Shown here piece by piece: positions 1 to 64,000 of a stretch of 64,000 nt of DNA. This DNA is from Patescibacteria group bacterium. GTDB lineage: Bacteria > Patescibacteriota > Minisyncoccia > Phycocordibacterales > UBA918. The DNA is taken from positions 26,449-90,448 of the forward strand of contig JBCCYW010000002.1 of the NCBI GenBank assembly GCA_039188945.1, given 5' to 3'. A model generated the notes under the pieces. That model was not told where the DNA came from. It saw only the letters and a program-made list of their open reading frames with translations, and did no database searches. How positions within the stretch are numbered: the first letter of the stretch is position 1; each line of letters opens with the position of its first letter. A program made the position numbers and the translations under genes.

Positions 1-387
1 AGCATCCACAAATCCTCTAATGATAAACCTGCTATCTAGTTCTCCTGGGATACCAATCTCAGAATCACCAGCATCAAAAATACCATCGTTATTGTTATCG
101 CGAAAAATTCGGTACGTTCGATTATTGCCAGCGCTCGAATCAAAATGAATCCCAAACTGGTCTTCAAAATCACCAGCATCTCCTTGAGCGGCAACCGCAA
201 ACAGCTGTGCTTGCCTGATTGAAAGTGCTACTTCAAGCGCCTGATTTTTCAGGAGCACTGCACTATTAAACGAACTATAGCGGGCTACAACCACGCCACT
301 GATAATGAGCATGAGACCGATCGTCACCAGCAATTCCGTGATGGTAAATCCAAACGATGGTATGTTGTGTTTTCTAACCAAGAACAT
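1..387 (-). CDS. Type IV pilin-like protein (prepilin), partial; C-terminus lies beyond the window start
   Basis: Reverse translation from the ATG at complement 385-387 gives MFLVRKHNIPSFG|FTITELLVTIGLMLIISGVV..., a class III prepilin leader with G|F cleavage context, Glu+5 and a hydrophobic helix. The frame is open through position 1. Its first 14 nt overlap the 3' end of pilD. Not in the ORF track because it is truncated. Confidence 0.6.
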   Translation of the reverse strand, partial: MFLVRKHNIPSFGFTITELLVTIGLMLIISGVVVARYSSFNSAVLLKNQALEVALSIRQAQLFAVAAQGDAGDFEDQFGIHFDSSAGNNRTYRIFRDNNNDGIFDAGDSEIGIPGELDSRFIIRGFVDA

Positions 388-1195
388 ACGACATGAGTGC
401 TAACACATCTACAGACCATAGATATGCAGCCAAAAACCCAGCCGCTAGAAATGGTCCGAAGGGTACCTCACTTTTCATTGTAAGCGGTTGGCCAAAAAAC
501 CGTAAGGACGATTGTCCCCGTTGTACTACCAACAAACCAATACTAATGACCGCACCGATCACAAACGAGAGCACAACAAACGAATAGACCTGACCAAACC
601 CAACTAGCCACGCGAGCGGGAACACTAACTTTACATCGCCAAAACCAAGCCACTTCCCTCGTGATACATACCACAAAAAGCCAAAGAAAGCGGTAGCGGA
701 AACTGCAGCTAGTACGTTGTAGAGCGCTACACTAGTCGCACCAGTTTGGTACCACTGATAACCATTCGCCATAACAGCAAGTACAAGCAATCCGGCCACC
801 AACTGATTTGGAATAATAAAATGATTGATGTCGTAGACAACAATCACCACCAGCAAACACATCACCAAAGCTGCGATGACGTATTCAGCCAGTGAAGTGA
901 CGGCCAAGTAACTCGCCACAAACAATAGTCCAGTACCTACCTCAACCAAGACGTAGCGTGGAGAAATCATTGACCCGCAGCGGGCACACCGCCCCCGCAA
1001 TCCTATATATGAAACAACTGGAATAAGCTCGAACCACCGAAGCTGCTGACCACAGGAGAGACAGTGTGAACGACCAGCTAGTGAACGACCCGTGTTGAGT
1101 CGGTAGATAACCACATTAAGAAAACTACCGATAATACTACCTACAGCGAAGACAAGTATTACTTGATACCAAAATGGAACAAATTCTAACAGCAT
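374..1195 (-). CDS. pilD: Prepilin peptidase (A24 family, type IV pilin leader peptidase/N-methyltransferase)
   Basis: Eight-TM protein with the tetra-cysteine zinc motif (CLSCGQQL...CARCG) and the typical PilD N-terminal block FLNVVIYRL. Confidence 0.9.
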   Translation of the reverse strand: MLLEFVPFWYQVILVFAVGSIIGSFLNVVIYRLNTGRSLAGRSHCLSCGQQLRWFELIPVVSYIGLRGRCARCGSMISPRYVLVEVGTGLLFVASYLAVTSLAEYVIAALVMCLLVVIVVYDINHFIIPNQLVAGLLVLAVMANGYQWYQTGATSVALYNVLAAVSATAFFGFLWYVSRGKWLGFGDVKLVFPLAWLVGFGQVYSFVVLSFVIGAVISIGLLVVQRGQSSLRFFGQPLTMKSEVPFGPFLAAGFLAAYLWSVDVLALMSYVLG

Positions 1196-1212
1196 TGCTT
1201 TAGTATACGTCG

Positions 1213-1629
1213 TTACTCACAAGCCAACGTGCCTGATGCTAACGGAGACGTTGTTGCAATCGCCTTACCCAAGCTATCAACACACCAGTGATCAGTGCCA
1301 AGAATCGGAGCAGACGCAGCGTAGGCATCAGGACTACTATTACAAATCACCGAAGAAGAAGCGATACGGTTAATCGACTCAATAATTGCGACGACCTGAG
1401 TGGCTTGCGTCTCTCCGTTAGAACCACATACGACGTCATAACTTAAGGCGATACTCTCCTCAATGGTGGCACGTTTTTGTAAGATGCTGAGCTCGCTAAT
1501 CACTTTCGCTTCAATTCCTCGTTCGCGCGCATCACCAAGCGACGACAGTACAACCGCAGCTAAAATACCGATGATAGCAATCGAAACCAAAAGCTCAATG
1601 AGCGTAAAACCACGACCTGGTCGTTTCAT
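1213..1629 (-). CDS. Type IV pilin / pseudopilin
   Basis: N-terminus MKRPGRG|FTLIELLVSIAIIGILAAVV is the canonical prepilin N-methylation motif. The C-terminus is Cys-rich, consistent with a disulfide loop. Confidence 0.8.
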   Translation of the reverse strand: MKRPGRGFTLIELLVSIAIIGILAAVVLSSLGDARERGIEAKVISELSILQKRATIEESIALSYDVVCGSNGETQATQVVAIIESINRIASSSVICNSSPDAYAASAPILGTDHWCVDSLGKAIATTSPLASGTLACE

Positions 1630-1664
1630 GGAAATAATTATACCAGTCGATCTGGACGTGAGTT

Positions 1665-1700
1665 TTATTTACAAACAAAAAACACCTCGCTCGAGGTGTT
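1665..1700. terminator. Bidirectional rho-independent terminator hairpin between the two pilin genes
   Basis: aaaaaacacctcgCTCgaggtgttttttg: a perfect stem flanked by A-run and T-run on either strand. Confidence 0.5.
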
Positions 1701-1721
1701 TTTTGTTAGACAACACGTGTC

Positions 1722-2210
1722 TTACGGACAAACAATGTCTCCCGCGGCGAGCGCTGAAGACGTTCCAGCCGCTCCGGTTGAGTCAACACACCAGTGTTGC
1801 ACCGTACCACCTGAATCTGGAATATTAAGCGGGGCGTGAATCACATACGCTGCATCAGTACTCTGACAGGTAACAGCGGTATCTGCGCCAGCCGTAGATG
1901 GCGTTCCATCGTTGTCAAAGGCAAGGCCGGTGGTTTCAGCACGATTATCTCGTGCTGCCTCCATGAGACTGACTACTGGGTTATCAGCAGCGTTCTGACA
2001 TACATTTGTGTATGAGAAGCCATTTGAGTTGTAGATCAACTCAGCCTGTGAACGAGCGTTACCAATTGACTGCTTAATTGAAGCGTCTTGGCCACCGTCA
2101 CGTGCATCGTTGAGTGACGCCAACACAACTGCCGCCAAGATACCGATGATGGCGATCACAACGAGGAGCTCGATGAGCGTAAAACCTCGCTTGAATGTTT
2201 CTTTCATCAT
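1722..2210 (-). CDS. Type IV major pilin (PilA-like)
   Basis: MMKETFKRG|FTLIELLVVIAIIGILAAVVLASL prepilin signal. Has its own 145-nt upstream region and a terminator, consistent with a highly expressed structural pilin. Confidence 0.8.
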   Translation of the reverse strand: MMKETFKRGFTLIELLVVIAIIGILAAVVLASLNDARDGGQDASIKQSIGNARSQAELIYNSNGFSYTNVCQNAADNPVVSLMEAARDNRAETTGLAFDNDGTPSTAGADTAVTCQSTDAAYVIHAPLNIPDSGGTVQHWCVDSTGAAGTSSALAAGDIVCP

Positions 2211-2355
2211 AATGAAATTACGTAATTAATGATTAGTTTCGATCTTGCTTGAGTTACCAGCTGAATAGCTCAAGTGAGATCAAGCTCCACGAAGTCGTGG
2301 TTACTACTTATTATACGGCGCGTCAGCGATATAAGGGAGCCTGATGTGGACAAAC

Positions 2356-3573
2356 CTAGAAGGAGTTGGTGAGGTTATAAATTGGCATCAAGACTGAAGC
2401 CAGCAACACACCAACCCCCAGACCGAGTAATACAATCATCATCGGTTCAATCAGCCCAATCATGGTATCAACCTGATTATTGACCTCCCGACGATAGAAG
2501 AGTGAGAGGGTTTTGAGGATTTCTGGCAAGCTTCCCGTTTCTTCACCCACCTTCGCCATTTGCGAAAGAACTCCTGGAATCTCCGGGTATTCAGAAATTG
2601 AATCAGCAAACGACCGTCCACCCTTTACTTCAACCAAGGCGTTTTCCAGAATCTCGCGATACACTTCGTTATCAACCACATCAGCGGTGACCTCAATCGC
2701 TTGCACAATAGAAATACCGCTATCGATCATGGTAGCGAGGTTGTCACAAATTCTGGTGAGATAGAGCTTTTTATTCAAATCGCCAACAACCGGGATGGCC
2801 AACAGCAGTTCATCAAAGGTGCGCTTCCCTACCGCTGTCTTCTTAAATTGCCACAAACCAATGCCTCCAGCCGCTCCCAATAACAGCAAAATGCCAATGT
2901 AATCAACCATGAAATTAGAAATACCAATCACGATTTTGGTGTAAATCGGTAGCTCTTGGCCAGAGTCAGTAAGGATTTTGGCGATCCGTGGAATCACGAG
3001 GGTTAACATCAGCCCCATGACAACAATAAACACAGTAATCACAAAGGCAGGGTACGTCAGAGCATTACGCGCTTTTGACACCACTTCGTAGGTGCGGTCG
3101 AGATAGTCAGCTAGATAACTAAATGACTTTTCAAGAGAACCTGACTCCTCACCAGCTCGCACTAAGTTAACGTAAAATGGCGAAAAGACATCCGGGTGTG
3201 ACTCAAGCGCTCGGGAGATCGGACTACCCGCCTGCAGGTCCTCCACAATCGCATCCATCACTCGTTGCAACTGCGGATTATCAACCTCTGACGCCAGAAG
3301 ACGGAAAATACGCAGCGGCGATACATGAGCTTCAAAGAGGGTTGAGATTTGTCGCGAGAGAATGACAATATCTTTAGTGGAAATACTTTGGAAAAAATTG
3401 AACTCAATATCACCTAAGTTATTGAGTGAAAAGCCAGTTGTCTGTTCTTCAACCGAAACGACGGTGTAACCGCGCTCCTGCACAGCACTAATCGCTGCAT
3501 CAACGCTGGTAGCTTCAACAGTACCTTCTCGTTCAATATTACTTTGATCAACCGCCGTATATCTGAATAACAT
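2356..3573 (-). CDS. pilC: Type IV pilus assembly platform protein PilC (GspF family)
   Basis: 405 aa with two T2SS-F repeats, three TM segments and the typical C-terminal VLLASVLMPIYNL. Confidence 0.9.
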   Translation of the reverse strand: MLFRYTAVDQSNIEREGTVEATSVDAAISAVQERGYTVVSVEEQTTGFSLNNLGDIEFNFFQSISTKDIVILSRQISTLFEAHVSPLRIFRLLASEVDNPQLQRVMDAIVEDLQAGSPISRALESHPDVFSPFYVNLVRAGEESGSLEKSFSYLADYLDRTYEVVSKARNALTYPAFVITVFIVVMGLMLTLVIPRIAKILTDSGQELPIYTKIVIGISNFMVDYIGILLLLGAAGGIGLWQFKKTAVGKRTFDELLLAIPVVGDLNKKLYLTRICDNLATMIDSGISIVQAIEVTADVVDNEVYREILENALVEVKGGRSFADSISEYPEIPGVLSQMAKVGEETGSLPEILKTLSLFYRREVNNQVDTMIGLIEPMMIVLLGLGVGVLLASVLMPIYNLTNSF

Positions 3574-3581
3574 AGGTGTAT

Positions 3582-4649
3582 TTAAATAAGGCGCTCAAGT
3601 CCTTTTGGATTAACGGCATGCGCAAACGCGTCTTCAACGGTAATAGCGCCTCGCTTTACTAAGTCAGCAAGCGAGCGATTCATGTCGATCATTCCCTGCT
3701 CCAGACCAGTTTCGACCACTGCATCAATTTCATGAATTCTCCCTTCTCGAATGAGATTAGCAACTGCACTATTGTTAACCAAAAGTTCGTACGACGGCAC
3801 CAAGCCACCATTAGCAGCTGGGATTAACCGTTGTGAGAAAATACCGATTAACGACCCGGCTAACTGGGCTCTGATTTGTGACTGCTGCGCACCGGGAAAA
3901 CTGTCAATAATACGGTTGATAGTTTGTCCAGCGTTATTGGTGTGAAGGGTTGAAAATACTAAGTGTCCTGTTTCGGCTGCGGTAACGGCTGTTCCAATGG
4001 TCTCAGCATCACGCATCTCACCGATCAAAATGACATCCACGTCTTGGCGAAACGCTGCGTTAAGCGCATCTTTAAATGAGGGGGTATCGGTACCCACCTC
4101 ACGCTGATCGATAAGCGAGAGCTTGTCTTCATACACATACTCAATTGGATCTTCAATCGTCACGATATGCTCAGCTCGCGATTCATTAATACGATTAATC
4201 ATCGCTGCAAGAGTAGTTGACTTTCCTTGTCCAACCGGACCAACACATAAGAAAAATCCTTGCGGTCGCTGCGTGAATGATTCGAGAATTGGTGGCAAAC
4301 TTAGCTCCTTGAAGGTTCTGATGGTACTTGGAATAAACCGCAGCGCGATAGACATATTGCCACGCTGCCAAAATCCGTTACCACGGAAGCGGGCGCCATC
4401 TTTGTTTTCGAATGAAAAGTCGACTTCGTGTTTTTCATGAAAGCGATCGAAAAATGGCTTTTGCATAAGCACTTTCGCAAACCCATCAACATCGTCGTTG
4501 GTTAACACTGGCTTAGCTTCAAGTGGCGCTAGGGTGTTGGTCTTACGCACCATCGGATGAGCGCCTACCGAAAAATGCAAATCAGAAGCTCCTTCACTAA
4601 GGACATGCGCTACCAACTGTTCTAGTTCTTTTTTATAATCAGCCGCCAT
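3582..4649 (-). CDS. pilT: Twitching-motility retraction ATPase PilT
   Basis: 355 aa. Walker A GPVGQGKST, Asp box, Walker B DVILIGEMRD and His box: the PilT/PilU signature. Confidence 0.85.
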   Translation of the reverse strand: MAADYKKELEQLVAHVLSEGASDLHFSVGAHPMVRKTNTLAPLEAKPVLTNDDVDGFAKVLMQKPFFDRFHEKHEVDFSFENKDGARFRGNGFWQRGNMSIALRFIPSTIRTFKELSLPPILESFTQRPQGFFLCVGPVGQGKSTTLAAMINRINESRAEHIVTIEDPIEYVYEDKLSLIDQREVGTDTPSFKDALNAAFRQDVDVILIGEMRDAETIGTAVTAAETGHLVFSTLHTNNAGQTINRIIDSFPGAQQSQIRAQLAGSLIGIFSQRLIPAANGGLVPSYELLVNNSAVANLIREGRIHEIDAVVETGLEQGMIDMNRSLADLVKRGAITVEDAFAHAVNPKGLERLI

Positions 4650-4651
4650 AC

Positions 4652-5017
4652 CTATTTCGCTAATTCAATAACCTTATCAACGACCTCGCTAGGAATTGAT
4701 TCTGCTTTAACAATATAGCCAATTGCTCCCGCTTCCATTGCGCTATCGATGTCTGATTGTTCTCCTTGGTTTGAGAGCACAATACATTTTGGAGCTTTCG
4801 CCTTCTTATCTGCCTTGAGTTCATTGATGAGATCAATCCCCGACAAGCCCGGCATAACCATATCCATTAATACAACTTCAAATGGACCGTTACTCTCATA
4901 TTCAACCAACGCTTCTGCGCCACTTTGAGCAGTCATCACGGTGTGGCCAGCTTCGGCAAATTTTGTTGCGTACATATCACGCAAGAACGAATCGTCATCG
5001 ACGAGCAAGATCTTCAT
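4652..5017 (-). CDS. Response regulator receiver-domain protein (CheY-like, stand-alone REC)
   Basis: 121 aa. MKILLVDDD..., phospho-acceptor Asp in VVLMDMVMPG, and a conserved Lys near the C-terminus. Confidence 0.8.
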   Translation of the reverse strand: MKILLVDDDSFLRDMYATKFAEAGHTVMTAQSGAEALVEYESNGPFEVVLMDMVMPGLSGIDLINELKADKKAKAPKCIVLSNQGEQSDIDSAMEAGAIGYIVKAESIPSEVVDKVIELAK

Positions 5018-5025
5018 TAAAAATA

Positions 5026-6831
5026 TTATACGTCACTTAGAGGAGAAGTTTCAGTTTGGTTATCGACAGGAGCAGTTACGTCGTCGGTCACATTTTCTAA
5101 ACCGACTTTTGTACCAAATGCATTCATTTCTTCGTAGGGAATCTTATGTTCGAGTGCTTTGATAATTGCATCTTCTTTCATCGTCATAAACCCATTCTCG
5201 CGAGCACTAAGAAAAATATCTTCTTCAGCGGCATTAGACAAAATCATTTCTTGAATCCGCTCATCAATCTCCAGCACTTCCATGATGGCGATACGCCCCT
5301 TCAAACCAGTCGCACACTGTGGTGAAGGTTCTGGGTGCATGATGGTATCAGCCTTAGGGATCGCACCCTTGAATTTGTCTGGCAAGGTACTAAATTCCTT
5401 TTGCATCATGACTTCAATAGCTTTATTAATTTTTTCTTCTCGTCCAGTGCCTTCACATAGTCGTTTCGCCAAGCGCTGTGCAATTGCCAATTTTAGTGTC
5501 GGCGCAATCAAATATGGGTCTACTCCCATATCAATGAGTCGCGGGATAACGCCAATCGAGTTGTTGGTGTGAATGGTAGAAAGCACCAAGTGACCGGTCA
5601 GTGCAGCCTGAATCGCCAATTGCGCAGTTTCTTTATCTCGGATCTCACCAACCATGATAATGTCAGGGTCCTGACGCAACGCAGCTCGCAAGCCGTGGGC
5701 AAAGGTGTAGCCAATTTCAGGACGTACCTGCGATTGACTCACGCCATCGATGTTATATTCCACCGGATCTTCAAGCGACAGCACATTTTTGGTAGCGCGG
5801 TCTACTTCTGACAGCATGGCGTAGAGCGTTGTTGACTTACCAGATCCAGTTGGACCAGAAATCAGCATGATGCCGTACGGCTCTTTAATCATTCGGCGAA
5901 TCACCTCGAGATGGTGTCCACCAATACCGGTGTCTTCAAGGGTCGTAACACCTTTTTCGTTATCTAAAATACGCATTACGACCTTTTCGCCGTGATTAGT
6001 TGGCAATACTGAGACACGGAAATCAATCTTACGCTCATCAAACGTAGCGGAGAAGCGACCGTCTTGAGGCTTGCGTCGTTCGTCCAAGCGCATAGAAGAC
6101 AAGATCTTAATGCGAGCCACCACAGCAGAGTGTGTCTTCTTCGGCAGTTCAAGACTGGTTGCCAGTGAACCATCAACTCGAAATCGTACTTTAATTTTTC
6201 CACCGGTTGGCTCAACGTGGATATCAGACGCTCCACCATCTACTGCGTATCGCAAAATAGTGGCCACGATCCGAGTGACGGGCGCGTCTTCTTTAATATG
6301 ATCAAGGTCTTCTTTTGGGAGATCTTTCTCCTCTTCTGCCCGGCGGGCGATTTCTGCATCAAGATCATTTTCTAGAGTAGTGAGTGCTTCACCAACTTCT
6401 CCACTGAGGTTTTCATAAAATGTGTGAGCGGCTTCGATATCACTATCGAGCATGAAGTGCAACTTGTACGGCAAATTATGCTTGGTACTAATATAGTTGA
6501 GCACTTCTCGGACTTGTAGATCGTCTGGATTATTACTCCCCACCAACAGCACATCATCCTCAATTTTCAGTGGCACAACCCGATAATGGCGAGCCGACTC
6601 TTCAGGAATGTACCCCAGCACACCTTCGGCCAAGCGCACACCTTCGGGTAACTCATAACTTGGCACCTGATAGTATTCAGCAATTTGTTCGCGCACAACA
6701 GATTTCTCAAGACCCATGTCGAGAAGCGCCTGCTCCTCGCTAATGCCCGCATTAGTGATGGCCGCCCTGACCTCCTCCGCCTGGGCTTCACTGATGACTT
6801 CATGTTCAATTAAGAAACTGAGTCGATCCAT
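5026..6831 (-). CDS. pilB: Type IV pilus assembly/extension ATPase PilB (GspE family)
   Basis: 601 aa. N-terminal GspII_E domain, Walker A GPTGSGKST, and a tetra-Cys-like region. Confidence 0.9.
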   Translation of the reverse strand: MDRLSFLIEHEVISEAQAEEVRAAITNAGISEEQALLDMGLEKSVVREQIAEYYQVPSYELPEGVRLAEGVLGYIPEESARHYRVVPLKIEDDVLLVGSNNPDDLQVREVLNYISTKHNLPYKLHFMLDSDIEAAHTFYENLSGEVGEALTTLENDLDAEIARRAEEEKDLPKEDLDHIKEDAPVTRIVATILRYAVDGGASDIHVEPTGGKIKVRFRVDGSLATSLELPKKTHSAVVARIKILSSMRLDERRKPQDGRFSATFDERKIDFRVSVLPTNHGEKVVMRILDNEKGVTTLEDTGIGGHHLEVIRRMIKEPYGIMLISGPTGSGKSTTLYAMLSEVDRATKNVLSLEDPVEYNIDGVSQSQVRPEIGYTFAHGLRAALRQDPDIIMVGEIRDKETAQLAIQAALTGHLVLSTIHTNNSIGVIPRLIDMGVDPYLIAPTLKLAIAQRLAKRLCEGTGREEKINKAIEVMMQKEFSTLPDKFKGAIPKADTIMHPEPSPQCATGLKGRIAIMEVLEIDERIQEMILSNAAEEDIFLSARENGFMTMKEDAIIKALEHKIPYEEMNAFGTKVGLENVTDDVTAPVDNQTETSPLSDV

Positions 6832-6838
6832 AGTACCG

Positions 6839-7168
6839 TTAATTAGTTGAGATTGGAGTCACGACTCCAGAAACTGGCTGAAAAGGGTTGTCTCGACCAA
6901 TTGGTAATGTCGGCACGGGACGATCAAATGACAGCAAGCTCTCAAAGCGGGCATCTGTAAATAAATCAAGTTGTAAATCGATTTGCCGTAATTCGTTTTG
7001 TCGTGCAATGAAAGTTTGAGCATCTCGCTCCAACTGTAGAGTGAGCTGCTCGTTGGTCGTGTCAAGCAAGAGTTCACCCTGCTGCAGGTAGAGATAGTAA
7101 CCAACTCCTGCTATGAGTAAGAAGCCGACGATGACAACTGCATTTTGAATGATGTTTCCCATATGCAT
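6839..7168 (-). CDS. Small single-TM pilus-operon protein (possible PilP-like component)
   Basis: Internal ATG (MHMGNIIQNAVVIVGFLLIAGV...) lies 2 nt after the pilO stop. The track ORF extends upstream through the pilO 3' end, so the shorter start is preferred. TM segment plus coiled coil. Function inferred only from position. Confidence 0.4.
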   Translation of the reverse strand: MHMGNIIQNAVVIVGFLLIAGVGYYLYLQQGELLLDTTNEQLTLQLERDAQTFIARQNELRQIDLQLDLFTDARFESLLSFDRPVPTLPIGRDNPFQPVSGVVTPISTN

Positions 7169-7169
7169 A

Positions 7170-7784
7170 TTACAATCTTCCCTGAGCCGGGTTATCTTCT
7201 GGCACGAGCCTTGAGTACGTCTCAACGACCAGATTCATTTTCATTGTATCAGTCCCCAATGACACCCCCTCTTCTCCCGCTTCAGCAGGTGCTGCATTGA
7301 GTGCATACACGTGCAACGGATAATCATTCTGTTCAAGATTCAGCAAAAACTGCTTGATGCTTTCATAGGTACCAGTGACTTCAACATCAAACCGATATGA
7401 CGTGAATGAATCAGGCAATGCATTGACCACATTACTAGTACTTGAGTCACCTTCTGTTACATCGCCAACCGAGAGTCCTTCGAGGATAACATTACTCTCT
7501 TGGGCAATTGTGTCGATATCCCGCAATACCCTGAGCTGATCGACGGTGTCTGGCATAAAGCGGATCAATGATAATCGATCGTCTGCTGAGACAGCGCTCA
7601 CTTGAGCAACCAGATCAGCCAAGAGCGTATTTACTTCAGCAACTTGTGCGGTAGCTCGATCAAGCTCTGCTATGTCGTCTTGCACCTGTCTGATCTCAGC
7701 AAAGGTCGGCATGACATACGTGAAGCCAATCACGACAGCGATGATAGCGATAGCAATTTGCACAAATACGTTATAGTGCATCAT
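7170..7784 (-). CDS. pilO: Type IV pilus assembly protein PilO-like
   Basis: N-terminal TM, coiled coil, then a C-terminal domain. Positioned after the pilN-like gene in the operon. Confidence 0.6.
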   Translation of the reverse strand: MMHYNVFVQIAIAIIAVVIGFTYVMPTFAEIRQVQDDIAELDRATAQVAEVNTLLADLVAQVSAVSADDRLSLIRFMPDTVDQLRVLRDIDTIAQESNVILEGLSVGDVTEGDSSTSNVVNALPDSFTSYRFDVEVTGTYESIKQFLLNLEQNDYPLHVYALNAAPAEAGEEGVSLGTDTMKMNLVVETYSRLVPEDNPAQGRL

Positions 7785-8509
7785 ACGTCAGTTGGGTTAT
7801 CGACTACTTCTGGCAATTCACTTTCCTCTTCAACCACACCATCAGCTTCTACGGGAACCTCCTCGACCGGGACGACAACATCGTTTTGTTCACTAAATGT
7901 ATCAGCAATATATGCGATTGCTTGACTATCAAGATTAAGTGATACCACTGCCTCAATTACCTCTTCGCCGGTGTTCAACGTATCAGTTTCATCAGTTTCA
8001 GTCTTACGAGCGACATTACCAACAAACTGAGCAACAAAGGCATCTTCATCGATAAACGTATCTCGCTGGAAAATAGTTGAATTGTACGTGTCTGTAACGA
8101 CTGACGCCGTAACATTAATCTCTTCATCACCATCTCTCGTCACCTGAATATCCTTAATCTCAACCGACGCGACAACCGCCTCTTCAAGTAGTCTAAAGAT
8201 CTGACTGGTCGCTAAGTGATTATCCATCCGGTCACCCGCAAAGTTCAACCGGTGCTCAAATTCTTTCACCATCTCGAGATCGCTCTGACTAAAACTATCA
8301 ATCAAGGTTGAAAGGCTCTTTTGTTTCTCTACCAACGACGCTTGGAGTTGTAGTTTGTAGATAAATACCCCAGCCGCTGAGAGAACGGCAGCAAAAATAA
8401 GTACGTATGCAACATACGAAAAGACATACACTCGACTAACATTTTTTTTACGCGAGCGTTTAACTGGGTTTCGAGTAGGAATAAATGAAGCACCTGGACC
8501 ATCCGCCAT
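7781..8509 (-). CDS. pilN: Type IV pilus assembly protein PilN-like (acidic C-terminal extension)
   Basis: Basic cytoplasmic N-terminus, a single TM (VYVFSYVAYVLIFAAVLSAAGVFIY) and a periplasmic coiled coil. Overlaps pilO by 4 nt. Confidence 0.6.
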   Translation of the reverse strand: MADGPGASFIPTRNPVKRSRKKNVSRVYVFSYVAYVLIFAAVLSAAGVFIYKLQLQASLVEKQKSLSTLIDSFSQSDLEMVKEFEHRLNFAGDRMDNHLATSQIFRLLEEAVVASVEIKDIQVTRDGDEEINVTASVVTDTYNSTIFQRDTFIDEDAFVAQFVGNVARKTETDETDTLNTGEEVIEAVVSLNLDSQAIAYIADTFSEQNDVVVPVEEVPVEADGVVEEESELPEVVDNPTDV

Positions 8510-8563
8510 CTACTTATTATATGTCTATTGCTCTAGATTTTTGTCCATTGGTGTGGACACATC

Positions 8564-9640
8564 TTATTCAAAGTTACGTAATGCCGCACCAAGTGCCGTT
8601 GTAAAACTTGGCCCAATAGTAGTAATCAGGTCTTCCATAAAGGCTGGATAGGCAACCTTAGCAAAGGGGTTAGCGATCTCAATGTCTCGCTGGAGCGTAT
8701 CAGTGATCATGCCAGGCAGTCCAACAAACTGCACAGGGCCACCAATCACAACCACCCGCTTGATAGTCGTCCCTTCCAGAGACTCATACTCCTCAATCAC
8801 TCGCCGGAACTCACCCAGCGCCCGCTCAAAACAAGATTCGTGTACTTTTGCGATATCCCGGTAGTGCTCATCTCCCTTATGCACCCCACGTTTTCGCAGC
8901 TCAGCGTCCTGAAACGAAATATCGTGAGCTTTAGCTAACCGATTTGTGCACATCGCTCCACCAGCCCGCACTCGATGCATTCGGTGCAGCAAACCAGACT
9001 CAGCAATATAGAGCTTGCTTGAAGCAGCACCCAGATCGATCACAGCTGTTGTAGCATCATCAAAGTCCGTCACGCCGCGAATGGCACTGAAACATTCAAT
9101 TTCGGAGGGTTGGCTCGGCATATTAACGTGACGCATGAGCGTGCGTAATCGCTCAAGGCCCTCGTTCTGGATCGCTGCCAATAGCACCCGGCGCTCGTTA
9201 GTGTCCTCGGGATGCAGAGTGTCGATTTCAGCCCAGTCGAGGGTGACATCAGAAATTGGAACTGGGATGTACTTTCTCGCTTCAACCCGAATCCGTGATG
9301 AAATATCCTCATCAGGACGAGCCTTCATTTCCATCACCGTCACAAAGCTCGACGCCAAGGGCATAGCAAACACGGCCTGACGAGCTTTAACGGCCGACTC
9401 ACGAAGGACGTCCACTAAAGCCGTCTGTTCTTGCTTCGGCTGCAAGACAACTGTCTGACCCAGCTCCTTATCTGCGTAAGGGCCAATCTGAACTTCACCG
9501 TACGTAGTGAGGGTGACAACATCATTTCGATCCTCAAGCTCAACCAGTTTGATCGAGGAAGAACCAATATCGATACCAACCACCTTGCCTGAGGTCTTTG
9601 CTGGCTGTCTGAGATTAGAAAAAATGTCTAAGAGTGCCAT
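8564..9640 (-). CDS. pilM: Type IV pilus assembly protein PilM (actin-like ATPase fold)
   Basis: VVGIDIGSSSIKLVELE phosphate-1 motif and a second DLGAASSKLYI motif, typical of PilM/FtsA. Confidence 0.8.
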   Translation of the reverse strand: MALLDIFSNLRQPAKTSGKVVGIDIGSSSIKLVELEDRNDVVTLTTYGEVQIGPYADKELGQTVVLQPKQEQTALVDVLRESAVKARQAVFAMPLASSFVTVMEMKARPDEDISSRIRVEARKYIPVPISDVTLDWAEIDTLHPEDTNERRVLLAAIQNEGLERLRTLMRHVNMPSQPSEIECFSAIRGVTDFDDATTAVIDLGAASSKLYIAESGLLHRMHRVRAGGAMCTNRLAKAHDISFQDAELRKRGVHKGDEHYRDIAKVHESCFERALGEFRRVIEEYESLEGTTIKRVVVIGGPVQFVGLPGMITDTLQRDIEIANPFAKVAYPAFMEDLITTIGPSFTTALGAALRNFE

Positions 9641-9687
9641 AGATACATCATAATCTTAGCATGAGTGTGCCGTATACTATCTGAAAT

Positions 9688-10278
9688 ATGTCTCGGTCGC
9701 TAAGAACTATCTTTGATCTCATGTTCCCTCCTCCCGCAGAGGTACTGTTATTGCGTGACGTGAGTGGAGAACGATTTATCGAGCGATACAACGAACAACG
9801 GTTTACAGATATTGTATATCTATCTACCTATCGCGACCCAATCATCCAGGCTGCCATTAAAGCCTGCAAGTTTCACCGCTCCGAACGAGCGGCCAAACTC
9901 CTTGGACTATTGTTTATGCAATGGCTCAACAAGCAATCTAAACATTATCTGATTGTACCGATTCCACTCTCAAACGAACGAAAGCGTGAGCGAGGCTATA
10001 ACCAAGTTGAGCGAATCCTTAAAACAACAGACGTGACGATGCATACATCCTTGCTGCAAAAAAGTATCCATACCCCACCGCAAACCTCATTGAGCAAAGC
10101 GGAACGAACCGAGAATCTGCATGGTTCGTTTTCGGTCACGACCAGCAGCAACATCAAAGGCCAGCACATACTATTGGTTGACGATGTTGTCACAACCGGC
10201 AGCACCTTTGCGGCGGCGCGAGCTGCGCTCGCGCCACACTCCCCCGCTTCCATCACCTGTCTCGCCCTGGCGCACTAA
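9688..10278 (+). CDS. comFC: Competence protein ComFC (phosphoribosyltransferase-type)
   Basis: PRTase motif ILLVDDVVTTGSTFAAA and the ComF N-terminal region. Divergent from pilM with only a 47-nt spacer. Confidence 0.8.
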   Translation: MSRSLRTIFDLMFPPPAEVLLLRDVSGERFIERYNEQRFTDIVYLSTYRDPIIQAAIKACKFHRSERAAKLLGLLFMQWLNKQSKHYLIVPIPLSNERKRERGYNQVERILKTTDVTMHTSLLQKSIHTPPQTSLSKAERTENLHGSFSVTTSSNIKGQHILLVDDVVTTGSTFAAARAALAPHSPASITCLALAH

Positions 10279-10309
10279 TAATTATGAGCGAGCACTTTCT
10301 AGCGCTCGC

Positions 10310-10801
10310 TCATTCAGTACTCCTTTTCCAGCATTGCTTATCTTTGTACGCCTGACTAATGAGGTCTTTCGGAATCGGCACCGTTTCGGAGGTATGATGC
10401 AATTTTTGCTCACTTAGTAGATACTCAAAGAGTGGCTCTCTGGTGAGGGCAATATGGACCAAGGTATTAATTTCTTTAAGATTTTTACCTTGGTGCCAAG
10501 CATGAGCATGGAAACTCGCTGAAGGAGCCCAACATATCCGCTCGCTGGAAACCAGCAACCACAGACACGCACTTTGACACGAACCTTCAATTTGCACCCA
10601 GCGATCAAGCAACAATTTGTATGCATCAAAGTATCCTCCAGGTGACTCAACGATCACAATCGGCATATCTCTGGGGATACTCTCCACGGCCCTCTTCACC
10701 ATGACACCATTGTAATAAGCAATTCCCTGCTTGTACTCAATCTTCCAACTTGTACAAGCACTCATCAGCACGACACTGATGAGCAGTAACGCTTTTCTCA
10801 T
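10310..10801 (-). CDS. Hypothetical lipoprotein
   Basis: Signal peptide with lipobox LMSAC. No confident family assignment. An ESPGG motif is reminiscent of ClpP/SppA but is insufficient on its own. Confidence 0.45.
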   Translation of the reverse strand: MRKALLLISVVLMSACTSWKIEYKQGIAYYNGVMVKRAVESIPRDMPIVIVESPGGYFDAYKLLLDRWVQIEGSCQSACLWLLVSSERICWAPSASFHAHAWHQGKNLKEINTLVHIALTREPLFEYLLSEQKLHHTSETVPIPKDLISQAYKDKQCWKRSTE

Positions 10802-11088
10802 AACGCCTCCTTTCTTCAGTTCTATCAGTAACCTACTGCAACAACCAATTTTGTAAAGCCTATGCTCAACATAATGCTGGTTCTATGCTATCCTGTGGCG
10901 CACAAATCAAATTGGATGGAACTCGGTCTACTGTTGGCTGAGTGAGAAAGTCTGGGAGACTTTCGCAAGACCTTGCCTGATATTTTCTTGAGGTTGTGCC
11001 AAGAGTAAAATATCGACAAGGTGTACTGCGCCTGTAAGGCGAAAGAAACTCCGGAACTTCCTTACAAAATTTGTTTAATAGAAAATAT

Positions 11089-11105
11089 GGAGGGTTGGCT
11101 GAGTG
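11089..11105 (+). repeat. Degenerate copy of the tRNA-Ser 5' end (acceptor plus D arm), 118 nt upstream of the gene
   Basis: ggagggttggctgagtg is identical to tRNA positions 1-17. A weaker 12-nt copy, gttggctgagtg, lies at 10933-10944. Confidence 0.6.
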
Positions 11106-11205
11106 CTCAATGAGCAAAGGAGCTGTCTAAGCGACTATTGCAAATTAGTGTTTAATACTCAAACACTCTTCAGGTGTAAAAGATGGATGAAAAATCAAAT
11201 ATTCA

Positions 11206-11294
11206 CGGAGGGTTGGCTGAGTGGTCGAAAGCGCCTCACTGCTAACGAGGTAAGGGTTTATAGCCCTTCATGGGTTCGAATCCCATACCCTCCG
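11206..11294 (+). tRNA. tRNA-Ser (anticodon GCT)
   Basis: Folded by hand. Acceptor GGAGGGT/ACCCTCC, D arm, anticodon stem with loop CTGCTAA, a long variable arm, T arm GGGTTCGAATCCC and discriminator G. CCA is not encoded. Confidence 0.85.
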
Positions 11295-11300
11295 CATGGA

Positions 11301-11335
11301 GAAAAATCACTGAACTTCTGGTTCAGTGATTTTTC
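11301..11335 (+). terminator. Rho-independent terminator downstream of tRNA-Ser
   Basis: Perfect 15-bp stem gaaaaatcactgaac/gttcagtgatttttc with loop ttctg, followed by ttcttcac. Confidence 0.6.
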
Positions 11336-11391
11336 TTCACCTCGTGAAGAAATGATATTCGAAGTTTATGCCCTGGAGCGACAGCGTAAGG

Positions 11392-12222
11392 GTAAATCCC
11401 ATACCCTCCGCTATCATTCTGAGCGATACTGCGACTGCTAGTAACACTCTAAATCTGTTGCAAAATAACTGATCTATGGTTTGATACGTCCAAGCCGCCT
11501 ACTGCGGTTTCTGTCAACTCAAATGAGCTGGCAGGAGCCAGCAGGAAGGAAGTCATGCTTACACTCTTCGCTTTGTTCCTTTTCATGGCCATCCCAGGTT
11601 GGGAGTCTCACGACGTGCCTAAACTATTCGATAAGATCGTGGGCGCCCCCGAGCTGAAAATTTCAGTGCTACTGGCTATCGTGGTCGGCTTGTTCAGTAC
11701 CGGTTTTTGGATGAGTTACGTGATAAGAATGGAGATGCACCCGCTGTCTGCCATCACGGCGTTGGGCCTCGCGTGGATGGCTGCTCTGGCGGTTTTCTAT
11801 GTCAACGAACTGTTGGCGCGTGCAGTCTATTTCTTTACCTTCAGGAGCCTTCCAAGCCGCCGTCTGTGGAACTGTCTGGCACAGCCAGTCTGACGAACGG
11901 CCCGGGCTCAGGCCAACGCCGCCACCTTCGGGATGGCGGCGTTTTCACATTTAGGCCGCCAAATCCACATCATTCTCAAACCCAAAATTCCTCCGCCACG
12001 TCTCCTTCTTCTTAAGTTTTTTCTGACACTTCTTTTTCCAGGCACACTATCAAACTCACCGATAAAAGCTCTAAGAGTGTCTCGGATCGAGCCGCATGAA
12101 TAAATCGATCCGGATTCTTTCCGGACCGATTTATTTATATCTGAGTGTCATGAGAAGTTTATGCTAGGACATATATTTTAATGCACTATAAAAATAATAT
12201 CGTAGTAAATCCCATACCCTCC
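11392..12222. mobile_element. Putative remnant of an integrated mini-element, bounded by two copies of the tRNA-Ser 3' end
   Basis: gtaaatcccataccctcc occurs at 11392-11409 and 12205-12222. The tRNA itself ends cgaatcccataccctccgc at 11278-11294. The enclosed segment is GC-richer than its surroundings and carries only a small membrane ORF. Confidence 0.35.
11555..11893 (+). CDS. Hypothetical small membrane protein in a GC-rich patch
   Basis: 112 aa with 3 predicted TM helices. GC-rich codon usage unlike the flanking genes. No family recognised. Confidence 0.3.
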   Translation: MLTLFALFLFMAIPGWESHDVPKLFDKIVGAPELKISVLLAIVVGLFSTGFWMSYVIRMEMHPLSAITALGLAWMAALAVFYVNELLARAVYFFTFRSLPSRRLWNCLAQPV

Positions 12223-12367
12223 ACAGGCATAGTCACCACTTGGTAAGGAGATTACTTTTAAGTACGTTCTTGTGAGTATTGTCACATAGCCTATAGTATA
12301 GGTTGTTTTACAAAGTAACGCTTCGTGTACACGTAATTTATAAATTATCTCAATAATAAATATCATT

Positions 12368-12850
12368 ATGGAAACAAATAAACCAAGCTTGCCAATGCAC
12401 ACAAACCTGATCCCTGAAGAGGTTGCTACCAAAATTATTGCCGCTGACCAGTCTGGCAAAGATAAAGCTCAAGTGATTATCGATCTGTATCAGGCACTAG
12501 CAACCAAACCTACACCCGAAGCGATTGCTCAATACGTAGCGGATGACTATATCCAACACAGTCCGATGTTGCCAGATGGCCCAGAAGGGTTAGCCACGTT
12601 TTTTGCATCACTCACTGAGGCATACCCAGTGAGCATTGACGTGCATCGAGTGCTGGTCGTTGATGATTGGGCAATGGCACACGTTAACTTCCGAAATATG
12701 AATACTGATGATGAAAACGATCTAGGTATGGCTGGTGTAGATATCTACACATTTGGGTCAGATGGCAAGATAACTGAGCACTGGGACGCTGTACAGGAGG
12801 TGCCGGCACAATCTGCTAACCCAAACGGAATGTTTGCAAAGATCGGTTAA
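12368..12850 (+). CDS. SnoaL-like / NTF2-fold protein (predicted ester cyclase family)
   Basis: Blocks DDYIQHSP, VHRVLVVDDWAMAHVNF and GVDIYTFGSDGKITEHWD match the 'predicted ester cyclase' SnoaL-like family. Confidence 0.6.
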   Translation: METNKPSLPMHTNLIPEEVATKIIAADQSGKDKAQVIIDLYQALATKPTPEAIAQYVADDYIQHSPMLPDGPEGLATFFASLTEAYPVSIDVHRVLVVDDWAMAHVNFRNMNTDDENDLGMAGVDIYTFGSDGKITEHWDAVQEVPAQSANPNGMFAKIG

Positions 12851-12926
12851 TAGAAATGTATTACTTGCTAGAAAAGCTGATAACGGAAGAGATAGGGGTC
12901 AAAATGTAACAAACTATCACTCAAAC

Positions 12927-13721
12927 CTAATCCACATTATCGTTACAGATAGCCTTTACGGTCACCGTATCACTGTTGCTGGTATGCCAATTGGTACACG
13001 ACTTCGTTTTATACCCACCGGTAGAGAAATCTATCGTGCAGGTCGTGTCTTTTTTGCGATGAGTAATAGCGATGTCTTGTTGGGCCGTCTCAGAACACGA
13101 CACCCGAAATTCTTTCGTGGCTCCGTGCCCTAACGTATAGTCGAACTTACACTGACAATCACCACCCTCAGCGGCAGGTTCACAATCACACTTGTAGTGT
13201 TTGTACGTTGAATCAATAAAGAGAGCCGACTGAGCGAACGAAGCGTATCGGGCAATGTCTCCAACGATAGGTTCTAGTGGCAGCACTTCGTAGGTCAGCG
13301 TATTAGTAATCTCATTATACGAAACACTCATGAGCTCAAGCACGAGAACACTTTGGGTACCGTCAGCGTGAAAAATGTCCAGTGCAGCATTTGGAGGTAC
13401 AGCAGCAAAGCTATTATCACCTTGATTCCAGGTACTCACAAACCCAACCGTCGGTTCACGCCCCACTTCTCGAGCCGGTCGGTCGGAGAAAAAAGTGGTC
13501 TGCTCTCCTACACCAAAGAGCGTGAGTGTCCACCTCTCTCCATCTTGATTAGGGACGAGTGATCCCGCTGTTGCATTTTGTACGTACAAGAAGGTTGGCT
13601 CAGTATGGGCGGGTACCTGCGGCATCTGCTGAGAGGAGTGGCTGAGAGTATAAGCGACACCGAGGGCTACAGTGATAAGTGCGACGCCACTGAAGACGAC
13701 TTGGTATGAAAGTGATTGCAT
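12927..13721 (-). CDS. Hypothetical secreted protein with a Cys-rich C-terminal domain
   Basis: N-terminal signal peptide. Eight-plus Cys in the last 80 aa (CDCEPAAEGGDCQCK...). Confidence 0.5.
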   Translation of the reverse strand: MQSLSYQVVFSGVALITVALGVAYTLSHSSQQMPQVPAHTEPTFLYVQNATAGSLVPNQDGERWTLTLFGVGEQTTFFSDRPAREVGREPTVGFVSTWNQGDNSFAAVPPNAALDIFHADGTQSVLVLELMSVSYNEITNTLTYEVLPLEPIVGDIARYASFAQSALFIDSTYKHYKCDCEPAAEGGDCQCKFDYTLGHGATKEFRVSCSETAQQDIAITHRKKDTTCTIDFSTGGYKTKSCTNWHTSNSDTVTVKAICNDNVD

Positions 13722-13862
13722 AGAGTTGATTGCGTTAACTCACTTCTAAGAGTAGCAACTTGTTCTGGCACTTGGATGTGCAATGGGGATAAATCACATT
13801 CCCTTGTAAACCCAAACCATCTCTACAAACCAATCGTACTATTTCATAATAGGACAATATGA

Positions 13863-14216
13863 TCACCGACCTGTATCAGGACAAGGAGTAGGAGTGTCAC
13901 CACTAAGCTGTTGGTGTTGCTTGCCCCACGCAGCCATCGCTTCGATAACTGGTTTTGCTTTTTGTGCATACACATGTAAGGAATACTCGACTCGTGGCGG
14001 CACCTCAGCATAGACAGTCCGCGCAACCAACCCATCTTGCTCTAGCTCGCGCAGCTGTTGCGTCAACATCTTTTGTGATACAGCTGGAATGGCTTTCTGT
14101 AATTCACTAAACCGCAATGTGCTCTTGTGTAAGTGCCATAAAATCATTGGTTTCCACTTTCCACCCAAAATCCGCAAGGTGGTCTGGATCGGGTTTTCTG
14201 GTTCTTGGTTACGCAT
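13863..14216 (-). CDS. HxlR-family winged-helix transcriptional regulator
   Basis: LGGKWKPMILWHL...FSEL...ISQKMLTQQLRELEQDGLV matches the HxlR/MarR-like signature. Confidence 0.8.
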   Translation of the reverse strand: MRNQEPENPIQTTLRILGGKWKPMILWHLHKSTLRFSELQKAIPAVSQKMLTQQLRELEQDGLVARTVYAEVPPRVEYSLHVYAQKAKPVIEAMAAWGKQHQQLSGDTPTPCPDTGR

Positions 14217-14349
14217 AGTTGTATCAGTTACAGTTACCTTTTGGTACCTTATGAACTAAAGAGTTAGTACTTGCTACTTATACTACTTACTATATATTGC
14301 TTACATATTTTATTAAAGCTCGATTTCAAGGGGCGCTAATCTAGTAATC

Positions 14350-15891
14350 ATGCCGAACCTCACCTATCTCTATAAATATTTCTTAATTACTGCAGTATTC
14401 GCACTCGCAGTCTACATCCTCTCGCCAGACAATAGTAGCGTATCGGAACCGTCGGAAAGCCCTAGTACGAATACTCCCCTGCCAACAGTGCAACTCCTCA
14501 CCGTACGCGATAGTAATGTTGCAGCTGACGCAGGTGGGCGACAACTTGAGGTGACAGGCACCATTGAGGCCGCGGCTGACGTTGATGTCTTACCTGAAGC
14601 AAGTGGTGTGATCAGTCGAGTGAGCGTGACCGAGGGTCAGGCGGTAACAGCTGGGCAAATCCTACTCGAGATAGAAAATACTGATGAGCGTATTGCGGTC
14701 GGTCAGGCACAGGCCCAACTCGAACAGCAACGAGTTGTACTAGCAGATTTAATCTCAGAAAGTGATACCAGTGGCAACTCGACCATTGCCTCGGTAGTAG
14801 AGCAGCAAGACGTCGCTATTGAAAATGCTTATGAAGCACTCCTCAACAACGACTTGCAAGCCTACCCCGACGATCCTGAAGATATCGACCACCCAAATCC
14901 CATCATATCTGGAACCTATTCGAGCACAGAAGAAGGGACATATATTATAGATGTCTATCGCTCGAGCAACGAGTCGGGCTACTCGTTTCGCCTTCGTGGC
15001 ATGGAATCAGGCACTTACCCAGTGTCATTTAACCAGCCAGTATCGTTTGGATCTCGAGGCCTCTTTATTAAGTTCACTCCAGACGAACTCGGCAATATGA
15101 AAGATGAGATCTGGAGAGTTACCATCCCTAATCAACGAAGCGCTAGCTATGTTGCCGCACTCACCAATTATGAAGCGGCGATTGAAGGTAAGGATGTAAC
15201 CGTTCGACAGACAGAAGTGAGCGAGGAAGACATTGCTCGACAACAAGCGATTGTTCGGCAGCAAGAACTCTCAGTGCAAGCAGCACAAAACGCCTTGCGT
15301 AAAACTATCGTTCGATCACCGATTAGTGGAACACTTACTTCATTTGATCTTGATATTGGAGATTTCGTAGCCACTGCCGCTGTCGCAACAGTAAAAAGTC
15401 TTGATCAATTGGAAGTCGTGACCAATGTAACTGAATTTGATCGTCTATTCGTCGCGGTTGGTAGCCCAGCTACCATTGCCGGCATTGCTGCCGGCGAAGT
15501 CATCTCGGTTGGAGCAGCCGCGAGTGAATTAACGCAAAAAGTGAAGGTGCGCATTGGTATAACTGACGCTGACCGGCAAACCTTTACCACCCTCTTCACT
15601 GAAGGCCAATCGGTACCTATCACACTCGAACGAACACCTAATGAGTCAATTTCACAAATCGAACGATTTGCTAACTTTGCGATTGTACCCCTCACGGCGA
15701 TTCAAATTATTGGCACAACACCAAGTGTCTTTGCCTTCAATCAAGCTGATAACACCGTGCGTACCGTACCAGTCGAGACAGGTCTACTCGTCGATGACTC
15801 AGTCTTAATTACAAGTGGTCTCGAAGCAGTTGACGCAGTAGTGGTTGACGGCCGAGGCCTGAGCGACGGTGAGATGGTGGTAGTCGAGTAG
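14350..15891 (+). CDS. Efflux RND periplasmic adaptor subunit (membrane fusion protein) with an extra inserted domain
   Basis: N-terminal TM, biotin-lipoyl-like hairpin (VLPEASGVISRVSVTEGQAVTAGQILLEIE), coiled coil and beta-barrel. A roughly 100-aa insertion is shared with the paralog at 30916-32421. Confidence 0.8.
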   Translation: MPNLTYLYKYFLITAVFALAVYILSPDNSSVSEPSESPSTNTPLPTVQLLTVRDSNVAADAGGRQLEVTGTIEAAADVDVLPEASGVISRVSVTEGQAVTAGQILLEIENTDERIAVGQAQAQLEQQRVVLADLISESDTSGNSTIASVVEQQDVAIENAYEALLNNDLQAYPDDPEDIDHPNPIISGTYSSTEEGTYIIDVYRSSNESGYSFRLRGMESGTYPVSFNQPVSFGSRGLFIKFTPDELGNMKDEIWRVTIPNQRSASYVAALTNYEAAIEGKDVTVRQTEVSEEDIARQQAIVRQQELSVQAAQNALRKTIVRSPISGTLTSFDLDIGDFVATAAVATVKSLDQLEVVTNVTEFDRLFVAVGSPATIAGIAAGEVISVGAAASELTQKVKVRIGITDADRQTFTTLFTEGQSVPITLERTPNESISQIERFANFAIVPLTAIQIIGTTPSVFAFNQADNTVRTVPVETGLLVDDSVLITSGLEAVDAVVVDGRGLSDGEMVVVE

Positions 15892-15895
15892 TCAT

Positions 15896-18800
15896 ATGCT
15901 TTTCTTAATTCAACGATCAGTATTTACCTATTTTGCACTCGTGTGTCTCCTCTTATACGGAGTATACAGTGTGATGATTATTGGTAAGGAATCTTCACCC
16001 GAAATCAATGTACCGATTGTCAGTGTAACAACAGTATTTCCTGGTGCTGCTGCCGCAGATGTCGAAGATCTCGTAACTGATGTTATTGAAGACGAGCTAC
16101 TACAAGCTCTAGACGATGTGGACACCATTGACTCCGTATCCTCACAGGGATTGTCAGTAATAACGGTCCACTTTGAATCGTATGTTGATCTTTCAACAGC
16201 AATACAAGATGTGAAAGATGAGGTTGATCTTATTGAAAGTGATTTACCTGACGATGCTGAAGATCCAATTGTCGACGAGGTGAATTATTCTGATGCGCCA
16301 GTCTATATTGTCTCGGTCTCGACAAGAAGCGCCCTCACTCAACTATCAGAGACCGTCGCACAAATTGAAGATCGACTGGATAGCATTCAGGGCGTATCTG
16401 AAGTAACTATTTCCGGACAGCCGGATCGACAGATTAATGTGATTGTGGGTACCGCTCAGATGGATCAGTTTAACCTCAATGCAAGTGATATCGTCGCTGC
16501 CCTCGACAGCGCCGACAGCTCACTTCCAGTGGGGTCGATTGTGCAATCAGGCACTGAATACAACATTACATTTGATGGCGAATTGAATAGTGTTGAACTT
16601 ATCGAGAATAGCGTTGTGGCAAGAACTCAGACCGGTCAGGCAATCTTTGTTCGAGATATTGCTAGAGTTGAAGATGGTCTAGCCGAGCGAGAATCATCTT
16701 CTCGACTCTCAGTTGCTGGCAGCGAACCACAACAAGCCATTACTTTCTCCATTAACAAGCAGTCGGGTTATGATGTCACGACACTAACCGCAGACGTACG
16801 CGCTGAACTGCTACTACTGGAAACTGAATTGGCTAGTGAACAGCTTGAATTTGTGACGCTGGAAGATGGTGGTGAAGACGTGACTGAGGACCTGATTGAC
16901 CTAGCTGTCACAGCAATGCAGACCATCACGCTTGTTTTTGTTGTTCTGCTGATTGGTCTTGGATCCCGGCAGGCGATACTGGCTGCTGCCGCAGTACCCA
17001 TTTCGTTTATTATTTCGTTTGTTGGCCTGTATTACACCGGCACAACCTTAAACTTTGTGAGTCTGTTTGCGCTCGTACTAGTAGTTGGGATGTTAGTAGA
17101 CTCAGCAGTGGTCATGGTTGAAGGGATGACAGGCGAACTCAAGAAAGGCCTGAAGGGGTATGACGCAGCCAAAAGCACTATTTCAATTTATTCTGCATCA
17201 GTCACCGCTGGAACGTTAACAACAATATCAATCTTTGCTCCGATGTTATTTCTATCGGGGGCAGTCGGCGAGTTCATCACCTCAATCCCAGCGACGGTGA
17301 TAGTGGTCATGACAGTATCGCTTATCATCGCCATCATATACATTCCTTTGTTTGGCATCTCTTTTCTTCGCATTACGCCAGTGATACCCGGCACGTTTGG
17401 AGAAAAACGTGAACAATTCGTAAAAGCGATGAATGCTTGGTATCGAGAAAAACTAGAATACATACTCGCTCATAATGCTGTCGCTAGAGGTTTTGTGGCA
17501 GTAATCATTCTCCTGTTTGTGGCGGCGATAAGTCTCGTGACTACTGGCGCTGTTAAAGTAATGTTCTTCCCTGAAGATGACTTTAGTCAGTTCAATGTCC
17601 AAGTCGACATGCCAACCGGAACCCTCTTGGAGCAAACAGAACGAGCTACCGAACCAGTTGAAACGATTATTCAATCTCATCCTCGAGTCACTGCTTTTGT
17701 TTCTGAAATTACCGCTGAGGAAGCCGATATTACTGTCGTGATTGATGACGAAACACTTGGTGACAGTGTAGTTCGAGAGTTACGCGCCACGATTGGTGAG
17801 CTTGCTTCCGTAGCGGACGTTACCGTGGTACCACCTGCTTCGGGCGTATCAACAGGAGCACCGTTTCAAGTGAAGTTTGTCGGCGACGATTTAGAAGCAC
17901 TCACCACTGTCGCCAACGAAGCAACTGCCTTAGTCAAGACAATCCCTGATACTTTTGATGTGACCAATAGTCTAGCCGGGGCGGGCATCGATATCATTCT
18001 CGAAGCTAATCGCGAAACAATTGAAGAGACAGGGATTACTGTCGACCAACTGGCTGGCACAGTGCGCTCAGCCTTATTTGGAGCAGATGCCTACTCATAC
18101 ACACATCCAAAAAGTAACGATGATGTCGATGTATCAGTACGCGTCGGCCTAAACGCAGAGACATTTGTCACCGATGACACTAATGCTATCACCATCGATA
18201 CATTACGTGGATTACCAATTACCACTCCAAATGGTACGGTGCTGCTCGGCTCACTTATTACCGAATCACTCGAAGCAAGTAACACATCAATCGAACATGA
18301 AGATGGCCAACGCGTAATTACCGTATCAAGCTACATTGCTGAAGATGTTGTGGTAAATGATATCAACGACCGTTACACAGCACTCGCTGCAGCGGCACTA
18401 ACGCTTCCTGACGGGGTCACCATGAAATTTGGTGGTGATACAGAAGACAGTGCTGATTCAACTGCTGATCTAGGTATTGCCTTATTGGTAGGCGTATTTC
18501 TAATCATGGTTGTGCTGGTTTTTCAGTTCAATTCAATAAAGAGCATGTTGTTTATTGTCAGTGTCATTCCTCTAGGACTCATTGGGGTACTATTTGGACT
18601 TGCCGCATTTGGCCAACCCCTATCATTCACCGGCATGCTCGGGTTTGTTGCTTTGGTTGGAATCGTCATCAATAACTCAATCATGCTGATCAGTTCAATG
18701 AATGATGCCAAGGCAACTGGTACGACATCACACCTTAACGTTGTACTCGACAGTTCGGTTGGTCGCTTACGACCAATCCTTCTCACAACAGCTACGACAG

Positions 18801-18943
18801 TGATCGGCATGATGCCACTCCTCAACTCTTCACCAATGTGGGCACCGCTCGCGCTTGCTATCATCTTTGGTCTTTTATTTGCGGTAGTACTAACCTTAGT
18901 GATGATTCCCATCTTTTACAACTGGTGGGCTACTCAGTCGTAG
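15896..18943 (+). CDS. RND efflux transporter permease (AcrB/AcrD/AcrF family)
   Basis: 1015 aa with 12 TM and two large periplasmic loops. Conserved TM4 region and C-terminal signature PLALAIIFGLLFAVVLTLVMIP. Confidence 0.9.
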   Translation: MLFLIQRSVFTYFALVCLLLYGVYSVMIIGKESSPEINVPIVSVTTVFPGAAAADVEDLVTDVIEDELLQALDDVDTIDSVSSQGLSVITVHFESYVDLSTAIQDVKDEVDLIESDLPDDAEDPIVDEVNYSDAPVYIVSVSTRSALTQLSETVAQIEDRLDSIQGVSEVTISGQPDRQINVIVGTAQMDQFNLNASDIVAALDSADSSLPVGSIVQSGTEYNITFDGELNSVELIENSVVARTQTGQAIFVRDIARVEDGLAERESSSRLSVAGSEPQQAITFSINKQSGYDVTTLTADVRAELLLLETELASEQLEFVTLEDGGEDVTEDLIDLAVTAMQTITLVFVVLLIGLGSRQAILAAAAVPISFIISFVGLYYTGTTLNFVSLFALVLVVGMLVDSAVVMVEGMTGELKKGLKGYDAAKSTISIYSASVTAGTLTTISIFAPMLFLSGAVGEFITSIPATVIVVMTVSLIIAIIYIPLFGISFLRITPVIPGTFGEKREQFVKAMNAWYREKLEYILAHNAVARGFVAVIILLFVAAISLVTTGAVKVMFFPEDDFSQFNVQVDMPTGTLLEQTERATEPVETIIQSHPRVTAFVSEITAEEADITVVIDDETLGDSVVRELRATIGELASVADVTVVPPASGVSTGAPFQVKFVGDDLEALTTVANEATALVKTIPDTFDVTNSLAGAGIDIILEANRETIEETGITVDQLAGTVRSALFGADAYSYTHPKSNDDVDVSVRVGLNAETFVTDDTNAITIDTLRGLPITTPNGTVLLGSLITESLEASNTSIEHEDGQRVITVSSYIAEDVVVNDINDRYTALAAAALTLPDGVTMKFGGDTEDSADSTADLGIALLVGVFLIMVVLVFQFNSIKSMLFIVSVIPLGLIGVLFGLAAFGQPLSFTGMLGFVALVGIVINNSIMLISSMNDAKATGTTSHLNVVLDSSVGRLRPILLTTATTVIGMMPLLNSSPMWAPLALAIIFGLLFAVVLTLVMIPIFYNWWATQS

Positions 18944-19259
18944 AGTCAGATCCTTCATTGCTTGAGACCTGCTGTTCTCGTCTCTCTAAATACTGTTCTC
19001 CAAGGTGAGTGGCGAGCGAAATGTACAGCGTGATAGAGATCAATGCGTACATGGCAGTTACAAGCCGCGTGGTGTCACTTGACGGTACCAAGTCACCATA
19101 GCCAACAGTGGTCATTGTCGCTACAGAAAAATAAAACGCTTGTATCCAGGTAAATGGTTCAATCAATTTAAATAACATCGTACCACCAAGCAGGAGCGTA
19201 AAAAGGGTGGCTATTATAATTTTAACGCGATACCGCTTGAGAGCTGCATTGTAGTTCAT
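18930..19259 (-). CDS. Minimal two-TM potassium channel (KcsA/Kch-like)
   Basis: Selectivity filter TTVGYGD between two TM helices. 109 aa. Its 3' end overlaps the RND permease 3' end by 14 nt (convergent). Confidence 0.8.
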   Translation of the reverse strand: MNYNAALKRYRVKIIIATLFTLLLGGTMLFKLIEPFTWIQAFYFSVATMTTVGYGDLVPSSDTTRLVTAMYALISITLYISLATHLGEQYLERREQQVSSNEGSDSTTE

Positions 19260-19399
19260 GACAAGTATGTACTTACACTTCGTAGCTATACAATAACATC
19301 TCCTACCAACCGACTTACACGCTACCTAATAATCTTTACCCTGCAGCCTCGATACAATTTTTTGATTCTCTAGAAAAGAACACGTATTTCTCAAGAGCA

Positions 19400-20224
19400 G
19401 TGTCTTACCGGTATACTAACCACATGTTTTGGACAGTCATCGGAATCGGCTTGCTCCTCTGGGTACTCTACGACCTCTATACCGGAGAAGTATGGAGTTA
19501 TCGAGCAATCAAGCGCAAAGAAGAACCGGGGCAATACTGGCTTTGGACGGCTATTTGGTTTGTGATTGCGCTCACCGTTCTCTACCCTTCTTTGCAGTAT
19601 TTCTCTGGCTCGCCTTATACCTATGTTGAAGATGGTGAAGAAGCCACTTCACTTGAAACGACAGCCACTGAATCACCAGAACCAGTCACCACACCCGAAG
19701 AGACTGCTCTCATCGAGCCAGACGGCCAGGAAACAGACTCCTGTGTAGTGCTTGAGGACTTCACTGGTACTTCGGGATTACGTTGGGGTACGGTAAACGA
19801 CGGCGTCATGGGTGGACTCTCCAGTGGCACGACGGTGATCTTGGATGAGAAACTCATCCATACTGGTACCATCAATACCAACGGCGGCGGCTTTTCCTAC
19901 ACTGGCACTCGCCTAACTGAAGATGCGTTGGTTGGATACAACAGTCTTAAAGTATTGCTCAACACCAACGGCAGAAGCTACGATGTAAACTTTAACGACG
20001 CGCGATACTGGCGCATCAACCACCAAACCCCCGTCCCTACAACGAGAGATAGTTGGCAGGAAGTGACGATTCATTTCTCTGATACCATACCAACTATTTT
20101 TAGTCGCCCAGTTGAAAGTGAGCCGTTTGCTGCAGCTGCGATAAGTGAACTCAACTTTATCTTAAGTGACGGCATTGATGGTCCGTTCCGGATGGAGATT
20201 GATTGGATTAAGGTCTGTTCATAA
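19400..20224 (+). CDS. Membrane-anchored CIA30-like domain protein (complex I intermediate-associated protein 30 family)
   Basis: WGTVNDGVMGGLSSG resembles the CIA30 core motif. N-terminal 2 TM, then an acidic T/P/E linker. Confidence 0.5.
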   Translation: MSYRYTNHMFWTVIGIGLLLWVLYDLYTGEVWSYRAIKRKEEPGQYWLWTAIWFVIALTVLYPSLQYFSGSPYTYVEDGEEATSLETTATESPEPVTTPEETALIEPDGQETDSCVVLEDFTGTSGLRWGTVNDGVMGGLSSGTTVILDEKLIHTGTINTNGGGFSYTGTRLTEDALVGYNSLKVLLNTNGRSYDVNFNDARYWRINHQTPVPTTRDSWQEVTIHFSDTIPTIFSRPVESEPFAAAAISELNFILSDGIDGPFRMEIDWIKVCS

Positions 20225-20286
20225 CGCACTGAAACATTTCCTAACCTTGCGTGTACTAAGAGGTGAACAGGTAATGAATTTTAGAT

Positions 20287-21108
20287 ATGTCACAAAAAAC
20301 GATTTTAATTACTGGCTCTTCAACTGGCATCGGCCGCGCTACTGCCCTGCATTTTCAGGAACAAGGCTGGAACGTGGTCGCTACCATGCGCTCACCAGAA
20401 AAAGAAGCAGAACTTACCAAGCTCGATAACGTCCTCGTTACCAAACTTGATGTCCAAGACGAAAGCACGATCGCCAGTGCTGTGAGTGAAACTATAGAAA
20501 AGTTTGGTCAGATTAATGTCTTGGTAAACAATGCTGGCTATGGTGCGATGGGTGCCCTGGAAGCGTTTGATATGGACGGTATTCGACGGCAATTCGATGT
20601 CAATGTCATCGGCCTATTGGCAGTCACCAAAGCAATTGTGCCGCACATGCGCGAACGTAAAGACGGCACCATCATCAACATCTCTTCCATTGGTGGCAAA
20701 ATGGCGTTCCCACTGCTTTCGCTCTACCATGGTACGAAGTTTGCAGTAGAAGGAATTTCTGAATCAATGGCCTATGAACTTGCTGAATTTGGGGTGAAGA
20801 TGAAGCTGGTTGAGCCTGGTGCGATCGCCACTGACTTCGGTAGCCGCTCAATGGATATGCAAAACGACGAATCACTCGAGGAGTACCAGCCGTTGGTCGG
20901 AAAAGTCGCCGGTGCTTTCCAAGCCATCTTAAGTGGTGGCGCTGCGCCAGCTTCAATTGTTGCCGAGACAATTTACGAAGCCGCGACTGATGGCACCAAT
21001 ACGCTGCGCTATCTGGTCGGCGAAGACGCCAAAGCCATCGCCGCCAACCGAGCCAGCCAAGATGATGCGGCCTTCACCACCGGCATTAAATCACAATTTA
21101 ATCTCTAA
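20287..21108 (+). CDS. Short-chain dehydrogenase/reductase (SDR family oxidoreductase)
   Basis: TGSSTGIGRA Rossmann motif, NNAG, and catalytic S...YxxxK (YHGTKFAVEG). Confidence 0.85.
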   Translation: MSQKTILITGSSTGIGRATALHFQEQGWNVVATMRSPEKEAELTKLDNVLVTKLDVQDESTIASAVSETIEKFGQINVLVNNAGYGAMGALEAFDMDGIRRQFDVNVIGLLAVTKAIVPHMRERKDGTIINISSIGGKMAFPLLSLYHGTKFAVEGISESMAYELAEFGVKMKLVEPGAIATDFGSRSMDMQNDESLEEYQPLVGKVAGAFQAILSGGAAPASIVAETIYEAATDGTNTLRYLVGEDAKAIAANRASQDDAAFTTGIKSQFNL

Positions 21109-21127
21109 AAAATGTACAAACCACTAG

Positions 21128-21487
21128 CTACTGTTTCTTGCAACACGTTCCGCGAACGGTCACTTCTAGTTCGCCGATTTCAAAACCATCGAGACCGAGC
21201 AACTCTTTAATCTTTTTATCCGGGGCATTAAAGTGCATTACTTTTTTACATTCACCACAAACCGCGTGGTGATGAGAAGCTGACTTTAGTTCGTATTGAG
21301 CCTCCTTACCGCCAAGCTGTAGTTTCTTCACCACGCCATCCTCGACAAACAACTCTAAGTTGCGATAGATTGTCGCCAAATCAATTTCGGGCAGTCGCTC
21401 ATGCAGCTGTGCCGCTGAAAGTGCGCAAATTTCTTGCTGCAGCAACGAAAGAATTTGTTCTCGCTTTTTACTATGTCGTCTAGTCAT
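21128..21487 (-). CDS. Fur-family metalloregulator (Zur/Nur-like by context)
   Basis: Fur signature HHHAVCGECKKV plus a C-terminal CC pair. Last gene of the COG0523 cluster. A 6-2-6 inverted repeat AAATACgtGTATTT lies at its start codon. Confidence 0.85.
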   Translation of the reverse strand: MTRRHSKKREQILSLLQQEICALSAAQLHERLPEIDLATIYRNLELFVEDGVVKKLQLGGKEAQYELKSASHHHAVCGECKKVMHFNAPDKKIKELLGLDGFEIGELEVTVRGTCCKKQ

Positions 21488-21559
21488 AAATACGTGTATT
21501 TAGTATGAAAATGGTCCGCCGCCAGCTAGGTACGGCGGACCGAGGATTTGTGTGGCAGC

Positions 21560-22360
21560 TTACTCTACAGCCACAAGCTCAGCTTCTTCGCCGAGCAGGA
21601 AGCGACGGGCTTCCTCGGCGTGATGACCGAAGTCACCAAGCTTACGTTGCGCCACGATAGCTTCGGTTGAAGCTTCCGTAAAACGCAGGTAGCTCTTCAC
21701 TTCTGCCGAACCAAAGTCGGCAGAAGCGGCGAGAATTGCCGGTGGCACATCCCGGACAGAAATTCCGTCCCAAAGTGAGTTGCCAACCGTCAACACGTCA
21801 GCGTCGAAGAATCGACCCTTGCTCTCGCGAGTGTTGTAGTAGTCAGACTCGAAGAGAACATCCAGATCGTCAGTGGCAACTGCGATCTTACAACAGCTGC
21901 AACCAGCAACTATCTGAATGCCAAACTCCTGATCCAGCAAACGGTTGAGTTTGCGCATGCCAGCAGTACGCAGCGCCAGTTTCTCCATCGGACCATGCAG
22001 CAGCTCGGTTTCGTGGGTTTTTACCCGCATTACCCGGTCATGCTTTTTGGACCAGAAGAGGATGGACAACGGGTTGGCCGCCAGCTTGAAGCCAACGCCT
22101 CGAATCTTCGAGAACGAGCCCTCGAGATAGCGCTGCGTCAGCTCCGCGACACCGGCAACCTCCAAGAGGCGCGGTTCATTGAGAAGATCGCCGATTTTGG
22201 CAATCAAAGACTCGCCGACAAGCGGGCAGTACTTAGCCAGTACCTTGGCGTCATTCGGGACATAGTAGCCCCAAATTGTACGTGTTCCGTCCTCGTTGAG
22301 GGCGGGATTGGCCTTGGCAGCCGGTTGCAGTCGGTCGTAGAAGTCACAGACTTCGCACAT
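21560..22360 (-). CDS. Hypothetical Cys-rich protein (266 aa), candidate client or partner of the adjacent metallochaperones
   Basis: N-terminal CEVC and internal GCSCC motifs. No family recognised. Followed by a 9-bp-stem hairpin at 21520-21548. Confidence 0.45.
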   Translation of the reverse strand: MCEVCDFYDRLQPAAKANPALNEDGTRTIWGYYVPNDAKVLAKYCPLVGESLIAKIGDLLNEPRLLEVAGVAELTQRYLEGSFSKIRGVGFKLAANPLSILFWSKKHDRVMRVKTHETELLHGPMEKLALRTAGMRKLNRLLDQEFGIQIVAGCSCCKIAVATDDLDVLFESDYYNTRESKGRFFDADVLTVGNSLWDGISVRDVPPAILAASADFGSAEVKSYLRFTEASTEAIVAQRKLGDFGHHAEEARRFLLGEEAELVAVE

Positions 22361-22463
22361 GGTTCACCTCACGGGTTTGATGGTTTGTTGGGTACGTGTT
22401 TTGACACTGTCATCAGTGTTGCAGGGGGCATTTCAAATGAAATAACCCCTGTGGCACCGACGA

Positions 22464-23312
22464 CTATACAGCTGCAAATTCCCGATTACGCTTGAACTTT
22501 TTTACAGTCCGTTCCAAGCGGTTATTCTTGTGAACCTCTATCGCCTTTGTAGAAATCATTTGCAATTCGTTGGCCCACTCCCCGACAACGGACGAAGGGT
22601 CTCGTTTAAGGCCAGTGCTTTCCATCAAAAACGCCGCTGGCTCAACTCCTAGTTTTGAATCAATGAAATCTTTATCTTCACTTGAAGTCACTTTATTCCC
22701 AACAAAAATGTACGGGGTTTCGTAGAAGTTCATCAACTCTGCGATCTGCTTGGCCGTCTTTACGCTATGAAGTGCTGGCTCACACACAATCACACCCACA
22801 TCGATACCAGTCACAATGCCAGTTGAAACACCGTCTGCACCAGCCTTTTCGTCTACGATCACAGTTTCGTTCTCCTGTAGCTCTAAGAGCGGTAGGAGGA
22901 TCTTAAGCGGAGTTGTGAGACTGTGACTGCAGTGCGTGCCATAGAGTACGCTATCTGTCTGAGGACCAGCAGCCATCAACCTAATACCATTTTCAAGCTC
23001 TCGAGAATAGTCTGCAATCTCATTTGATAGTGGTGACAAAGAAAAACGAGTATCTGTATTCTTAAGAAATGCCTGATCGTACTTCTCACCCTCTGAAAGT
23101 CCAGCCGCACTTTGCAGTGTGCTAAGGCTCTGACTAAAATACTTGAGCTCTAACAACTCGCCTGAGGTGAGGTTGTATGAAAGATCCATATTGTGATCAG
23201 CATCAATTGCCAGCACTGACTTTTTTTGGTCATTGAGAAAAAGCGCCATCTGTGTCGAAACAGATGATTTGCCACTTCCTCCTTTACCTAGAAATCCTAA
23301 AATCATAGTCAT
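22464..23312 (-). CDS. ParA/MinD/CooC-type P-loop ATPase (deviant Walker A)
   Basis: GFLGKGGSGKSSV matches the deviant Walker A KGGxGK[ST]. Size and context fit a CooC-like metallocentre-assembly ATPase. A Cys/His motif HCSH is present. Confidence 0.7.
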   Translation of the reverse strand: MTMILGFLGKGGSGKSSVSTQMALFLNDQKKSVLAIDADHNMDLSYNLTSGELLELKYFSQSLSTLQSAAGLSEGEKYDQAFLKNTDTRFSLSPLSNEIADYSRELENGIRLMAAGPQTDSVLYGTHCSHSLTTPLKILLPLLELQENETVIVDEKAGADGVSTGIVTGIDVGVIVCEPALHSVKTAKQIAELMNFYETPYIFVGNKVTSSEDKDFIDSKLGVEPAAFLMESTGLKRDPSSVVGEWANELQMISTKAIEVHKNNRLERTVKKFKRNREFAAV

Positions 23313-23315
23313 TCA

Positions 23316-24509
23316 CTACCACTCAGAAAACGGATCTTCAAACGTGCGCCACCCAGTTACCCCGAGCTGCCACTCTTCATCCGTCAGCAAACATTTGTTG
23401 AGACTTTCGGTAATTGCCTCTTTGTTCATATCAATGCCGATAAATACGAGTTCTTGGCGATGATCAAAGTACGGCGCTTGCCAATGTTTCTCAACTGCCT
23501 GTTGCTTGATCATGTCTGGCCATTGATTTGGGTCAATGATACCCCACCACCAACCAGCGGCGCGCAGCGACAGCAGTGTGCCAGCCAGCGAGAGATCACC
23601 GGCTTGCTCAAAGCGAGTCGCCAGCCAGAAGAGCCCCTTAGCCCGCACCACTGTCTTGGGAATACTTCCCGTCCACTCTTGAAAACGTTGTGGATGGAAC
23701 GGTCGATCAGCTTTGTAGACAAAACTATCAATACCGTACTCGAGCGTTTCTGGCACATGCTCGCCACGCAATTCCTTCAGCCACATCGGCGCGAGCGCCG
23801 CCTTTTCAAAATCAAATAGGCCAGTGTTCACGATCTTCTTGAGTGGCACCTCAGAATAATTAGTTTCGATGATCTCAGCGTCAGTATTGAGCGACTTAAT
23901 CACCCCAAGAATCTTCTGCTGTTCTGCTTCAGAAACATCAGCCACTTTGTTGAGAATAATGATGTTGGCAAACTCAATTTGATCAGTCAGGAGATTGACA
24001 ATATCTCGCTCGTCTTCTTCGCCGAGTGACTCACCTCGCTCTTGTAAGGTCTCGCGTGAGTTCCAGTTCTCCAAAAAATTCACGGCATCTACCACTGTCA
24101 CCATGGTGTCTAGCTTGGCAAAGTCTTTGAGAATATCACCGCTCTCATCATCAAACGTGAAGGTTTCTGCCACCTGCATTGGCTCACCAATTCCGGTTGA
24201 TTCAATAATCAAGTAATCAAACTTACCTTCCTGCGCAAGACGCTTTACCTCAATCAAAAGATCTTCGCGAAGTGTGCAACAAATACAGCCATTGCTCATC
24301 TCTACCAACTTTTCTTCAGTTCGGCTGAGCTCAGCGTCACCGCGTGCCACGATATCAGCGTCGATGTTGACCTCAGACATGTCGTTTACGATGACAGCTA
24401 CCTTAAGACCTTCGCGATTACGAAGGATGTGATTGAGTAAGGTCGTTTTACCACTACCGAGAAAGCCTGAGAGAACGGTTACTGGTAGTCGAGAATCGTT
24501 TGTTTCCAT
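23316..24509 (-). CDS. COG0523-family G3E GTPase (CobW/YciC/ZigA-like metallochaperone)
   Basis: P-loop GFLGSGKTT, metal-binding [10 protein letters not shown] (CxCC), and the C-terminal CobW_C-like domain. Confidence 0.85.
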
Positions 24510-24555
24510 AGTTCAAAATATACGTGAGCCAAAATAATACCGCACCCCAGTAATA

Positions 24556-24571
24556 TTGCAAATCATTTGCA
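24556..24571. promoter_or_regulatory. Candidate Fur/Zur-family operator upstream of the COG0523 operon
   Basis: TTGCAAATcATTTGCA, a 7-1-7 palindrome of the AT-rich ATcAT-centred type. It lies 47 nt upstream of the COG0523 start, in the divergent region shared with the 24610 gene. Confidence 0.4.
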
Positions 24572-24609
24572 TTTAGAAACACCTGGCTAAGTTCTTCCTT
24601 TTTGCTATA

Positions 24610-25203
24610 GTGCGAGTAATGAATGAACATATTAAATTAGCGCTGGCGTTTGGAGCTGGCGTCGTGCTCACCCTGGTTTTTCTTTCCCTTACCAAAAGTG
24701 CCGAGGCACCATCTGAAGTAGATATTATTGAAGTAACCCAGACTGAAGAAGCTGATAGTGCAACAACATCTAATGAGGACGCTGCAGAGACAACCCAACA
24801 AAGTCCTACAGCCTTATCACCTACCCCAGCTCCTGTAGCTGCACCACCAGTAGTACAAGAAACCTATCCCACCAGTGCTTTAGTGCGTTTTACCGGACGG
24901 CAGTTTGAACCTGAGACCGTGCTCATTGTTGAAGGTGGGCGGGTGACCTTTCAAAACACCAGCGATGACGATTTGATGCATATTATTAGTGGTCCAATTC
25001 CTCGTTATGATGCCTATCCAGGCAACGGCCGCCCCGGCTGCGCCCCAACCTTGTTTGATCAGTGTAATTCAGTAGCTCCAGGTGGCACGTGGAGCTTTAC
25101 CTTTGATGAACTTGGTGGTTGGACCTACTACAACAAAGAGGATCAGGTGTTCTCAGGGCGAGTCCGTGTTCTCACTCGCGAGCAATTCGATAATGAGTTT
25201 TAG
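24610..25203 (+). CDS. Hypothetical secreted/membrane-anchored protein
   Basis: Signal/anchor sequence, Thr/Pro/Ala-rich linker, and a C-terminal globular domain with 2 Cys. A terminator hairpin follows. Confidence 0.5.
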   Translation: MRVMNEHIKLALAFGAGVVLTLVFLSLTKSAEAPSEVDIIEVTQTEEADSATTSNEDAAETTQQSPTALSPTPAPVAAPPVVQETYPTSALVRFTGRQFEPETVLIVEGGRVTFQNTSDDDLMHIISGPIPRYDAYPGNGRPGCAPTLFDQCNSVAPGGTWSFTFDELGGWTYYNKEDQVFSGRVRVLTREQFDNEF

Positions 25204-25210
25204 AACGAAA

Positions 25211-25240
25211 TAAGCCCCACTGCTGTGGGACTTATTGTTC
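25211..25240. terminator. Bidirectional terminator hairpin
   Basis: ataagccccacTGCTgtgggacttat. Confidence 0.5.
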
Positions 25241-25260
25241 GCATAATCTACCAGTTGAGC

Positions 25261-25521
25261 CTACTTGCTTGAGTCGCCCTGTAGCAGCTTAAGCAATTGA
25301 TTGAGAGTCATTTCTCCTGACAAATCTGCAGCTTCTGGTGGATTTTCGATGACACCAGCATTCTCAATCGCAGTTGCGATATCAAAGAAGTCTGCATCAT
25401 CTAGATCCAACTCAGCAAAGGTTTTGTCGGCGTCACCTCGCTTAAGCTCCTTTTCTGCAGGCAAGGCTTTATTGATGGTTTCAAGCAACCAATTCAGGCT
25501 GATTTCGACAAGCTGTGTCAC
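25261..25521 (-). CDS. Acyl-carrier-protein-like small acidic protein lacking the phosphopantetheine-site Ser
   Basis: Helix-II-like segment ELDLDDADFFDIATAIE aligns to the ACP block DLGADSLDTVELVM, with Asp in place of the modified Ser. Low-confidence homology. Confidence 0.35.
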   Translation of the reverse strand: MTQLVEISLNWLLETINKALPAEKELKRGDADKTFAELDLDDADFFDIATAIENAGVIENPPEAADLSGEMTLNQLLKLLQGDSSK

Positions 25522-25571
25522 GCTGTTCTCCTTTTGAATCTATTCCGTTCTGTATCGTATCAAATAAAAAA

Positions 25572-26717
25572 TTATTTGATAGCATTCGCCACCTTCTTCA
25601 CCAAGCCCGGGGCATTGTTGGTTGGGATGATGGTATTCTCGTCTGGTTTTTTAATCATCCCCGCAATCTGCTCGGCCGCCTTCAATTTCATCTTATCGGT
25701 GATTTTGATGACCTTATTATCGAGGGCACCCCGGAAAATACCTGGGAACGCGAGTGAGTTATTCACTTGATTAGGAAAATCTGAGCGTCCAGTCGCCACA
25801 ATGCGAGCACCGGCGCGCTTCGCGACATCAGGCATGATCTCGGGAATCGGATTGGCCAGGGCAAACACAATACTATCGGGAGCCAATCGTTCGATATGAG
25901 CCGGCGCAATTGTACCCGGGCCTGATACACCGATGAGCACATCGGCGCCCTCAACAATTGCTTGGACATCTCCCTTTATCTTGTGTGGGTTGGTGATGGC
26001 GGCGAGGTCTTTTTTGTAGCCAGAGAGGCCCGGGCGGCCGGCATAGATGGCCCCTTTACTGTCTGACACAATGATTTCTTTAATACCAGCCTCACGCATC
26101 AGAAGCGTGACCGCTCGGCCGGCCGCCCCAGCCCCTACCACCACAACTCGTAGTTTCTTGAGCGGTTTTTTTACGACCTTGGCAGCATTTATAAGTCCGG
26201 CTAAGACCACGATTGCCGTCCCATGCTGATCATCATGCATCACCGGGATAGCAAGCTCAGCCTTCAAGCGCTCTTCAATCGTAAAACACTTCGGCGCCGC
26301 AATATCTTCTAGGTTGATCCCACCAAACCCTGGCGCAATTGCTTTTACCGCAGCGACAATCTCGTCTTCTGTATGCGCATCGAGCACAATTGGCCACGCA
26401 TCAATATCGGCCAGCTCCTTAAAAATCGCCGCCTTTCCTTCCATCACGGGCATCGCCCCTAAGGGACCGATATCACCGAGCCCCAGCACCGCCGAACCAT
26501 CAGACACCACCGCCACCGTATTGCCTTTAGTGGTATAGGTACGAGCGTCTTGCGGCTTCTTAGCAACATGCGAAGACACCGCGGCTACACCAGGTGTGTA
26601 CATGGTGCTCCAGTCGGTTTTGGTCACCAGTCTACCTTTACTCTTCACCTCAATCTTGCCGCGGTGTTTTTTATGCAACTTCAATGCCAGTTCGTTATAG
26701 TTTGGTTTTTTTGCCAT
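25572..26717 (-). CDS. NAD(P)-dependent malic enzyme (malate dehydrogenase, oxaloacetate-decarboxylating), short form
   Basis: Malic-enzyme N-terminal block YTPGVA, dinucleotide motif VVVVGAGAAGRAV, and 381-aa length typical of MaeB-type small malic enzymes. Confidence 0.85.
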   Translation of the reverse strand: MAKKPNYNELALKLHKKHRGKIEVKSKGRLVTKTDWSTMYTPGVAAVSSHVAKKPQDARTYTTKGNTVAVVSDGSAVLGLGDIGPLGAMPVMEGKAAIFKELADIDAWPIVLDAHTEDEIVAAVKAIAPGFGGINLEDIAAPKCFTIEERLKAELAIPVMHDDQHGTAIVVLAGLINAAKVVKKPLKKLRVVVVGAGAAGRAVTLLMREAGIKEIIVSDSKGAIYAGRPGLSGYKKDLAAITNPHKIKGDVQAIVEGADVLIGVSGPGTIAPAHIERLAPDSIVFALANPIPEIMPDVAKRAGARIVATGRSDFPNQVNNSLAFPGIFRGALDNKVIKITDKMKLKAAEQIAGMIKKPDENTIIPTNNAPGLVKKVANAIK

Positions 26718-26817
26718 ATGTTTTATGAAAATGTATTACCTTATTTGCTACGCATTAATCGCCACAATAATACACGAGGGCCGCGGCGAATGCTCACCAC
26801 GGCCCTGCCGCACCATC

Positions 26818-27129
26818 TCATGAGTCCGGACTAACATACTCAATAACATCGCCCACTGTCTTGAGTCTTTCTGTATCCTCAAGCGTGATGTCAATGTCGC
26901 ACTGTTTCTCCAACTCCATCACAAAATTTAAGAATGCAGTTGAATCAATCCCAAGATCATCTGTGAAGCTGTGTCCAGCCAGAGACCCTTTTTCATCACT
27001 GCCACTTTGAGACCTCTCGATCTGCATTCTCACTCTTTTCTGTATCCCTGGATGCAGGGAAAGCGACTCAAGCAAGGCTCGCAAGACAAAGTTTTCGTCA
27101 CGCCCAACCTCTTGGTGTGCCACTACCAT
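26818..27129 (-). CDS. acpP: Acyl carrier protein
   Basis: SFTDDLGIDSTAFLNFVMELEKQCDIDITLED...TVGDVIEYV, the canonical DSL-type phosphopantetheine attachment block. Strong RBS aaaggagagaaacATG. Confidence 0.65.
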   Translation of the reverse strand: MVVAHQEVGRDENFVLRALLESLSLHPGIQKRVRMQIERSQSGSDEKGSLAGHSFTDDLGIDSTAFLNFVMELEKQCDIDITLEDTERLKTVGDVIEYVSPDS

Positions 27130-27294
27130 GTTTCTCTCCTTTTGACTGGCTTGGTTTTTATTCGATTATTCCAGAGACAACAATATCAAAAAATTGTCAA
27201 ATGTACAGAGGTATTAATAAACCCCGCGAACGTGGGTTCTAGCGGGGTGGTTGGGGGTCGGCACATGGCCGCCCCCTGATGTGTCGACCTTGAC

Positions 27295-27432
27295 CTAGCG
27301 TTCGTGCCGGCTGCCGGTCGCGATGTCCTGATCCGCGACGTTGAAGTTGTTCGTCAGAGCGGTTGCAGCGCCACACATCTCGCCCGGGTCGCAGCAGGTC
27401 GCCATCATCGCCGTTTTCATATTCCGTTCCAT
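27295..27432 (-). CDS. Small Cys-containing peptide (45 aa) in a GC-rich cassette
   Basis: MERNMKTAMMATCCDPGEMCGAATALTNNFNVADQDIATGSRHER. Strong RBS GAGGAGaagaagATG. Two GC-rich hairpins follow, the second with a T-tract. GC3 of about 70% versus roughly 50% for the host. The track's 78-aa ORF is the same frame extended upstream. Confidence 0.35.
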   Translation of the reverse strand: MERNMKTAMMATCCDPGEMCGAATALTNNFNVADQDIATGSRHER

Positions 27433-27603
27433 CTTCTTCTCCTCAAGATCCTGGGCCACTCTGTGACCCTTTCGCGTTCCGGCCCCAAAATCGGGCCGTC
27501 CTTGCACTATAGCCTGCCTCCCAAAACACACAACCCTCTTTCTATGGTCTGGTTTGAATAGTAATGATTTTAAGGATTTGTCAAATTTTGTCCCAAACAG
27601 TAG

Positions 27604-27629
27604 TGGCCCGATGTTTTAAACATCGGGCC
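27604..27629. promoter_or_regulatory. Near-perfect 25-nt palindrome (operator/hairpin candidate) between the 77-aa ORF and the peptide gene
   Basis: ggcccgatgttttaaacatcgggcc. Confidence 0.4.
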
Positions 27630-27849
27630 GCAGGTTAATTTGAGGCAGTTGGAGGCGAACATAGGCAGGAAACAAACCGTCCCAGCTAGCGACGCGGTCG
27701 CTTTCATCAACTTCAGCTGTAGTGTTGGGCGCACTCCGCATCCTCGCGCGAATGTAGTCACCAACAAGACTTCTGTTAGTTGCTACCAAAATCATTCTCC
27801 CTGTCTCAGAGCATCGAACGTAAAGTTCGAAAAAACGTGTATTTCTCAT
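27616..27849 (-). CDS. Hypothetical 77-aa protein upstream of the Cys peptide
   Basis: RBS aaagggagaaatcagATG. No family recognised. The stop codon lies within a 25-nt palindrome. Confidence 0.3.
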   Translation of the reverse strand: MRNTRFFELYVRCSETGRMILVATNRSLVGDYIRARMRSAPNTTAEVDESDRVASWDGLFPAYVRLQLPQINLRPDV

Positions 27850-27907
27850 CTGATTTCTCCCTTTTCTTCTTTCAACGTAACGACTTATAGCCTAAAAGTA
27901 AAGCTTT

Positions 27908-30130
27908 TTGTTACTATTACTCAACATGAAACCCTACCACCAACTGTCAGACCATTTCCGAATTGATGCCCCGCACCAAAAAGCGCTCAAGCGCTTAGGA
28001 ATTAAGACAGTCGAAGATTTGCTCTACCACTTGCCTGCTCGGTATGAAGATATTACTGATGTGCAATCGGTGGCGGGTTTGGAGAAAGGTCGGGAAGCGG
28101 TAGTGTATGGGCAACTCTCGGGCTTAAAAAGCAGGAAGGCGTGGCAGAGCCGGCGGCCAATTGCCGAAGGCTATATTGAGGACGGCTCCGCCAAAATAAA
28201 AGTAATGTGGTTTAACCAGCCGTATCTGGCGAAGATGTATGTCGATGGGATGTATGTCAAAGTAGCTGGGAAAGTGACCGGTAGTGAGGGCAAGCTGTAC
28301 ATTGCTAACCCAGAAGTAGAGAAACTTGACTCTCTGCCGGTCGATCGCCACGACTCAATTTTTAAAGGGAGTAACACCGAACAAGACGACACCCTCTACC
28401 CGGTCTACCGCGAAACGAAAGGAGTGACGAGTAAGTGGTTCTATCACACAGCGTTGAAGTGCTTTGAGAAAGGTGTTTTGGAGCACTTGCACGACCCAAT
28501 TCCAGAATCAATTCTGAAAAAATACAAGCTCCCGGTCCTCTCCACTGCTCTGGTATGGATCCACTCGCCCAAAAAAGCTAGTGACGCCGAAGCGGCCCGC
28601 AAGCGCTTTGCGTTTGAAGAGGTGTTTTATATTCAAGTCCAGAAAGCGATGGAACGCGCAGCGGTAAGCGCAGCCACCACCTACCAATTTAAAACTACGA
28701 AAAGCCATGTTAAGGAATTCACCGATCGCTTCCCCTTCAAGCTCACCAAAGCCCAAAGTGACGCAGTATCGGCGATCTTGAAAGATTTCAACGGCAACCA
28801 TGCGATGGGTCGTCTCTTGGAGGGTGATGTTGGTAGCGGGAAGACGGCGGTCGCGGCGACGACTGCGTATGCCGTCGCCACGTCGCGACCGCCAGAAGGG
28901 ACAAAGAGCGCGGGGCGCTCTTTGTCGAAAGCAGACGTTGACTGGGGCAATCTGCAAGTAGCGTACATGGCTCCAACCGAAATTCTCGCCAAGCAGCACT
29001 TCGAGAGCTTCATCGAATACTTTCACCACCTCCCGATTCAAATCGGTCTCATCACTGGTTCGGGTTGTCAAAAGTTTCCGAGCAAAGTCGATCCAACCAA
29101 ACCAACCAATATCTCGAGAGCCCAACTCCTAAAGTGGGTGAAAAATGGTGAAATCCCGATTCTCATTGGTACGCACGCCCTTATCTATAAGTCGGTAGAA
29201 TTTAAGCATCTCGCGCACGTCATTATTGACGAACAGCATCGCTTTGGTACCAACCAACGCAAGGCTTTGGCCAAGAAAGATGCTCGTATGCCACACCTTC
29301 TCTCCATGACTGCCACCCCAATTCCCCGCACCCTGGCTCTTACCATTTATGGTGACCTCGACATTACCCTCCTCGATCAGATGCCGGCCGGCCGCAAACC
29401 TGTCATAACAAAAGTAATCGGCCCAGGTCAAAGTAAAGAAATGTACGAACACGTACGAGGTGAACTTGCGGCCGGCCGTCAAGCCTATGTGATTTGTCCA
29501 CGTATCGACGAGCCCGACCCAGACAAAGCTTCGGCCTTGCGATTGAAGTCGGTCAAGGCCGAAGCTAAACGTTTGCAAGAAAAAGAGTTTCAAGACTACA
29601 AAGTAGGCATTCTACACGGCAAGATGAAACCAAACGAAAAAGACAAAGTGATGGAGGAATTTAATGATCACAAGTTTGATGTGCTTGTCGCAACCAGTGT
29701 CGTCGAAGTCGGAGTGAACGTGCCAAACGCCACTAATATTATTATCGAAGGCGCCGAGCGCTTTGGTCTCTCCCAATTACACCAACTGCGCGGTCGCGTG
29801 ATTCGTGGTACCCACCAGCCATATTGTTTTGCGGTCACTGATAGTAAAAGTGAAAAAACCAAAGAACGCCTCTCAGCGCTCTCGACTGCCAAAAATGGTT
29901 TTGAACTGGCGGAACATGACCTGCAGTTCCGCGGCTCTGGCGAACTGTATGGCGCTAAGCAATCAGGCCTCACTGACCTTGGAATGGAAGCGATTAAAAA
30001 TTTGAAGTTAGTAGAAGCCGCCCGCAACGAAGCAAGGGATTTAGTGGAAGCTCACCCAGACCTCAACAAAAACTTCCCTCTCATATATGAAAAAGTTGCC
30101 AAAATCGGCGAGACGTTACATATGGAGTAA
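27908..30130 (+). CDS. recG: ATP-dependent DNA helicase RecG
   Basis: N-terminal wedge/OB domain, helicase motif I LEGDVGSGKTAVA, motif II DEQHRFG, and the C-terminal TRG motif region. Confidence 0.9.
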   Translation: MLLLLNMKPYHQLSDHFRIDAPHQKALKRLGIKTVEDLLYHLPARYEDITDVQSVAGLEKGREAVVYGQLSGLKSRKAWQSRRPIAEGYIEDGSAKIKVMWFNQPYLAKMYVDGMYVKVAGKVTGSEGKLYIANPEVEKLDSLPVDRHDSIFKGSNTEQDDTLYPVYRETKGVTSKWFYHTALKCFEKGVLEHLHDPIPESILKKYKLPVLSTALVWIHSPKKASDAEAARKRFAFEEVFYIQVQKAMERAAVSAATTYQFKTTKSHVKEFTDRFPFKLTKAQSDAVSAILKDFNGNHAMGRLLEGDVGSGKTAVAATTAYAVATSRPPEGTKSAGRSLSKADVDWGNLQVAYMAPTEILAKQHFESFIEYFHHLPIQIGLITGSGCQKFPSKVDPTKPTNISRAQLLKWVKNGEIPILIGTHALIYKSVEFKHLAHVIIDEQHRFGTNQRKALAKKDARMPHLLSMTATPIPRTLALTIYGDLDITLLDQMPAGRKPVITKVIGPGQSKEMYEHVRGELAAGRQAYVICPRIDEPDPDKASALRLKSVKAEAKRLQEKEFQDYKVGILHGKMKPNEKDKVMEEFNDHKFDVLVATSVVEVGVNVPNATNIIIEGAERFGLSQLHQLRGRVIRGTHQPYCFAVTDSKSEKTKERLSALSTAKNGFELAEHDLQFRGSGELYGAKQSGLTDLGMEAIKNLKLVEAARNEARDLVEAHPDLNKNFPLIYEKVAKIGETLHME

Positions 30131-30150
30131 TGCACGAGATTGGCCTGGTC

Positions 30151-30205
30151 GCAAAGAGCGCCAGGCCAGGTTGGGTCGGGGATATGTTCAGTCCCCGGCT
30201 TAGAT
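30151..30205 (+). terminator. Tandem hairpins downstream of recG
   Basis: ggcctggtcgcaaagagcgccaggcc then cggggatatgttcagtccccg followed by gcttagattt. Confidence 0.45.
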
Positions 30206-30526
30206 TTACTTCTCAGCTTCACAGCGATTCGCTCCCATTAAGGGTTATGAAACTGGTCAAATCCTTGAGATGAGCCTAAAAGGCTGGATCACCTCCGTTT
30301 TGTGTCGTCATGTAAAGATCGGAAATTGCGGGGGCTCAAGGCCAAAAACTCTTTGTTCAGGATGTTTTCTCCTCTTTTTTATGAGTGCCAATCGCACTCA
30401 ATTTCTTTGTACCATGGAGAAATGCAGTCGACAACCCACCCTGTGCTTAACAAAAGACAATACTGATACAGCAAGTCAACTGTTTGAGGAATAGTGCCCT
30501 GCGCGGTATAGTTTCCCCACTATCAG

Positions 30527-30575
30527 CCGCCCTTAGCTCAGTTGGTAGTAGCGCGAAGCTTACAAATGAATGAAC
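30527..30575 (+). repeat. Degenerate copy of the 5' half of tRNA-Ile, ending at the anticodon loop
   Basis: ccgcccttagctcagttggtagTagcgcgaagcttacaa versus the gene ccacccatagctcaatcggtagagcgcgaagcttatac. Similarity stops at the anticodon loop. Confidence 0.55.
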
Positions 30576-30640
30576 GAGGGTCGCGAAAGTTTACTTTGAT
30601 GACCGAGTGAATGAAATTTGTATCAAATTGAATTTTCAGT

Positions 30641-30715
30641 CCACCCATAGCTCAATCGGTAGAGCGCGAAGCTTATACCTTCGTGGTTCCAGGTTCAAGT
30701 CCTGGTGGGTGGACC
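30641..30715 (+). tRNA. tRNA-Ile (anticodon UAU)
   Basis: Hand-folded. Acceptor CCACCCA/TGGGTGG, D arm GCTC/GAGC, anticodon stem CGAAG/CTTCG with loop CTTATAC, T arm CCAGGTTCAAGTCCTGG, discriminator A and encoded CC. Confidence 0.7.
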
Positions 30716-30731
30716 GAAAATTGAATTCGAT

Positions 30732-30760
30732 ATACTTCGTGGTCGTTGGTTCGCACCACC
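30732..30760 (+). repeat. Degenerate copy of the 3' half of tRNA-Ile, starting at the anticodon loop
   Basis: tatacttcgtggtcgttggttcgcaccacc versus the gene tataccttcgtggttccaggttcaagtcctggtgg. Confidence 0.5.
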
Positions 30761-30915
30761 AGAGTATTTCCATTTTTATATTCCTATCGTCATTAAAAAT
30801 TAGGTCAATCCAACCGGGCGGACAACTTGTAGTTGTAATAAATTAATACCTCAACTGTAGCGTGGTGTGCAAGGAAACTAATGTTTTTTAAGCACCAGTT
30901 GCTATACTTACACCG

Positions 30916-32421
30916 ATGCGGATCCTTCTCAGCGGAAAATCATATTACGTCGTTGGTGCAGTTATTTTAATTGCAGTGGCTTTGGTAATGCTCTTCTCAT
31001 TAAGTAGTCGGAAGGGCGAAGAAATCGTCACCACTACCGTAGACCAAGGTGAAGTACTACAACTCGTATCAGTATCGGGTGTGGTAGAAGCTGAAAATAC
31101 GGCCGAACTAGCCTTCCCCGTGACTGGTATCGCTCGCGAAATCAATGTCCGTGAAGGTGATTTTGTGCAAGAAGGCGAAGTAATGGCCACCATTGAGCAG
31201 AGCACACTCCTAGCCGATCGGAAAGACGCTCTGGCTGCCCTTGGTTCAGCGCGGGCTGACCGTGACGAACTCATAAGTGGACCGCGCGACGAGCAGCGAG
31301 CCGTCACCAATCAAAATATTCTTATTCGAGAAAATGAACTCGAACAAACCATAACTGAAGAAGAGCAAAAAGTAGCTAACGCCCGCCGTACCTTCCTCTC
31401 ATCTAATCTCCAAGCCCGTTCGCTCGATCCAGAAGAAACCGCTACTGCGCCAACCGTGAGCGGCAGCTATAACTGTGATCAAGCGGGTGAATACATCCTG
31501 GATGCATTTTCTTCAGATGCTGAGTCTGGCTTTTCTTTCCGGCTGTCAGGACTTGGGGGCGGTACGTACCCAGCAACTACTGATCAAGCGAGCTTGTTTG
31601 GCAGCTGCGGTCTCAAACTACAATTCACGAGCGGTGATCGCTACTCAAATTCAGATTGGATTATCGAAATTCCTAATACAAAATCACCCAACTACATCGC
31701 TACTCTGAACGCTTTAGAGCTCGCCGAAGACCAAGCTACCAACAACATCCGTGACGCTGAAGAGGCTCTTAGCCTGGCTCTGCAGGAGCAGACCCTTGAA
31801 AATGCCGACCCCCGCAGTGAAGCCTTAGCGCGAGCAAATGCAGCGGTTGCCCAGGCAGAGGCTCGACTTGAACGGGTGAACGCTGAAATCGAAGACCGCA
31901 CCCTACGAGCCCCGTTTGCTGGCACGGTAACAAACGTTGATATTTTGGCTGGCGAAACAGTAAGTACCAACCCGGTCATTACACTCCTGGCTGATGACGT
32001 GTTTGAAATGACCGCGCGAATTCCAGAAATTGATATTACGAAAGTCTCAGTCGACCAACCAGCCGAGATCGTGTTTGACGCGCGAACAGAGGAGGTGCTC
32101 CCCGCACACATTAGTTTTATTTCACCCCTAGCAACCGAGATCGATGGAGTCGCTTACTACGAAGCAAAACTACAATTTGATGAACCACCGTCTTGGCTGC
32201 GCAGTGGCCTCAACGCAGATATTGATATTATTGTCGAAGAGCGCGTGAACGTAACCCGGTTGCCAAAGCGATTTGTGATTGAAGACAATGGCGTGTACTC
32301 AGTCATGGTGATGCAGGGCGAAACTAAGGCCTCTACAACTGTTGAAGTTGGAGTTGTCGGTAATGACGGCTATATCGAAGTTATCGGACTAAACGTTGGC
32401 GACATTATCGTCGCCCCGTAG
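30916..32421 (+). CDS. Periplasmic adaptor subunit (HlyD/MFP family) of an ABC-type efflux system
   Basis: N-terminal TM, biotin-lipoyl-like hairpin, long coiled coil and beta-barrel. Paralogous to 14350-15891 and carries the same inserted domain. Confidence 0.75.
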   Translation: MRILLSGKSYYVVGAVILIAVALVMLFSLSSRKGEEIVTTTVDQGEVLQLVSVSGVVEAENTAELAFPVTGIAREINVREGDFVQEGEVMATIEQSTLLADRKDALAALGSARADRDELISGPRDEQRAVTNQNILIRENELEQTITEEEQKVANARRTFLSSNLQARSLDPEETATAPTVSGSYNCDQAGEYILDAFSSDAESGFSFRLSGLGGGTYPATTDQASLFGSCGLKLQFTSGDRYSNSDWIIEIPNTKSPNYIATLNALELAEDQATNNIRDAEEALSLALQEQTLENADPRSEALARANAAVAQAEARLERVNAEIEDRTLRAPFAGTVTNVDILAGETVSTNPVITLLADDVFEMTARIPEIDITKVSVDQPAEIVFDARTEEVLPAHISFISPLATEIDGVAYYEAKLQFDEPPSWLRSGLNADIDIIVEERVNVTRLPKRFVIEDNGVYSVMVMQGETKASTTVEVGVVGNDGYIEVIGLNVGDIIVAP

Positions 32422-32422
32422 C

Positions 32423-33670
32423 ATGCAGTCGCTTCGGGTTGGCTTACTCCTTGGTTTGCGCCAAATCCAGCGCGCTAATATTTGGACCACCCTCCTGATT
32501 ATTTTTGTGATGATGCTCACGTTTCTCAACCTGATCGCCGTATCAGGTATTTTGGTAGGTCTGATTGAAGGAGCTGAACGAGCGGTCCGCGCGGAGTCAA
32601 TCGGTGACATTATTATTTCTGCCCGTGACGACGAGGACAGAATCCTTGAGACCCCAACCTTTGAGCGGCAATTGCAAGCCTTCCCCGAAATCACTGCCTA
32701 CTCAATTCGTTACGAAGACGGTGGCATTATTGAAGCTAATTACGAAGAACGTCGTGACCTTTCTGGTGAGCGTGATATCGCTTCAGTTCGGGTCACGGGT
32801 ATCGATCCTGTCCAGGAAGAATTGATGAGCAACCTTTCCAAAAGTGTGGTAGCCGGAGAATATCTAGACCCCGACGAAGAAGGTTTTATCTTGCTGGGCG
32901 CTCTCTATACTGAAGAGTACGCCGAGAACTTTGGTGATATTTTTGAAACAGTGTCTGGCGTTGAGCCAGGCGATAAAGTCCGCCTAACTTCAGGCAATAT
33001 CTCAAAAGAATTTACAGTGAAGGGAATTGTGCAATCAAAGGTCGATGAGGTCTCCCTCAACAGCTACATTCCCGAGCGTGAGTTCCGACGTGTTTTTGAA
33101 CGCTTCGACCGCAACGCTGACCAAATTGTTATTCGTGTGGTGGAGCAAGGGATGGAAGATGGGGTGAAAGCGTCACTTGTTTCGGCTGGCCTCGATGATT
33201 TTGCCAAGATTCAAACGTATGACGAAGGCAAGCCAAAGTTTATTACCGACATCAAAAACACTTTCAATATTCTTGGTACCTTTATTGGTTCGATTGGAAT
33301 TGTGGTCGCATCAATCACGATCTTTATTATCATTTTCATCAACGCGCTTTCGCGTCGGCGACAGATTGGTATCTTGAAAGGTATTGGTATCCAACGTCAG
33401 GCCATCGAGTTTGCTTACGTGATCCAAGCCGCTTTCTACGCTCTCTTTGGGTCAGCCCTCGGAGCATTTGTGACCTACGTGATCCTGATTCCGTATTTTG
33501 ATGAAAATCCAATTAAGTTCCCCTTTAGTGACGGTATCCTGGTGGCTGAGCCAGAGGGTACCTTCTATCGTTTCTTGGTACTCTTTGTGATCACTCTGCT
33601 CGCTGGACTTTTGCCAGCCTGGCTGATCGCGAAGCAGAACACCCTTAATTCCATTCTTGGACGTAAATAA
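32423..33670 (+). CDS. ABC transporter permease, FtsX/MacB-like (DevC-type)
   Basis: TM1, a large periplasmic loop, then 3 C-terminal TM helices in FtsX-like arrangement. The ATG at 32423 (2 nt after the adaptor stop) is preferred to the track start at 32396. Confidence 0.8.
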   Translation: MQSLRVGLLLGLRQIQRANIWTTLLIIFVMMLTFLNLIAVSGILVGLIEGAERAVRAESIGDIIISARDDEDRILETPTFERQLQAFPEITAYSIRYEDGGIIEANYEERRDLSGERDIASVRVTGIDPVQEELMSNLSKSVVAGEYLDPDEEGFILLGALYTEEYAENFGDIFETVSGVEPGDKVRLTSGNISKEFTVKGIVQSKVDEVSLNSYIPEREFRRVFERFDRNADQIVIRVVEQGMEDGVKASLVSAGLDDFAKIQTYDEGKPKFITDIKNTFNILGTFIGSIGIVVASITIFIIIFINALSRRRQIGILKGIGIQRQAIEFAYVIQAAFYALFGSALGAFVTYVILIPYFDENPIKFPFSDGILVAEPEGTFYRFLVLFVITLLAGLLPAWLIAKQNTLNSILGRK

Positions 33671-33675
33671 ACATC

Positions 33676-34362
33676 ATGGCAATTATTGAAGCAAAAAACA
33701 TTCACCGTCGCTTTGGAGAAGAACCGCTCGTTACCCATGTTCTTAAGGGTGTTGATGTGAGCGTTGAAGAAGGTGAATTTGTTGCCATCATGGGCAAGTC
33801 GGGAGCTGGCAAATCAACCCTCATGTATCAACTCTCAGTCCTCGATGAACCGAGTGAAGGAAGCATCACCATCAATGGTGTCACGGTGGATACTATGTCT
33901 GAAACTGAACGTACGGAATTTCGCCTCAACACTCTTGGGTATGTGTTCCAAGACTACGCCCTGGTGCCAGACCTTAACGCTGAAGAGAATGTCTTAATGC
34001 CACTCCTCATGAGTGGTGTTGACTGGGATGAATCAATCAGAATTGCTCGCGAAGCAATTGATTCCGTCGGACTTGAAGGCAAGTACCCCAACCTTCCTGG
34101 TATGCTCTCGGGGGGTGAGCAGCAGCGTGTTGCGGTCGCTCGAGCGATTGCCGGCAAGCCAAAGATTTTATTTGCGGACGAACCAACCGCCAATCTCGAT
34201 AGTGTCTCAGGGAAGCAGATTATTGAACTGATCACTTCTCTCAATCGCGACTACCAACAAACGGTTGTCATGGTGACGCATGAGCGAGAGTATGCCCTTG
34301 GGTGTGACCGGATTTTCCATATGGAAGACGGCGTTATTGTGGATGTCGAGCAATTACGATAA
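33676..34362 (+). CDS. ABC transporter ATP-binding protein (MacB/LolD-like, DevA-type)
   Basis: Walker A GKSGAGKST, Q-loop, signature LSGGEQQRVAVARA, Walker B ILFADEPT and H-loop. Confidence 0.9.
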   Translation: MAIIEAKNIHRRFGEEPLVTHVLKGVDVSVEEGEFVAIMGKSGAGKSTLMYQLSVLDEPSEGSITINGVTVDTMSETERTEFRLNTLGYVFQDYALVPDLNAEENVLMPLLMSGVDWDESIRIAREAIDSVGLEGKYPNLPGMLSGGEQQRVAVARAIAGKPKILFADEPTANLDSVSGKQIIELITSLNRDYQQTVVMVTHEREYALGCDRIFHMEDGVIVDVEQLR

Positions 34363-34410
34363 CTTTTGCTATACTAGAGCCTTAGAGGCTCATCTACAAA
34401 GGAGAACAAA

Positions 34411-34791
34411 TTGGAACCTCCTCTACTACTCGCACTCGCACCCTATTCATTCGAACCAGCTACCACTATCAGTGAAGCAAGATCAATCATACACTTCTTT
34501 AAGCACAAGTTCAGTGACTTGTATCAGGAAGAGTTATCGCCATCAGATGGCATTGTTATATTTCATGACTGGTGGTTCGCTCCCTACAGTCGAGACCAGG
34601 CTGCAAACGCAGATATGATATTTGCACTGGCAGAGTACGTCTTGTGGCGATATCAGCAAGATTTCATTCTGCCTGTCTACATGAAACAAGGAAGCGAGTA
34701 CGCGAAAAAATCTAAACACGCCTTCCATAGATACAAACCCGAACAATCGTTGTTTGGAGAAAGCTATGAACTAAAAAGAGCGGCAGCCTGA
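34411..34791 (+). CDS. Hypothetical protein
   Basis: 126 aa with an RBS upstream. No family recognised. Confidence 0.4.
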   Translation: MEPPLLLALAPYSFEPATTISEARSIIHFFKHKFSDLYQEELSPSDGIVIFHDWWFAPYSRDQAANADMIFALAEYVLWRYQQDFILPVYMKQGSEYAKKSKHAFHRYKPEQSLFGESYELKRAAA

Positions 34792-34807
34792 CGGCTGCCG
34801 CTCTCTC
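34777..34807. terminator. Bidirectional terminator
   Basis: agagcggcagccTGAcggctgccgctct. Confidence 0.55.
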
Positions 34808-34827
34808 ACGTTTATTTGTATAGGCAA

Positions 34828-35556
34828 TTATTCTTCTTGGACTTCACCTTCCTCTTCTTCAGTTTCTTCTTCTACATCTTCGCCACTCTCCTCCTCTGCT
34901 TCTTCATCAGCCAAGCGTGCGGCACGACGTTCTTCTAACTTCTCGCGTAGTTCAGCTACTCGCTCGAGAAGCGCTTCGCGCTTATCCTGAAACTCTTCTT
35001 TTACTTCTTCACGATTTTCTTGGCGCTCTTCCTTATTATCTTGGAATTGTGCCTTATGTTCTTCAATTGCTGCACGAAGATTTTCGATCCACTCCATCAT
35101 CGCCGCCTTTCGTTCTTCCTCTGAAAGGTCAGCAATACTTGCAAAGAATTCTTCCTTATTAGTTTGAAACTCTGCTTTCTTTTCTTCGCGATTTTCTTGG
35201 CGCTCTTCCTTATTATCTTGGAATTGTGCCTTACGTTCTTCAAGAGCAGCCTTCCTCTCTTCAATGACTGCTCGCAATTCGGCGATCCGTTCTAGCATCG
35301 CCTCCCGGCGGTCGCTAGTCGCATCATCCTCGTCAGATTCGTCATTCGATTCTTCTTCTGCTTCATCAGAGGAGTCAGCTTCCTCATCTGAAGTGTCGTC
35401 TTCTGATGTATCACCAGATTCATCAGTCGTTTCCTCAGTACTGGTTGCAGCATCAGTTTGCGCCTGGGTCATCACGGGGACAACCGCTACGGTCGCAATC
35501 AAAAATAAAGCTGCGAAGAAGTATAGTTGAAACATTCGTGCAATGGTGGTTTGCAT
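34828..35556 (-). CDS. Secreted acidic coiled-coil repeat protein
   Basis: Signal peptide, D/E/S-rich region, then two near-identical roughly 40-aa repeats (RKAQFQDNKEERQENREE...). Confidence 0.5.
   Translation of the reverse strand: MQTTIARMFQLYFFAALFLIATVAVVPVMTQAQTDAATSTEETTDESGDTSEDDTSDEEADSSDEAEEESNDESDEDDATSDRREAMLERIAELRAVIEERKAALEERKAQFQDNKEERQENREEKKAEFQTNKEEFFASIADLSEEERKAAMMEWIENLRAAIEEHKAQFQDNKEERQENREEVKEEFQDKREALLERVAELREKLEERRAARLADEEAEEESGEDVEEETEEEEGEVQEE
35005..35244. repeat. Two copies of a roughly 60-nt near-identical direct repeat inside the acidic-protein gene
   Basis: ttcttcRcgattttcttggcgctcttccttattatcttggaattgtgccttaYgttcttcaa at 35005-35067 and 35183-35244. Confidence 0.7.
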
Positions 35557-35681
35557 GGTGTTTTATGATTAGGCCTAATAATACTTTGTACACACGAAAG
35601 AGGTCGCCCCTCTCGGGGCGACCTCCATTACCAGATATCTTATAGCAGATACGCTATATTGAAAGATGCCTCTGTGGACAA

Positions 35682-37760
35682 CTATGTTTCAGGCTGTTTT
35701 TCTGAAGCGGGTGTCTCAAGCGCCTTTGATGGATCTCCTACTTTTTCTTCCATTTCCCGTTGCGCTTTATAGGCATCGTTAATTTCAATATTGTATTCCT
35801 TCAGCAAGGCTTCGTATTCTTCCCGTTCTAGTGTTTCTACCTCGACAAGTTTTTTAGAAATGCCTTCCAACGCATCTTTATGTTTGGTGAGAATTTCGCG
35901 CGCCTTCTCTTTCCCTTCTTCAATAATGCGAGACACCTCATCGTCAATTGCTTTAGCAACATCATCAGAGAAACCACGATCTTCGCTCACTCCCCCGCCG
36001 ATCAAGCGACCGCCTGTACCTTCAAGCGCAACCGGACCAAGCTTGCTCATACCATATTTGGTGACCATGTCGCGGGCGAGGTTTGCGACCACCTGAAGAT
36101 CATTCTGCGGCCCGGTAGAGAGGTCGCCAAAAATCATCTCCTCAGTCACGTACCCACCAAGAGTCATGGCAATGTCATCCATAAATTCATTCTTGGTGTG
36201 CATGCGCCGATCCTGGTCTGGCAGCTTGAGCGTATAGCCCGCTGCGCGACCGCGAGAAATGATCGAGATTTTCTGCACTGGGTCAGCGTACGGCAAAACA
36301 GAAGCCACCAAGGCATGACCAACTTCATGGTATGCCGTCACTTCTCGTTCATAGCGAGACAACACGTGCGTCTTTCGCTCTGGACCAAGCATCACTTTCT
36401 CAATTGAACGAATCAAGTCAAATTGCCCTACCTTCTTACGACTCTCACGTGCAGCGAGGATAGCTCCTTCGTTCATAAGCGACTGCAGGTCGGCACCTGA
36501 AAAACCTGGCGTGCGCTGGGCAATAATTTCGAGATTCACATCTTCCTGCAATGGCTTCTTGCGCGCATGGACTTCAAGAATCGATTTTCGGTCATCGCGG
36601 TCAGGGAGGTCAATCGTCACCCGACGGTCAAATCGTCCTGGTCGGAGCAAAGCTGGGTCAAGCACATCAGGGCGGTTAGTTGCCGCCATCACAATTACCT
36701 TTTCACTTGGCTCGAAGCCATCCATCTCTACGAGAATCTGGTTGAGCGTTTGCTCACGCTCATCGTTACCTCCCCCTACGCCAGTCCCACGAATACGACC
36801 GACAGCGTCGATCTCATCAACAAAAATAATGGCTGGTGCTGACTTCTTAGCCATCTGGAACAGGTCGCGCACGCGCGATGCACCCACTCCAACAAACATC
36901 TCGACAAACTCTGAACCAGAAATTGAGAAGAACGGTACGCCCGCTTCACCAGCCACTGCTCGAGCAAGCAAGGTTTTACCAGTTCCTGGTGCACCCATCA
37001 TCATCACCCCCTTTGGAATCTGTGCTCCAATATCAAGAAACTTTTTTGGATTCTTCAGGAAATCGACAATTTCTTCAAGCTCTTGTTTCGCTTCCTTAGC
37101 GCCAGCCACATCCTTGAACGTTACTTTTTGTGATTGATCATTAGGGTCAATTACCCGAGCCTTACTGTTACCAAAGTTCAAAGCTTGCATCCCGGCTCCA
37201 CGCACTGAGCGAGTGAAGAACCAAATAATGATCCCGAGAAAGATCAGCGGGAAAAGAAATGGCGCCAGCTGACCAAGCCAATACCCAAAACCAGTCTCGC
37301 GCTGCACATCGATCTTCACGGCTGCTAGCTGCTCACTGGTTACACCAAGGTTGGTGAGGGTTTCGGAAATTGCGGCATCGGTTTCTTTCTTAGCTTCGCC
37401 TTTATTCCGAGTCTCATCACCATACATAATCTCAAGCGTCGTGCCGCGTACAATAATCTCACTCACCTCCCCATCTTTCACCTGGGTCACGACTTCAGAA
37501 ATAGATAATTCTTCTGGCGGCTGTTCTTCATTGGCCAGTTCCGAAAAGATCCACGTCATCGCGATCAAAATCACTATCGTGGTGAGCATATTGTTCCAGA
37601 AGTTGCCTGGACCAAGCGGTACCTTATCCATCTTAGGCATCTTCATCCCTTTTTGCTCTTTATCTTTTTTGCTGGTGTCAGCTTTTTTTTCTTTGTTGTT
37701 TTCAACGGCGTTTTCTGGCTTTTGTTCTTCAGCCACGACCGATTTTTCTTCCTGCTGCAT
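35682..37760 (-). CDS. ftsH: ATP-dependent zinc metalloprotease FtsH
   Basis: AAA+ Walker [19 protein letters not shown], second region of homology, and zinc motif HEVGHAL. Confidence 0.9.
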
Positions 37761-37830
37761 AGTGGCGCCATTATACAGAAATAAGGCTAATTAGCGAGTT
37801 TTTTGCTATAGTTGGCGGTACTATTTTCCT

Positions 37831-38277
37831 ATGAGTGATTTAGCCCGTAACCGCAAAGCCACGTTTGATTACGAAATTCTCGACACCTTCGAGGCTGGTT
37901 TGGTATTAACCGGCCATGAAGTCAAAGCAATTCGCAATGGCAAGCTTAAACTAGAAGGTTCACACGTGGTAGTTCGGGGCGGTGAGGTGTTTTTGGTCGG
38001 TACAAATATCGCTCCCTACCAACCCGCCAACGCTCCCAAAGACTACGACCCTGAACGCACCATCACCCTTCTCCTCAATCACAAAGAAGTGGCTCAACTA
38101 GAAGCTAAAAGCGAACAACGTGGCTTGACAATAGCACCAATTCGTTGTTATAATAAAGCCGGAAAAATCAAGCTTGAAATCGCTATCGTGCGTGGTAAAA
38201 AGAAGCAAGATAAGCGCGAAACGATCAAGGCACGCGATGTCAAACGCGACATCGAACGAACGTTAAAAAATCAATAG
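37831..38277 (+). CDS. smpB: SsrA-binding protein SmpB
   Basis: KATFDYEILDTFEAGLVLTGHEVKAIR and a basic C-terminal tail. tmRNA lies 1 kb downstream. Confidence 0.9.
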   Translation: MSDLARNRKATFDYEILDTFEAGLVLTGHEVKAIRNGKLKLEGSHVVVRGGEVFLVGTNIAPYQPANAPKDYDPERTITLLLNHKEVAQLEAKSEQRGLTIAPIRCYNKAGKIKLEIAIVRGKKKQDKRETIKARDVKRDIERTLKNQ

Positions 38278-38333
38278 TGAGTGGTTGCTAGGTGGAGCAA
38301 TAGTGCTACACCTAGCAACAGAGAGGGACAACC

Positions 38334-38636
38334 GTGAGAAATATAATCACAAGTCCGCAAACCAAGACGGCTTCTGACGAAATTGTCGAGGCGCAAAAGA
38401 GTGAAATACTCTTAATCATGACAAGTACTCTCGAGAGACAGGGCAAAGGAGCACAGCTGCAAACCTTGACTGAGTTGGCTGAGGAGTGCTCCATGGCCTT
38501 AGCAGCCGAAGCAACGGTTCAAGGCCTTTGTGGTGACCCGTTCGATGAGGAACAACTTCGCGACGCCGTCTTAGGCTGGTTGTTATGTAAGGTTGGCGGC
38601 TTTAGCGACAATCCTGAAAACAAAACCGTCCACTAG
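38334..38636 (+). CDS. Hypothetical protein (GTG start)
   Basis: RBS agagaggga. Flanked by repeated CACCTAGCAAC motifs. Confidence 0.35.
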   Translation: MRNIITSPQTKTASDEIVEAQKSEILLIMTSTLERQGKGAQLQTLTELAEECSMALAAEATVQGLCGDPFDEEQLRDAVLGWLLCKVGGFSDNPENKTVH

Positions 38637-38835
38637 AGAGCGGCCCTGCAGACTGCTCTTTGGGAAGCGATACGTTCGCTTCCCTCCACCTAGCAACCAC
38701 GCACTATAGAAAAAGGAGGAGACGTTGCAGTACAGAGAGTTTTGGATCATTTCGTTGATCAGAAGATTTATCGTCTGGTGTCTAGAACCAGAGAGGAGTG
38801 AGGAGCGCGCGCGCGATCCTCACGAAGACACTGGA

Positions 38836-38880
38836 TCACGCCTCGGGTGAGCCTCTACTGGCTCACCCAACCCCGTTTTT
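38836..38880 (+). terminator. Rho-independent terminator
   Basis: gggtgagccTCTACTggctcaccc followed by aaccccgttttttg. Confidence 0.6.
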
Positions 38881-39243
38881 TGACAACAACATACATTACT
38901 TATTCTCAAGCGGTTTTATGAGGGAGGGACAGATGAAAAACTGCGAACCATGTCAAAAGAATCGCGAACGATTTGAGGCAGGACTGAACATTTTGGTTAT
39001 AACTGCCGTCTGGATTATTAGCTGGTTTCTGAAAGAACCAGACTTCTCACAAGACGAGTGAAGCCCCGGCGACCACTCCTGGTCGCCACCGTTTTAGAGT
39101 AAGTAATAACTAACTTCAGGTTTCTGAAATTTCCTGTGAGAAGCTGGTGGAGCTACCGCATTTGAGATATGCAAGTAGACACCTTTCACCGAGCGTTTGT
39201 GTAAGCACTGCGCTCAACTGTGAAAGTCCCCCGGACTTTCACA

Positions 39244-39637
39244 GGGGATGACAGGCATCGACGGTTAGCGGTTTAAATATATGTGCAGTGTCGCAGCTGA
39301 ATACTGACTGCGTTACAACAGTGTTCACTTGTACGTGCAAAGAATAGCGTACCAAGCCCATACGCCAAGGCGTTTGGCTTCGCTCCCGCTGTAGCGTAAC
39401 TCTACGCTCGCCGAAGCGACATCAGACTACCCCACTTCTCATAAGGTAGCCCTGGTGTAATAACCATGAGAATATAGTCAACGATTGGTCAGGTCGTTGA
39501 TCGAATTTCTTATGACTCGAACCTAACGTGTTTTGTTACTTCTCAAGCTTTAGGTTTTAAATCAAAGGAGTGACTACGCACTGTAGACTCATGTATTTGC
39601 CCTAACTCGGACGGGGGTTCAACTCCCCCCATCTCCA
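39244..39637 (+). ncRNA. ssrA: tmRNA (ssrA), one-piece
   Basis: 5' GGGGATGACAGGCATCGACGG (compare E. coli GGGGCUGAUUCUGGAUUCGACGGG). The 3' tRNA-like end is GGACGGGGGTTCAACTCCCCC-CATCTCC-A, whose acceptor strand pairs with the 5' end. Candidate tag ORF GCA AAG...GTA GCG TAA encodes (A)KNSVPSPYAKAFGFAPAVA. Confidence 0.8.
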
Positions 39638-41152
39638 CATACTGGGAACCTTTAGACGGTTTCTGCTTAAATAACCTTACTGGTATTGATAGATTTCCGG
39701 TTCCAAAACCATTTTCTGGACTATACGTGATAGGTTCGTTAAAGACTAGTTTTAGAACTAGTCTTTTTCGTTGAAAATCACCTTCTATCCAGTATTTGCT
39801 TGGATTCTTCAATATAGAAAATACTGCCTGTAATGCGGTTCCAAAATCTTCCTCCTCTACATTAGATTTCTTAGTTGCAGCCAGTAGTTTTTGTCTCTCA
39901 TCATCTATTTCTTCTACGCGCTTCTCATAAGCTCTCGCCACCTTTTCCTTGTCAGCACCGGCTACTCGACTGATTAACCTGTTCTGTTCTTCATCTAGTT
40001 CCTTCAACTGTCTATGAGCTTTGTTGATCTTTGCTTTTAGTTGAGCCGCCCGACTATTCCACTCTTCAAGAAAGATAGCTTCTACTAGTCCCGTCGCATT
40101 TTCTGAAGGTTGTAGTTTCTTAAGTAAGGAAACAAACTGTTTTTCCATCTTATGACCATTGAAACTCTTCTTGCAGCTATCGCAGTTCTTTTCGTTTCTA
40201 CCTCGATAGTACGGATATTTTTTTGTCCTACCCACACTCCAACTAGCCGTCATTGGAGTACCGCATGCTTCACAACAAACAAACCCCTTAGTGGAAAGTC
40301 TGGATTATCATTCTTTCGCTTCTTGAGTATCGGTTTACCAGCAACTATTGCATCCAATTTCTCCAGAATTTCGTCATTGATAATTGCTTCATGGTGACCC
40401 TTTCTCCTATCAATATCCCATTTTGGATACTCAATATAGCCAGCATACAAAACTCTTCTTTCAATCAACCTATCGACTAACGATAAGTGTATGGCCTTTC
40501 CATCCTTGAAGTCATGTCTGGTTAGGAAATTTTTCACTTCAGTCCTACTCAGAAACCTTCCGTTTGCAAAACCCTCAAGTGCTTCAAACACTAGAACGGA
40601 CTTTATTTCATCCTTAACCAAGAGCCACCCACCCAGAGCGTGCTGCTGGCGTTTATAACCAGGTATAACAGAACCAAAAGTCCAGTACCCCTTTTCCATA
40701 CGAGCTTTCATTTTTTGTATTACCTGAACTCGATTAGTTCTTCTTTCGTTTTCATTAAATACAGCAGATATGGCCTCATGTAACCAGGTACTTTCATCAT
40801 CCTTGAATTCAAAATTTGGGGAATCAACAATGGCTCCAAGTTTTTTAAAATGATCCCTGAGTTGCCAGTGACTAATAGTATCTCTGGCTAACCTTTTTAA
40901 ATCATCGAAAATAACCACATACTCTTTGTGTCCGTTGTCAGCAATATACTCCAGCATTTCAGCCATCTTTGGTCTCTTCATGTAGTCACCACCGCCAGTG
41001 AAACTGTCAGGAAACACACGCTCAACCTTATATCCAAGTCTAGCTGCGTATTCGCGGCACCTATGTTCTTGGCTATCAAGACCATGTCCGTCATTCTTTT
41101 GACGTTCAGATGAAACCCTACAATAAATTAAAGCCTTCCTTTCCATAATCAA
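39543..41152 (-). pseudogene. Large serine recombinase, split by a frameshift
   Basis: 40250-41152 encodes the resolvase catalytic domain (ALIYCRVSSERQ, catalytic Ser) and recombinase domain. 39543-40253 encodes the zinc-ribbon CxxC...CxxC and coiled-coil region in another frame. The junction lies in aaggggtttgtttgttgtg, where frame A reads GLFVV* and frame B reads GFVCCEACG. The last roughly 30 codons are antisense to the tmRNA 3' end. Confidence 0.75.
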
Positions 41153-41352
41153 AATGTATCGTATTTAGAAAACTCCTCGTCCAAGATTCCAACAATCAAT
41201 TCTTGTAATCCATCACGAATATCTTCGATTTCTTTATCGCTTAACTTAGTTTCGCCCAGATATTTTCGACATTCTTCGATAGACAACATAAAAAGCATCT
41301 CGCCTGAGATGCCTCCTACTTTCGGTACACAACACAAGGAAATAGGAAGCAC
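41149..41352 (-). CDS. Small hypothetical protein overlapping the recombinase start (possible excisionase/RDF-like accessory)
   Basis: Overlaps the recombinase by 4 nt (ATGA). Acidic C-terminus. No family recognised. Confidence 0.3.
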   Translation of the reverse strand: MLPISLCCVPKVGGISGEMLFMLSIEECRKYLGETKLSDKEIEDIRDGLQELIVGILDEEFSKYDTF

Positions 41353-41476
41353 TACAGACTTCTTTATTCCCTGAAATTATGTGCTTAGCTTCTAACGCTA
41401 AGTTGTACTTAAATACTAAGTGGCTCTTCTGCACTCCGCAAACAGTAGTGCGTGGATAGTATTTAAAATGCAGTAA

Positions 41477-41815
41477 CTAGTTACAGTTTGTTGCTTCAGA
41501 TTTACCGACAGTGTACGTTCCATTTGAACCATTTTGAATACTCTCTTTCTCCTCTGGCAAATATGCAAACACTGTTACCTCATCGGCATTTAAAAGATAT
41601 TTGTCCCGAATGAAATCCAATGTTCGCTGATATGCTCCTGAGTTATCGATGACAACATACACTGTTTCTCTTTTACATCCAGGATATGAATCATCTCTCA
41701 CTGTTACAACCTCGTAGTCCAAAGGTTTAAACGTGCTTGTGGAGCCCAAATTCTCGTTCTGGGACTCTGGAACTAGTGAACCTATAAAGATAGGGCTAGT
41801 ATCCCAAACGTGCAA
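41477..41815 (-). CDS. Hypothetical protein (island cargo)
   Basis: 112 aa. First gene of the minus-strand island operon. No family recognised. Confidence 0.35.
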   Translation of the reverse strand: MHVWDTSPIFIGSLVPESQNENLGSTSTFKPLDYEVVTVRDDSYPGCKRETVYVVIDNSGAYQRTLDFIRDKYLLNADEVTVFAYLPEEKESIQNGSNGTYTVGKSEATNCN

Positions 41816-42011
41816 TATATAAATTTTTTCATGGTTACCGGCTTATTGTTTCTAAAGCACTATAAAACCCTCACCAAGGTTTTATAGTCCGAAGACCAGC
41901 CGGTAACCAAACACAGCCCTTGATGAGGGGTTTATAAGTTTGGTTACCGGCTTTATTCAGTTGTGAGTAGATTATGCCATAGTAATTCATGATTTACACT
42001 TTTAGTGTATA

Positions 42012-43217
42012 GTGTCCTTCATGAGCTTCTTCAATGAAGAAAACGTTCCTGGATTCATTCCTAAAGTTATGGACGGAAAGATAACTGAGTGGACTGATGG
42101 TATGGACTTCTTAGCGATTGATTTAAACCACGTGAAATGGCGTGGGAATGTTCTACCGTTATTGCGTGACCATACACCAAAACTACTTGTTGATCCTGTG
42201 ACTCACAAGGCGTTCTTTTCTGACGCAAAATCAAAAACAAACTTCCAAAAAATTGGCTATCCTGATATCGAACCTGAGTTACTGTATTCGGAAAAACGTC
42301 ACCGTTCTGAATTTATTGAACTCTCAGTGAATGAACAATTGACTGCGGGAGCAAATGCCATAATTGCACCCTACCTATACACTCCAGACACAGACGACAC
42401 AAAGTTTGCAGTTAATTTAACTCTGCTGTCAGAGACTTTGGTCTACCTGGAGCAAAACGAGATTGATTTACCAGTATTTGCAAAAATTTGTACTCACTCT
42501 CAAATACTCACCAGACAATTAGTTATTAACAATATCGTCAGTCGATACTGTGATGACTACTCTGATAGATTGGAAGGTGTCATACTGAGCATCACTGATT
42601 TCGATGCGAGAAAGAACGATTTACCTCACCTTCTTGGTCTAGCTAATTTGGTACACCAACTTCAAGCACGCACTAAAGTTCTTCTATCTCCGATGGGTGG
42701 TTACGGGGAGGTCTTGTTGGCTTTAGGGGCAGCAGCTTTTTCGAGTGGCATCCATGAAAGTGAAGGGATTACAGTCAAACAGCTCCAAGAAGGGTCTGGT
42801 GGTAGTGAACATATTCACCAACGCATCTATATTCCGGAGATTTTAAATTACATCAACTACGAGGAAGCTGCAAAAATTGGCTACGTGGGTACCTCAACTG
42901 GTTGCAACATTGACTTTAATGATTCTGAACCATCTGCGGAAACAAAAAAGAGACACTATTTAAACAACAGAGTAGCTACAATCGCTACACTTAGAGGAAA
43001 AAGTCGGGAAGAAAAAATCAATTTGATGATTGGTAGTATTTCTTCTGCACAACGATTGCTCACAAGATATATTAGAGACCATGAACTTCTAGTAAGAAAT
43101 GACTTTCACGCGCGCTGGATTCAAGTACTAGAGCAAGCTCGAACTTGGAGCGATCCAGAAACAGACAATGAAGAACTTGAGGCGTTATTAGCAGAAATCG
43201 ATAAGTCAGATGATTAA
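42012..43217 (+). CDS. Hypothetical 401-aa protein, upstream partner of the PIN protein
   Basis: No recognisable catalytic motif. Predicted cytoplasmic. Its stop overlaps the PIN gene start by 8 nt, suggesting translational coupling. Confidence 0.5.
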   Translation: MSFMSFFNEENVPGFIPKVMDGKITEWTDGMDFLAIDLNHVKWRGNVLPLLRDHTPKLLVDPVTHKAFFSDAKSKTNFQKIGYPDIEPELLYSEKRHRSEFIELSVNEQLTAGANAIIAPYLYTPDTDDTKFAVNLTLLSETLVYLEQNEIDLPVFAKICTHSQILTRQLVINNIVSRYCDDYSDRLEGVILSITDFDARKNDLPHLLGLANLVHQLQARTKVLLSPMGGYGEVLLALGAAAFSSGIHESEGITVKQLQEGSGGSEHIHQRIYIPEILNYINYEEAAKIGYVGTSTGCNIDFNDSEPSAETKKRHYLNNRVATIATLRGKSREEKINLMIGSISSAQRLLTRYIRDHELLVRNDFHARWIQVLEQARTWSDPETDNEELEALLAEIDKSDD

Positions 43218-43671
43218 GATTGTTCCAGACACAAATGTCTTAGTGGGGAGCATGCTTGGCGGAGGAGGACCGAAGCGTTGGGTAATCAATCTAGCTCTCG
43301 AGAAAAAAATAGCTCTCTATGGTTCTTCGGTCTCTTATGCTGAATTTATGGATGTCATTCAGCGTGAAGAATTCAAACCATATCTTGAGAAGCAAATTTA
43401 TACTGTTGAGAAATTAGAGCATGACTACAAATCAGTCATTACGATAGTTGATACTGAAGGTGTTTATGAAGGAATTACCATTACTGAAGACCCAGATGAT
43501 GACGAATACTTTAGAATCGCAAAAGCTGAAGGAATAAAAGTTATTGTTTCTGAAGATAACCACTTAAGGAAAGTAGGGAGATACGAGGATATTAGAGTAG
43601 TGACAGCAAAACAATTTACAGACTCCTACATCTCAGCTATCGCAAAGACTGAACATCCTTCTTCAAACTAG
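43210..43671 (+). CDS. PIN-domain protein (putative toxin-antitoxin toxin component, PIN family, TIGR00305-like)
   Basis: IVPDTNVLVGSML first acidic motif, ITEDPDDDEYFRIAKAEG, and IVSEDNHL: conserved Asp/Glu positions of PIN nucleases. Confidence 0.7.
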   Translation: MIKIVPDTNVLVGSMLGGGGPKRWVINLALEKKIALYGSSVSYAEFMDVIQREEFKPYLEKQIYTVEKLEHDYKSVITIVDTEGVYEGITITEDPDDDEYFRIAKAEGIKVIVSEDNHLRKVGRYEDIRVVTAKQFTDSYISAIAKTEHPSSN

Positions 43672-44320
43672 CGCTCCAAAAATACTCTGAGGCGTAATCC
43701 CTTTTATTTAAATTGAAAGGCGTAATCCTTTTTGCAGCGACTGGATAATACTTCGCTTCAGTATCAACATCGAAACCAATCAGCCCAACTCCATACTTCC
43801 TAACTTCTGATACTGGTATGTTTTTAATTATCTTACTAGGTACCGCCAAATAAGATCTATGTGCGAATGATTTATAACGAGCAGCCTGCTGTAGACCTTT
43901 TTTCCAATCATGAAGTTTTGCTTCAATAGCAATGAGTTCTTTCGATATAGGTAGCCATCCGTTAATTTTCAGATAGTAGCTTTTTTCCACCTCTCGAATA
44001 TATCCAGCTTTTTTTAGCCTCGGGATAACAGAGTACCTCAATGTTCCTCTGGACATTGAGATTTGTGCTTCGATTTCTGAGATATGAGTTGGTACATCCG
44101 TATGTTCGTAGTCGGCAATCTTATCCAGAATTTTAAAGTAGTTCTCACTGAGAAGTCTCGTGTGTTGATTATGTCCTAAGCGCTTCAATACCTTGCCTCT
44201 GTTGGGTTTAAATAAAACTAAATCAGCAATTCCATAACCAACACCAACCTCCCGATTGGTGTAAAAACCATCTTTAATGAACTGTTTTTCTAATTGCCTA
44301 ACGAAAAATGCTTCGGTCAT
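43637..44320 (-). CDS. PD-(D/E)xK-like nuclease-fold protein with a possible inserted winged helix
   Basis: GIADLVLFK and LIAIEAK segments resemble motifs II/III of Hjc/restriction-endonuclease-like folds. By-eye assignment only. Confidence 0.35.
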   Translation of the reverse strand: MTEAFFVRQLEKQFIKDGFYTNREVGVGYGIADLVLFKPNRGKVLKRLGHNQHTRLLSENYFKILDKIADYEHTDVPTHISEIEAQISMSRGTLRYSVIPRLKKAGYIREVEKSYYLKINGWLPISKELIAIEAKLHDWKKGLQQAARYKSFAHRSYLAVPSKIIKNIPVSEVRKYGVGLIGFDVDTEAKYYPVAAKRITPFNLNKRDYASEYFWSASLKKDVQSLR

Positions 44321-44334
44321 ACAATGGCCATTAC

Positions 44335-44826
44335 TTATACTCTAACATTTTGACTAATTACAGGTGAGACAGTTGTATACACTGGCTCAGAGTGCGAAAA
44401 TTCATTCGGCATCTTCCACTTCAAATACGCCAAAGCTGCCCGCCAGTCTCCCTGCATCGTGAATGCATCAATAAATGCCTTCCTTGCTGACAACGTGGGT
44501 GTCATCCTGAAACTTTCGAGAGTGTTGCGAAATTCAGGATGTTTAGCACTAAAGCGATAGAATGAATCTCTCGAAATACCTGCGTAAAAACAAGCCTCTG
44601 TTACTGTGCAGTCGATGGCGAACGCACGTGCCAATTTCACAACAACTACCCCCGGGTCTACCCCTCCGAACGTCTTTCTACCTCTAGTGGTATTACTCGG
44701 TGTTGACACACATTTATCGGTTACTGCATCGGTGCAGTAACGTATAGTTCTATCTAACTCTTGGAGAGTTAGTATTCTATTACTAGTATGTGTATGTAAT
44801 GGAGTACTAATATCAAGCAAATACAA
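44335..44826 (-). CDS. HTH DNA-binding protein (phage terminase small subunit-like HTH)
   Basis: EACFYAGISRDSFYRFSAKHPEFRNTLE resembles the HTH of phage TerS/P27-type proteins. Confidence 0.35.
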   Translation of the reverse strand: MYLLDISTPLHTHTSNRILTLQELDRTIRYCTDAVTDKCVSTPSNTTRGRKTFGGVDPGVVVVKLARAFAIDCTVTEACFYAGISRDSFYRFSAKHPEFRNTLESFRMTPTLSARKAFIDAFTMQGDWRAALAYLKWKMPNEFSHSEPVYTTVSPVISQNVRV

Positions 44827-44979
44827 GGTTATTCTTCTCTTCTCCCTGCTCCTTTAGAACCACGTGCATATCAAATATCCACTGCTGCAATACATCCCAG
44901 TTCTCCCGCACCGTGTCCACCAATCTCTTCTTATTTGAACACAAAACCCTCACTTAACAGTGAGGGTTTTGTGTAGTAT

Positions 44980-46113
44980 CTAGATTTCTCTCAAAATATC
45001 TACCAGCTTTCTATTGACGTAAACTTTCTGTTTTTTGAAAGTCCCTGAATGTTCGATTACTCCAAGTTTTTCTAATATCTCTACGTAACGCTGAACAGTA
45101 GACGAAGGGATATCAGTGAATCTAACAATAAATGGAACAGTGAAGAAAGGATTGCAGAAACTGTAATCCAGGACTTTAATCAAGTTAATGTTTGTTGACT
45201 GAGCAGTCGCTTTTTCAAAAGCATCTTTATAAAGCGAATCAATTTTTAACACCAACTGTAGTGAAAGTTCTGCCTGAAACTGAATCCCCTTCAAGAAAAA
45301 CAGCAACCATGTCTTCCACTCCTCCTTTTTATCAACCTTAGAAAGTGCATCCATGTAATCACTTTTATTTTCTTCAAAATAACCACTTGGATACAAAATC
45401 GGCATATCAAGTAACCCTTGATCAACCAAATAGAGAGTGATTAACAGCCTACCGACACGTCCGTTACCATCTTCGAAAGGGTGAATTGCCTCAAAGCGAT
45501 GATGAATAACACCACACGCAACTAAAGGATTAGTCTTACCTGCATCTTTTACATATGAGGATAGTACTTCCATCATTTTTGGAACATGAACAGGATCTGG
45601 CGGTAAATAACGTGCTTTACCTTTACTTGTTCCCAACTTACCAATCCACACCTCTTTCTTCCGATACTCTCCAGGACTTTTATCTTCACCTCTCACACCA
45701 GTCATTAACGTCTTATGCATTTCACGAATTGCCATTTCATTTAACCCATACTTCTTCAGAGCTACTAACCCCTTCCTCATTGCAGACTCATAGTTTCTAA
45801 TCTCTAAAGCATCATTTCGCTTCTCAGCGGTCTGCTCAGTAAGATCAATTTGATACGCGTCTACAATGGAGGCCTGAGTTCCCTCAAGCTGAGAACTTGA
45901 CTCTGCTTCCTTTGCAAGAATAGGTGCCATAAGTAAATCAGGGTTCTGTAATAACCTTGAAGTTTGTAACAAACTCTTAACAGCACCCTGTGTTTCTGCA
46001 AGTTGATTCGCAAAATCTTCATCATAGATTTCACCTAACTTTGGAGGGAAAACGTGTTCTAAAAGTGTTTTTGACATTAACCCGAATATAGCATTTTCTG
46101 GGTTAATTGTCAC
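44980..46113 (-). CDS. Fic-family protein (AMPylase/adenylyltransferase), class II with N-terminal inhibitory motif
   Basis: Fic motif HPFEDGNGRVGR. Inhibitory-helix motif SSQLEG matches [ST]xxxE[GN]. C-terminal winged-helix extension. Confidence 0.85.
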   Translation of the reverse strand: MTINPENAIFGLMSKTLLEHVFPPKLGEIYDEDFANQLAETQGAVKSLLQTSRLLQNPDLLMAPILAKEAESSSQLEGTQASIVDAYQIDLTEQTAEKRNDALEIRNYESAMRKGLVALKKYGLNEMAIREMHKTLMTGVRGEDKSPGEYRKKEVWIGKLGTSKGKARYLPPDPVHVPKMMEVLSSYVKDAGKTNPLVACGVIHHRFEAIHPFEDGNGRVGRLLITLYLVDQGLLDMPILYPSGYFEENKSDYMDALSKVDKKEEWKTWLLFFLKGIQFQAELSLQLVLKIDSLYKDAFEKATAQSTNINLIKVLDYSFCNPFFTVPFIVRFTDIPSSTVQRYVEILEKLGVIEHSGTFKKQKVYVNRKLVDILREI

Positions 46114-46341
46114 ACATTAACTCATAACTGGGTTGATCTCAACTCATCGACCCATAAATACAAAAATCTGACTTGGTGTTTAAAGTCTAAGAAGTCATTG
46201 ATTGTATTGCGATTTAACCAATTTTCTATATATTGGTTTAGGGTGCACAGATCTCCACATAACGGAAATTAAAAGCTAGCTTTATGCTGGCTTTTAATTT
46301 TGGTGTAGTATAGAAAATACAATAATACTTTTGACTGCATT

Positions 46342-47361
46342 ATGAACAACCCTCTTCTTAACGGCCTTCTAATCTTCTCGATCCTCCTCGCGCTGGCCTG
46401 GGTCGGAGGCGATATTTTACTGCCGGTCATTTTCGCCTTCCTCTTATGGGTGATTATCACTGCCTGGAATAAACAATTTGCCAAAATCACCTTCCACGGA
46501 AAGTTTATTCCTCGTCGCCTGCAGAATGCTCTCTCATTTATTGCATTCATTGGTATTTTGTTTGTCTTAGCCAACCTACTTGCTTTTGACTTACAACAAT
46601 TCAGCAACGTCTACCCAGAGCTTGAAGCCAACCTCGAGGAGCGAGCAATCAGTATTGAAGCAGCGATTGGCATTAATCTTACGGCACTGGTGGAAGATAA
46701 TCTCGCGACTGTCGATTTTCAAAGCGTCGCAGCCAACGTCGCCAATGCAGCCACCTCCCTCTCCACCACCATCTTCACGGTTTTGGTTTACTTACTCTAT
46801 ATCTTTGGTGAACAAAAATACGCCCAAGCGAAACTTAAGGCGGCGAGCGGAGACGAATATGAATCACAACACGCGCTTTTTTCTGACATCATCGCTAGTA
46901 TCGAGCAATACATAAGTATCAAAACCGCGATCAGTGCCCTGACTGGACTTCTCTCTTATGGAGTAATGTTGGCGGTAGGTCTTGAATTTGCCTTTGTCTG
47001 GGCATTTATTATTTTCATTATGAACTTTATTCCTAGCATCGGTTCTATTATCGCTACGATTTTCCCCGTCGCTTTTGCGTTTGTGAGCTTTAGCACCTGG
47101 TGGCCAGCCCTAGTGCTGCTGATTGTTATCGGTGCCATTCAGCTCTACGTTGGGAATGTACTTGAACCAAAATATCTTGGCAAAAAACTTAATGTGAGTT
47201 CGTTGCTACTATTCTTCTCACTGTTTTTCTGGGGTGCAATCTGGGGTATTCCTGGCATGTTTATCTCTGTGCCTCTGACCGTCATCATTATGATTGTCCT
47301 CTCGCGTATTCCCGCCACTCGTTCGATTGGTATTTGGATGTCGGGCGATGGAGTGGTGTAA
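46342..47361 (+). CDS. AI-2E family transporter (PerM/YhhT, UPF0118)
   Basis: 8 TM. Conserved NFIPSIGSIIATIFPV and GNVLEPKYLGKKLNVSSLLLFFSLFFWGAIWGIPGMFISVPLT. Confidence 0.8.
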   Translation: MNNPLLNGLLIFSILLALAWVGGDILLPVIFAFLLWVIITAWNKQFAKITFHGKFIPRRLQNALSFIAFIGILFVLANLLAFDLQQFSNVYPELEANLEERAISIEAAIGINLTALVEDNLATVDFQSVAANVANAATSLSTTIFTVLVYLLYIFGEQKYAQAKLKAASGDEYESQHALFSDIIASIEQYISIKTAISALTGLLSYGVMLAVGLEFAFVWAFIIFIMNFIPSIGSIIATIFPVAFAFVSFSTWWPALVLLIVIGAIQLYVGNVLEPKYLGKKLNVSSLLLFFSLFFWGAIWGIPGMFISVPLTVIIMIVLSRIPATRSIGIWMSGDGVV

Positions 47362-47365
47362 CAGT

Positions 47366-47722
47366 CTAGGGAGTCTGTCGTAAAATGGCATTCATCGGCT
47401 TCCCTTTGGCAAGTTCATCAATCAGCTTATCGAGATAGCGAATTTCGCGCATAGTTTTCTCTTTGATTCCTTCGACTCGGACTCCACAGACAACGCCAGT
47501 GATGTGCTTACGCTTTGGATTCAATTTCGGAGCGTTTTTGAAGAAGGTCTTGAAATCAGTTTTGTTGCGTAATTCCTGAGCAAAACTTTGGCTGTTGTGG
47601 CCGGTAAGCCAGTAAATAATTTTATTCACCTCGCGCTTCGTGCGTCCTTTCTTCTCCGCCTTCGCGACGTAGTGTGGGTACACACTGGCAAAACTCATTT
47701 TATATACCGGATGATTCTCCAT
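47366..47722 (-). CDS. Hypothetical conserved small protein (possibly DUF2200-like)
   Basis: 118 aa. [18 protein letters not shown] block. Low-confidence family guess. Confidence 0.4.
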
Positions 47723-47770
47723 TTTTAAACTATAGCACCTTAAAAATGCGTCCTGTTATACTACTTCCAT

Positions 47771-48565
47771 ATGAATATCCTGATTACCGGTAGTACTGAT
47801 GGTATTGGTAAATTGGCGGCTGCCAAACTTGCGACCGACGGTCACACGATTTATATACACGGTCGAAGCGAAGAAAAAGTGTCGGCTACGGTAGCAGAGT
47901 TGCGACAAGTGACTGGCAACGAATCAGTTCATGGCTTCACTGCTGATCTCTCAGACCTAGCTGTGATCCGTGATTTTGCTGAAAAAATTATGGAGAAAAT
48001 TACCACCCTCGATATCCTGATTAATAACGCAGGCGTACTGAAAGCACCGGTAACCAAAACTCCGACCGGGATTGATCTACGGTTTGTGGTGAATTATTTT
48101 GCTCCCTACGTACTCACCAACGCTCTCTTGCCACTCCTAAAACAAAGCGAGCAGTCGCGGGTGATTAACTTGAGCTCTGCCGCCCAGTCACCCGTCGATC
48201 TCGCGGCACTTCGAGGCGAGAGTGACCTGAGCGACTTTGACGCCTACGCACAGAGTAAGTTGGCGCTCACCATGTGGAATTTTACACTCGCAGCTGCAGA
48301 ACCAGACCTTTCAGTCATCGCAGTTAACCCGGGCTCACTCTTAAACACCAACATGGTACGTGAAGGCTTTGGCCAACACCGAGCGTCGGCTGATGTTGGT
48401 GCTGACATACTTTATGAACTCGCTACGAAACATGAAGGTGTGACTGGGAAATATTTTGATAATGACGCCGGTGACTTTGGCCAGGCACACCCTGATGCCT
48501 ACGACCAAGCTAAGATCGTCGCGCTTATAGCGGCTACCAAAAAAACTATTCAACTCAATTCATGA
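47771..48565 (+). CDS. SDR family oxidoreductase
   Basis: TGSTDGIGK Rossmann motif, NNAG, and YAQSK catalytic Tyr/Lys. Confidence 0.8.
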   Translation: MNILITGSTDGIGKLAAAKLATDGHTIYIHGRSEEKVSATVAELRQVTGNESVHGFTADLSDLAVIRDFAEKIMEKITTLDILINNAGVLKAPVTKTPTGIDLRFVVNYFAPYVLTNALLPLLKQSEQSRVINLSSAAQSPVDLAALRGESDLSDFDAYAQSKLALTMWNFTLAAAEPDLSVIAVNPGSLLNTNMVREGFGQHRASADVGADILYELATKHEGVTGKYFDNDAGDFGQAHPDAYDQAKIVALIAATKKTIQLNS

Positions 48566-49104
48566 ACACGTATGTCGCCCTTCTCAGGGGAATCAATGTT
48601 GGTGGAAATAACAAAATTGAGATGACTAAGCTCAAAATGGGCTTTGAAAAGTTTGGCCATAGTGATGTTCAGACCTACATCAACTCTGGTAACGTCATTT
48701 TTTCGTCCCACACCAATGACATTGCTGCCCTCACCAACGAAATAGAAGCAATGATCAATAAAGATTTTAAGCTCGACATTCCGGTCGTGCTCCGCAGCAA
48801 AGAAAGCATAATGAAAGTTTGTAAAAAAATTCCTGCTGCCTGGACCAATGATAAAGAGCAAAAGACCGATGTGATGTTTCTCTGGGATGAATACTCAAAC
48901 AAGAAAACCCTGAAGCTCATCGAGCAAAATCCTAAGGTCGACACACTTATATATGTAGACGACGCCATTGTCTGGCACCTTAAAAAGAAAGATTATTCCA
49001 AGAGCAAAATGCACGACCTAGTCAGCACTAAACTTTATAAAAGCATGACCGTTCGAAACGTGAATACGGTACGAAAGTTGCAAGAACTTATGTCTCAAGA
49101 CTAA
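48562..49104 (+). CDS. DUF1697-family protein
   Basis: MNTYVALLRGINVGGNNKI...YINSGNVIF is characteristic of DUF1697. Confidence 0.65.
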   Translation: MNTYVALLRGINVGGNNKIEMTKLKMGFEKFGHSDVQTYINSGNVIFSSHTNDIAALTNEIEAMINKDFKLDIPVVLRSKESIMKVCKKIPAAWTNDKEQKTDVMFLWDEYSNKKTLKLIEQNPKVDTLIYVDDAIVWHLKKKDYSKSKMHDLVSTKLYKSMTVRNVNTVRKLQELMSQD

Positions 49105-49760
49105 AATCCGCAGACTTCGGCGCCTTTCACTGATGCTGGCTTTTCACCGCAGCGTTCGTGCCAAGCCATGACGTTTTTGTATTCATCTAAGCTAAGACGA
49201 TCTTTAGCACCATAGCCCCAATCGAGGCAGCCCACCCACGGGAAAGTAGATATATCAGCGATTGAATACTCACCTACCAAATAGTCCTGCCCTTCAAGTT
49301 GCTTCTCAAGCACGCCGAGGAGTCGTCGCGTTTCGTTGGCGTATCTCTCGACTGGGTAGGGGTGGTCGCAGTTGTCTTTGCCAAACCTAAAGAAGTGACC
49401 AAACTGCCCAAACATCGGACCCACGCCCGCGTTCTGGAAGAAGAGCCACTGAATTGTCTCGCTCCGCTTGCCAGCGTCGCTCGACATCAGCTTCCCACTC
49501 TTATCTGCGAGATAGATCAGGATCGCTCCCGACTCAAACACACGGTGCTCTTCCCCGTCTGGACCATCTGGATCAATAATAGCGGGAATGCGGCCGTTTG
49601 GGTTCACGCGTGTCGTGTAGTCTTCGGTTTTAAGCTCGCCATTACTGAGATCCATGCAATGTGCCTCGTACTCGAGACCCATTTCTTCTAAAGCAATCGA
49701 GATCTTCCGCCCATTTGGCGTTGCTCGGGTATAGAGTTGAATTGGTTGTGACATATGCAT
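49101..49760 (-). CDS. Glutathione S-transferase
   Basis: N-terminal thioredoxin-like GST domain (IQLYTRATPNGRKISIALEE...ESGAILIYLADK) and a C-terminal helical domain. Confidence 0.8.
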   Translation of the reverse strand: MHMSQPIQLYTRATPNGRKISIALEEMGLEYEAHCMDLSNGELKTEDYTTRVNPNGRIPAIIDPDGPDGEEHRVFESGAILIYLADKSGKLMSSDAGKRSETIQWLFFQNAGVGPMFGQFGHFFRFGKDNCDHPYPVERYANETRRLLGVLEKQLEGQDYLVGEYSIADISTFPWVGCLDWGYGAKDRLSLDEYKNVMAWHERCGEKPASVKGAEVCGF

Positions 49761-49814
49761 GATTCTATCAAATACGCATATAAACGCGTAATTTATGCTA
49801 TTTAGACAAAGATT

Positions 49815-50549
49815 CTACAATAGCGCGTCTCCTAGAATTTGGTCGAGTTTTTTTAGATCATTTGGTTCAACACCGATGAGTTGCAATTCTTTTTCTTGAT
49901 AGAGTGCGGTTTTTTCCTCTCGATCTTTTTGGTAACGTCGGTCGGTCAGTCCCCAGAATTCGATAAAGTATCCATCTGTTACTTTAGAGCCACCTGGAAT
50001 ATAAAAATCACATCGCTTTACCCCAAGCTCTTTTAAAAATGGTTCGTAGGCATGGGCAATACCGTGTTGATACAGCCAATTATCAATTTCTAATTCCCCT
50101 TTACTGCGCACAAAATGGCCATCGTCAGTAACGTACGAAAAATCATCTGAACTGTCAGGCAATCGCTCATCTTGGATGAGTAGTGAATTGATAATCGAAA
50201 CTTGTTCATCATCAAGTCGAGCGGGTGGATACTTTTTAAACCGTAGAAGATGCCAATAGTCTTGACGAGAAATCGGTTTGTACTCTTTTACCCGTTTCAC
50301 TCGAACTTGCCATGGGAAGCTGCGGCCACTAGTTTCCCAGGCGTCAGGTTCAATATTCATCGCTCCATCCGATACAGCTTCAAAAGCCCCATGAATTTTC
50401 TTGGTCTGATAATTGAAAAGGAATAAGGTATCCCCAGCTCGTACTTCACCAGTTTTCTTTTCGTAGCCCTCCATGCCACCAAACAGTTCCCGCTCGAGAC
50501 ACTCTTGTTCGGTTACTCGTGAACACAGAAATACGTGACCTACTTTCAT
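49815..50549 (-). CDS. DCD (development and cell death)/PUA-like domain fused to a DUF559/Vsr-like restriction-endonuclease-fold domain
   Basis: N-terminal GHVFLCSRVTEQECLERELFGG...GDTLFLFNYQTKKIHGAFEAVSDG...WQVRV matches the DCD domain blocks. C-terminal ELEIDNWLYQHGI...KRCDFYIP...GYFIEFWG resembles the DUF559/Vsr endonuclease core. The internal ATG is chosen because the TTG-extended track ORF overlaps the DUF1059 gene. Confidence 0.5.
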   Translation of the reverse strand: MKVGHVFLCSRVTEQECLERELFGGMEGYEKKTGEVRAGDTLFLFNYQTKKIHGAFEAVSDGAMNIEPDAWETSGRSFPWQVRVKRVKEYKPISRQDYWHLLRFKKYPPARLDDEQVSIINSLLIQDERLPDSSDDFSYVTDDGHFVRSKGELEIDNWLYQHGIAHAYEPFLKELGVKRCDFYIPGGSKVTDGYFIEFWGLTDRRYQKDREEKTALYQEKELQLIGVEPNDLKKLDQILGDALL

Positions 50550-50628
50550 GCTCGCACTATACTGATATCTAAAAATAAAGCAAAGAGCGGCCAACAAGTT
50601 GGCCGCTCTTTGCTTTTTAACTTCCACC

Positions 50629-50871
50629 TCACTCAGCGTCCTCTGGAGCATCGTCAAACGCCTGCTTGTACGAAGCGAAGGCTTTTTGCTGCTCTTCTGG
50701 TGATTTACTTTTCATTGCTTCCATCATAGCGATGTAGTCTTCATTGCCCGCCGCGATCATTTCCATCGCGCGCGCTTTGCATTTTTCTGCTACTTCTTCG
50801 AAGGTTTCTCCAGATACTTGAAAGTCGTCGCTCGCTGGACAACCCAAGTCTCGTACATATACAGTTTTCAT
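50629..50871 (-). CDS. DUF1059-family small protein
   Basis: MKTVYVRDLGCPASDDFQVSGETFEEVAEKCKARAMEM matches the DUF1059 N-terminal pattern. Confidence 0.6.
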   Translation of the reverse strand: MKTVYVRDLGCPASDDFQVSGETFEEVAEKCKARAMEMIAAGNEDYIAMMEAMKSKSPEEQQKAFASYKQAFDDAPEDAE

Positions 50872-50896
50872 ATAGTAACTATACCCTACGAATCTC

Positions 50897-51331
50897 TTAG
50901 TCCAAATCTAATTCTAGATCCGGCTCAGTGTACGGCTCGAAGTCTTCAGGCGTAAAAATAAACTTACCAGTGCCCCAATCGAAGTCCTTCGGTCGCTTAA
51001 CTTGAATATATGGGTACTTGTTTAAGCCTGGCTGCTTGGTTTTGTTGTAATCACTACTAGCTCCCTCGCGATACTCAATTGGGTCTTCCTCAAACTCAAG
51101 ACCTTCTATTTCACTTACCTCGGTGGTTTCTTCGACCAGTACACAATTCGCACCGGTTTCATCACACTGATAGACCTTGGTAGTAAATAAACCAAGGAAC
51201 GTACCACCTGGCTGTACACCCGGCAGATGCACCATACCTGGATGCTGATTGCCAAAAGTAAGAGCATTGCTATACAGTGCAAACCACGTCAGCAAAATGA
51301 GCGGTCCACCAATATAAAAAAGTGTTTTCAT
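50897..51331 (-). CDS. Hypothetical secreted protein
   Basis: Signal peptide. 144 aa. No family recognised. Confidence 0.45.
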   Translation of the reverse strand: MKTLFYIGGPLILLTWFALYSNALTFGNQHPGMVHLPGVQPGGTFLGLFTTKVYQCDETGANCVLVEETTEVSEIEGLEFEEDPIEYREGASSDYNKTKQPGLNKYPYIQVKRPKDFDWGTGKFIFTPEDFEPYTEPDLELDLD

Positions 51332-51371
51332 AGAATTACTATACGATCTTCGTACGATTTAGCAAAAGTAA

Positions 51372-52688
51372 TTAAAATGATTCAATTCGATATAACCCTC
51401 CAGCGCTCTCACCCGCACGACTTTGCCGGCTGGTGGTGTCTGTGAGTACGTAGAGATAACTATCAGGACCTTGTCCCAGACTTCTCACCCGCACGTCTCC
51501 AACCGTAATCATTTGTTGGTCTACTACTTGTCCCGAATCGTCTGTCACAAGGTGGAAGATTGCGCCCGCCGGTCGTGTTGCGTAGGCAGCGATTGTGGTG
51601 TTGCTCCGCAACAACATGCCAGCTAAGAAGATAGTTTGATTCTCACTTACACCGTATTGACTGCCGCTAAAGACAACCACCTCAGACGGTGCGATAGTTG
51701 GCGTCCAGACGGCGAGCGGATTGCGCACTCCCGGCAAGGTTTGATTTGGTGAGATTTCAGTTGAAAAGGCATCATACTCAGTCGCAAAGGTAGCGAGCGG
51801 CCAGCCATAGTTGGCTCCTGGCAGCACAATATTTAATTCATCACCGCCTTTGCTGCCATGCTCACTCGCCACCACCTGGCCATTAGCAGCTACATCAATG
51901 CCTTGCGAGTTGCGATGACCATAGCTATAGATTTCTGGCTGCACATCTGGACGACCAATAAATGGATTATCTTCAGGAATTGAACCGTCATCATTGATAC
52001 GAATAATTTTGCCCAAATGCGCTTGCAGATTTTGAGCCTGCTCGCGAATCAACGCGCCAGCGTATTCAGTTGGTGGATTACCGCCGTCCCCGACGGAGAA
52101 GAGGAGGGTGTTGTCGGGGAGCCACGCGAAGCGCGACCCGAAGTGCTGGGCACCAGTCTTGGTTTCGCCGACTTCAAAAATAACTTCGAGATTTTCTAGA
52201 GTAGTGTCGGCAAGCTCGGCTCGCGCGACCCGAAGGCGATTCCCTTCGTTGATGCCATGAGCGTACGAGAGGTAGACCAAGTTATTAGTTTCAAAATCTG
52301 GGTGAATGGTGATATCAAGCAAACCACCCTGTCCAGAGGAAAGCACTGTCGGCACATTTGTAATTGGGGCAGACACTTGACCATCGCGTACCCGACGCAG
52401 GCTGCCAAACCGCTCAGTAACGAGGAGGTCACCATCGGGCAACCAAACAAAAGCCCACGGCGCATCGAGACCAGTTGTCACCGGAGTGAGCTCAGCTTCG
52501 CGCACTGGCAGATCGCGGTAGTCAGTAATACTCGGAATTGGATTTGGTGTATCACCTTCGTACACGCTGTCGATCTCGACCGGTACTTGATTAGGTTGCT
52601 CTGACAATCGCTCGACATCTTGCACTACATACCAGTACCCGCCACCGATGGCGATAAGTACCAGTACCAAAAACACAGTTCGACTCAT
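51372..52688 (-). CDS. PQQ-dependent sugar dehydrogenase (soluble aldose/sorbosone dehydrogenase, beta-propeller)
   Basis: Blocks GLLDITIHPDF, HFGSRFAWLPDNTLLFSVGDGG, IYSYGHRNSQGIDV and EHGSKGGDELNI are typical of the SGDH/YliI family. N-terminal signal anchor. Confidence 0.8.
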   Translation of the reverse strand: MSRTVFLVLVLIAIGGGYWYVVQDVERLSEQPNQVPVEIDSVYEGDTPNPIPSITDYRDLPVREAELTPVTTGLDAPWAFVWLPDGDLLVTERFGSLRRVRDGQVSAPITNVPTVLSSGQGGLLDITIHPDFETNNLVYLSYAHGINEGNRLRVARAELADTTLENLEVIFEVGETKTGAQHFGSRFAWLPDNTLLFSVGDGGNPPTEYAGALIREQAQNLQAHLGKIIRINDDGSIPEDNPFIGRPDVQPEIYSYGHRNSQGIDVAANGQVVASEHGSKGGDELNIVLPGANYGWPLATFATEYDAFSTEISPNQTLPGVRNPLAVWTPTIAPSEVVVFSGSQYGVSENQTIFLAGMLLRSNTTIAAYATRPAGAIFHLVTDDSGQVVDQQMITVGDVRVRSLGQGPDSYLYVLTDTTSRQSRAGESAGGLYRIESF

Positions 52689-52778
52689 GAGTAGTATTGT
52701 ACGTTATTACAAAAATAAGCGCCCGAACTTTGCAGTCTGGGCACCAATTGTTCTCTTCACGTTAGCACTACTCTAACC

Positions 52779-53351
52779 TCAAGAAGCCCTTCTGCCTCGA
52801 CCTCGCCGACGCGAGCGTATTGTAGCCAATGGCTGGTAGGCGACTGCCACATGATGTTCGCAGTACGGCTTACCAGGAGCGCAGGGTAGGCCACAAAAAT
52901 AGAAGTTCTCTTCAGCTGGATCCCCGATCGGCCATTTGCACGTTCTTTCGGTAAGTTCGAGTAAGCTGAGCTTTTTAGCCTGCGGATTGATTTTGCTCAG
53001 AAGGTCTTCAGCCAACTTTCGCTCTGCAGCCTCATCAACTTGCGGAATTGGCTTCCGCGGATGATTGAATGGATTCCCGGGTCGCGGTCTCTGGCTCGGG
53101 CGTGCTGGTGATGCTTCGACAGCAAGAGGGATAGTCTCTGGCTGATTTTTAGGCTGCTTATTTTCTTCGCCATCACCACCTTTTATTTTTTCACCTTCAG
53201 ACTGTCTGCTAGTAAGGCCAAGTCGATGAATCTTTCCAATCACACCGTTCCTGGTGACACCGCCCAGGGATTTGGCTATCTGCGAAGCCGACATTCCTTC
53301 GGCCCATAGCTTTTTTAGTTTTTCAACTCGCTCGTCTGTCCATGAAGACAT
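52779..53351 (-). CDS. gcrA: GcrA-like cell-cycle regulator family protein
   Basis: MSSWTDERVEKLKKLWAEGMSASQIAKSLGGVTRNGVIGKIHRLGL N-terminal DNA-binding domain. C-terminal CKWPIGDP...FCGLPC...PYCEHH. Strong RBS aaaggagattgctATG at the internal start. Confidence 0.7.
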   Translation of the reverse strand: MSSWTDERVEKLKKLWAEGMSASQIAKSLGGVTRNGVIGKIHRLGLTSRQSEGEKIKGGDGEENKQPKNQPETIPLAVEASPARPSQRPRPGNPFNHPRKPIPQVDEAAERKLAEDLLSKINPQAKKLSLLELTERTCKWPIGDPAEENFYFCGLPCAPGKPYCEHHVAVAYQPLATIRSRRRGRGRRAS

Positions 53352-53528
53352 AGCAATCTCCTTTATATAACTGTTTTCTGGCGCTACAGTAGCACGAATT
53401 AGTGAATAGACAATCAATCACCACGCTGCCTTACCGCCAGATCATTTGTTTTATTTTAGCTATCAGCGAATCATCATCTTGTTACAGCAGCCTTACTCCA
53501 CAAACAAACTATAAAAATAACTGGGGCT

Positions 53529-53936
53529 TTGCTATACTCGCCCGACATGACGCCAGGAAAGGTCAAAGTAAAACGCGGATTGGCGGGGCTCGGTTTGTTT
53601 GCTGATCAGGAATTTAAACGTGATGATTTTATTATTGAGTATACTGGTGAACTGATTACCGATGAAGAACGGAATCGCCGGGGTGGAAAATATTTGTTTG
53701 AAATAGATGAAGAGTGGACCATCGATGGAAAAGATCGCAGTAATATTGCTCGCTACATTAATCATGGTTGCAAAAACAACGCCTACGCTGAAGTCGATGA
53801 GGAAGAGAGACGAGTGTTTGTGCGTGCCAAGAAAAAGATCCAGCCTGGCGAGGAGATCACCTTTCACTACGGTAAAGAATACTTTGACGAGTATATGAGT
53901 AACGGCCGTTGTCGGTGCGCGAGCTGCCGTAGCTAA
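53529..53936 (+). CDS. SET-domain protein (lysine methyltransferase-like) with a post-SET Cys cluster
   Basis: GLGLFA...IIEYTGELI, NHGCKNNA, GEEITFHYG and C-terminal CRCASC. Confidence 0.75.
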   Translation: MLYSPDMTPGKVKVKRGLAGLGLFADQEFKRDDFIIEYTGELITDEERNRRGGKYLFEIDEEWTIDGKDRSNIARYINHGCKNNAYAEVDEEERRVFVRAKKKIQPGEEITFHYGKEYFDEYMSNGRCRCASCRS

Positions 53937-54592
53937 CCACTGGGCGAGGCTTCAGGCTGCGATTCTGGCGAAGCAGCTTCGGATGACTCAGTCTTGGGAG
54001 CGACTTCCACTGCTTCTGCTACTTCCGGTGATGATTCAGTTTCGGTTCCTGCTTCTGATTCTGCTTCCACGTTTTCCTCAGAATCACCTACTTGCTCGTC
54101 AGTTGAGCTAGCCGTTTCGTCGGTACTGCTAGCAGTTGAAGTTGCTGTGCTGGTGCCAAGTTCAGATTCGACTGCAGCTGCAGTATCGTCGGGCGGATCG
54201 AACGTTGGACCCGAGCCAACTAAACCACCATTTGGCAATTGATTGCTAGTATCTTGCACTGGAATCGTTTTTCGCACCGTCGAAGACTCTTCTCCTTCAG
54301 GTGTTTCACCAGCGATCACTTTCGCGTTTCGGGCCTCAATTTTTTCGGTTACATTTATTTCACCAGCGTCAAGAAACCCAATCCCAACCGACGCCCCGCT
54401 AATGATAAAGAAGCTTGCCGCAGCAATCAGGTAGCTATTTCGAAATTTTCGACCAGCTTGTGCTTGCGCTTTTACTGGTGTTGGGGCTTTACGTCGCGTA
54501 GTCGCGCGTTTAGCCGCGGTACGCTTAACCGCCGCTCGCTTACGTGGAGCCCTAGTTGTTGGGTCTGACGAAGATGCAGCCGCTCTCGGCAT
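53933..54592 (-). CDS. Hypothetical membrane-anchored low-complexity protein
   Basis: Basic N-terminus, one TM, then an acidic S/T/E/A-rich tail. Confidence 0.4.
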   Translation of the reverse strand: MPRAAASSSDPTTRAPRKRAAVKRTAAKRATTRRKAPTPVKAQAQAGRKFRNSYLIAAASFFIISGASVGIGFLDAGEINVTEKIEARNAKVIAGETPEGEESSTVRKTIPVQDTSNQLPNGGLVGSGPTFDPPDDTAAAVESELGTSTATSTASSTDETASSTDEQVGDSEENVEAESEAGTETESSPEVAEAVEVAPKTESSEAASPESQPEASPSG

Positions 54593-54632
54593 ATGCTGAT
54601 GATTGTACCATCTGCTACAATAAAGCGATATT

Positions 54633-55436
54633 ATGAGCGTGTTGTTGCTAATGACCGGTATTTTTGCTTCAGTCCTGTTGCTTTATTTGGCTGGCATCTT
54701 TTTGTTATCTCGGGTGTTGCGCGATAACAGTATTATGGATATTGCTTACGGTCCGGCTTTTGCTATTGCAGCCATCGCCACCCTTCTACTCACCGACACT
54801 GCATCACCCCTACCAGTTTTGATTGCTACTTGCATTACCATCTGGGCACTCCGCTTGTTCACAAGAATCCTGCGAAAGAATTTTGGCAAGCCTGAAGACG
54901 CTCGCTACGCCGCCTGGCGTGAGAAATGGCTACAAAAAGGGTCGCTCTATTTTATTGTGCGTAGCTTTCTGCAGGTAAATCTCTTGCAGGGCGTCATTAT
55001 TTTGCTGGTGGCTTCTCCGTTTATCATAAGTATCGCGGCTGGTGATGCGATACACCTCTGGTTCGTGTGCGTTGGCTTTGCTATCTATGCTTTCGGATTA
55101 ACTTATGAATCAATTGCCGACTGGCAACTCGATCGGTTTATTGCTGGAAAAAAAGCTGGTACTGAGCCGGCCAACCTCATGGTAACAGGCTTATTTCGCT
55201 ATAGTCGCCGGCCAAATTACTTTGGTGAAACTTTGATTTGGTGGGGTTTGGCGATTATGGCACTCCCTTTGCCATTTGGATATCTTGCCCTGATAAGTCC
55301 CCTTCTGATAACGTTCATCGTCACAAGAGTCACGGGTCCGATGCTTGAAGAGATCTTTTTAGAGAAGTATCCTGAGGAGTATCGAGCCTACATGGAGCGA
55401 ACGAGTTACTTTTTCCCACTACCACCAACATCATGA
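54633..55436 (+). CDS. Membrane protein of the ICMT/PEMT/DUF1295 (steroid-reductase-like methyltransferase) superfamily
   Basis: Multi-TM with C-terminal FRYSRRPNYFGETLIWWG. Confidence 0.5.
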   Translation: MSVLLLMTGIFASVLLLYLAGIFLLSRVLRDNSIMDIAYGPAFAIAAIATLLLTDTASPLPVLIATCITIWALRLFTRILRKNFGKPEDARYAAWREKWLQKGSLYFIVRSFLQVNLLQGVIILLVASPFIISIAAGDAIHLWFVCVGFAIYAFGLTYESIADWQLDRFIAGKKAGTEPANLMVTGLFRYSRRPNYFGETLIWWGLAIMALPLPFGYLALISPLLITFIVTRVTGPMLEEIFLEKYPEEYRAYMERTSYFFPLPPTS

Positions 55437-55822
55437 ACCGACTGATCGTTATTGCTTTTCTTGCCGGCGTTGCCAGTAGTTTTATTGGTGGTACCCTTGG
55501 CCTCGTAGCAGCTTCTCCGCATACGCAAGAGCGCGATCAGCGAATATTTATATATGACGGGCTGATGAATCCCTTACGTCGTTCATACGCTTGTCGATGT
55601 TGGGTATTGCGAAACGAGGTAACCTTAGAAGGTTATATCAAAACTGTTCGCAGTGTTATTGAAACCCCATCGGGAAGAGTAAACGGTGGCATTATTAACA
55701 TCTCAGATACTGAACTAGCCCATCTCGATCGTCACTACGGTGTACCCCACGACTACAGACGTACTTTGATAAATCACAATGGCTTTGACACCTGGTTGTA
55801 TGTCCAAAACGGCGATTTCTGA
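55433..55822 (+). CDS. Gamma-glutamyl cyclotransferase-like (AIG2/GGCT fold) protein with N-terminal TM
   Basis: IFIYDGLMNPLRR resembles the GGCT motif YGSL/YGTLM. Confidence 0.45.
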   Translation: MNRLIVIAFLAGVASSFIGGTLGLVAASPHTQERDQRIFIYDGLMNPLRRSYACRCWVLRNEVTLEGYIKTVRSVIETPSGRVNGGIINISDTELAHLDRHYGVPHDYRRTLINHNGFDTWLYVQNGDF

Positions 55823-55940
55823 TTGCAAAATAAGCCTAGTATGGTAGATTCTTACTACCAATCGTGTTGTATTGGAAACGGTGCTCTACCGTTTTTTTCA
55901 ATTACGATTTCTATCGAACTACTCATTAAGACCCCTATTT

Positions 55941-56618
55941 TTGCCCCGACCACAAAAGAGATCATTCAACCCCAAGGACCGTACCCGGATCAATCAGGCT
56001 ATTACCGCGCGTGAACTGCGGGTAATTGGCGCTAAGGGTGAAAACTTAGGAGTGATTTCACGCGACGAGGCACTGAAAGAGGCAGATAAGGCTAATCTTG
56101 ATCTAATCGAGATCTCACCAGGAGCAAAGCCTCCGGTAGCTAAAATCATGGACTTTGGTAAGTACCGTTATGAAACTGGACGCAAGGCACGTGAAGTGAA
56201 AGCCAAGTCACACGTGACTGAGACTAAGAATGTGCAGGTGAAAATTGGTACTGGTGAGCATGACCAGCAGCTCAAAGCCCGCCGGATTGCTGAGTGGCTT
56301 GAGGAAGGGCACCGAGTTAAAGTCGATCTTTTCCTCTGGGGACGCTACAAGTACATGGAGCCTGATTTCTTGAAAGAACGGTTAAATCGTTTCCTCAAAA
56401 TCATTCCCGCTGAGTATAAGATTGCTGAAGAAATCAAGAAAAGTCCAAAGGGTTTCTCGTGCATTATCGAACGTGTGGCGGGTGCCCAAAAGCAAGATAA
56501 ACCACGGATTATCGAAGAGGAAAAGCCGCAGAAAAGCGAGAAAAAGGCTGAGAAAACGGATGAGCAGAAGTCGAAAAAGAAGTCCCTCGATGAACTCTTG
56601 GAGGGTGGAATGATCTAG
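55941..56618 (+). CDS. infC: Translation initiation factor IF-3 with a Lys-rich C-terminal extension; start codon uncertain (probably non-ATG)
   Basis: RINQAITARELRVIGAKGENLGVIS...LDLIEISPGAKPPVAKIMDFGKYRYE...NVQVKIG are the IF3 N and C domains. An in-frame TTG at 55941 is proposed as start. The track ORF begins at the ATG at 55872. Confidence 0.75.
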   Translation: MPRPQKRSFNPKDRTRINQAITARELRVIGAKGENLGVISRDEALKEADKANLDLIEISPGAKPPVAKIMDFGKYRYETGRKAREVKAKSHVTETKNVQVKIGTGEHDQQLKARRIAEWLEEGHRVKVDLFLWGRYKYMEPDFLKERLNRFLKIIPAEYKIAEEIKKSPKGFSCIIERVAGAQKQDKPRIIEEEKPQKSEKKAEKTDEQKSKKKSLDELLEGGMI

Positions 56619-56719
56619 TTCAAAACACTGGACTTTTAGAGTGAAATACTGTATATTTTTCCCACTTTTTGCTTCTTCTCAGGCGAAAATACCCCGAAAT
56701 TGAATTTCACACGATTCAT

Positions 56720-56911
56720 ATGAAAACCAACAAATCGTATACCAAACGCATCAAAGTGACCAAAAACGGTAAGCTGATTGCCCGCAAGCCTGGTCAAAAT
56801 CACTTTAATGCTCGCCAGTCTGGACAGCAACGGCTCGCTCGAAAGCGAACGCAGGCTTTGACCCTGTCGAAACGAACGACTCGTCGTTTTCTACCTAAAT
56901 CAGGCGCTTAA
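56720..56911 (+). CDS. rpmI: 50S ribosomal protein L35
   Basis: MKTNKSYTKRIKVTKNGKL is the L35 signature. The internal ATG is preferred over the track's upstream start. Confidence 0.85.
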   Translation: MKTNKSYTKRIKVTKNGKLIARKPGQNHFNARQSGQQRLARKRTQALTLSKRTTRRFLPKSGA

Positions 56912-56934
56912 TTATTTAGTCGTAAAACAACACT

Positions 56935-57279
56935 ATGGCACGAGTAAAAGGAGGAGCATCAGCGATGAAGCGACGTCGCACTATCCTCTCCCAAGTAAAA
57001 GGCTACCGCTTTGCTCGCTCAAAGAAGACCCGAGCAGCTCGCGAAGCAATCTACCATGCGCAACTGCACGCGTTTGCACACCGCAAAGACAAGAAAAACG
57101 ATTTCCGTCAGCTCTGGATCACCCGAATCAACGCTGCACTTATGGCACACGGCATGAAGTACAGCCGTTTCATCAAAGCGATGAAGGATAAGCAGATTGG
57201 TCTCGATCGTAAGGTACTGGCTACGCTAGCAAAAGATCGTCCAGAAGCCTTCGCTCGAGTAGTTGAACAGGTTAAGTAA
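56935..57279 (+). CDS. rplT: 50S ribosomal protein L20
   Basis: MARVKGGASAMKRRRTILSQVKGYRFARSKKTRAAREA. Confidence 0.9.
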   Translation: MARVKGGASAMKRRRTILSQVKGYRFARSKKTRAAREAIYHAQLHAFAHRKDKKNDFRQLWITRINAALMAHGMKYSRFIKAMKDKQIGLDRKVLATLAKDRPEAFARVVEQVK

Positions 57280-57300
57280 GCACTTAACAATACAATGAGA

Positions 57301-57332
57301 AAGCCGCCTCACATCGTGAGGCGGCTTTCTTT
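57301..57332. terminator. Bidirectional terminator after rplT
   Basis: aaagccgcctcacATCGtgaggcggcttt followed by a T-tract. Confidence 0.6.
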
Positions 57333-58689
57333 AGAAATCAACTTCAATTTCCTGGTTTTCGTCTGGAGCAATAGCGTTTACTCCTAAGTAATCACGTAAG
57401 CGTTGGGTGAGGAACAAAGATGATTTCTCCTCACCCATAGTGACAAACACCTGCTTGGCTTTATCACCTCCCTGGGCGACCAGATCGATCAGTTGATCGC
57501 GATCAGCGTGACCTGAGAAGCCACGAATACGCTCAATCCTAGCTCGTACCCGGACATCCGTACCATCAATGCGGATTTTTTTTGCACCATCATGGAGAAG
57601 TCTGCCTACGCTTCCAACCGATTGGTAACCAACCAGAAGCAGGGTTGTATTGGGATCGCCAAGATAACGCCGTTCATGGCGACGAATCCGGCCACCATGG
57701 CTCATACCACTACCAGCAATAATCACCTTTGGCGCTTGGGTGAAATCGATTTCGGCTGAATCTTGTACGGTTGGCGTAAACGACAGGCCTTTGAAAGCGA
57801 AAATGTCGTCGCCGTGTAGGACCTGCTGCCAGATTTCTGGTTTGAGGTACTCTGGGTACTGACGATAGATTTCTGTGACACGAATCGCTAGTGGCGAGTC
57901 GAGAAATACAGGAATTGGTTCGAAGCGCCCACTCTCAACCAAGTTGTTTATTTCAAACAAAATCCCCTGCGTGCGCTCCAGTGAGAACGCCGGAATAATA
58001 AGTGTTCCCTTTCGCTCTTTCGCTCCCTCAAGCTGTGCCAACAGAAGCTCAGTGCGCTCCTCGACTTCTTCGTGCAACCGATCGCCGTACACACTCTCCA
58101 TCACCATGTAGTCGTAGTCTTCCGGAATCACTGGCGGCGCCATGAGTGGCTGTGGCACATTACCCACGTCACCCGTGAAGACAAACTTCTTGCCATTTCG
58201 AGTGAGCTGCACCATAGCTGAACCGAGAATATGTCCAGCGTTGGTGAACACTGCCTCTACGCCATCACCTAGTGAAAAAGGTTCATCATAACGAGTGGTG
58301 TCCCAAATTGAAAATGCATGCTGAATATCACCTTCGCTGTATAACACTGGTAAGCTGTGCCGCTCAGCTTCAAACTGCATCACATGCAGTGCATCATCAA
58401 GCATGATCTCTGCTAGGGCTTTCGTGGGTGCCGTTGAATAAATTCGGCCGCGAAAGCCGTCTTTTACGAGCTTTGGAATGCGACCAATATGATCGGCGTG
58501 AGCGTGCGTGACCAGAAGCACGTCAATATCTTTTGGATTATAGACAAAGGGTTCAGCGTTTTGCTCTTGCGAGAAACGATCACCCTGGATCAACCCACAA
58601 TCGACCATAATCGCCACCTCACCGGTATCAAGCACAAAATTGGCCCCGGTTACCGAACCGACACCTCCATAAAACCCAATCGTACTCAT
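57331..58689 (-). CDS. MBL-fold metallo-hydrolase with beta-CASP domain (RNase J/CPSF-like RNA-metabolising enzyme)
   Basis: HAHADHIG motif 2 and downstream Asp/His motifs. 452 aa with a beta-CASP-sized insertion. Confidence 0.7.
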   Translation of the reverse strand: MSTIGFYGGVGSVTGANFVLDTGEVAIMVDCGLIQGDRFSQEQNAEPFVYNPKDIDVLLVTHAHADHIGRIPKLVKDGFRGRIYSTAPTKALAEIMLDDALHVMQFEAERHSLPVLYSEGDIQHAFSIWDTTRYDEPFSLGDGVEAVFTNAGHILGSAMVQLTRNGKKFVFTGDVGNVPQPLMAPPVIPEDYDYMVMESVYGDRLHEEVEERTELLLAQLEGAKERKGTLIIPAFSLERTQGILFEINNLVESGRFEPIPVFLDSPLAIRVTEIYRQYPEYLKPEIWQQVLHGDDIFAFKGLSFTPTVQDSAEIDFTQAPKVIIAGSGMSHGGRIRRHERRYLGDPNTTLLLVGYQSVGSVGRLLHDGAKKIRIDGTDVRVRARIERIRGFSGHADRDQLIDLVAQGGDKAKQVFVTMGEEKSSLFLTQRLRDYLGVNAIAPDENQEIEVDF

Positions 58690-59090
58690 ACGCTACCCAA
58701 CTTACTCGACTCACCAACATAATACGCAATCCAGCCCCCTAAGAAGCCCATAATTAAATCGATGATCGTATCCTGAATAAAATTCTCTTCAATCTCACGC
58801 CCAACAATAAATAGTTCAAACAACTCCCAGAGTCCTGCGACAATAATTACAAAGCCAAGAATTTGCCATAATTTAAAGCAGTAGAGCGCTGGAATAATTC
58901 GCAGATCTCGCAGTACATACAGGCCAAGACCGGCCACACACCCACCGAGAAGATGTACGGGAATATCAAGCCACAAAAAATGCCAGTACAAAAACAGCTC
59001 GAGCGCTATGATGTGCACTACTGCTAGGATTGAGCCGGCTATCAGAAAATAAATCGTTGCTAGTTGGATCATGTTGTTCAATAGTATCAT
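58686..59090 (-). CDS. Hypothetical membrane protein
   Basis: 4 TM, 134 aa. Overlaps the upstream gene by 4 nt. Confidence 0.4.
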   Translation of the reverse strand: MILLNNMIQLATIYFLIAGSILAVVHIIALELFLYWHFLWLDIPVHLLGGCVAGLGLYVLRDLRIIPALYCFKLWQILGFVIIVAGLWELFELFIVGREIEENFIQDTIIDLIMGFLGGWIAYYVGESSKLGSV

Positions 59091-59346
59091 TCTGCATGAA
59101 AAAACACCTCGCTATGAGGCATGCTTTCATGGAACCACTGCGTATGCTCCTGGAAAAACCAGGTGGGCACCCTTTCTGTCCCGCCTATTCGAAATTGATT
59201 GCTCATTCTCGGCACGGAACACGACTGCAGGCAGCCCTGAACATAATATTTAAGCGGAACATACGTCTATGTGGTTCCAAACCTATTCTAGCACAACCAA
59301 AAAACCGCATGGCGCGGCCTTTGGTGACTAGATTGAGTTGTTATTC

Positions 59347-59378
59347 ACGAATCTGCTCTTGGAAATGAGCAGATTCGG
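59347..59378 (-). terminator. Perfect 11-bp-stem hairpin just downstream of ndk
   Basis: cgaatctgctcTTGGAAATgagcagattcg. Confidence 0.45.
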
Positions 59379-59398
59379 AAATAAGCTAGCAATAGCCG

Positions 59399-60007
59399 TT
59401 ACTCTCCTTTGTTAAGCTTAATCGCTTCGTACATCACGCGCTCTTGTGCAGTCGCGTAGTCGTGGATTTCTTTATCATCAAACCAAATCTGGACTTCTCG
59501 TTCAGCTTCTTCCACTGATTCAGACTGATGAATGAGGTTTTTGACACCACGGTCTTCGAGGGTCGCGTGTGAGTAGGAGTCGATAGAATAGTCGCCACGA
59601 ATAGTTCCAATATCAGCAGTGGTTGGTTCGGTGGTACCAACCGTGCGAGTCACGATAGATACCGCTTGATTGCCCTGAAGCACAAGCGCTACTACTGGAG
59701 ATTCGGTCATGTAGCGAACGACTGTACGAATGATATCTTTTCCGTATTCAATCGCTTCTTTATCGATATCGCGACCTTGTGACTTAAGATCTTCAACTAC
59801 CCCTTCGCCTTTGCGCTGGTACCAAGCGTCGTCTTTGTTGTAGTGATCAAGGAGCTGCTCCTCGGTTGGCCACACCATCTTCATGCCGGTGATCTTGAGA
59901 CCCTTCTGTTCAAAACGCTTAATAATTTCACCGACTAAGCTGCGTTGTACCGCATCGGTTTTTAAGAGAACGAGTGATCGCTCTTCGTGTGCTTCTCGTG
60001 ATGACAT
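59399..60007 (-). CDS. ndk: Nucleoside diphosphate kinase (extended form)
   Basis: RSLVLLKTDAVQRSLVGEIIKRFEQKGLKI and catalytic His region. The internal ATG MSSREA is chosen. About 50 aa longer than the typical Ndk. Confidence 0.8.
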   Translation of the reverse strand: MSSREAHEERSLVLLKTDAVQRSLVGEIIKRFEQKGLKITGMKMVWPTEEQLLDHYNKDDAWYQRKGEGVVEDLKSQGRDIDKEAIEYGKDIIRTVVRYMTESPVVALVLQGNQAVSIVTRTVGTTEPTTADIGTIRGDYSIDSYSHATLEDRGVKNLIHQSESVEEAEREVQIWFDDKEIHDYATAQERVMYEAIKLNKGE

Positions 60008-60075
60008 AAAAAAATTACTATCTCCAAATTTGTGCCGGCAGTATACCGCACTGATAGGTGAACACAACCCTATTT

Positions 60076-60846
60076 CTAAATTGTAAGAGGCTCAGGACCG
60101 TTCTCAGTAATCGCCACTGTATGTTCAAACTGAGCGCTCAGAGAGCCGTCTTTAGTAGTCACCGTATAGCCATCGCCATCGTCATCAAAAATTACGTCGG
60201 GTTTACCAATATTTACAATTGGTTCAATCGCATAGACGTGCCCCACCTCAATCAGCGGGCCCTCACCAGGACGACCGAAGTTAGGAATAGTTGGTTCTTC
60301 ATGCACACTGTAGCCCACACCATGTCCTGCCAGGGCTTCCACCACTGAAAATCCTTTGCTTTCAACAAATTTCTGAACGGCATGTGAGATATCACCAATA
60401 TGATTACCAGGCTGAGCCGCTTTGACACCAATCGCGCGCGCTTCTCGAGTAACATCTATCAGTTTCTGGGCGTCTTTGCTGATCTCCCCCACACCGACGG
60501 TAATACCCGAGTCTACTACCATGTCTTTGTGTCCAATCGACATATCAATATTAATAATGTCACCTTCAGCCAAAACGGTATGATCGTTTGGAATACCATG
60601 CTGTACTACCTCATTGACTGAAAGACAAGTAGCTGCTGGATAGGGTGTAGGGGCAAAGCTTGGATGATAGCCAAGCAAAATTGGTTCAACCTCATGCTGT
60701 TCAGCCAGCTGTTGCGCCACATCATCTAGATCAAGGGTGGTCACGCCCGGCACCGCTTCTTTGGCGATACCTTTGAGAATCTTCGCTAAAATACTCCCAG
60801 CTTCACGCAGTACTTCGATTTCTTCGGGTGACTTTTTGGTGATCAT
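60076..60846 (-). CDS. map: Type I methionine aminopeptidase
   Basis: Metal ligands: D...D (DIINIDM), H, and E...E. 256 aa. Confidence 0.9.
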   Translation of the reverse strand: MITKKSPEEIEVLREAGSILAKILKGIAKEAVPGVTTLDLDDVAQQLAEQHEVEPILLGYHPSFAPTPYPAATCLSVNEVVQHGIPNDHTVLAEGDIINIDMSIGHKDMVVDSGITVGVGEISKDAQKLIDVTREARAIGVKAAQPGNHIGDISHAVQKFVESKGFSVVEALAGHGVGYSVHEEPTIPNFGRPGEGPLIEVGHVYAIEPIVNIGKPDVIFDDDGDGYTVTTKDGSLSAQFEHTVAITENGPEPLTI

Positions 60847-60931
60847 AGGTAGATAGTGAAGTCTTAATGGTAATTAGATATTTGCTGGCGCCCCAGCACA
60901 GACCATATCATTATAAAGATTTGTATCAAAT

Positions 60932-61528
60932 CTACGACAACTGTAAAGCAGCAGCAATCTGCTGATGTACTGCTTCAATAGTAGCTGTTCCATCGATATT
61001 GTGAACGGTGGTATTGGCTCGTTCATTAAAGTGATCAACCACTGGCAACGTTTCTTCTCGATACCACTTGAGGCGGGCTTCAATTGATTCAGGCGTATCA
61101 TCGGCTCGCGCTCTCCCTTCCATGCGAGTCCGTACCACCTCCTCTGGCGTATCAAGGTTAATCACATCAACGTGCGGTCGTTTATAGAAATCGAGCGCCC
61201 CCTCTAAAACGCGTGCTTCGCGGACTGTCCGCGGGAAGCCGTCAATCAATACGTGGCACGTTTCATCAAGATGCTCACGCATCGCATCACCCCACAACGA
61301 AACTGAGAGGAAGAGTGGTTGCAATACACCGGTATCGAGCGTCTCTTGAATATGCTTTTCGGTGTACCCTTCGCCTTTGGCGGCCATCGCACGGAAGCGA
61401 CGTCCGGTCTGGATGTCAACAACGTTGTTGGTTGGATCAGCTGCTTTCAGCACGGCATTGAGTTTCTCAATCTGGGTTCCCTTACCGCTTCCCTGAGGAC
61501 CAATAAAGATGATGGTTTTTGGTTGCAT
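60932..61528 (-). CDS. adk: Adenylate kinase (short-LID type)
   Basis: P-loop GPQGSGKGTQ and DGFPRT motif. Confidence 0.85.
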   Translation of the reverse strand: MQPKTIIFIGPQGSGKGTQIEKLNAVLKAADPTNNVVDIQTGRRFRAMAAKGEGYTEKHIQETLDTGVLQPLFLSVSLWGDAMREHLDETCHVLIDGFPRTVREARVLEGALDFYKRPHVDVINLDTPEEVVRTRMEGRARADDTPESIEARLKWYREETLPVVDHFNERANTTVHNIDGTATIEAVHQQIAAALQLS

Positions 61529-61533
61529 ATAAA

Positions 61534-62100
61534 TTAGGTAATTTTTTCTACTATCTCTTTAAAGACATCTTCGGCTGGTTGAGAAGCGTCGACCGTAAAG
61601 AAATCTGCTCGTTCTTTAAAATAATTAACCGACTGCATAGTCTCGCTTTCAAACGCTTCTCGACGTTGTTGAATTTTTTCTTTCACGTCGTAACCCGGTC
61701 GATTACGAGCCAGTAAGCGCTCTTCAAGCACCGACTCATCGGCCTCAAGCAGAACAACCACATAGGAACGTTCAGTGGCCTGGTGAATTTCATGTAGCTT
61801 GCGAGCCTCTTCTGGTTTTCTAGCCACACTCTCAAACACAACACCAGTATCAACACAGTCTTCGATCAAGACTTTCACTAAGAAGTAACTAGCAAGCCAC
61901 TCTGGAATCCAACCACGAGTATGAATACTTTCAATAAGACGTCCGAGTGGTGAATCAAGCGCGGCTGTCTCGCGTGCTTTATCTCCAGTAGAGAAAATAC
62001 AGTAGTTGAAATGCTCGGCCAGGTGCTTTGCTTGTGTTCCTTTACCTGTGCCCGCATGTCCCATTAATACGATGCTTTCGTACTTCGTTTTTTGCTCCAT
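61534..62100 (-). CDS. Adenylate-kinase-family paralog (divergent NMP kinase)
   Basis: P-loop GHAGTGKGTQA. Lacks the GFPRT block. Sits in tandem with adk. Confidence 0.6.
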   Translation of the reverse strand: MEQKTKYESIVLMGHAGTGKGTQAKHLAEHFNYCIFSTGDKARETAALDSPLGRLIESIHTRGWIPEWLASYFLVKVLIEDCVDTGVVFESVARKPEEARKLHEIHQATERSYVVVLLEADESVLEERLLARNRPGYDVKEKIQQRREAFESETMQSVNYFKERADFFTVDASQPAEDVFKEIVEKIT

Positions 62101-62164
62101 AACCTCACTAGTCTACTAAGTATTATGATGAACGCAACAAAAGCGCCATGCTATCCTTAAAACC

Positions 62165-62794
62165 ATGGCAAAGGCGCAGATCATCACCATTTCTGGTAAA
62201 CCAGGGAGCGGCAAATCCTCAACGGCCGACCGCGTAGCCGAGATGCTTGGGTTCACCCGACACTCCTCAGGTGATTTTGTACGTAAATTTGTAAAAGAAA
62301 AAGGCATGACGCTCAAAGAGTACAACGACCATGCTATGGATAATCACAGCCTGGATGAGCGAGTGGATGAAATGCTGCGAGAACTGCGAGATCATAGCGA
62401 GATTATTATCGATTCACGACTTGGTTTTTATTGGATTCCAGAGTCCTTTAAGGTCTATCTTGATCTTGATATGCAGGTAGCGGCAGCCCGTATTTTTAAA
62501 GATGCTGTATCGAATATTGGTCGCTCAAAGTCTGGCTTGGCTGGCTCGATTGGTGAAGTTAATAATCAAGTGAAACAGCGAATGCAAAACGAACGACTCC
62601 GGTTTCGCAGACGCTACGGAGTAGACCCCTACAACTCAGAGCACTTTGACCTCATTGTTGACACCTCACGTCATAGCCCCGAGACCGTTGCTCTCACTGT
62701 CTTTGATAATTACAAAAAGTGGCTAGAATCGGAGAATTGGTCACAAGTACGTAGCTCAGTGCCGATGGGCTACTCGTTTAAGAATCAGTACTAA
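62165..62794 (+). CDS. cmk: Cytidylate kinase, archaeal/short type
   Basis: ITISGKPGSGKSSTADRVAEMLGF...SSGDFVR resembles the archaeal-type CMP kinase N-terminus. Confidence 0.65.
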   Translation: MAKAQIITISGKPGSGKSSTADRVAEMLGFTRHSSGDFVRKFVKEKGMTLKEYNDHAMDNHSLDERVDEMLRELRDHSEIIIDSRLGFYWIPESFKVYLDLDMQVAAARIFKDAVSNIGRSKSGLAGSIGEVNNQVKQRMQNERLRFRRRYGVDPYNSEHFDLIVDTSRHSPETVALTVFDNYKKWLESENWSQVRSSVPMGYSFKNQY

Positions 62795-62796
62795 AA

Positions 62797-62842
62797 AAAC
62801 CAAAAGGCCGGCAGCGGAGCTGCCGGCCTTTTGGTTTTGTTT
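62797..62842. terminator. Bidirectional terminator
   Basis: aaaaaaccaaaaggccggcagcGGAgctgccggccttttggtttt. Confidence 0.65.
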
Positions 62843-62969
62843 GCTTCCCTGTTTATGAGGGAGCTAGTAAATCGTTTTAGACGAGGCGCGCAAAGCAAAT
62901 GGAGCCGAGTCGTATAGAGACATACGACGAGCGCCCATTTGTCTGCAGCGCAACAAAGTATTAAACGAT

Positions 62970-64000
62970 TTAATACTCCCTCATCGAAGCTTGGGCATCA
63001 AGACGACGGATAAGATCAAGCACCACTGACACCACAATCAGAAGCGCGGTTCCTCCAATTGCGAGCGCAGTCACACCAGTGGCAATTTGCATACCAACTG
63101 GCAAGACAGCGACGAGCGCGAGGAAGGTTGCACCAACCAACGTGAGGCGAGTAATCAAGTTCCCAAGATACTCGGCCGTCATGCCACCAGGACGAATTCC
63201 TGGGATGAACGCACCGTTACGTTGAAGATTCTTTGAGATCGCATCTGGGTCAAACGTCACTGCGGTGTAGAAGAAGGTGAAGAGGAAGACCAAGATGAAG
63301 TAGGTTGCTCCATATGCGACTGGATTGTTCAAGAAAGCCGTCACCAACTCATTTGCTTGCGTAGTCCAACCGAGATTGAACGCACTCAAGATATTAAGCA
63401 CCATCTGCGGGAAGAGCAAGATTGAGAGGGCAAAGATGATCGGAATCACACCTGCCTGGTTGAGGCGTAGTGGTAGGTATGAACTGCTACCACCGTAGGT
63501 AGAACCGCCCCGACTTTGCTTCGCGTAGGTGATAGGCACCGGACGCTCAGCTTCAGTCATCACCACCACCGCGTAGGTAACCAGCAACGTGAGAATTACG
63601 AAGCCAATGTAGAGCGGTAACTGCGATGGGTCGAATGAGAAGAGGAGCTGACTCAGAGTCGCTGGAAGACCAGCCACGATACCGGCAAAGATAATGATCG
63701 AAACACCATTACCAATACCAAATTCAGTCACCAACTCACCGATCCACATAAGAAGCATCGAACCAGCCACCACGAGCACCACGTTTACCGCGAACTCGAA
63801 GGTTGAAAGGCCGGCAATGACACCCTGACTCTGCAAGAGCGTCAGGAAGCCAAACGCCTGCAGGATAGCCAGTGGCAACGTAAGCATACGGCTGTACTGC
63901 GTAAATCTAGCTCGGCCAGCTTCTCCTTCTTCGGTATAGAGACTCTTGAGCTTCGGGCTCATCACTGTCATCAATTGCATGATGATTGAGGCAGTAATAA
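62970..64000 (-). CDS. secY: Preprotein translocase SecY, partial; N-terminus lies beyond the window end
   Basis: The C-terminal TM7-TM10 region matches SecY. The track ORF starts at an internal Met, but the frame stays open to the window edge. Confidence 0.85.
   Translation of the reverse strand, partial: ITASIIMQLMTVMSPKLKSLYTEEGEAGRARFTQYSRMLTLPLAILQAFGFLTLLQSQGVIAGLSTFEFAVNVVLVVAGSMLLMWIGELVTEFGIGNGVSIIIFAGIVAGLPATLSQLLFSFDPSQLPLYIGFVILTLLVTYAVVVMTEAERPVPITYAKQSRGGSTYGGSSSYLPLRLNQAGVIPIIFALSILLFPQMVLNILSAFNLGWTTQANELVTAFLNNPVAYGATYFILVFLFTFFYTAVTFDPDAISKNLQRNGAFIPGIRPGGMTAEYLGNLITRLTLVGATFLALVAVLPVGMQIATGVTALAIGGTALLIVVSVVLDLIRRLDAQASMREY

Follow-up and report, generated by a model that had tools for sequence, protein, structure and literature searches.

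The gene under study occupies positions 49815 to 50549 on the minus strand of the window, the 64-kb stretch of DNA that was analyzed as a whole, and encodes a protein in which an N-terminal DCD domain is joined to a C-terminal nuclease domain. The reading frame is intact from the ATG at 50547-50549 to the stop codon at 49815-49817, and its 244-residue product is identical to NCBI entry MEM9336419.1 (244 aa), from a metagenome-assembled genome labeled Patescibacteria group bacterium. The longest mechanical open reading frame over the gene begins at a TTG at 50657. This start was rejected, as the extension crosses a terminator-like hairpin and overlaps the gene upstream at its 3' end; the ATG start is common to all homologs and to the NCBI entry. 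The hairpin separates the DCD-nuclease gene from the upstream gene of 80 codons, implying a separate transcript for the nuclease gene. Short open reading frames on the opposite strand (51-64 aa) are without support, and a search for RNA features (Rfam families, tRNAs, and others) gives nothing that overlaps the gene. The translation contains the motifs HVFLCSRVTEQECLERELFGG, TLFLFNYQTKKIHGAFEAVSDG, RCDFYIP, and YFIEFWG. The features, in window coordinates, are as follows.

49815..50549, minus strand: entire coding region for the DCD-nuclease fusion, 244 aa plus stop
50577..50616, minus strand: hairpin resembling an intrinsic terminator (18-bp stem, then a T-run)
50175..50540, minus strand: DCD domain, predicted PUA-like beta-barrel (PF10539 match, AF2 model, Foldseek)
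50139..50174, minus strand: linker, residues 126-137 (low pLDDT, variable alignment)
49818..50138, minus strand: C-terminal nuclease domain, residues 138-244, predicted PD-(D/E)xK fold (PDC-S69, Bax1, and Foldseek matches)
50094..50096, minus strand: codon of E152, proposed first catalytic acid, on helix 150-161 (invariance, spacing)
50007..50009, minus strand: codon of D181, the Asp in motif CDF, proposed to be catalytic (invariant; aligned with AfBax1 D305 by HMMER)
49959..49961, minus strand: codon of E197, the Glu in motif IEFWG, proposed to be catalytic (invariant; aligned with AfBax1 E318)
49911..49913, minus strand: codon of K213, candidate relocated catalytic Lys, on helix 204-219 (invariant)

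Domains of the encoded protein

Residues 4-103 match the Pfam DCD profile (Dev_Cell_Death, PF10539) with an E value of 2e-27 and a score of 95.9 bits against a cut-off of 27.8, and the same profile is matched by 35 of 35 members of the DCD-nuclease family. The hallmarks of the domain are all found in the translation (F-x-C..T..EC, LFG, LFL(F/Y)N, G.F.A.S, A(W/F), and FP.QV), as the first-pass annotation had recognized from several of these motifs; alignments of the family and of 99 DCD proteins show them conserved. The structural domain extends past the Pfam match to a helix ending at residue 125. An AlphaFold (AF2) model of the protein has a pLDDT of 93, and Foldseek matches of the DCD domain include the EVE-like proteins 2p5d and 1wmm and YTH domains at E values of 2e-6 to 4e-4, with about 70 YTH chains matched at E<1e-3; the sequence profile also matches MJECL36 (E=1.5e-4). 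By profile match and predicted structure, the assignment of the N-terminal half to DCD is sound, and its fold is PUA-like (EVE/YTH-type), in agreement with the superfamily placement proposed earlier. Its conserved columns, F7, T13, E16, C17, F23-G24, N46, G54, A58, W71, and Q81, may line a pocket. DCD domains in the literature have no demonstrated nucleic-acid ligand and no solved structure, which counts against a type IV (modification-dependent restriction) reading of the protein; that the domain binds a modified base at all is something we infer, as is the identity of any such base. The best matches to the domain include multi-DCD proteins that look eukaryotic by sequence, with E values of 1e-26 to 1e-33; these come from an exhaustive HMMER search, a word-indexed search with the DCD domain alone having given a single match. 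The linker that follows is the sole stretch of lower model confidence, residues 131-140 having an average pLDDT of 70, and is variable and gap-rich in the family alignment.

The nuclease domain carries the motifs DGHxVRSxxExxIDNWLY, CDF, YIEFWG, and Y..K...Y, and the order of its secondary structure elements in the AF2 model fits a PD-(D/E)xK core. A sequence-profile match to Bax1 (6p66_B) has an E value of 0.008. The PDB fold neighbors found by Foldseek are Bax1, TnsA, NucS, VRR-NUC, and Hjc; every top neighbor belongs to the PD-(D/E)xK superfamily and none is significant individually, the best match of the nuclease domain alone being Bax1 at a non-significant E value of 0.015, which is counted against the type IV reading. 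Viral DUF2726, DUF559, and restriction-enzyme models match the domain at E values of 7e-5 to 1e-3. The C-terminal half is accordingly described here, from sequence and model, as a predicted nuclease of the PD-(D/E)xK (restriction-endonuclease) fold. The first-pass annotation had called it a DUF559/Vsr-type nuclease; the fold class stands, but membership of that family was rejected, PF04480 being matched neither by the target at E<=10 nor by the 35 family members at E<=1, and the nearest solved relative is Bax1 (DUF790). An hhalign comparison with a DUF2726/DUF559-type protein gives a non-significant probability of 0.3%.

Residues E152, D181, E197, and K213 are invariant in 35 homologs and also in 36 sequences that include fusions without DCD, bearing out the expectation of conserved catalytic-type residues in this half. 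D181 and E197 align with the experimentally supported catalytic residues D305 and E318 of AfBax1, and mutation D305A lowers the nuclease activity of AfBax1 (PMC7293015). The spacing from E152 to D181 is 29 residues, compared with 30 from E275 to D305 in AfBax1 (PMC7293015), and we infer that E152 corresponds to E275. The position of the canonical (D/E)xK lysine is taken by the invariant W199, a departure from the motif that is counted against the type IV reading; the E-x-x-G variant is shared with Bax1. The missing lysine may be replaced by the invariant K213 of the following helix, a candidate catalytic residue.

Genomic setting and homolog family

A GST gene (49101-49760) neighbors the DCD-nuclease gene, as previously annotated, whereas the 80-aa upstream gene, given as DUF1059 in the same annotation, has no match in a Pfam search, so that this label is not confirmed. 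The closest relative keeps the same three genes together: the 80-aa gene, the DCD-nuclease, and GST. Placement of the gene in an accessory stretch is not supported: a tmRNA-linked island of low GC content, at about 40 to 47 kb (0.396 over 39640-46200), ends about 3.6 kb away, the trio is conserved, and the GC content of the gene is only slightly low (0.429 versus 0.466), with a composition near the genome average. Inclusion of the gene in the island was likewise rejected, as the Fic gene, the last of island type, ends at 46113 and ordinary genes lie between. The window contains no defense island around the gene, which is counted against the type IV reading. At four homolog loci (L001, L004, L087, and L088) the fusion gene stands among conserved, non-mobile neighbors of housekeeping type, and within the Patescibacteria clade the identity of the DCD-nuclease is 47-65%, compared with 49-71% for its neighbors. 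Such a setting and rate of divergence are unusual for fast-turnover defense genes and also count against the type IV reading; the gene looks vertically inherited in this clade. The gene is patchily distributed overall, yet syntenic among ordinary genes in the window and in the Patescibacteria clade.

A coarse regular-expression search finds no methyltransferase motifs in those open reading frames of the 64-kb window that encode 120 aa or more, and no methyltransferase gene adjoins the DCD-nuclease gene in most homolog loci. A two-gene system with a conserved partner was considered and rejected, since all-against-all BLAST of the neighbors at 12 loci returns only distal syntenic housekeeping genes. 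The lack of methyltransferase motifs in the window and of a conserved partner would fit, by analogy, a type IV enzyme that works alone (cf. Lutz 2019, PMC6765204).

The fusion is rare, with about 35 metagenomic clusters and full-length matches in 4 of 185,579 species genomes, and is centered on Patescibacteria/CPR-type metagenomic contigs, with a few archaeal members. Loci were found with a 13-sequence subset of the alignment, the full 35-sequence alignment being too diverse. Tandem-DCD variants exist; one such copy is on a phage contig, where it falls between the genes for terminase and portal and adjoins a gene with a DpnII/MboI-type restriction-enzyme domain, and another homolog has a type I HsdM gene on one side and an integrase gene on the other.

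The nuclease module is more widespread than the fusion. It forms the C-terminal part of the PADLOC defense candidates PDC-S69 and PDC-S68, and the PDC-S69 profile matches the target with an E value of 2.3e-26 over profile positions 180-281 of 289 only, whereas true members match positions 5-288. PADLOC picked such candidates (Payne et al., bioRxiv 10.1101/2024.01.29.577857) because the first members of each lie inside BREX, DISARM, or type I RM loci; PDC systems are themselves predicted defense candidates, which is counted against the type IV reading. Across its occurrences the module carries swapped N-terminal heads, including winged-helix-like tandem repeats (judged by eye), zinc ribbons, helicases, and DCD. 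By analogy, this variety of heads resembles the combinatorial pattern of type IV enzymes.

Proposed function and alternatives

A modification-sensing type of domain, the PUA-like DCD, and a PD-(D/E)xK nuclease domain are joined here in one chain, and a reader fused to a nuclease is how type IV enzymes are classically built. The best reading of the protein is that it is a single-chain, nucleotide-independent, modification-dependent (type IV-like) endonuclease, to which a probability of roughly 0.55 is assigned. In the proposed mechanism the DCD barrel, of the EVE/YTH type, would flip a modified base out of the DNA into a conserved pocket built from helix 1 (T13, E16, C17), strand 2 (F23-G24), W71, and Q81, and the PD-(D/E)xK domain (E152, D181, E197, and probably K213) would then cut the backbone nearby. 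The enzyme is probably dimeric, by analogy with characterized PUA-nuclease fusions, and its presumed role in defense would be destruction of invading DNA carrying a modification absent from the host, the substrate being presumed to be DNA rather than RNA. The phage copy, the copy in the HsdM/integrase island, and the modular re-use of the nuclease are counted in support of this type IV reading, along with the secure DCD assignment, the nuclease core with its invariant residues, and the matching prediction of Bell, Wolf and Koonin (2020).

Alternatively, the protein may be a chromosomal housekeeping or repair nuclease, in which the DCD domain would sense a damaged or aberrantly modified base of the cell's own DNA, the Bax1-like domain would incise beside it, and the gene would have been vertically retained in the Patescibacteria lineage. 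We regard this as unlikely, though it is the strongest of the competing explanations. It accords with the position of the repair nuclease Bax1 as nearest solved sequence relative, with the synteny in the closest relative and the conserved non-mobile neighbors at the four homolog loci, with an evolutionary rate similar to that of the neighbors, and with the near-average composition. At several homolog loci, genes for LexA, a Y-family polymerase, and Pif1 lie no more than a few kb away, which points in the same direction, but the proximity of LexA may merely reflect synteny within one clade. A repair function is harder to reconcile with so sparse a family, with the copies in phage beside a restriction-like gene and in the HsdM/integrase island, with the lack of an adjacent XPB or other repair partner, and with the occurrence of the nuclease module otherwise in defense candidates.

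A less probable alternative is a nuclease directed at RNA, in which DCD would read a modified ribonucleotide and the PD-(D/E)xK domain would cut RNA, either as a toxin-like abortive-infection effector or as an RNA-processing enzyme. After the EVE-like proteins, the closest fold matches of the DCD domain are the YTH domains, which bind m6A in RNA; one related DCD protein bears an NYN RNase domain; and the fold neighbors of the nuclease include RNA-cleaving enzymes, namely tRNA-splicing endonuclease and viral cap-snatching endonucleases. RNA ligands are also predicted for eukaryotic DCD by Bell et al. (2020, PMC7641849). In the opposite direction, DNA is indicated by the proteins closest to the nuclease in sequence and by its partners in other fusions (apparent winged-helix repeats, helicase, zinc ribbon), the phage and RM-island settings indicate a DNA conflict, and characterized prokaryotic PUA-like nuclease fusions act on DNA (PMC6765204). 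Finally, a catalytically dead protein that keeps a degenerate nuclease fold and acts only as a DNA-binding regulator or reader is very improbable: the missing canonical lysine, with W199 in its place, and the weak PDB fold matches would accommodate it, but three acids and K213 are strictly invariant in 35-36 diverse sequences with different fusion partners, and Bax1, with the same E-x-x-G variant, is active.

The protein bears on plant biology, which has treated DCD since 2005 as a domain of cell death and stress with undefined biochemistry. A tentative and rather doubtful proposal is that the DCD-nuclease of Patescibacteria belongs to the chromosome as a stably inherited enzyme, and that its reader domain corresponds closely to the DCD of plants and algae. 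With the reader coupled directly to a nuclease, the cleavage specificity would then reveal the DCD ligand. If so, the ligand would provide a molecular function for the plant DCD/NRP cell-death proteins, and it could be a modification outside the range of known type IV enzymes. The compact 244-aa protein offers a simple cut/no-cut readout of DCD recognition on defined modified DNAs, and it could add a new specificity to the modification-dependent restriction enzymes used for epigenetic mapping. In addition, the fusion ties the nuclease module of a PADLOC candidate to a recognizable sensor domain, in support of the module as a general effector in defense proteins.

Comparison with known systems

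Vsr/DUF559 proteins (PF04480) share with the DCD-nuclease the broad fold class and a D-F ... E-x-x-G pattern whose similarity is superficial. DCD is otherwise known mostly from plants, and the plant proteins (NRP and relatives; PF10539) share the domain family and its hallmark motifs, but are without a nuclease and act in stress and cell-death signaling via protein partners. Bax1 (DUF790) of the archaeal XPB-Bax1 pair (DuPrez et al., 2020, PMC7293015) has the same motif pattern, E...(P/C)DF...YIE(I/F)xG...Y..K, although the match is weak by both profile and fold, and the XPB partner, the Cas2-like domain, and the N-terminal Bax1 domain are absent from the DCD-nuclease. Membership of the Bax1/DUF790 family was rejected, as PF05626 is matched by 1 of 35 members (E=0.017) and XPB is lacking; no helicase adjoins the gene in the window or in the homolog loci. 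The PDC-S69 proteins (bioRxiv 10.1101/2024.01.29.577857) have a homologous C-terminal nuclease module. They are ∼290-310 aa long, occur in Bacteroidota, Vibrio, Bacillus, Methylomonas, and others, and differ in the N-terminal half, which has ANT/KilAC matches or winged-helix-like repeats (by eye) and no DCD; assignment of the target to PDC-S69 was rejected, the profile being matched over its C-terminal third only.

The characterized enzymes VcaM4I and TspA15I (EVE-HNH) and YenY4I (EVE-DUF3427-PD-(D/E)XK) likewise combine an N-terminal PUA-superfamily reader and a C-terminal nuclease in one chain (PMC6765204; PMC7897488), with no cognate methyltransferase nearby. The reader of the present protein is DCD rather than EVE or SRA, and its nuclease is a Bax1-like PD-(D/E)xK variant rather than HNH. 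A preference for 5mC/5hmC is demonstrated for the characterized enzymes, whereas base recognition by the DCD-nuclease is a prediction.

The first-pass annotation considered a DCD nuclease in bacteria to be uncharacterized, which is correct for experiments; at the level of prediction, prokaryotic DCD-PD(D/E)XK fusions were proposed to restrict modified DNA by Bell, Wolf and Koonin (2020, BMC Biol 18:159, PMC7641849). Those fusions also pair DCD, as an EVE-like reader of the PUA superfamily, with PD(D/E)XK, and both cases stand at the level of prediction. Prokaryotic DCD is described there as rare and mostly from archaea and hyperthermophilic bacteria, whereas the present family is centered on Patescibacteria/CPR-type contigs. 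The likeness is drawn at the level of the PD(D/E)XK class. Three features of the present family, namely tandem-DCD variants, a copy in a phage, and the PDC-S69 link, do not appear in the available part of that text. The architecture was thus already predicted in 2020, and the DCD-nuclease described here is a further member of the predicted kind.

Gene model and N-terminal domain

The first-pass annotation placed the DCD-nuclease gene exactly, as judged by ORF reading, and all the motifs it quoted are found in the translation. The gene and its immediate surroundings are as follows, residue numbers below referring to its product:

49815-50549, minus strand: DCD-nuclease coding sequence (ATG 50547-50549, stop 49817-49815, 244 codons)
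50577-50616: terminator hairpin (18-bp stem and T-run) between the 80-aa gene and the nuclease gene
50629-50871: 80-aa gene, upstream
49101-49760: GST gene, downstream neighbour

The longest mechanical ORF starts upstream of the ATG, at a TTG at 50657, and this extension would traverse the terminator hairpin and overlap the 3' end of the upstream gene; the ATG start is common to every homologue and to the identical NCBI protein MEM9336419.1 (244 aa). No overlap of the gene with an RNA family, a tRNA or a supported opposite-strand ORF was found.

Residues 4-103 match PF10539 (Development and Cell Death domain) in Pfam with E=2e-27 and 95.9 bits, the threshold being 27.8. The AlphaFold2 model built from 35 homologues is confident (mean pLDDT 93.4), and its top Foldseek matches in the PDB are the EVE-like proteins MJECL36 (2p5d) and PH1033 (1wmm, 2hd9), with E ~2e-6 to 1e-5, followed by dozens of YTH domains, including complexes with m6A RNA and 6mA DNA. 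The sequence profile also matches MJECL36 (E=1.5e-4), with the DCD 'LFGG' aligned to MJECL36 'IWGV'. Taken together, these results indicate that the N-terminal half is a true DCD domain having a PUA-like reader fold, as originally proposed.

An exhaustive HMMER search yielded DCD matches in 1,614 representative clusters, and the nuclease motif of the present family occurs in 22 of the best 149; several others of these 149 appear eukaryotic by sequence alone, with several copies of DCD and extended disordered segments. PF10539 is matched by all of the best 99 DCD proteins, in which the only other Pfam partners are NYN and DUF4357, in one protein each. Residues F7, T13, E16, C17, G24, L44, G54, A58, A70, W71, and Q81 are conserved in the nuclease family and, W71 excepted, are near-invariant in the same 99 proteins, making them candidates for a ligand pocket.

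A nuclease module re-used with different partners

The C-terminal half had been labelled DUF559/Vsr-like, a label that does not hold: no Pfam family, DUF559/Vsr included, matches it even at E<=10. It strongly matches the PADLOC model PDC-S69, at E=2.3e-26 and over positions 180-281 of the 289 in the profile, and also PDC-S68 and HEAT_CxxC_PD-DExK. Against PDB sequences the family profile finds 6p66_B, the archaeal Bax1 nuclease domain (E=0.008), aligning D181 with D305 and E197 with E318; in Bax1 D305, E318, and E275 are the proposed metal-binding residues, and substitution D305A lowers nuclease activity (PMC7293015). When residues 130-244 are modelled on their own (pLDDT 85), the nearest PDB folds are Bax1, TnsA, AF1548, NucS/EndoMS, tRNA-splicing endonuclease, VRR-NUC, and Hjc, all of the PD-(D/E)xK superfamily and none individually significant (best E 0.015). 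In a comparison with models of viral proteins, the full-length model resembles those annotated as DUF2726, DUF559, restriction enzyme or homing endonuclease (E 7e-5 to 1e-3, ~100-120 columns, ~3 Å). An hhalign comparison with the DUF2726/DUF559-type protein of homologue locus L088 is not significant, though the DF and IExxG motifs line up. In L088 a second small PD-(D/E)xK-type gene (5440-5973; DUF2726, faint DUF559) lies immediately upstream of the homologue.

Residues G144, H145, V147, E152, Y168, D181, F182, E197, W199, G200, Y206, and K213 are invariant both among the 35 homologues with a DCD fusion and in a set of 36 sequences that also takes in other fusion types. Conserved catalytic-type residues are thus present, and the nuclease reading survives. 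W199 occupies the position of the canonical Lys of (D/E)xK, for which K213, in the following helix, would be the obvious substitute. The evidence places this half in the PD-(D/E)xK superfamily, where the proper label should be a Bax1-like variant rather than DUF559.

Full-length DCD-nuclease proteins form ~35 clusters of 240-270 aa with 30-63% identity, nearly all metagenomic, and two-DCD variants of 383-402 aa also occur. Full-length matches were found in 4 of 185,579 species, each represented by one genome (the four in Saccharibacteria, Parcubacteria, Thaumarchaeota, and Thermoplasmata), by a scan that relies on exact peptide patterns, so that divergent members may escape it. The nuclease module alone gives at least 545 matches over bacteria and archaea, its N-terminal partners including zinc ribbons in several archaea, a repeat that looks, by eye, like winged helices in tandem (Vibrio, Bacillus, Methylomonas, Nostoc), and large helicases:

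L013 1460-4702 and L079 125-1969: module with large helicase (Heimdallarchaeota MAG, 1,080 aa; Bacillales MAG, 614 aa)
L037, L024, L020 ~7440-8330: module after the winged-helix-like repeat, as judged by eye (Vibrio, Bacillus, Methylomonas)

The ~290-310-aa form combining this repeat with the module is PDC-S69 itself; no support was found here for the name 'glycerol kinase' that some sources give to that architecture. PDCs are candidate defence systems, selected for PADLOC because their founding members are embedded in BREX, DISARM or type I RM loci (bioRxiv 10.1101/2024.01.29.577857).

Genomic surroundings

The gene had been assigned to an accessory stretch beside a DUF1059 gene; DUF1059 was not confirmed for the 80-aa neighbour. 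The nearest island-like region lies at the tmRNA gene:

37831-38277: smpB, just upstream of the tmRNA gene
39244-39640: tmRNA gene, followed by a low-GC stretch
39543-40253 and 40250-41152: serine recombinase split in two ORFs, in the low-GC stretch

This stretch (GC 0.396 over 39640-46200, ~0.39-0.42 across 40-47 kb) also holds a PIN-domain gene, several genes without Pfam match and, last, a Fic gene ending at 46113, and looks like an element integrated at ssrA with a disrupted recombinase. The DCD-nuclease gene lies 3.6 kb beyond it, after ordinary neighbours (AI-2E transporter, DUF2200, SDR, DUF1697, GST), with GC of 0.429 versus 0.466 for the window; given this distance, these neighbours and this GC content, an accessory location is not supported. 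Across the 64-kb window, none of the ORFs of 120 aa or more showed a DNA methyltransferase motif in a coarse scan.

Elsewhere in the window, 52779-53417 encodes a homologue of the cell-cycle regulator GcrA (PF07750, E=2e-47), and 53529-53936 is a SET-domain gene. GcrA is typical of Alphaproteobacteria and acts with CcrM 6mA methylation; on a contig labelled Patescibacteria by NCBI it raises a question, either of taxonomic binning or of 6mA in the host. A tRNA-Ile with anticodon TAT (UAU) at 30641-30715 is unusual for bacteria, in which a CAU tRNA carrying lysidine normally decodes AUA. The sub-threshold T4 gp19 tail-tube match (22.7 bits, cut-off 28.2) of a 144-aa ORF at 50897-51331 is probably without meaning.

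Two homologue loci point to genetic conflict. In phage contig L090 (IMG/VR UViG_3300028920_002854, 2379-9513) a tandem-DCD nuclease lies between terminase gpA and lambda-type portal genes, and in L006 a homologue has a type I HsdM gene on one side and, on the other, an integrase gene whose product carries an excisionase-type HTH.

L090 4422-5735, plus strand: tandem-DCD nuclease
L090 6102-7391, minus strand: adjoining gene, inserted in the same terminase-portal interval and encoding a restriction-enzyme domain of DpnII/MboI type

Several further contexts suggest the opposite. In the closest relative (63% identity) the genes for the 80-aa protein, the DCD-nuclease, and GST stand in the same order, though with different wider flanks; four loci (L001, L004, L087, L088) share syntenic non-mobile neighbours (PPIase, LapA-domain protein, YgjP-like protein, small GIY-YIG protein, MliC); and divergence of the fusion protein roughly keeps pace with that of its syntenic neighbours (47-65% versus 49-71% identity), its two domains changing in step. 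From these observations the gene looks to have been passed on stably, by vertical descent, within a clade of Patescibacteria. No conserved adjacent partner gene was found across the homologue loci; a SET-domain gene is nearby both in the window and in L087. In L003 (569-6827 of a 402-kb metagenomic contig) a homologue lies just downstream of a pyrimidine-metabolism cluster (dCMP deaminase, thymidylate synthase, dCTP deaminase/dUTPase, SHMT) with a zeta-toxin-like kinase. Such enzymes also make modified pyrimidines in phages.

Proposed activity and relation to known systems

The best-supported reading, at a probability of roughly 0.55, is a single-chain modification-dependent endonuclease. The analysis itself establishes the domain architecture, the folds, the invariant residues, the use of one nuclease module in many fusions, and contexts of the conflict type; ligand, substrate type, oligomeric state, and role in defence are inferred. 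The DCD domain would read a flipped modified base, the PD-(D/E)xK domain (E152, D181, E197, K213) would then cleave nearby, and the protein, like the PUA-nuclease fusions that have been characterised, would probably work as a dimer. A repair nuclease specific for lesions or modifications, kept by vertical descent in Patescibacteria, would fit the shared synteny but not the phage and HsdM contexts, and is unlikely. An RNA-directed nuclease, to which the m6A RNA complexes among the YTH matches and the tRNA-splicing endonuclease fold may be referred, is more doubtful still. A non-catalytic reader has the missing canonical Lys in its favour and, faced with invariant catalytic-type residues, is highly improbable.

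The chief value of the protein is practical, as a compact system for learning DCD-domain ligands. Crystallisation of the Arabidopsis NRP DCD domain was attempted in a 2026 paper, apparently without a resulting structure, and a screen of PUA-nuclease fusions did not have DCD among them (Lutz et al., 2019; PMC6765204). Our literature search found neither experiments on a DCD-nuclease nor a solved structure of a DCD domain, so the first-pass description of such proteins as uncharacterised stands as regards experiment; the fusion itself, however, had already been predicted. The study of Bell, Wolf & Koonin (2020; PMC7641849) classes DCD as EVE-like within the PUA superfamily, describes prokaryotic proteins in which DCD is joined to a PD(D/E)XK nuclease, an McrB-like domain or a methyltransferase, and predicts restriction of modified DNA. 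The present protein is therefore a further member of that predicted kind, to which are newly added the identification of its nuclease as a PDC-S69-type, Bax1-like module, the tandem-DCD variants and phage-borne copy, and the evidence for vertical inheritance.
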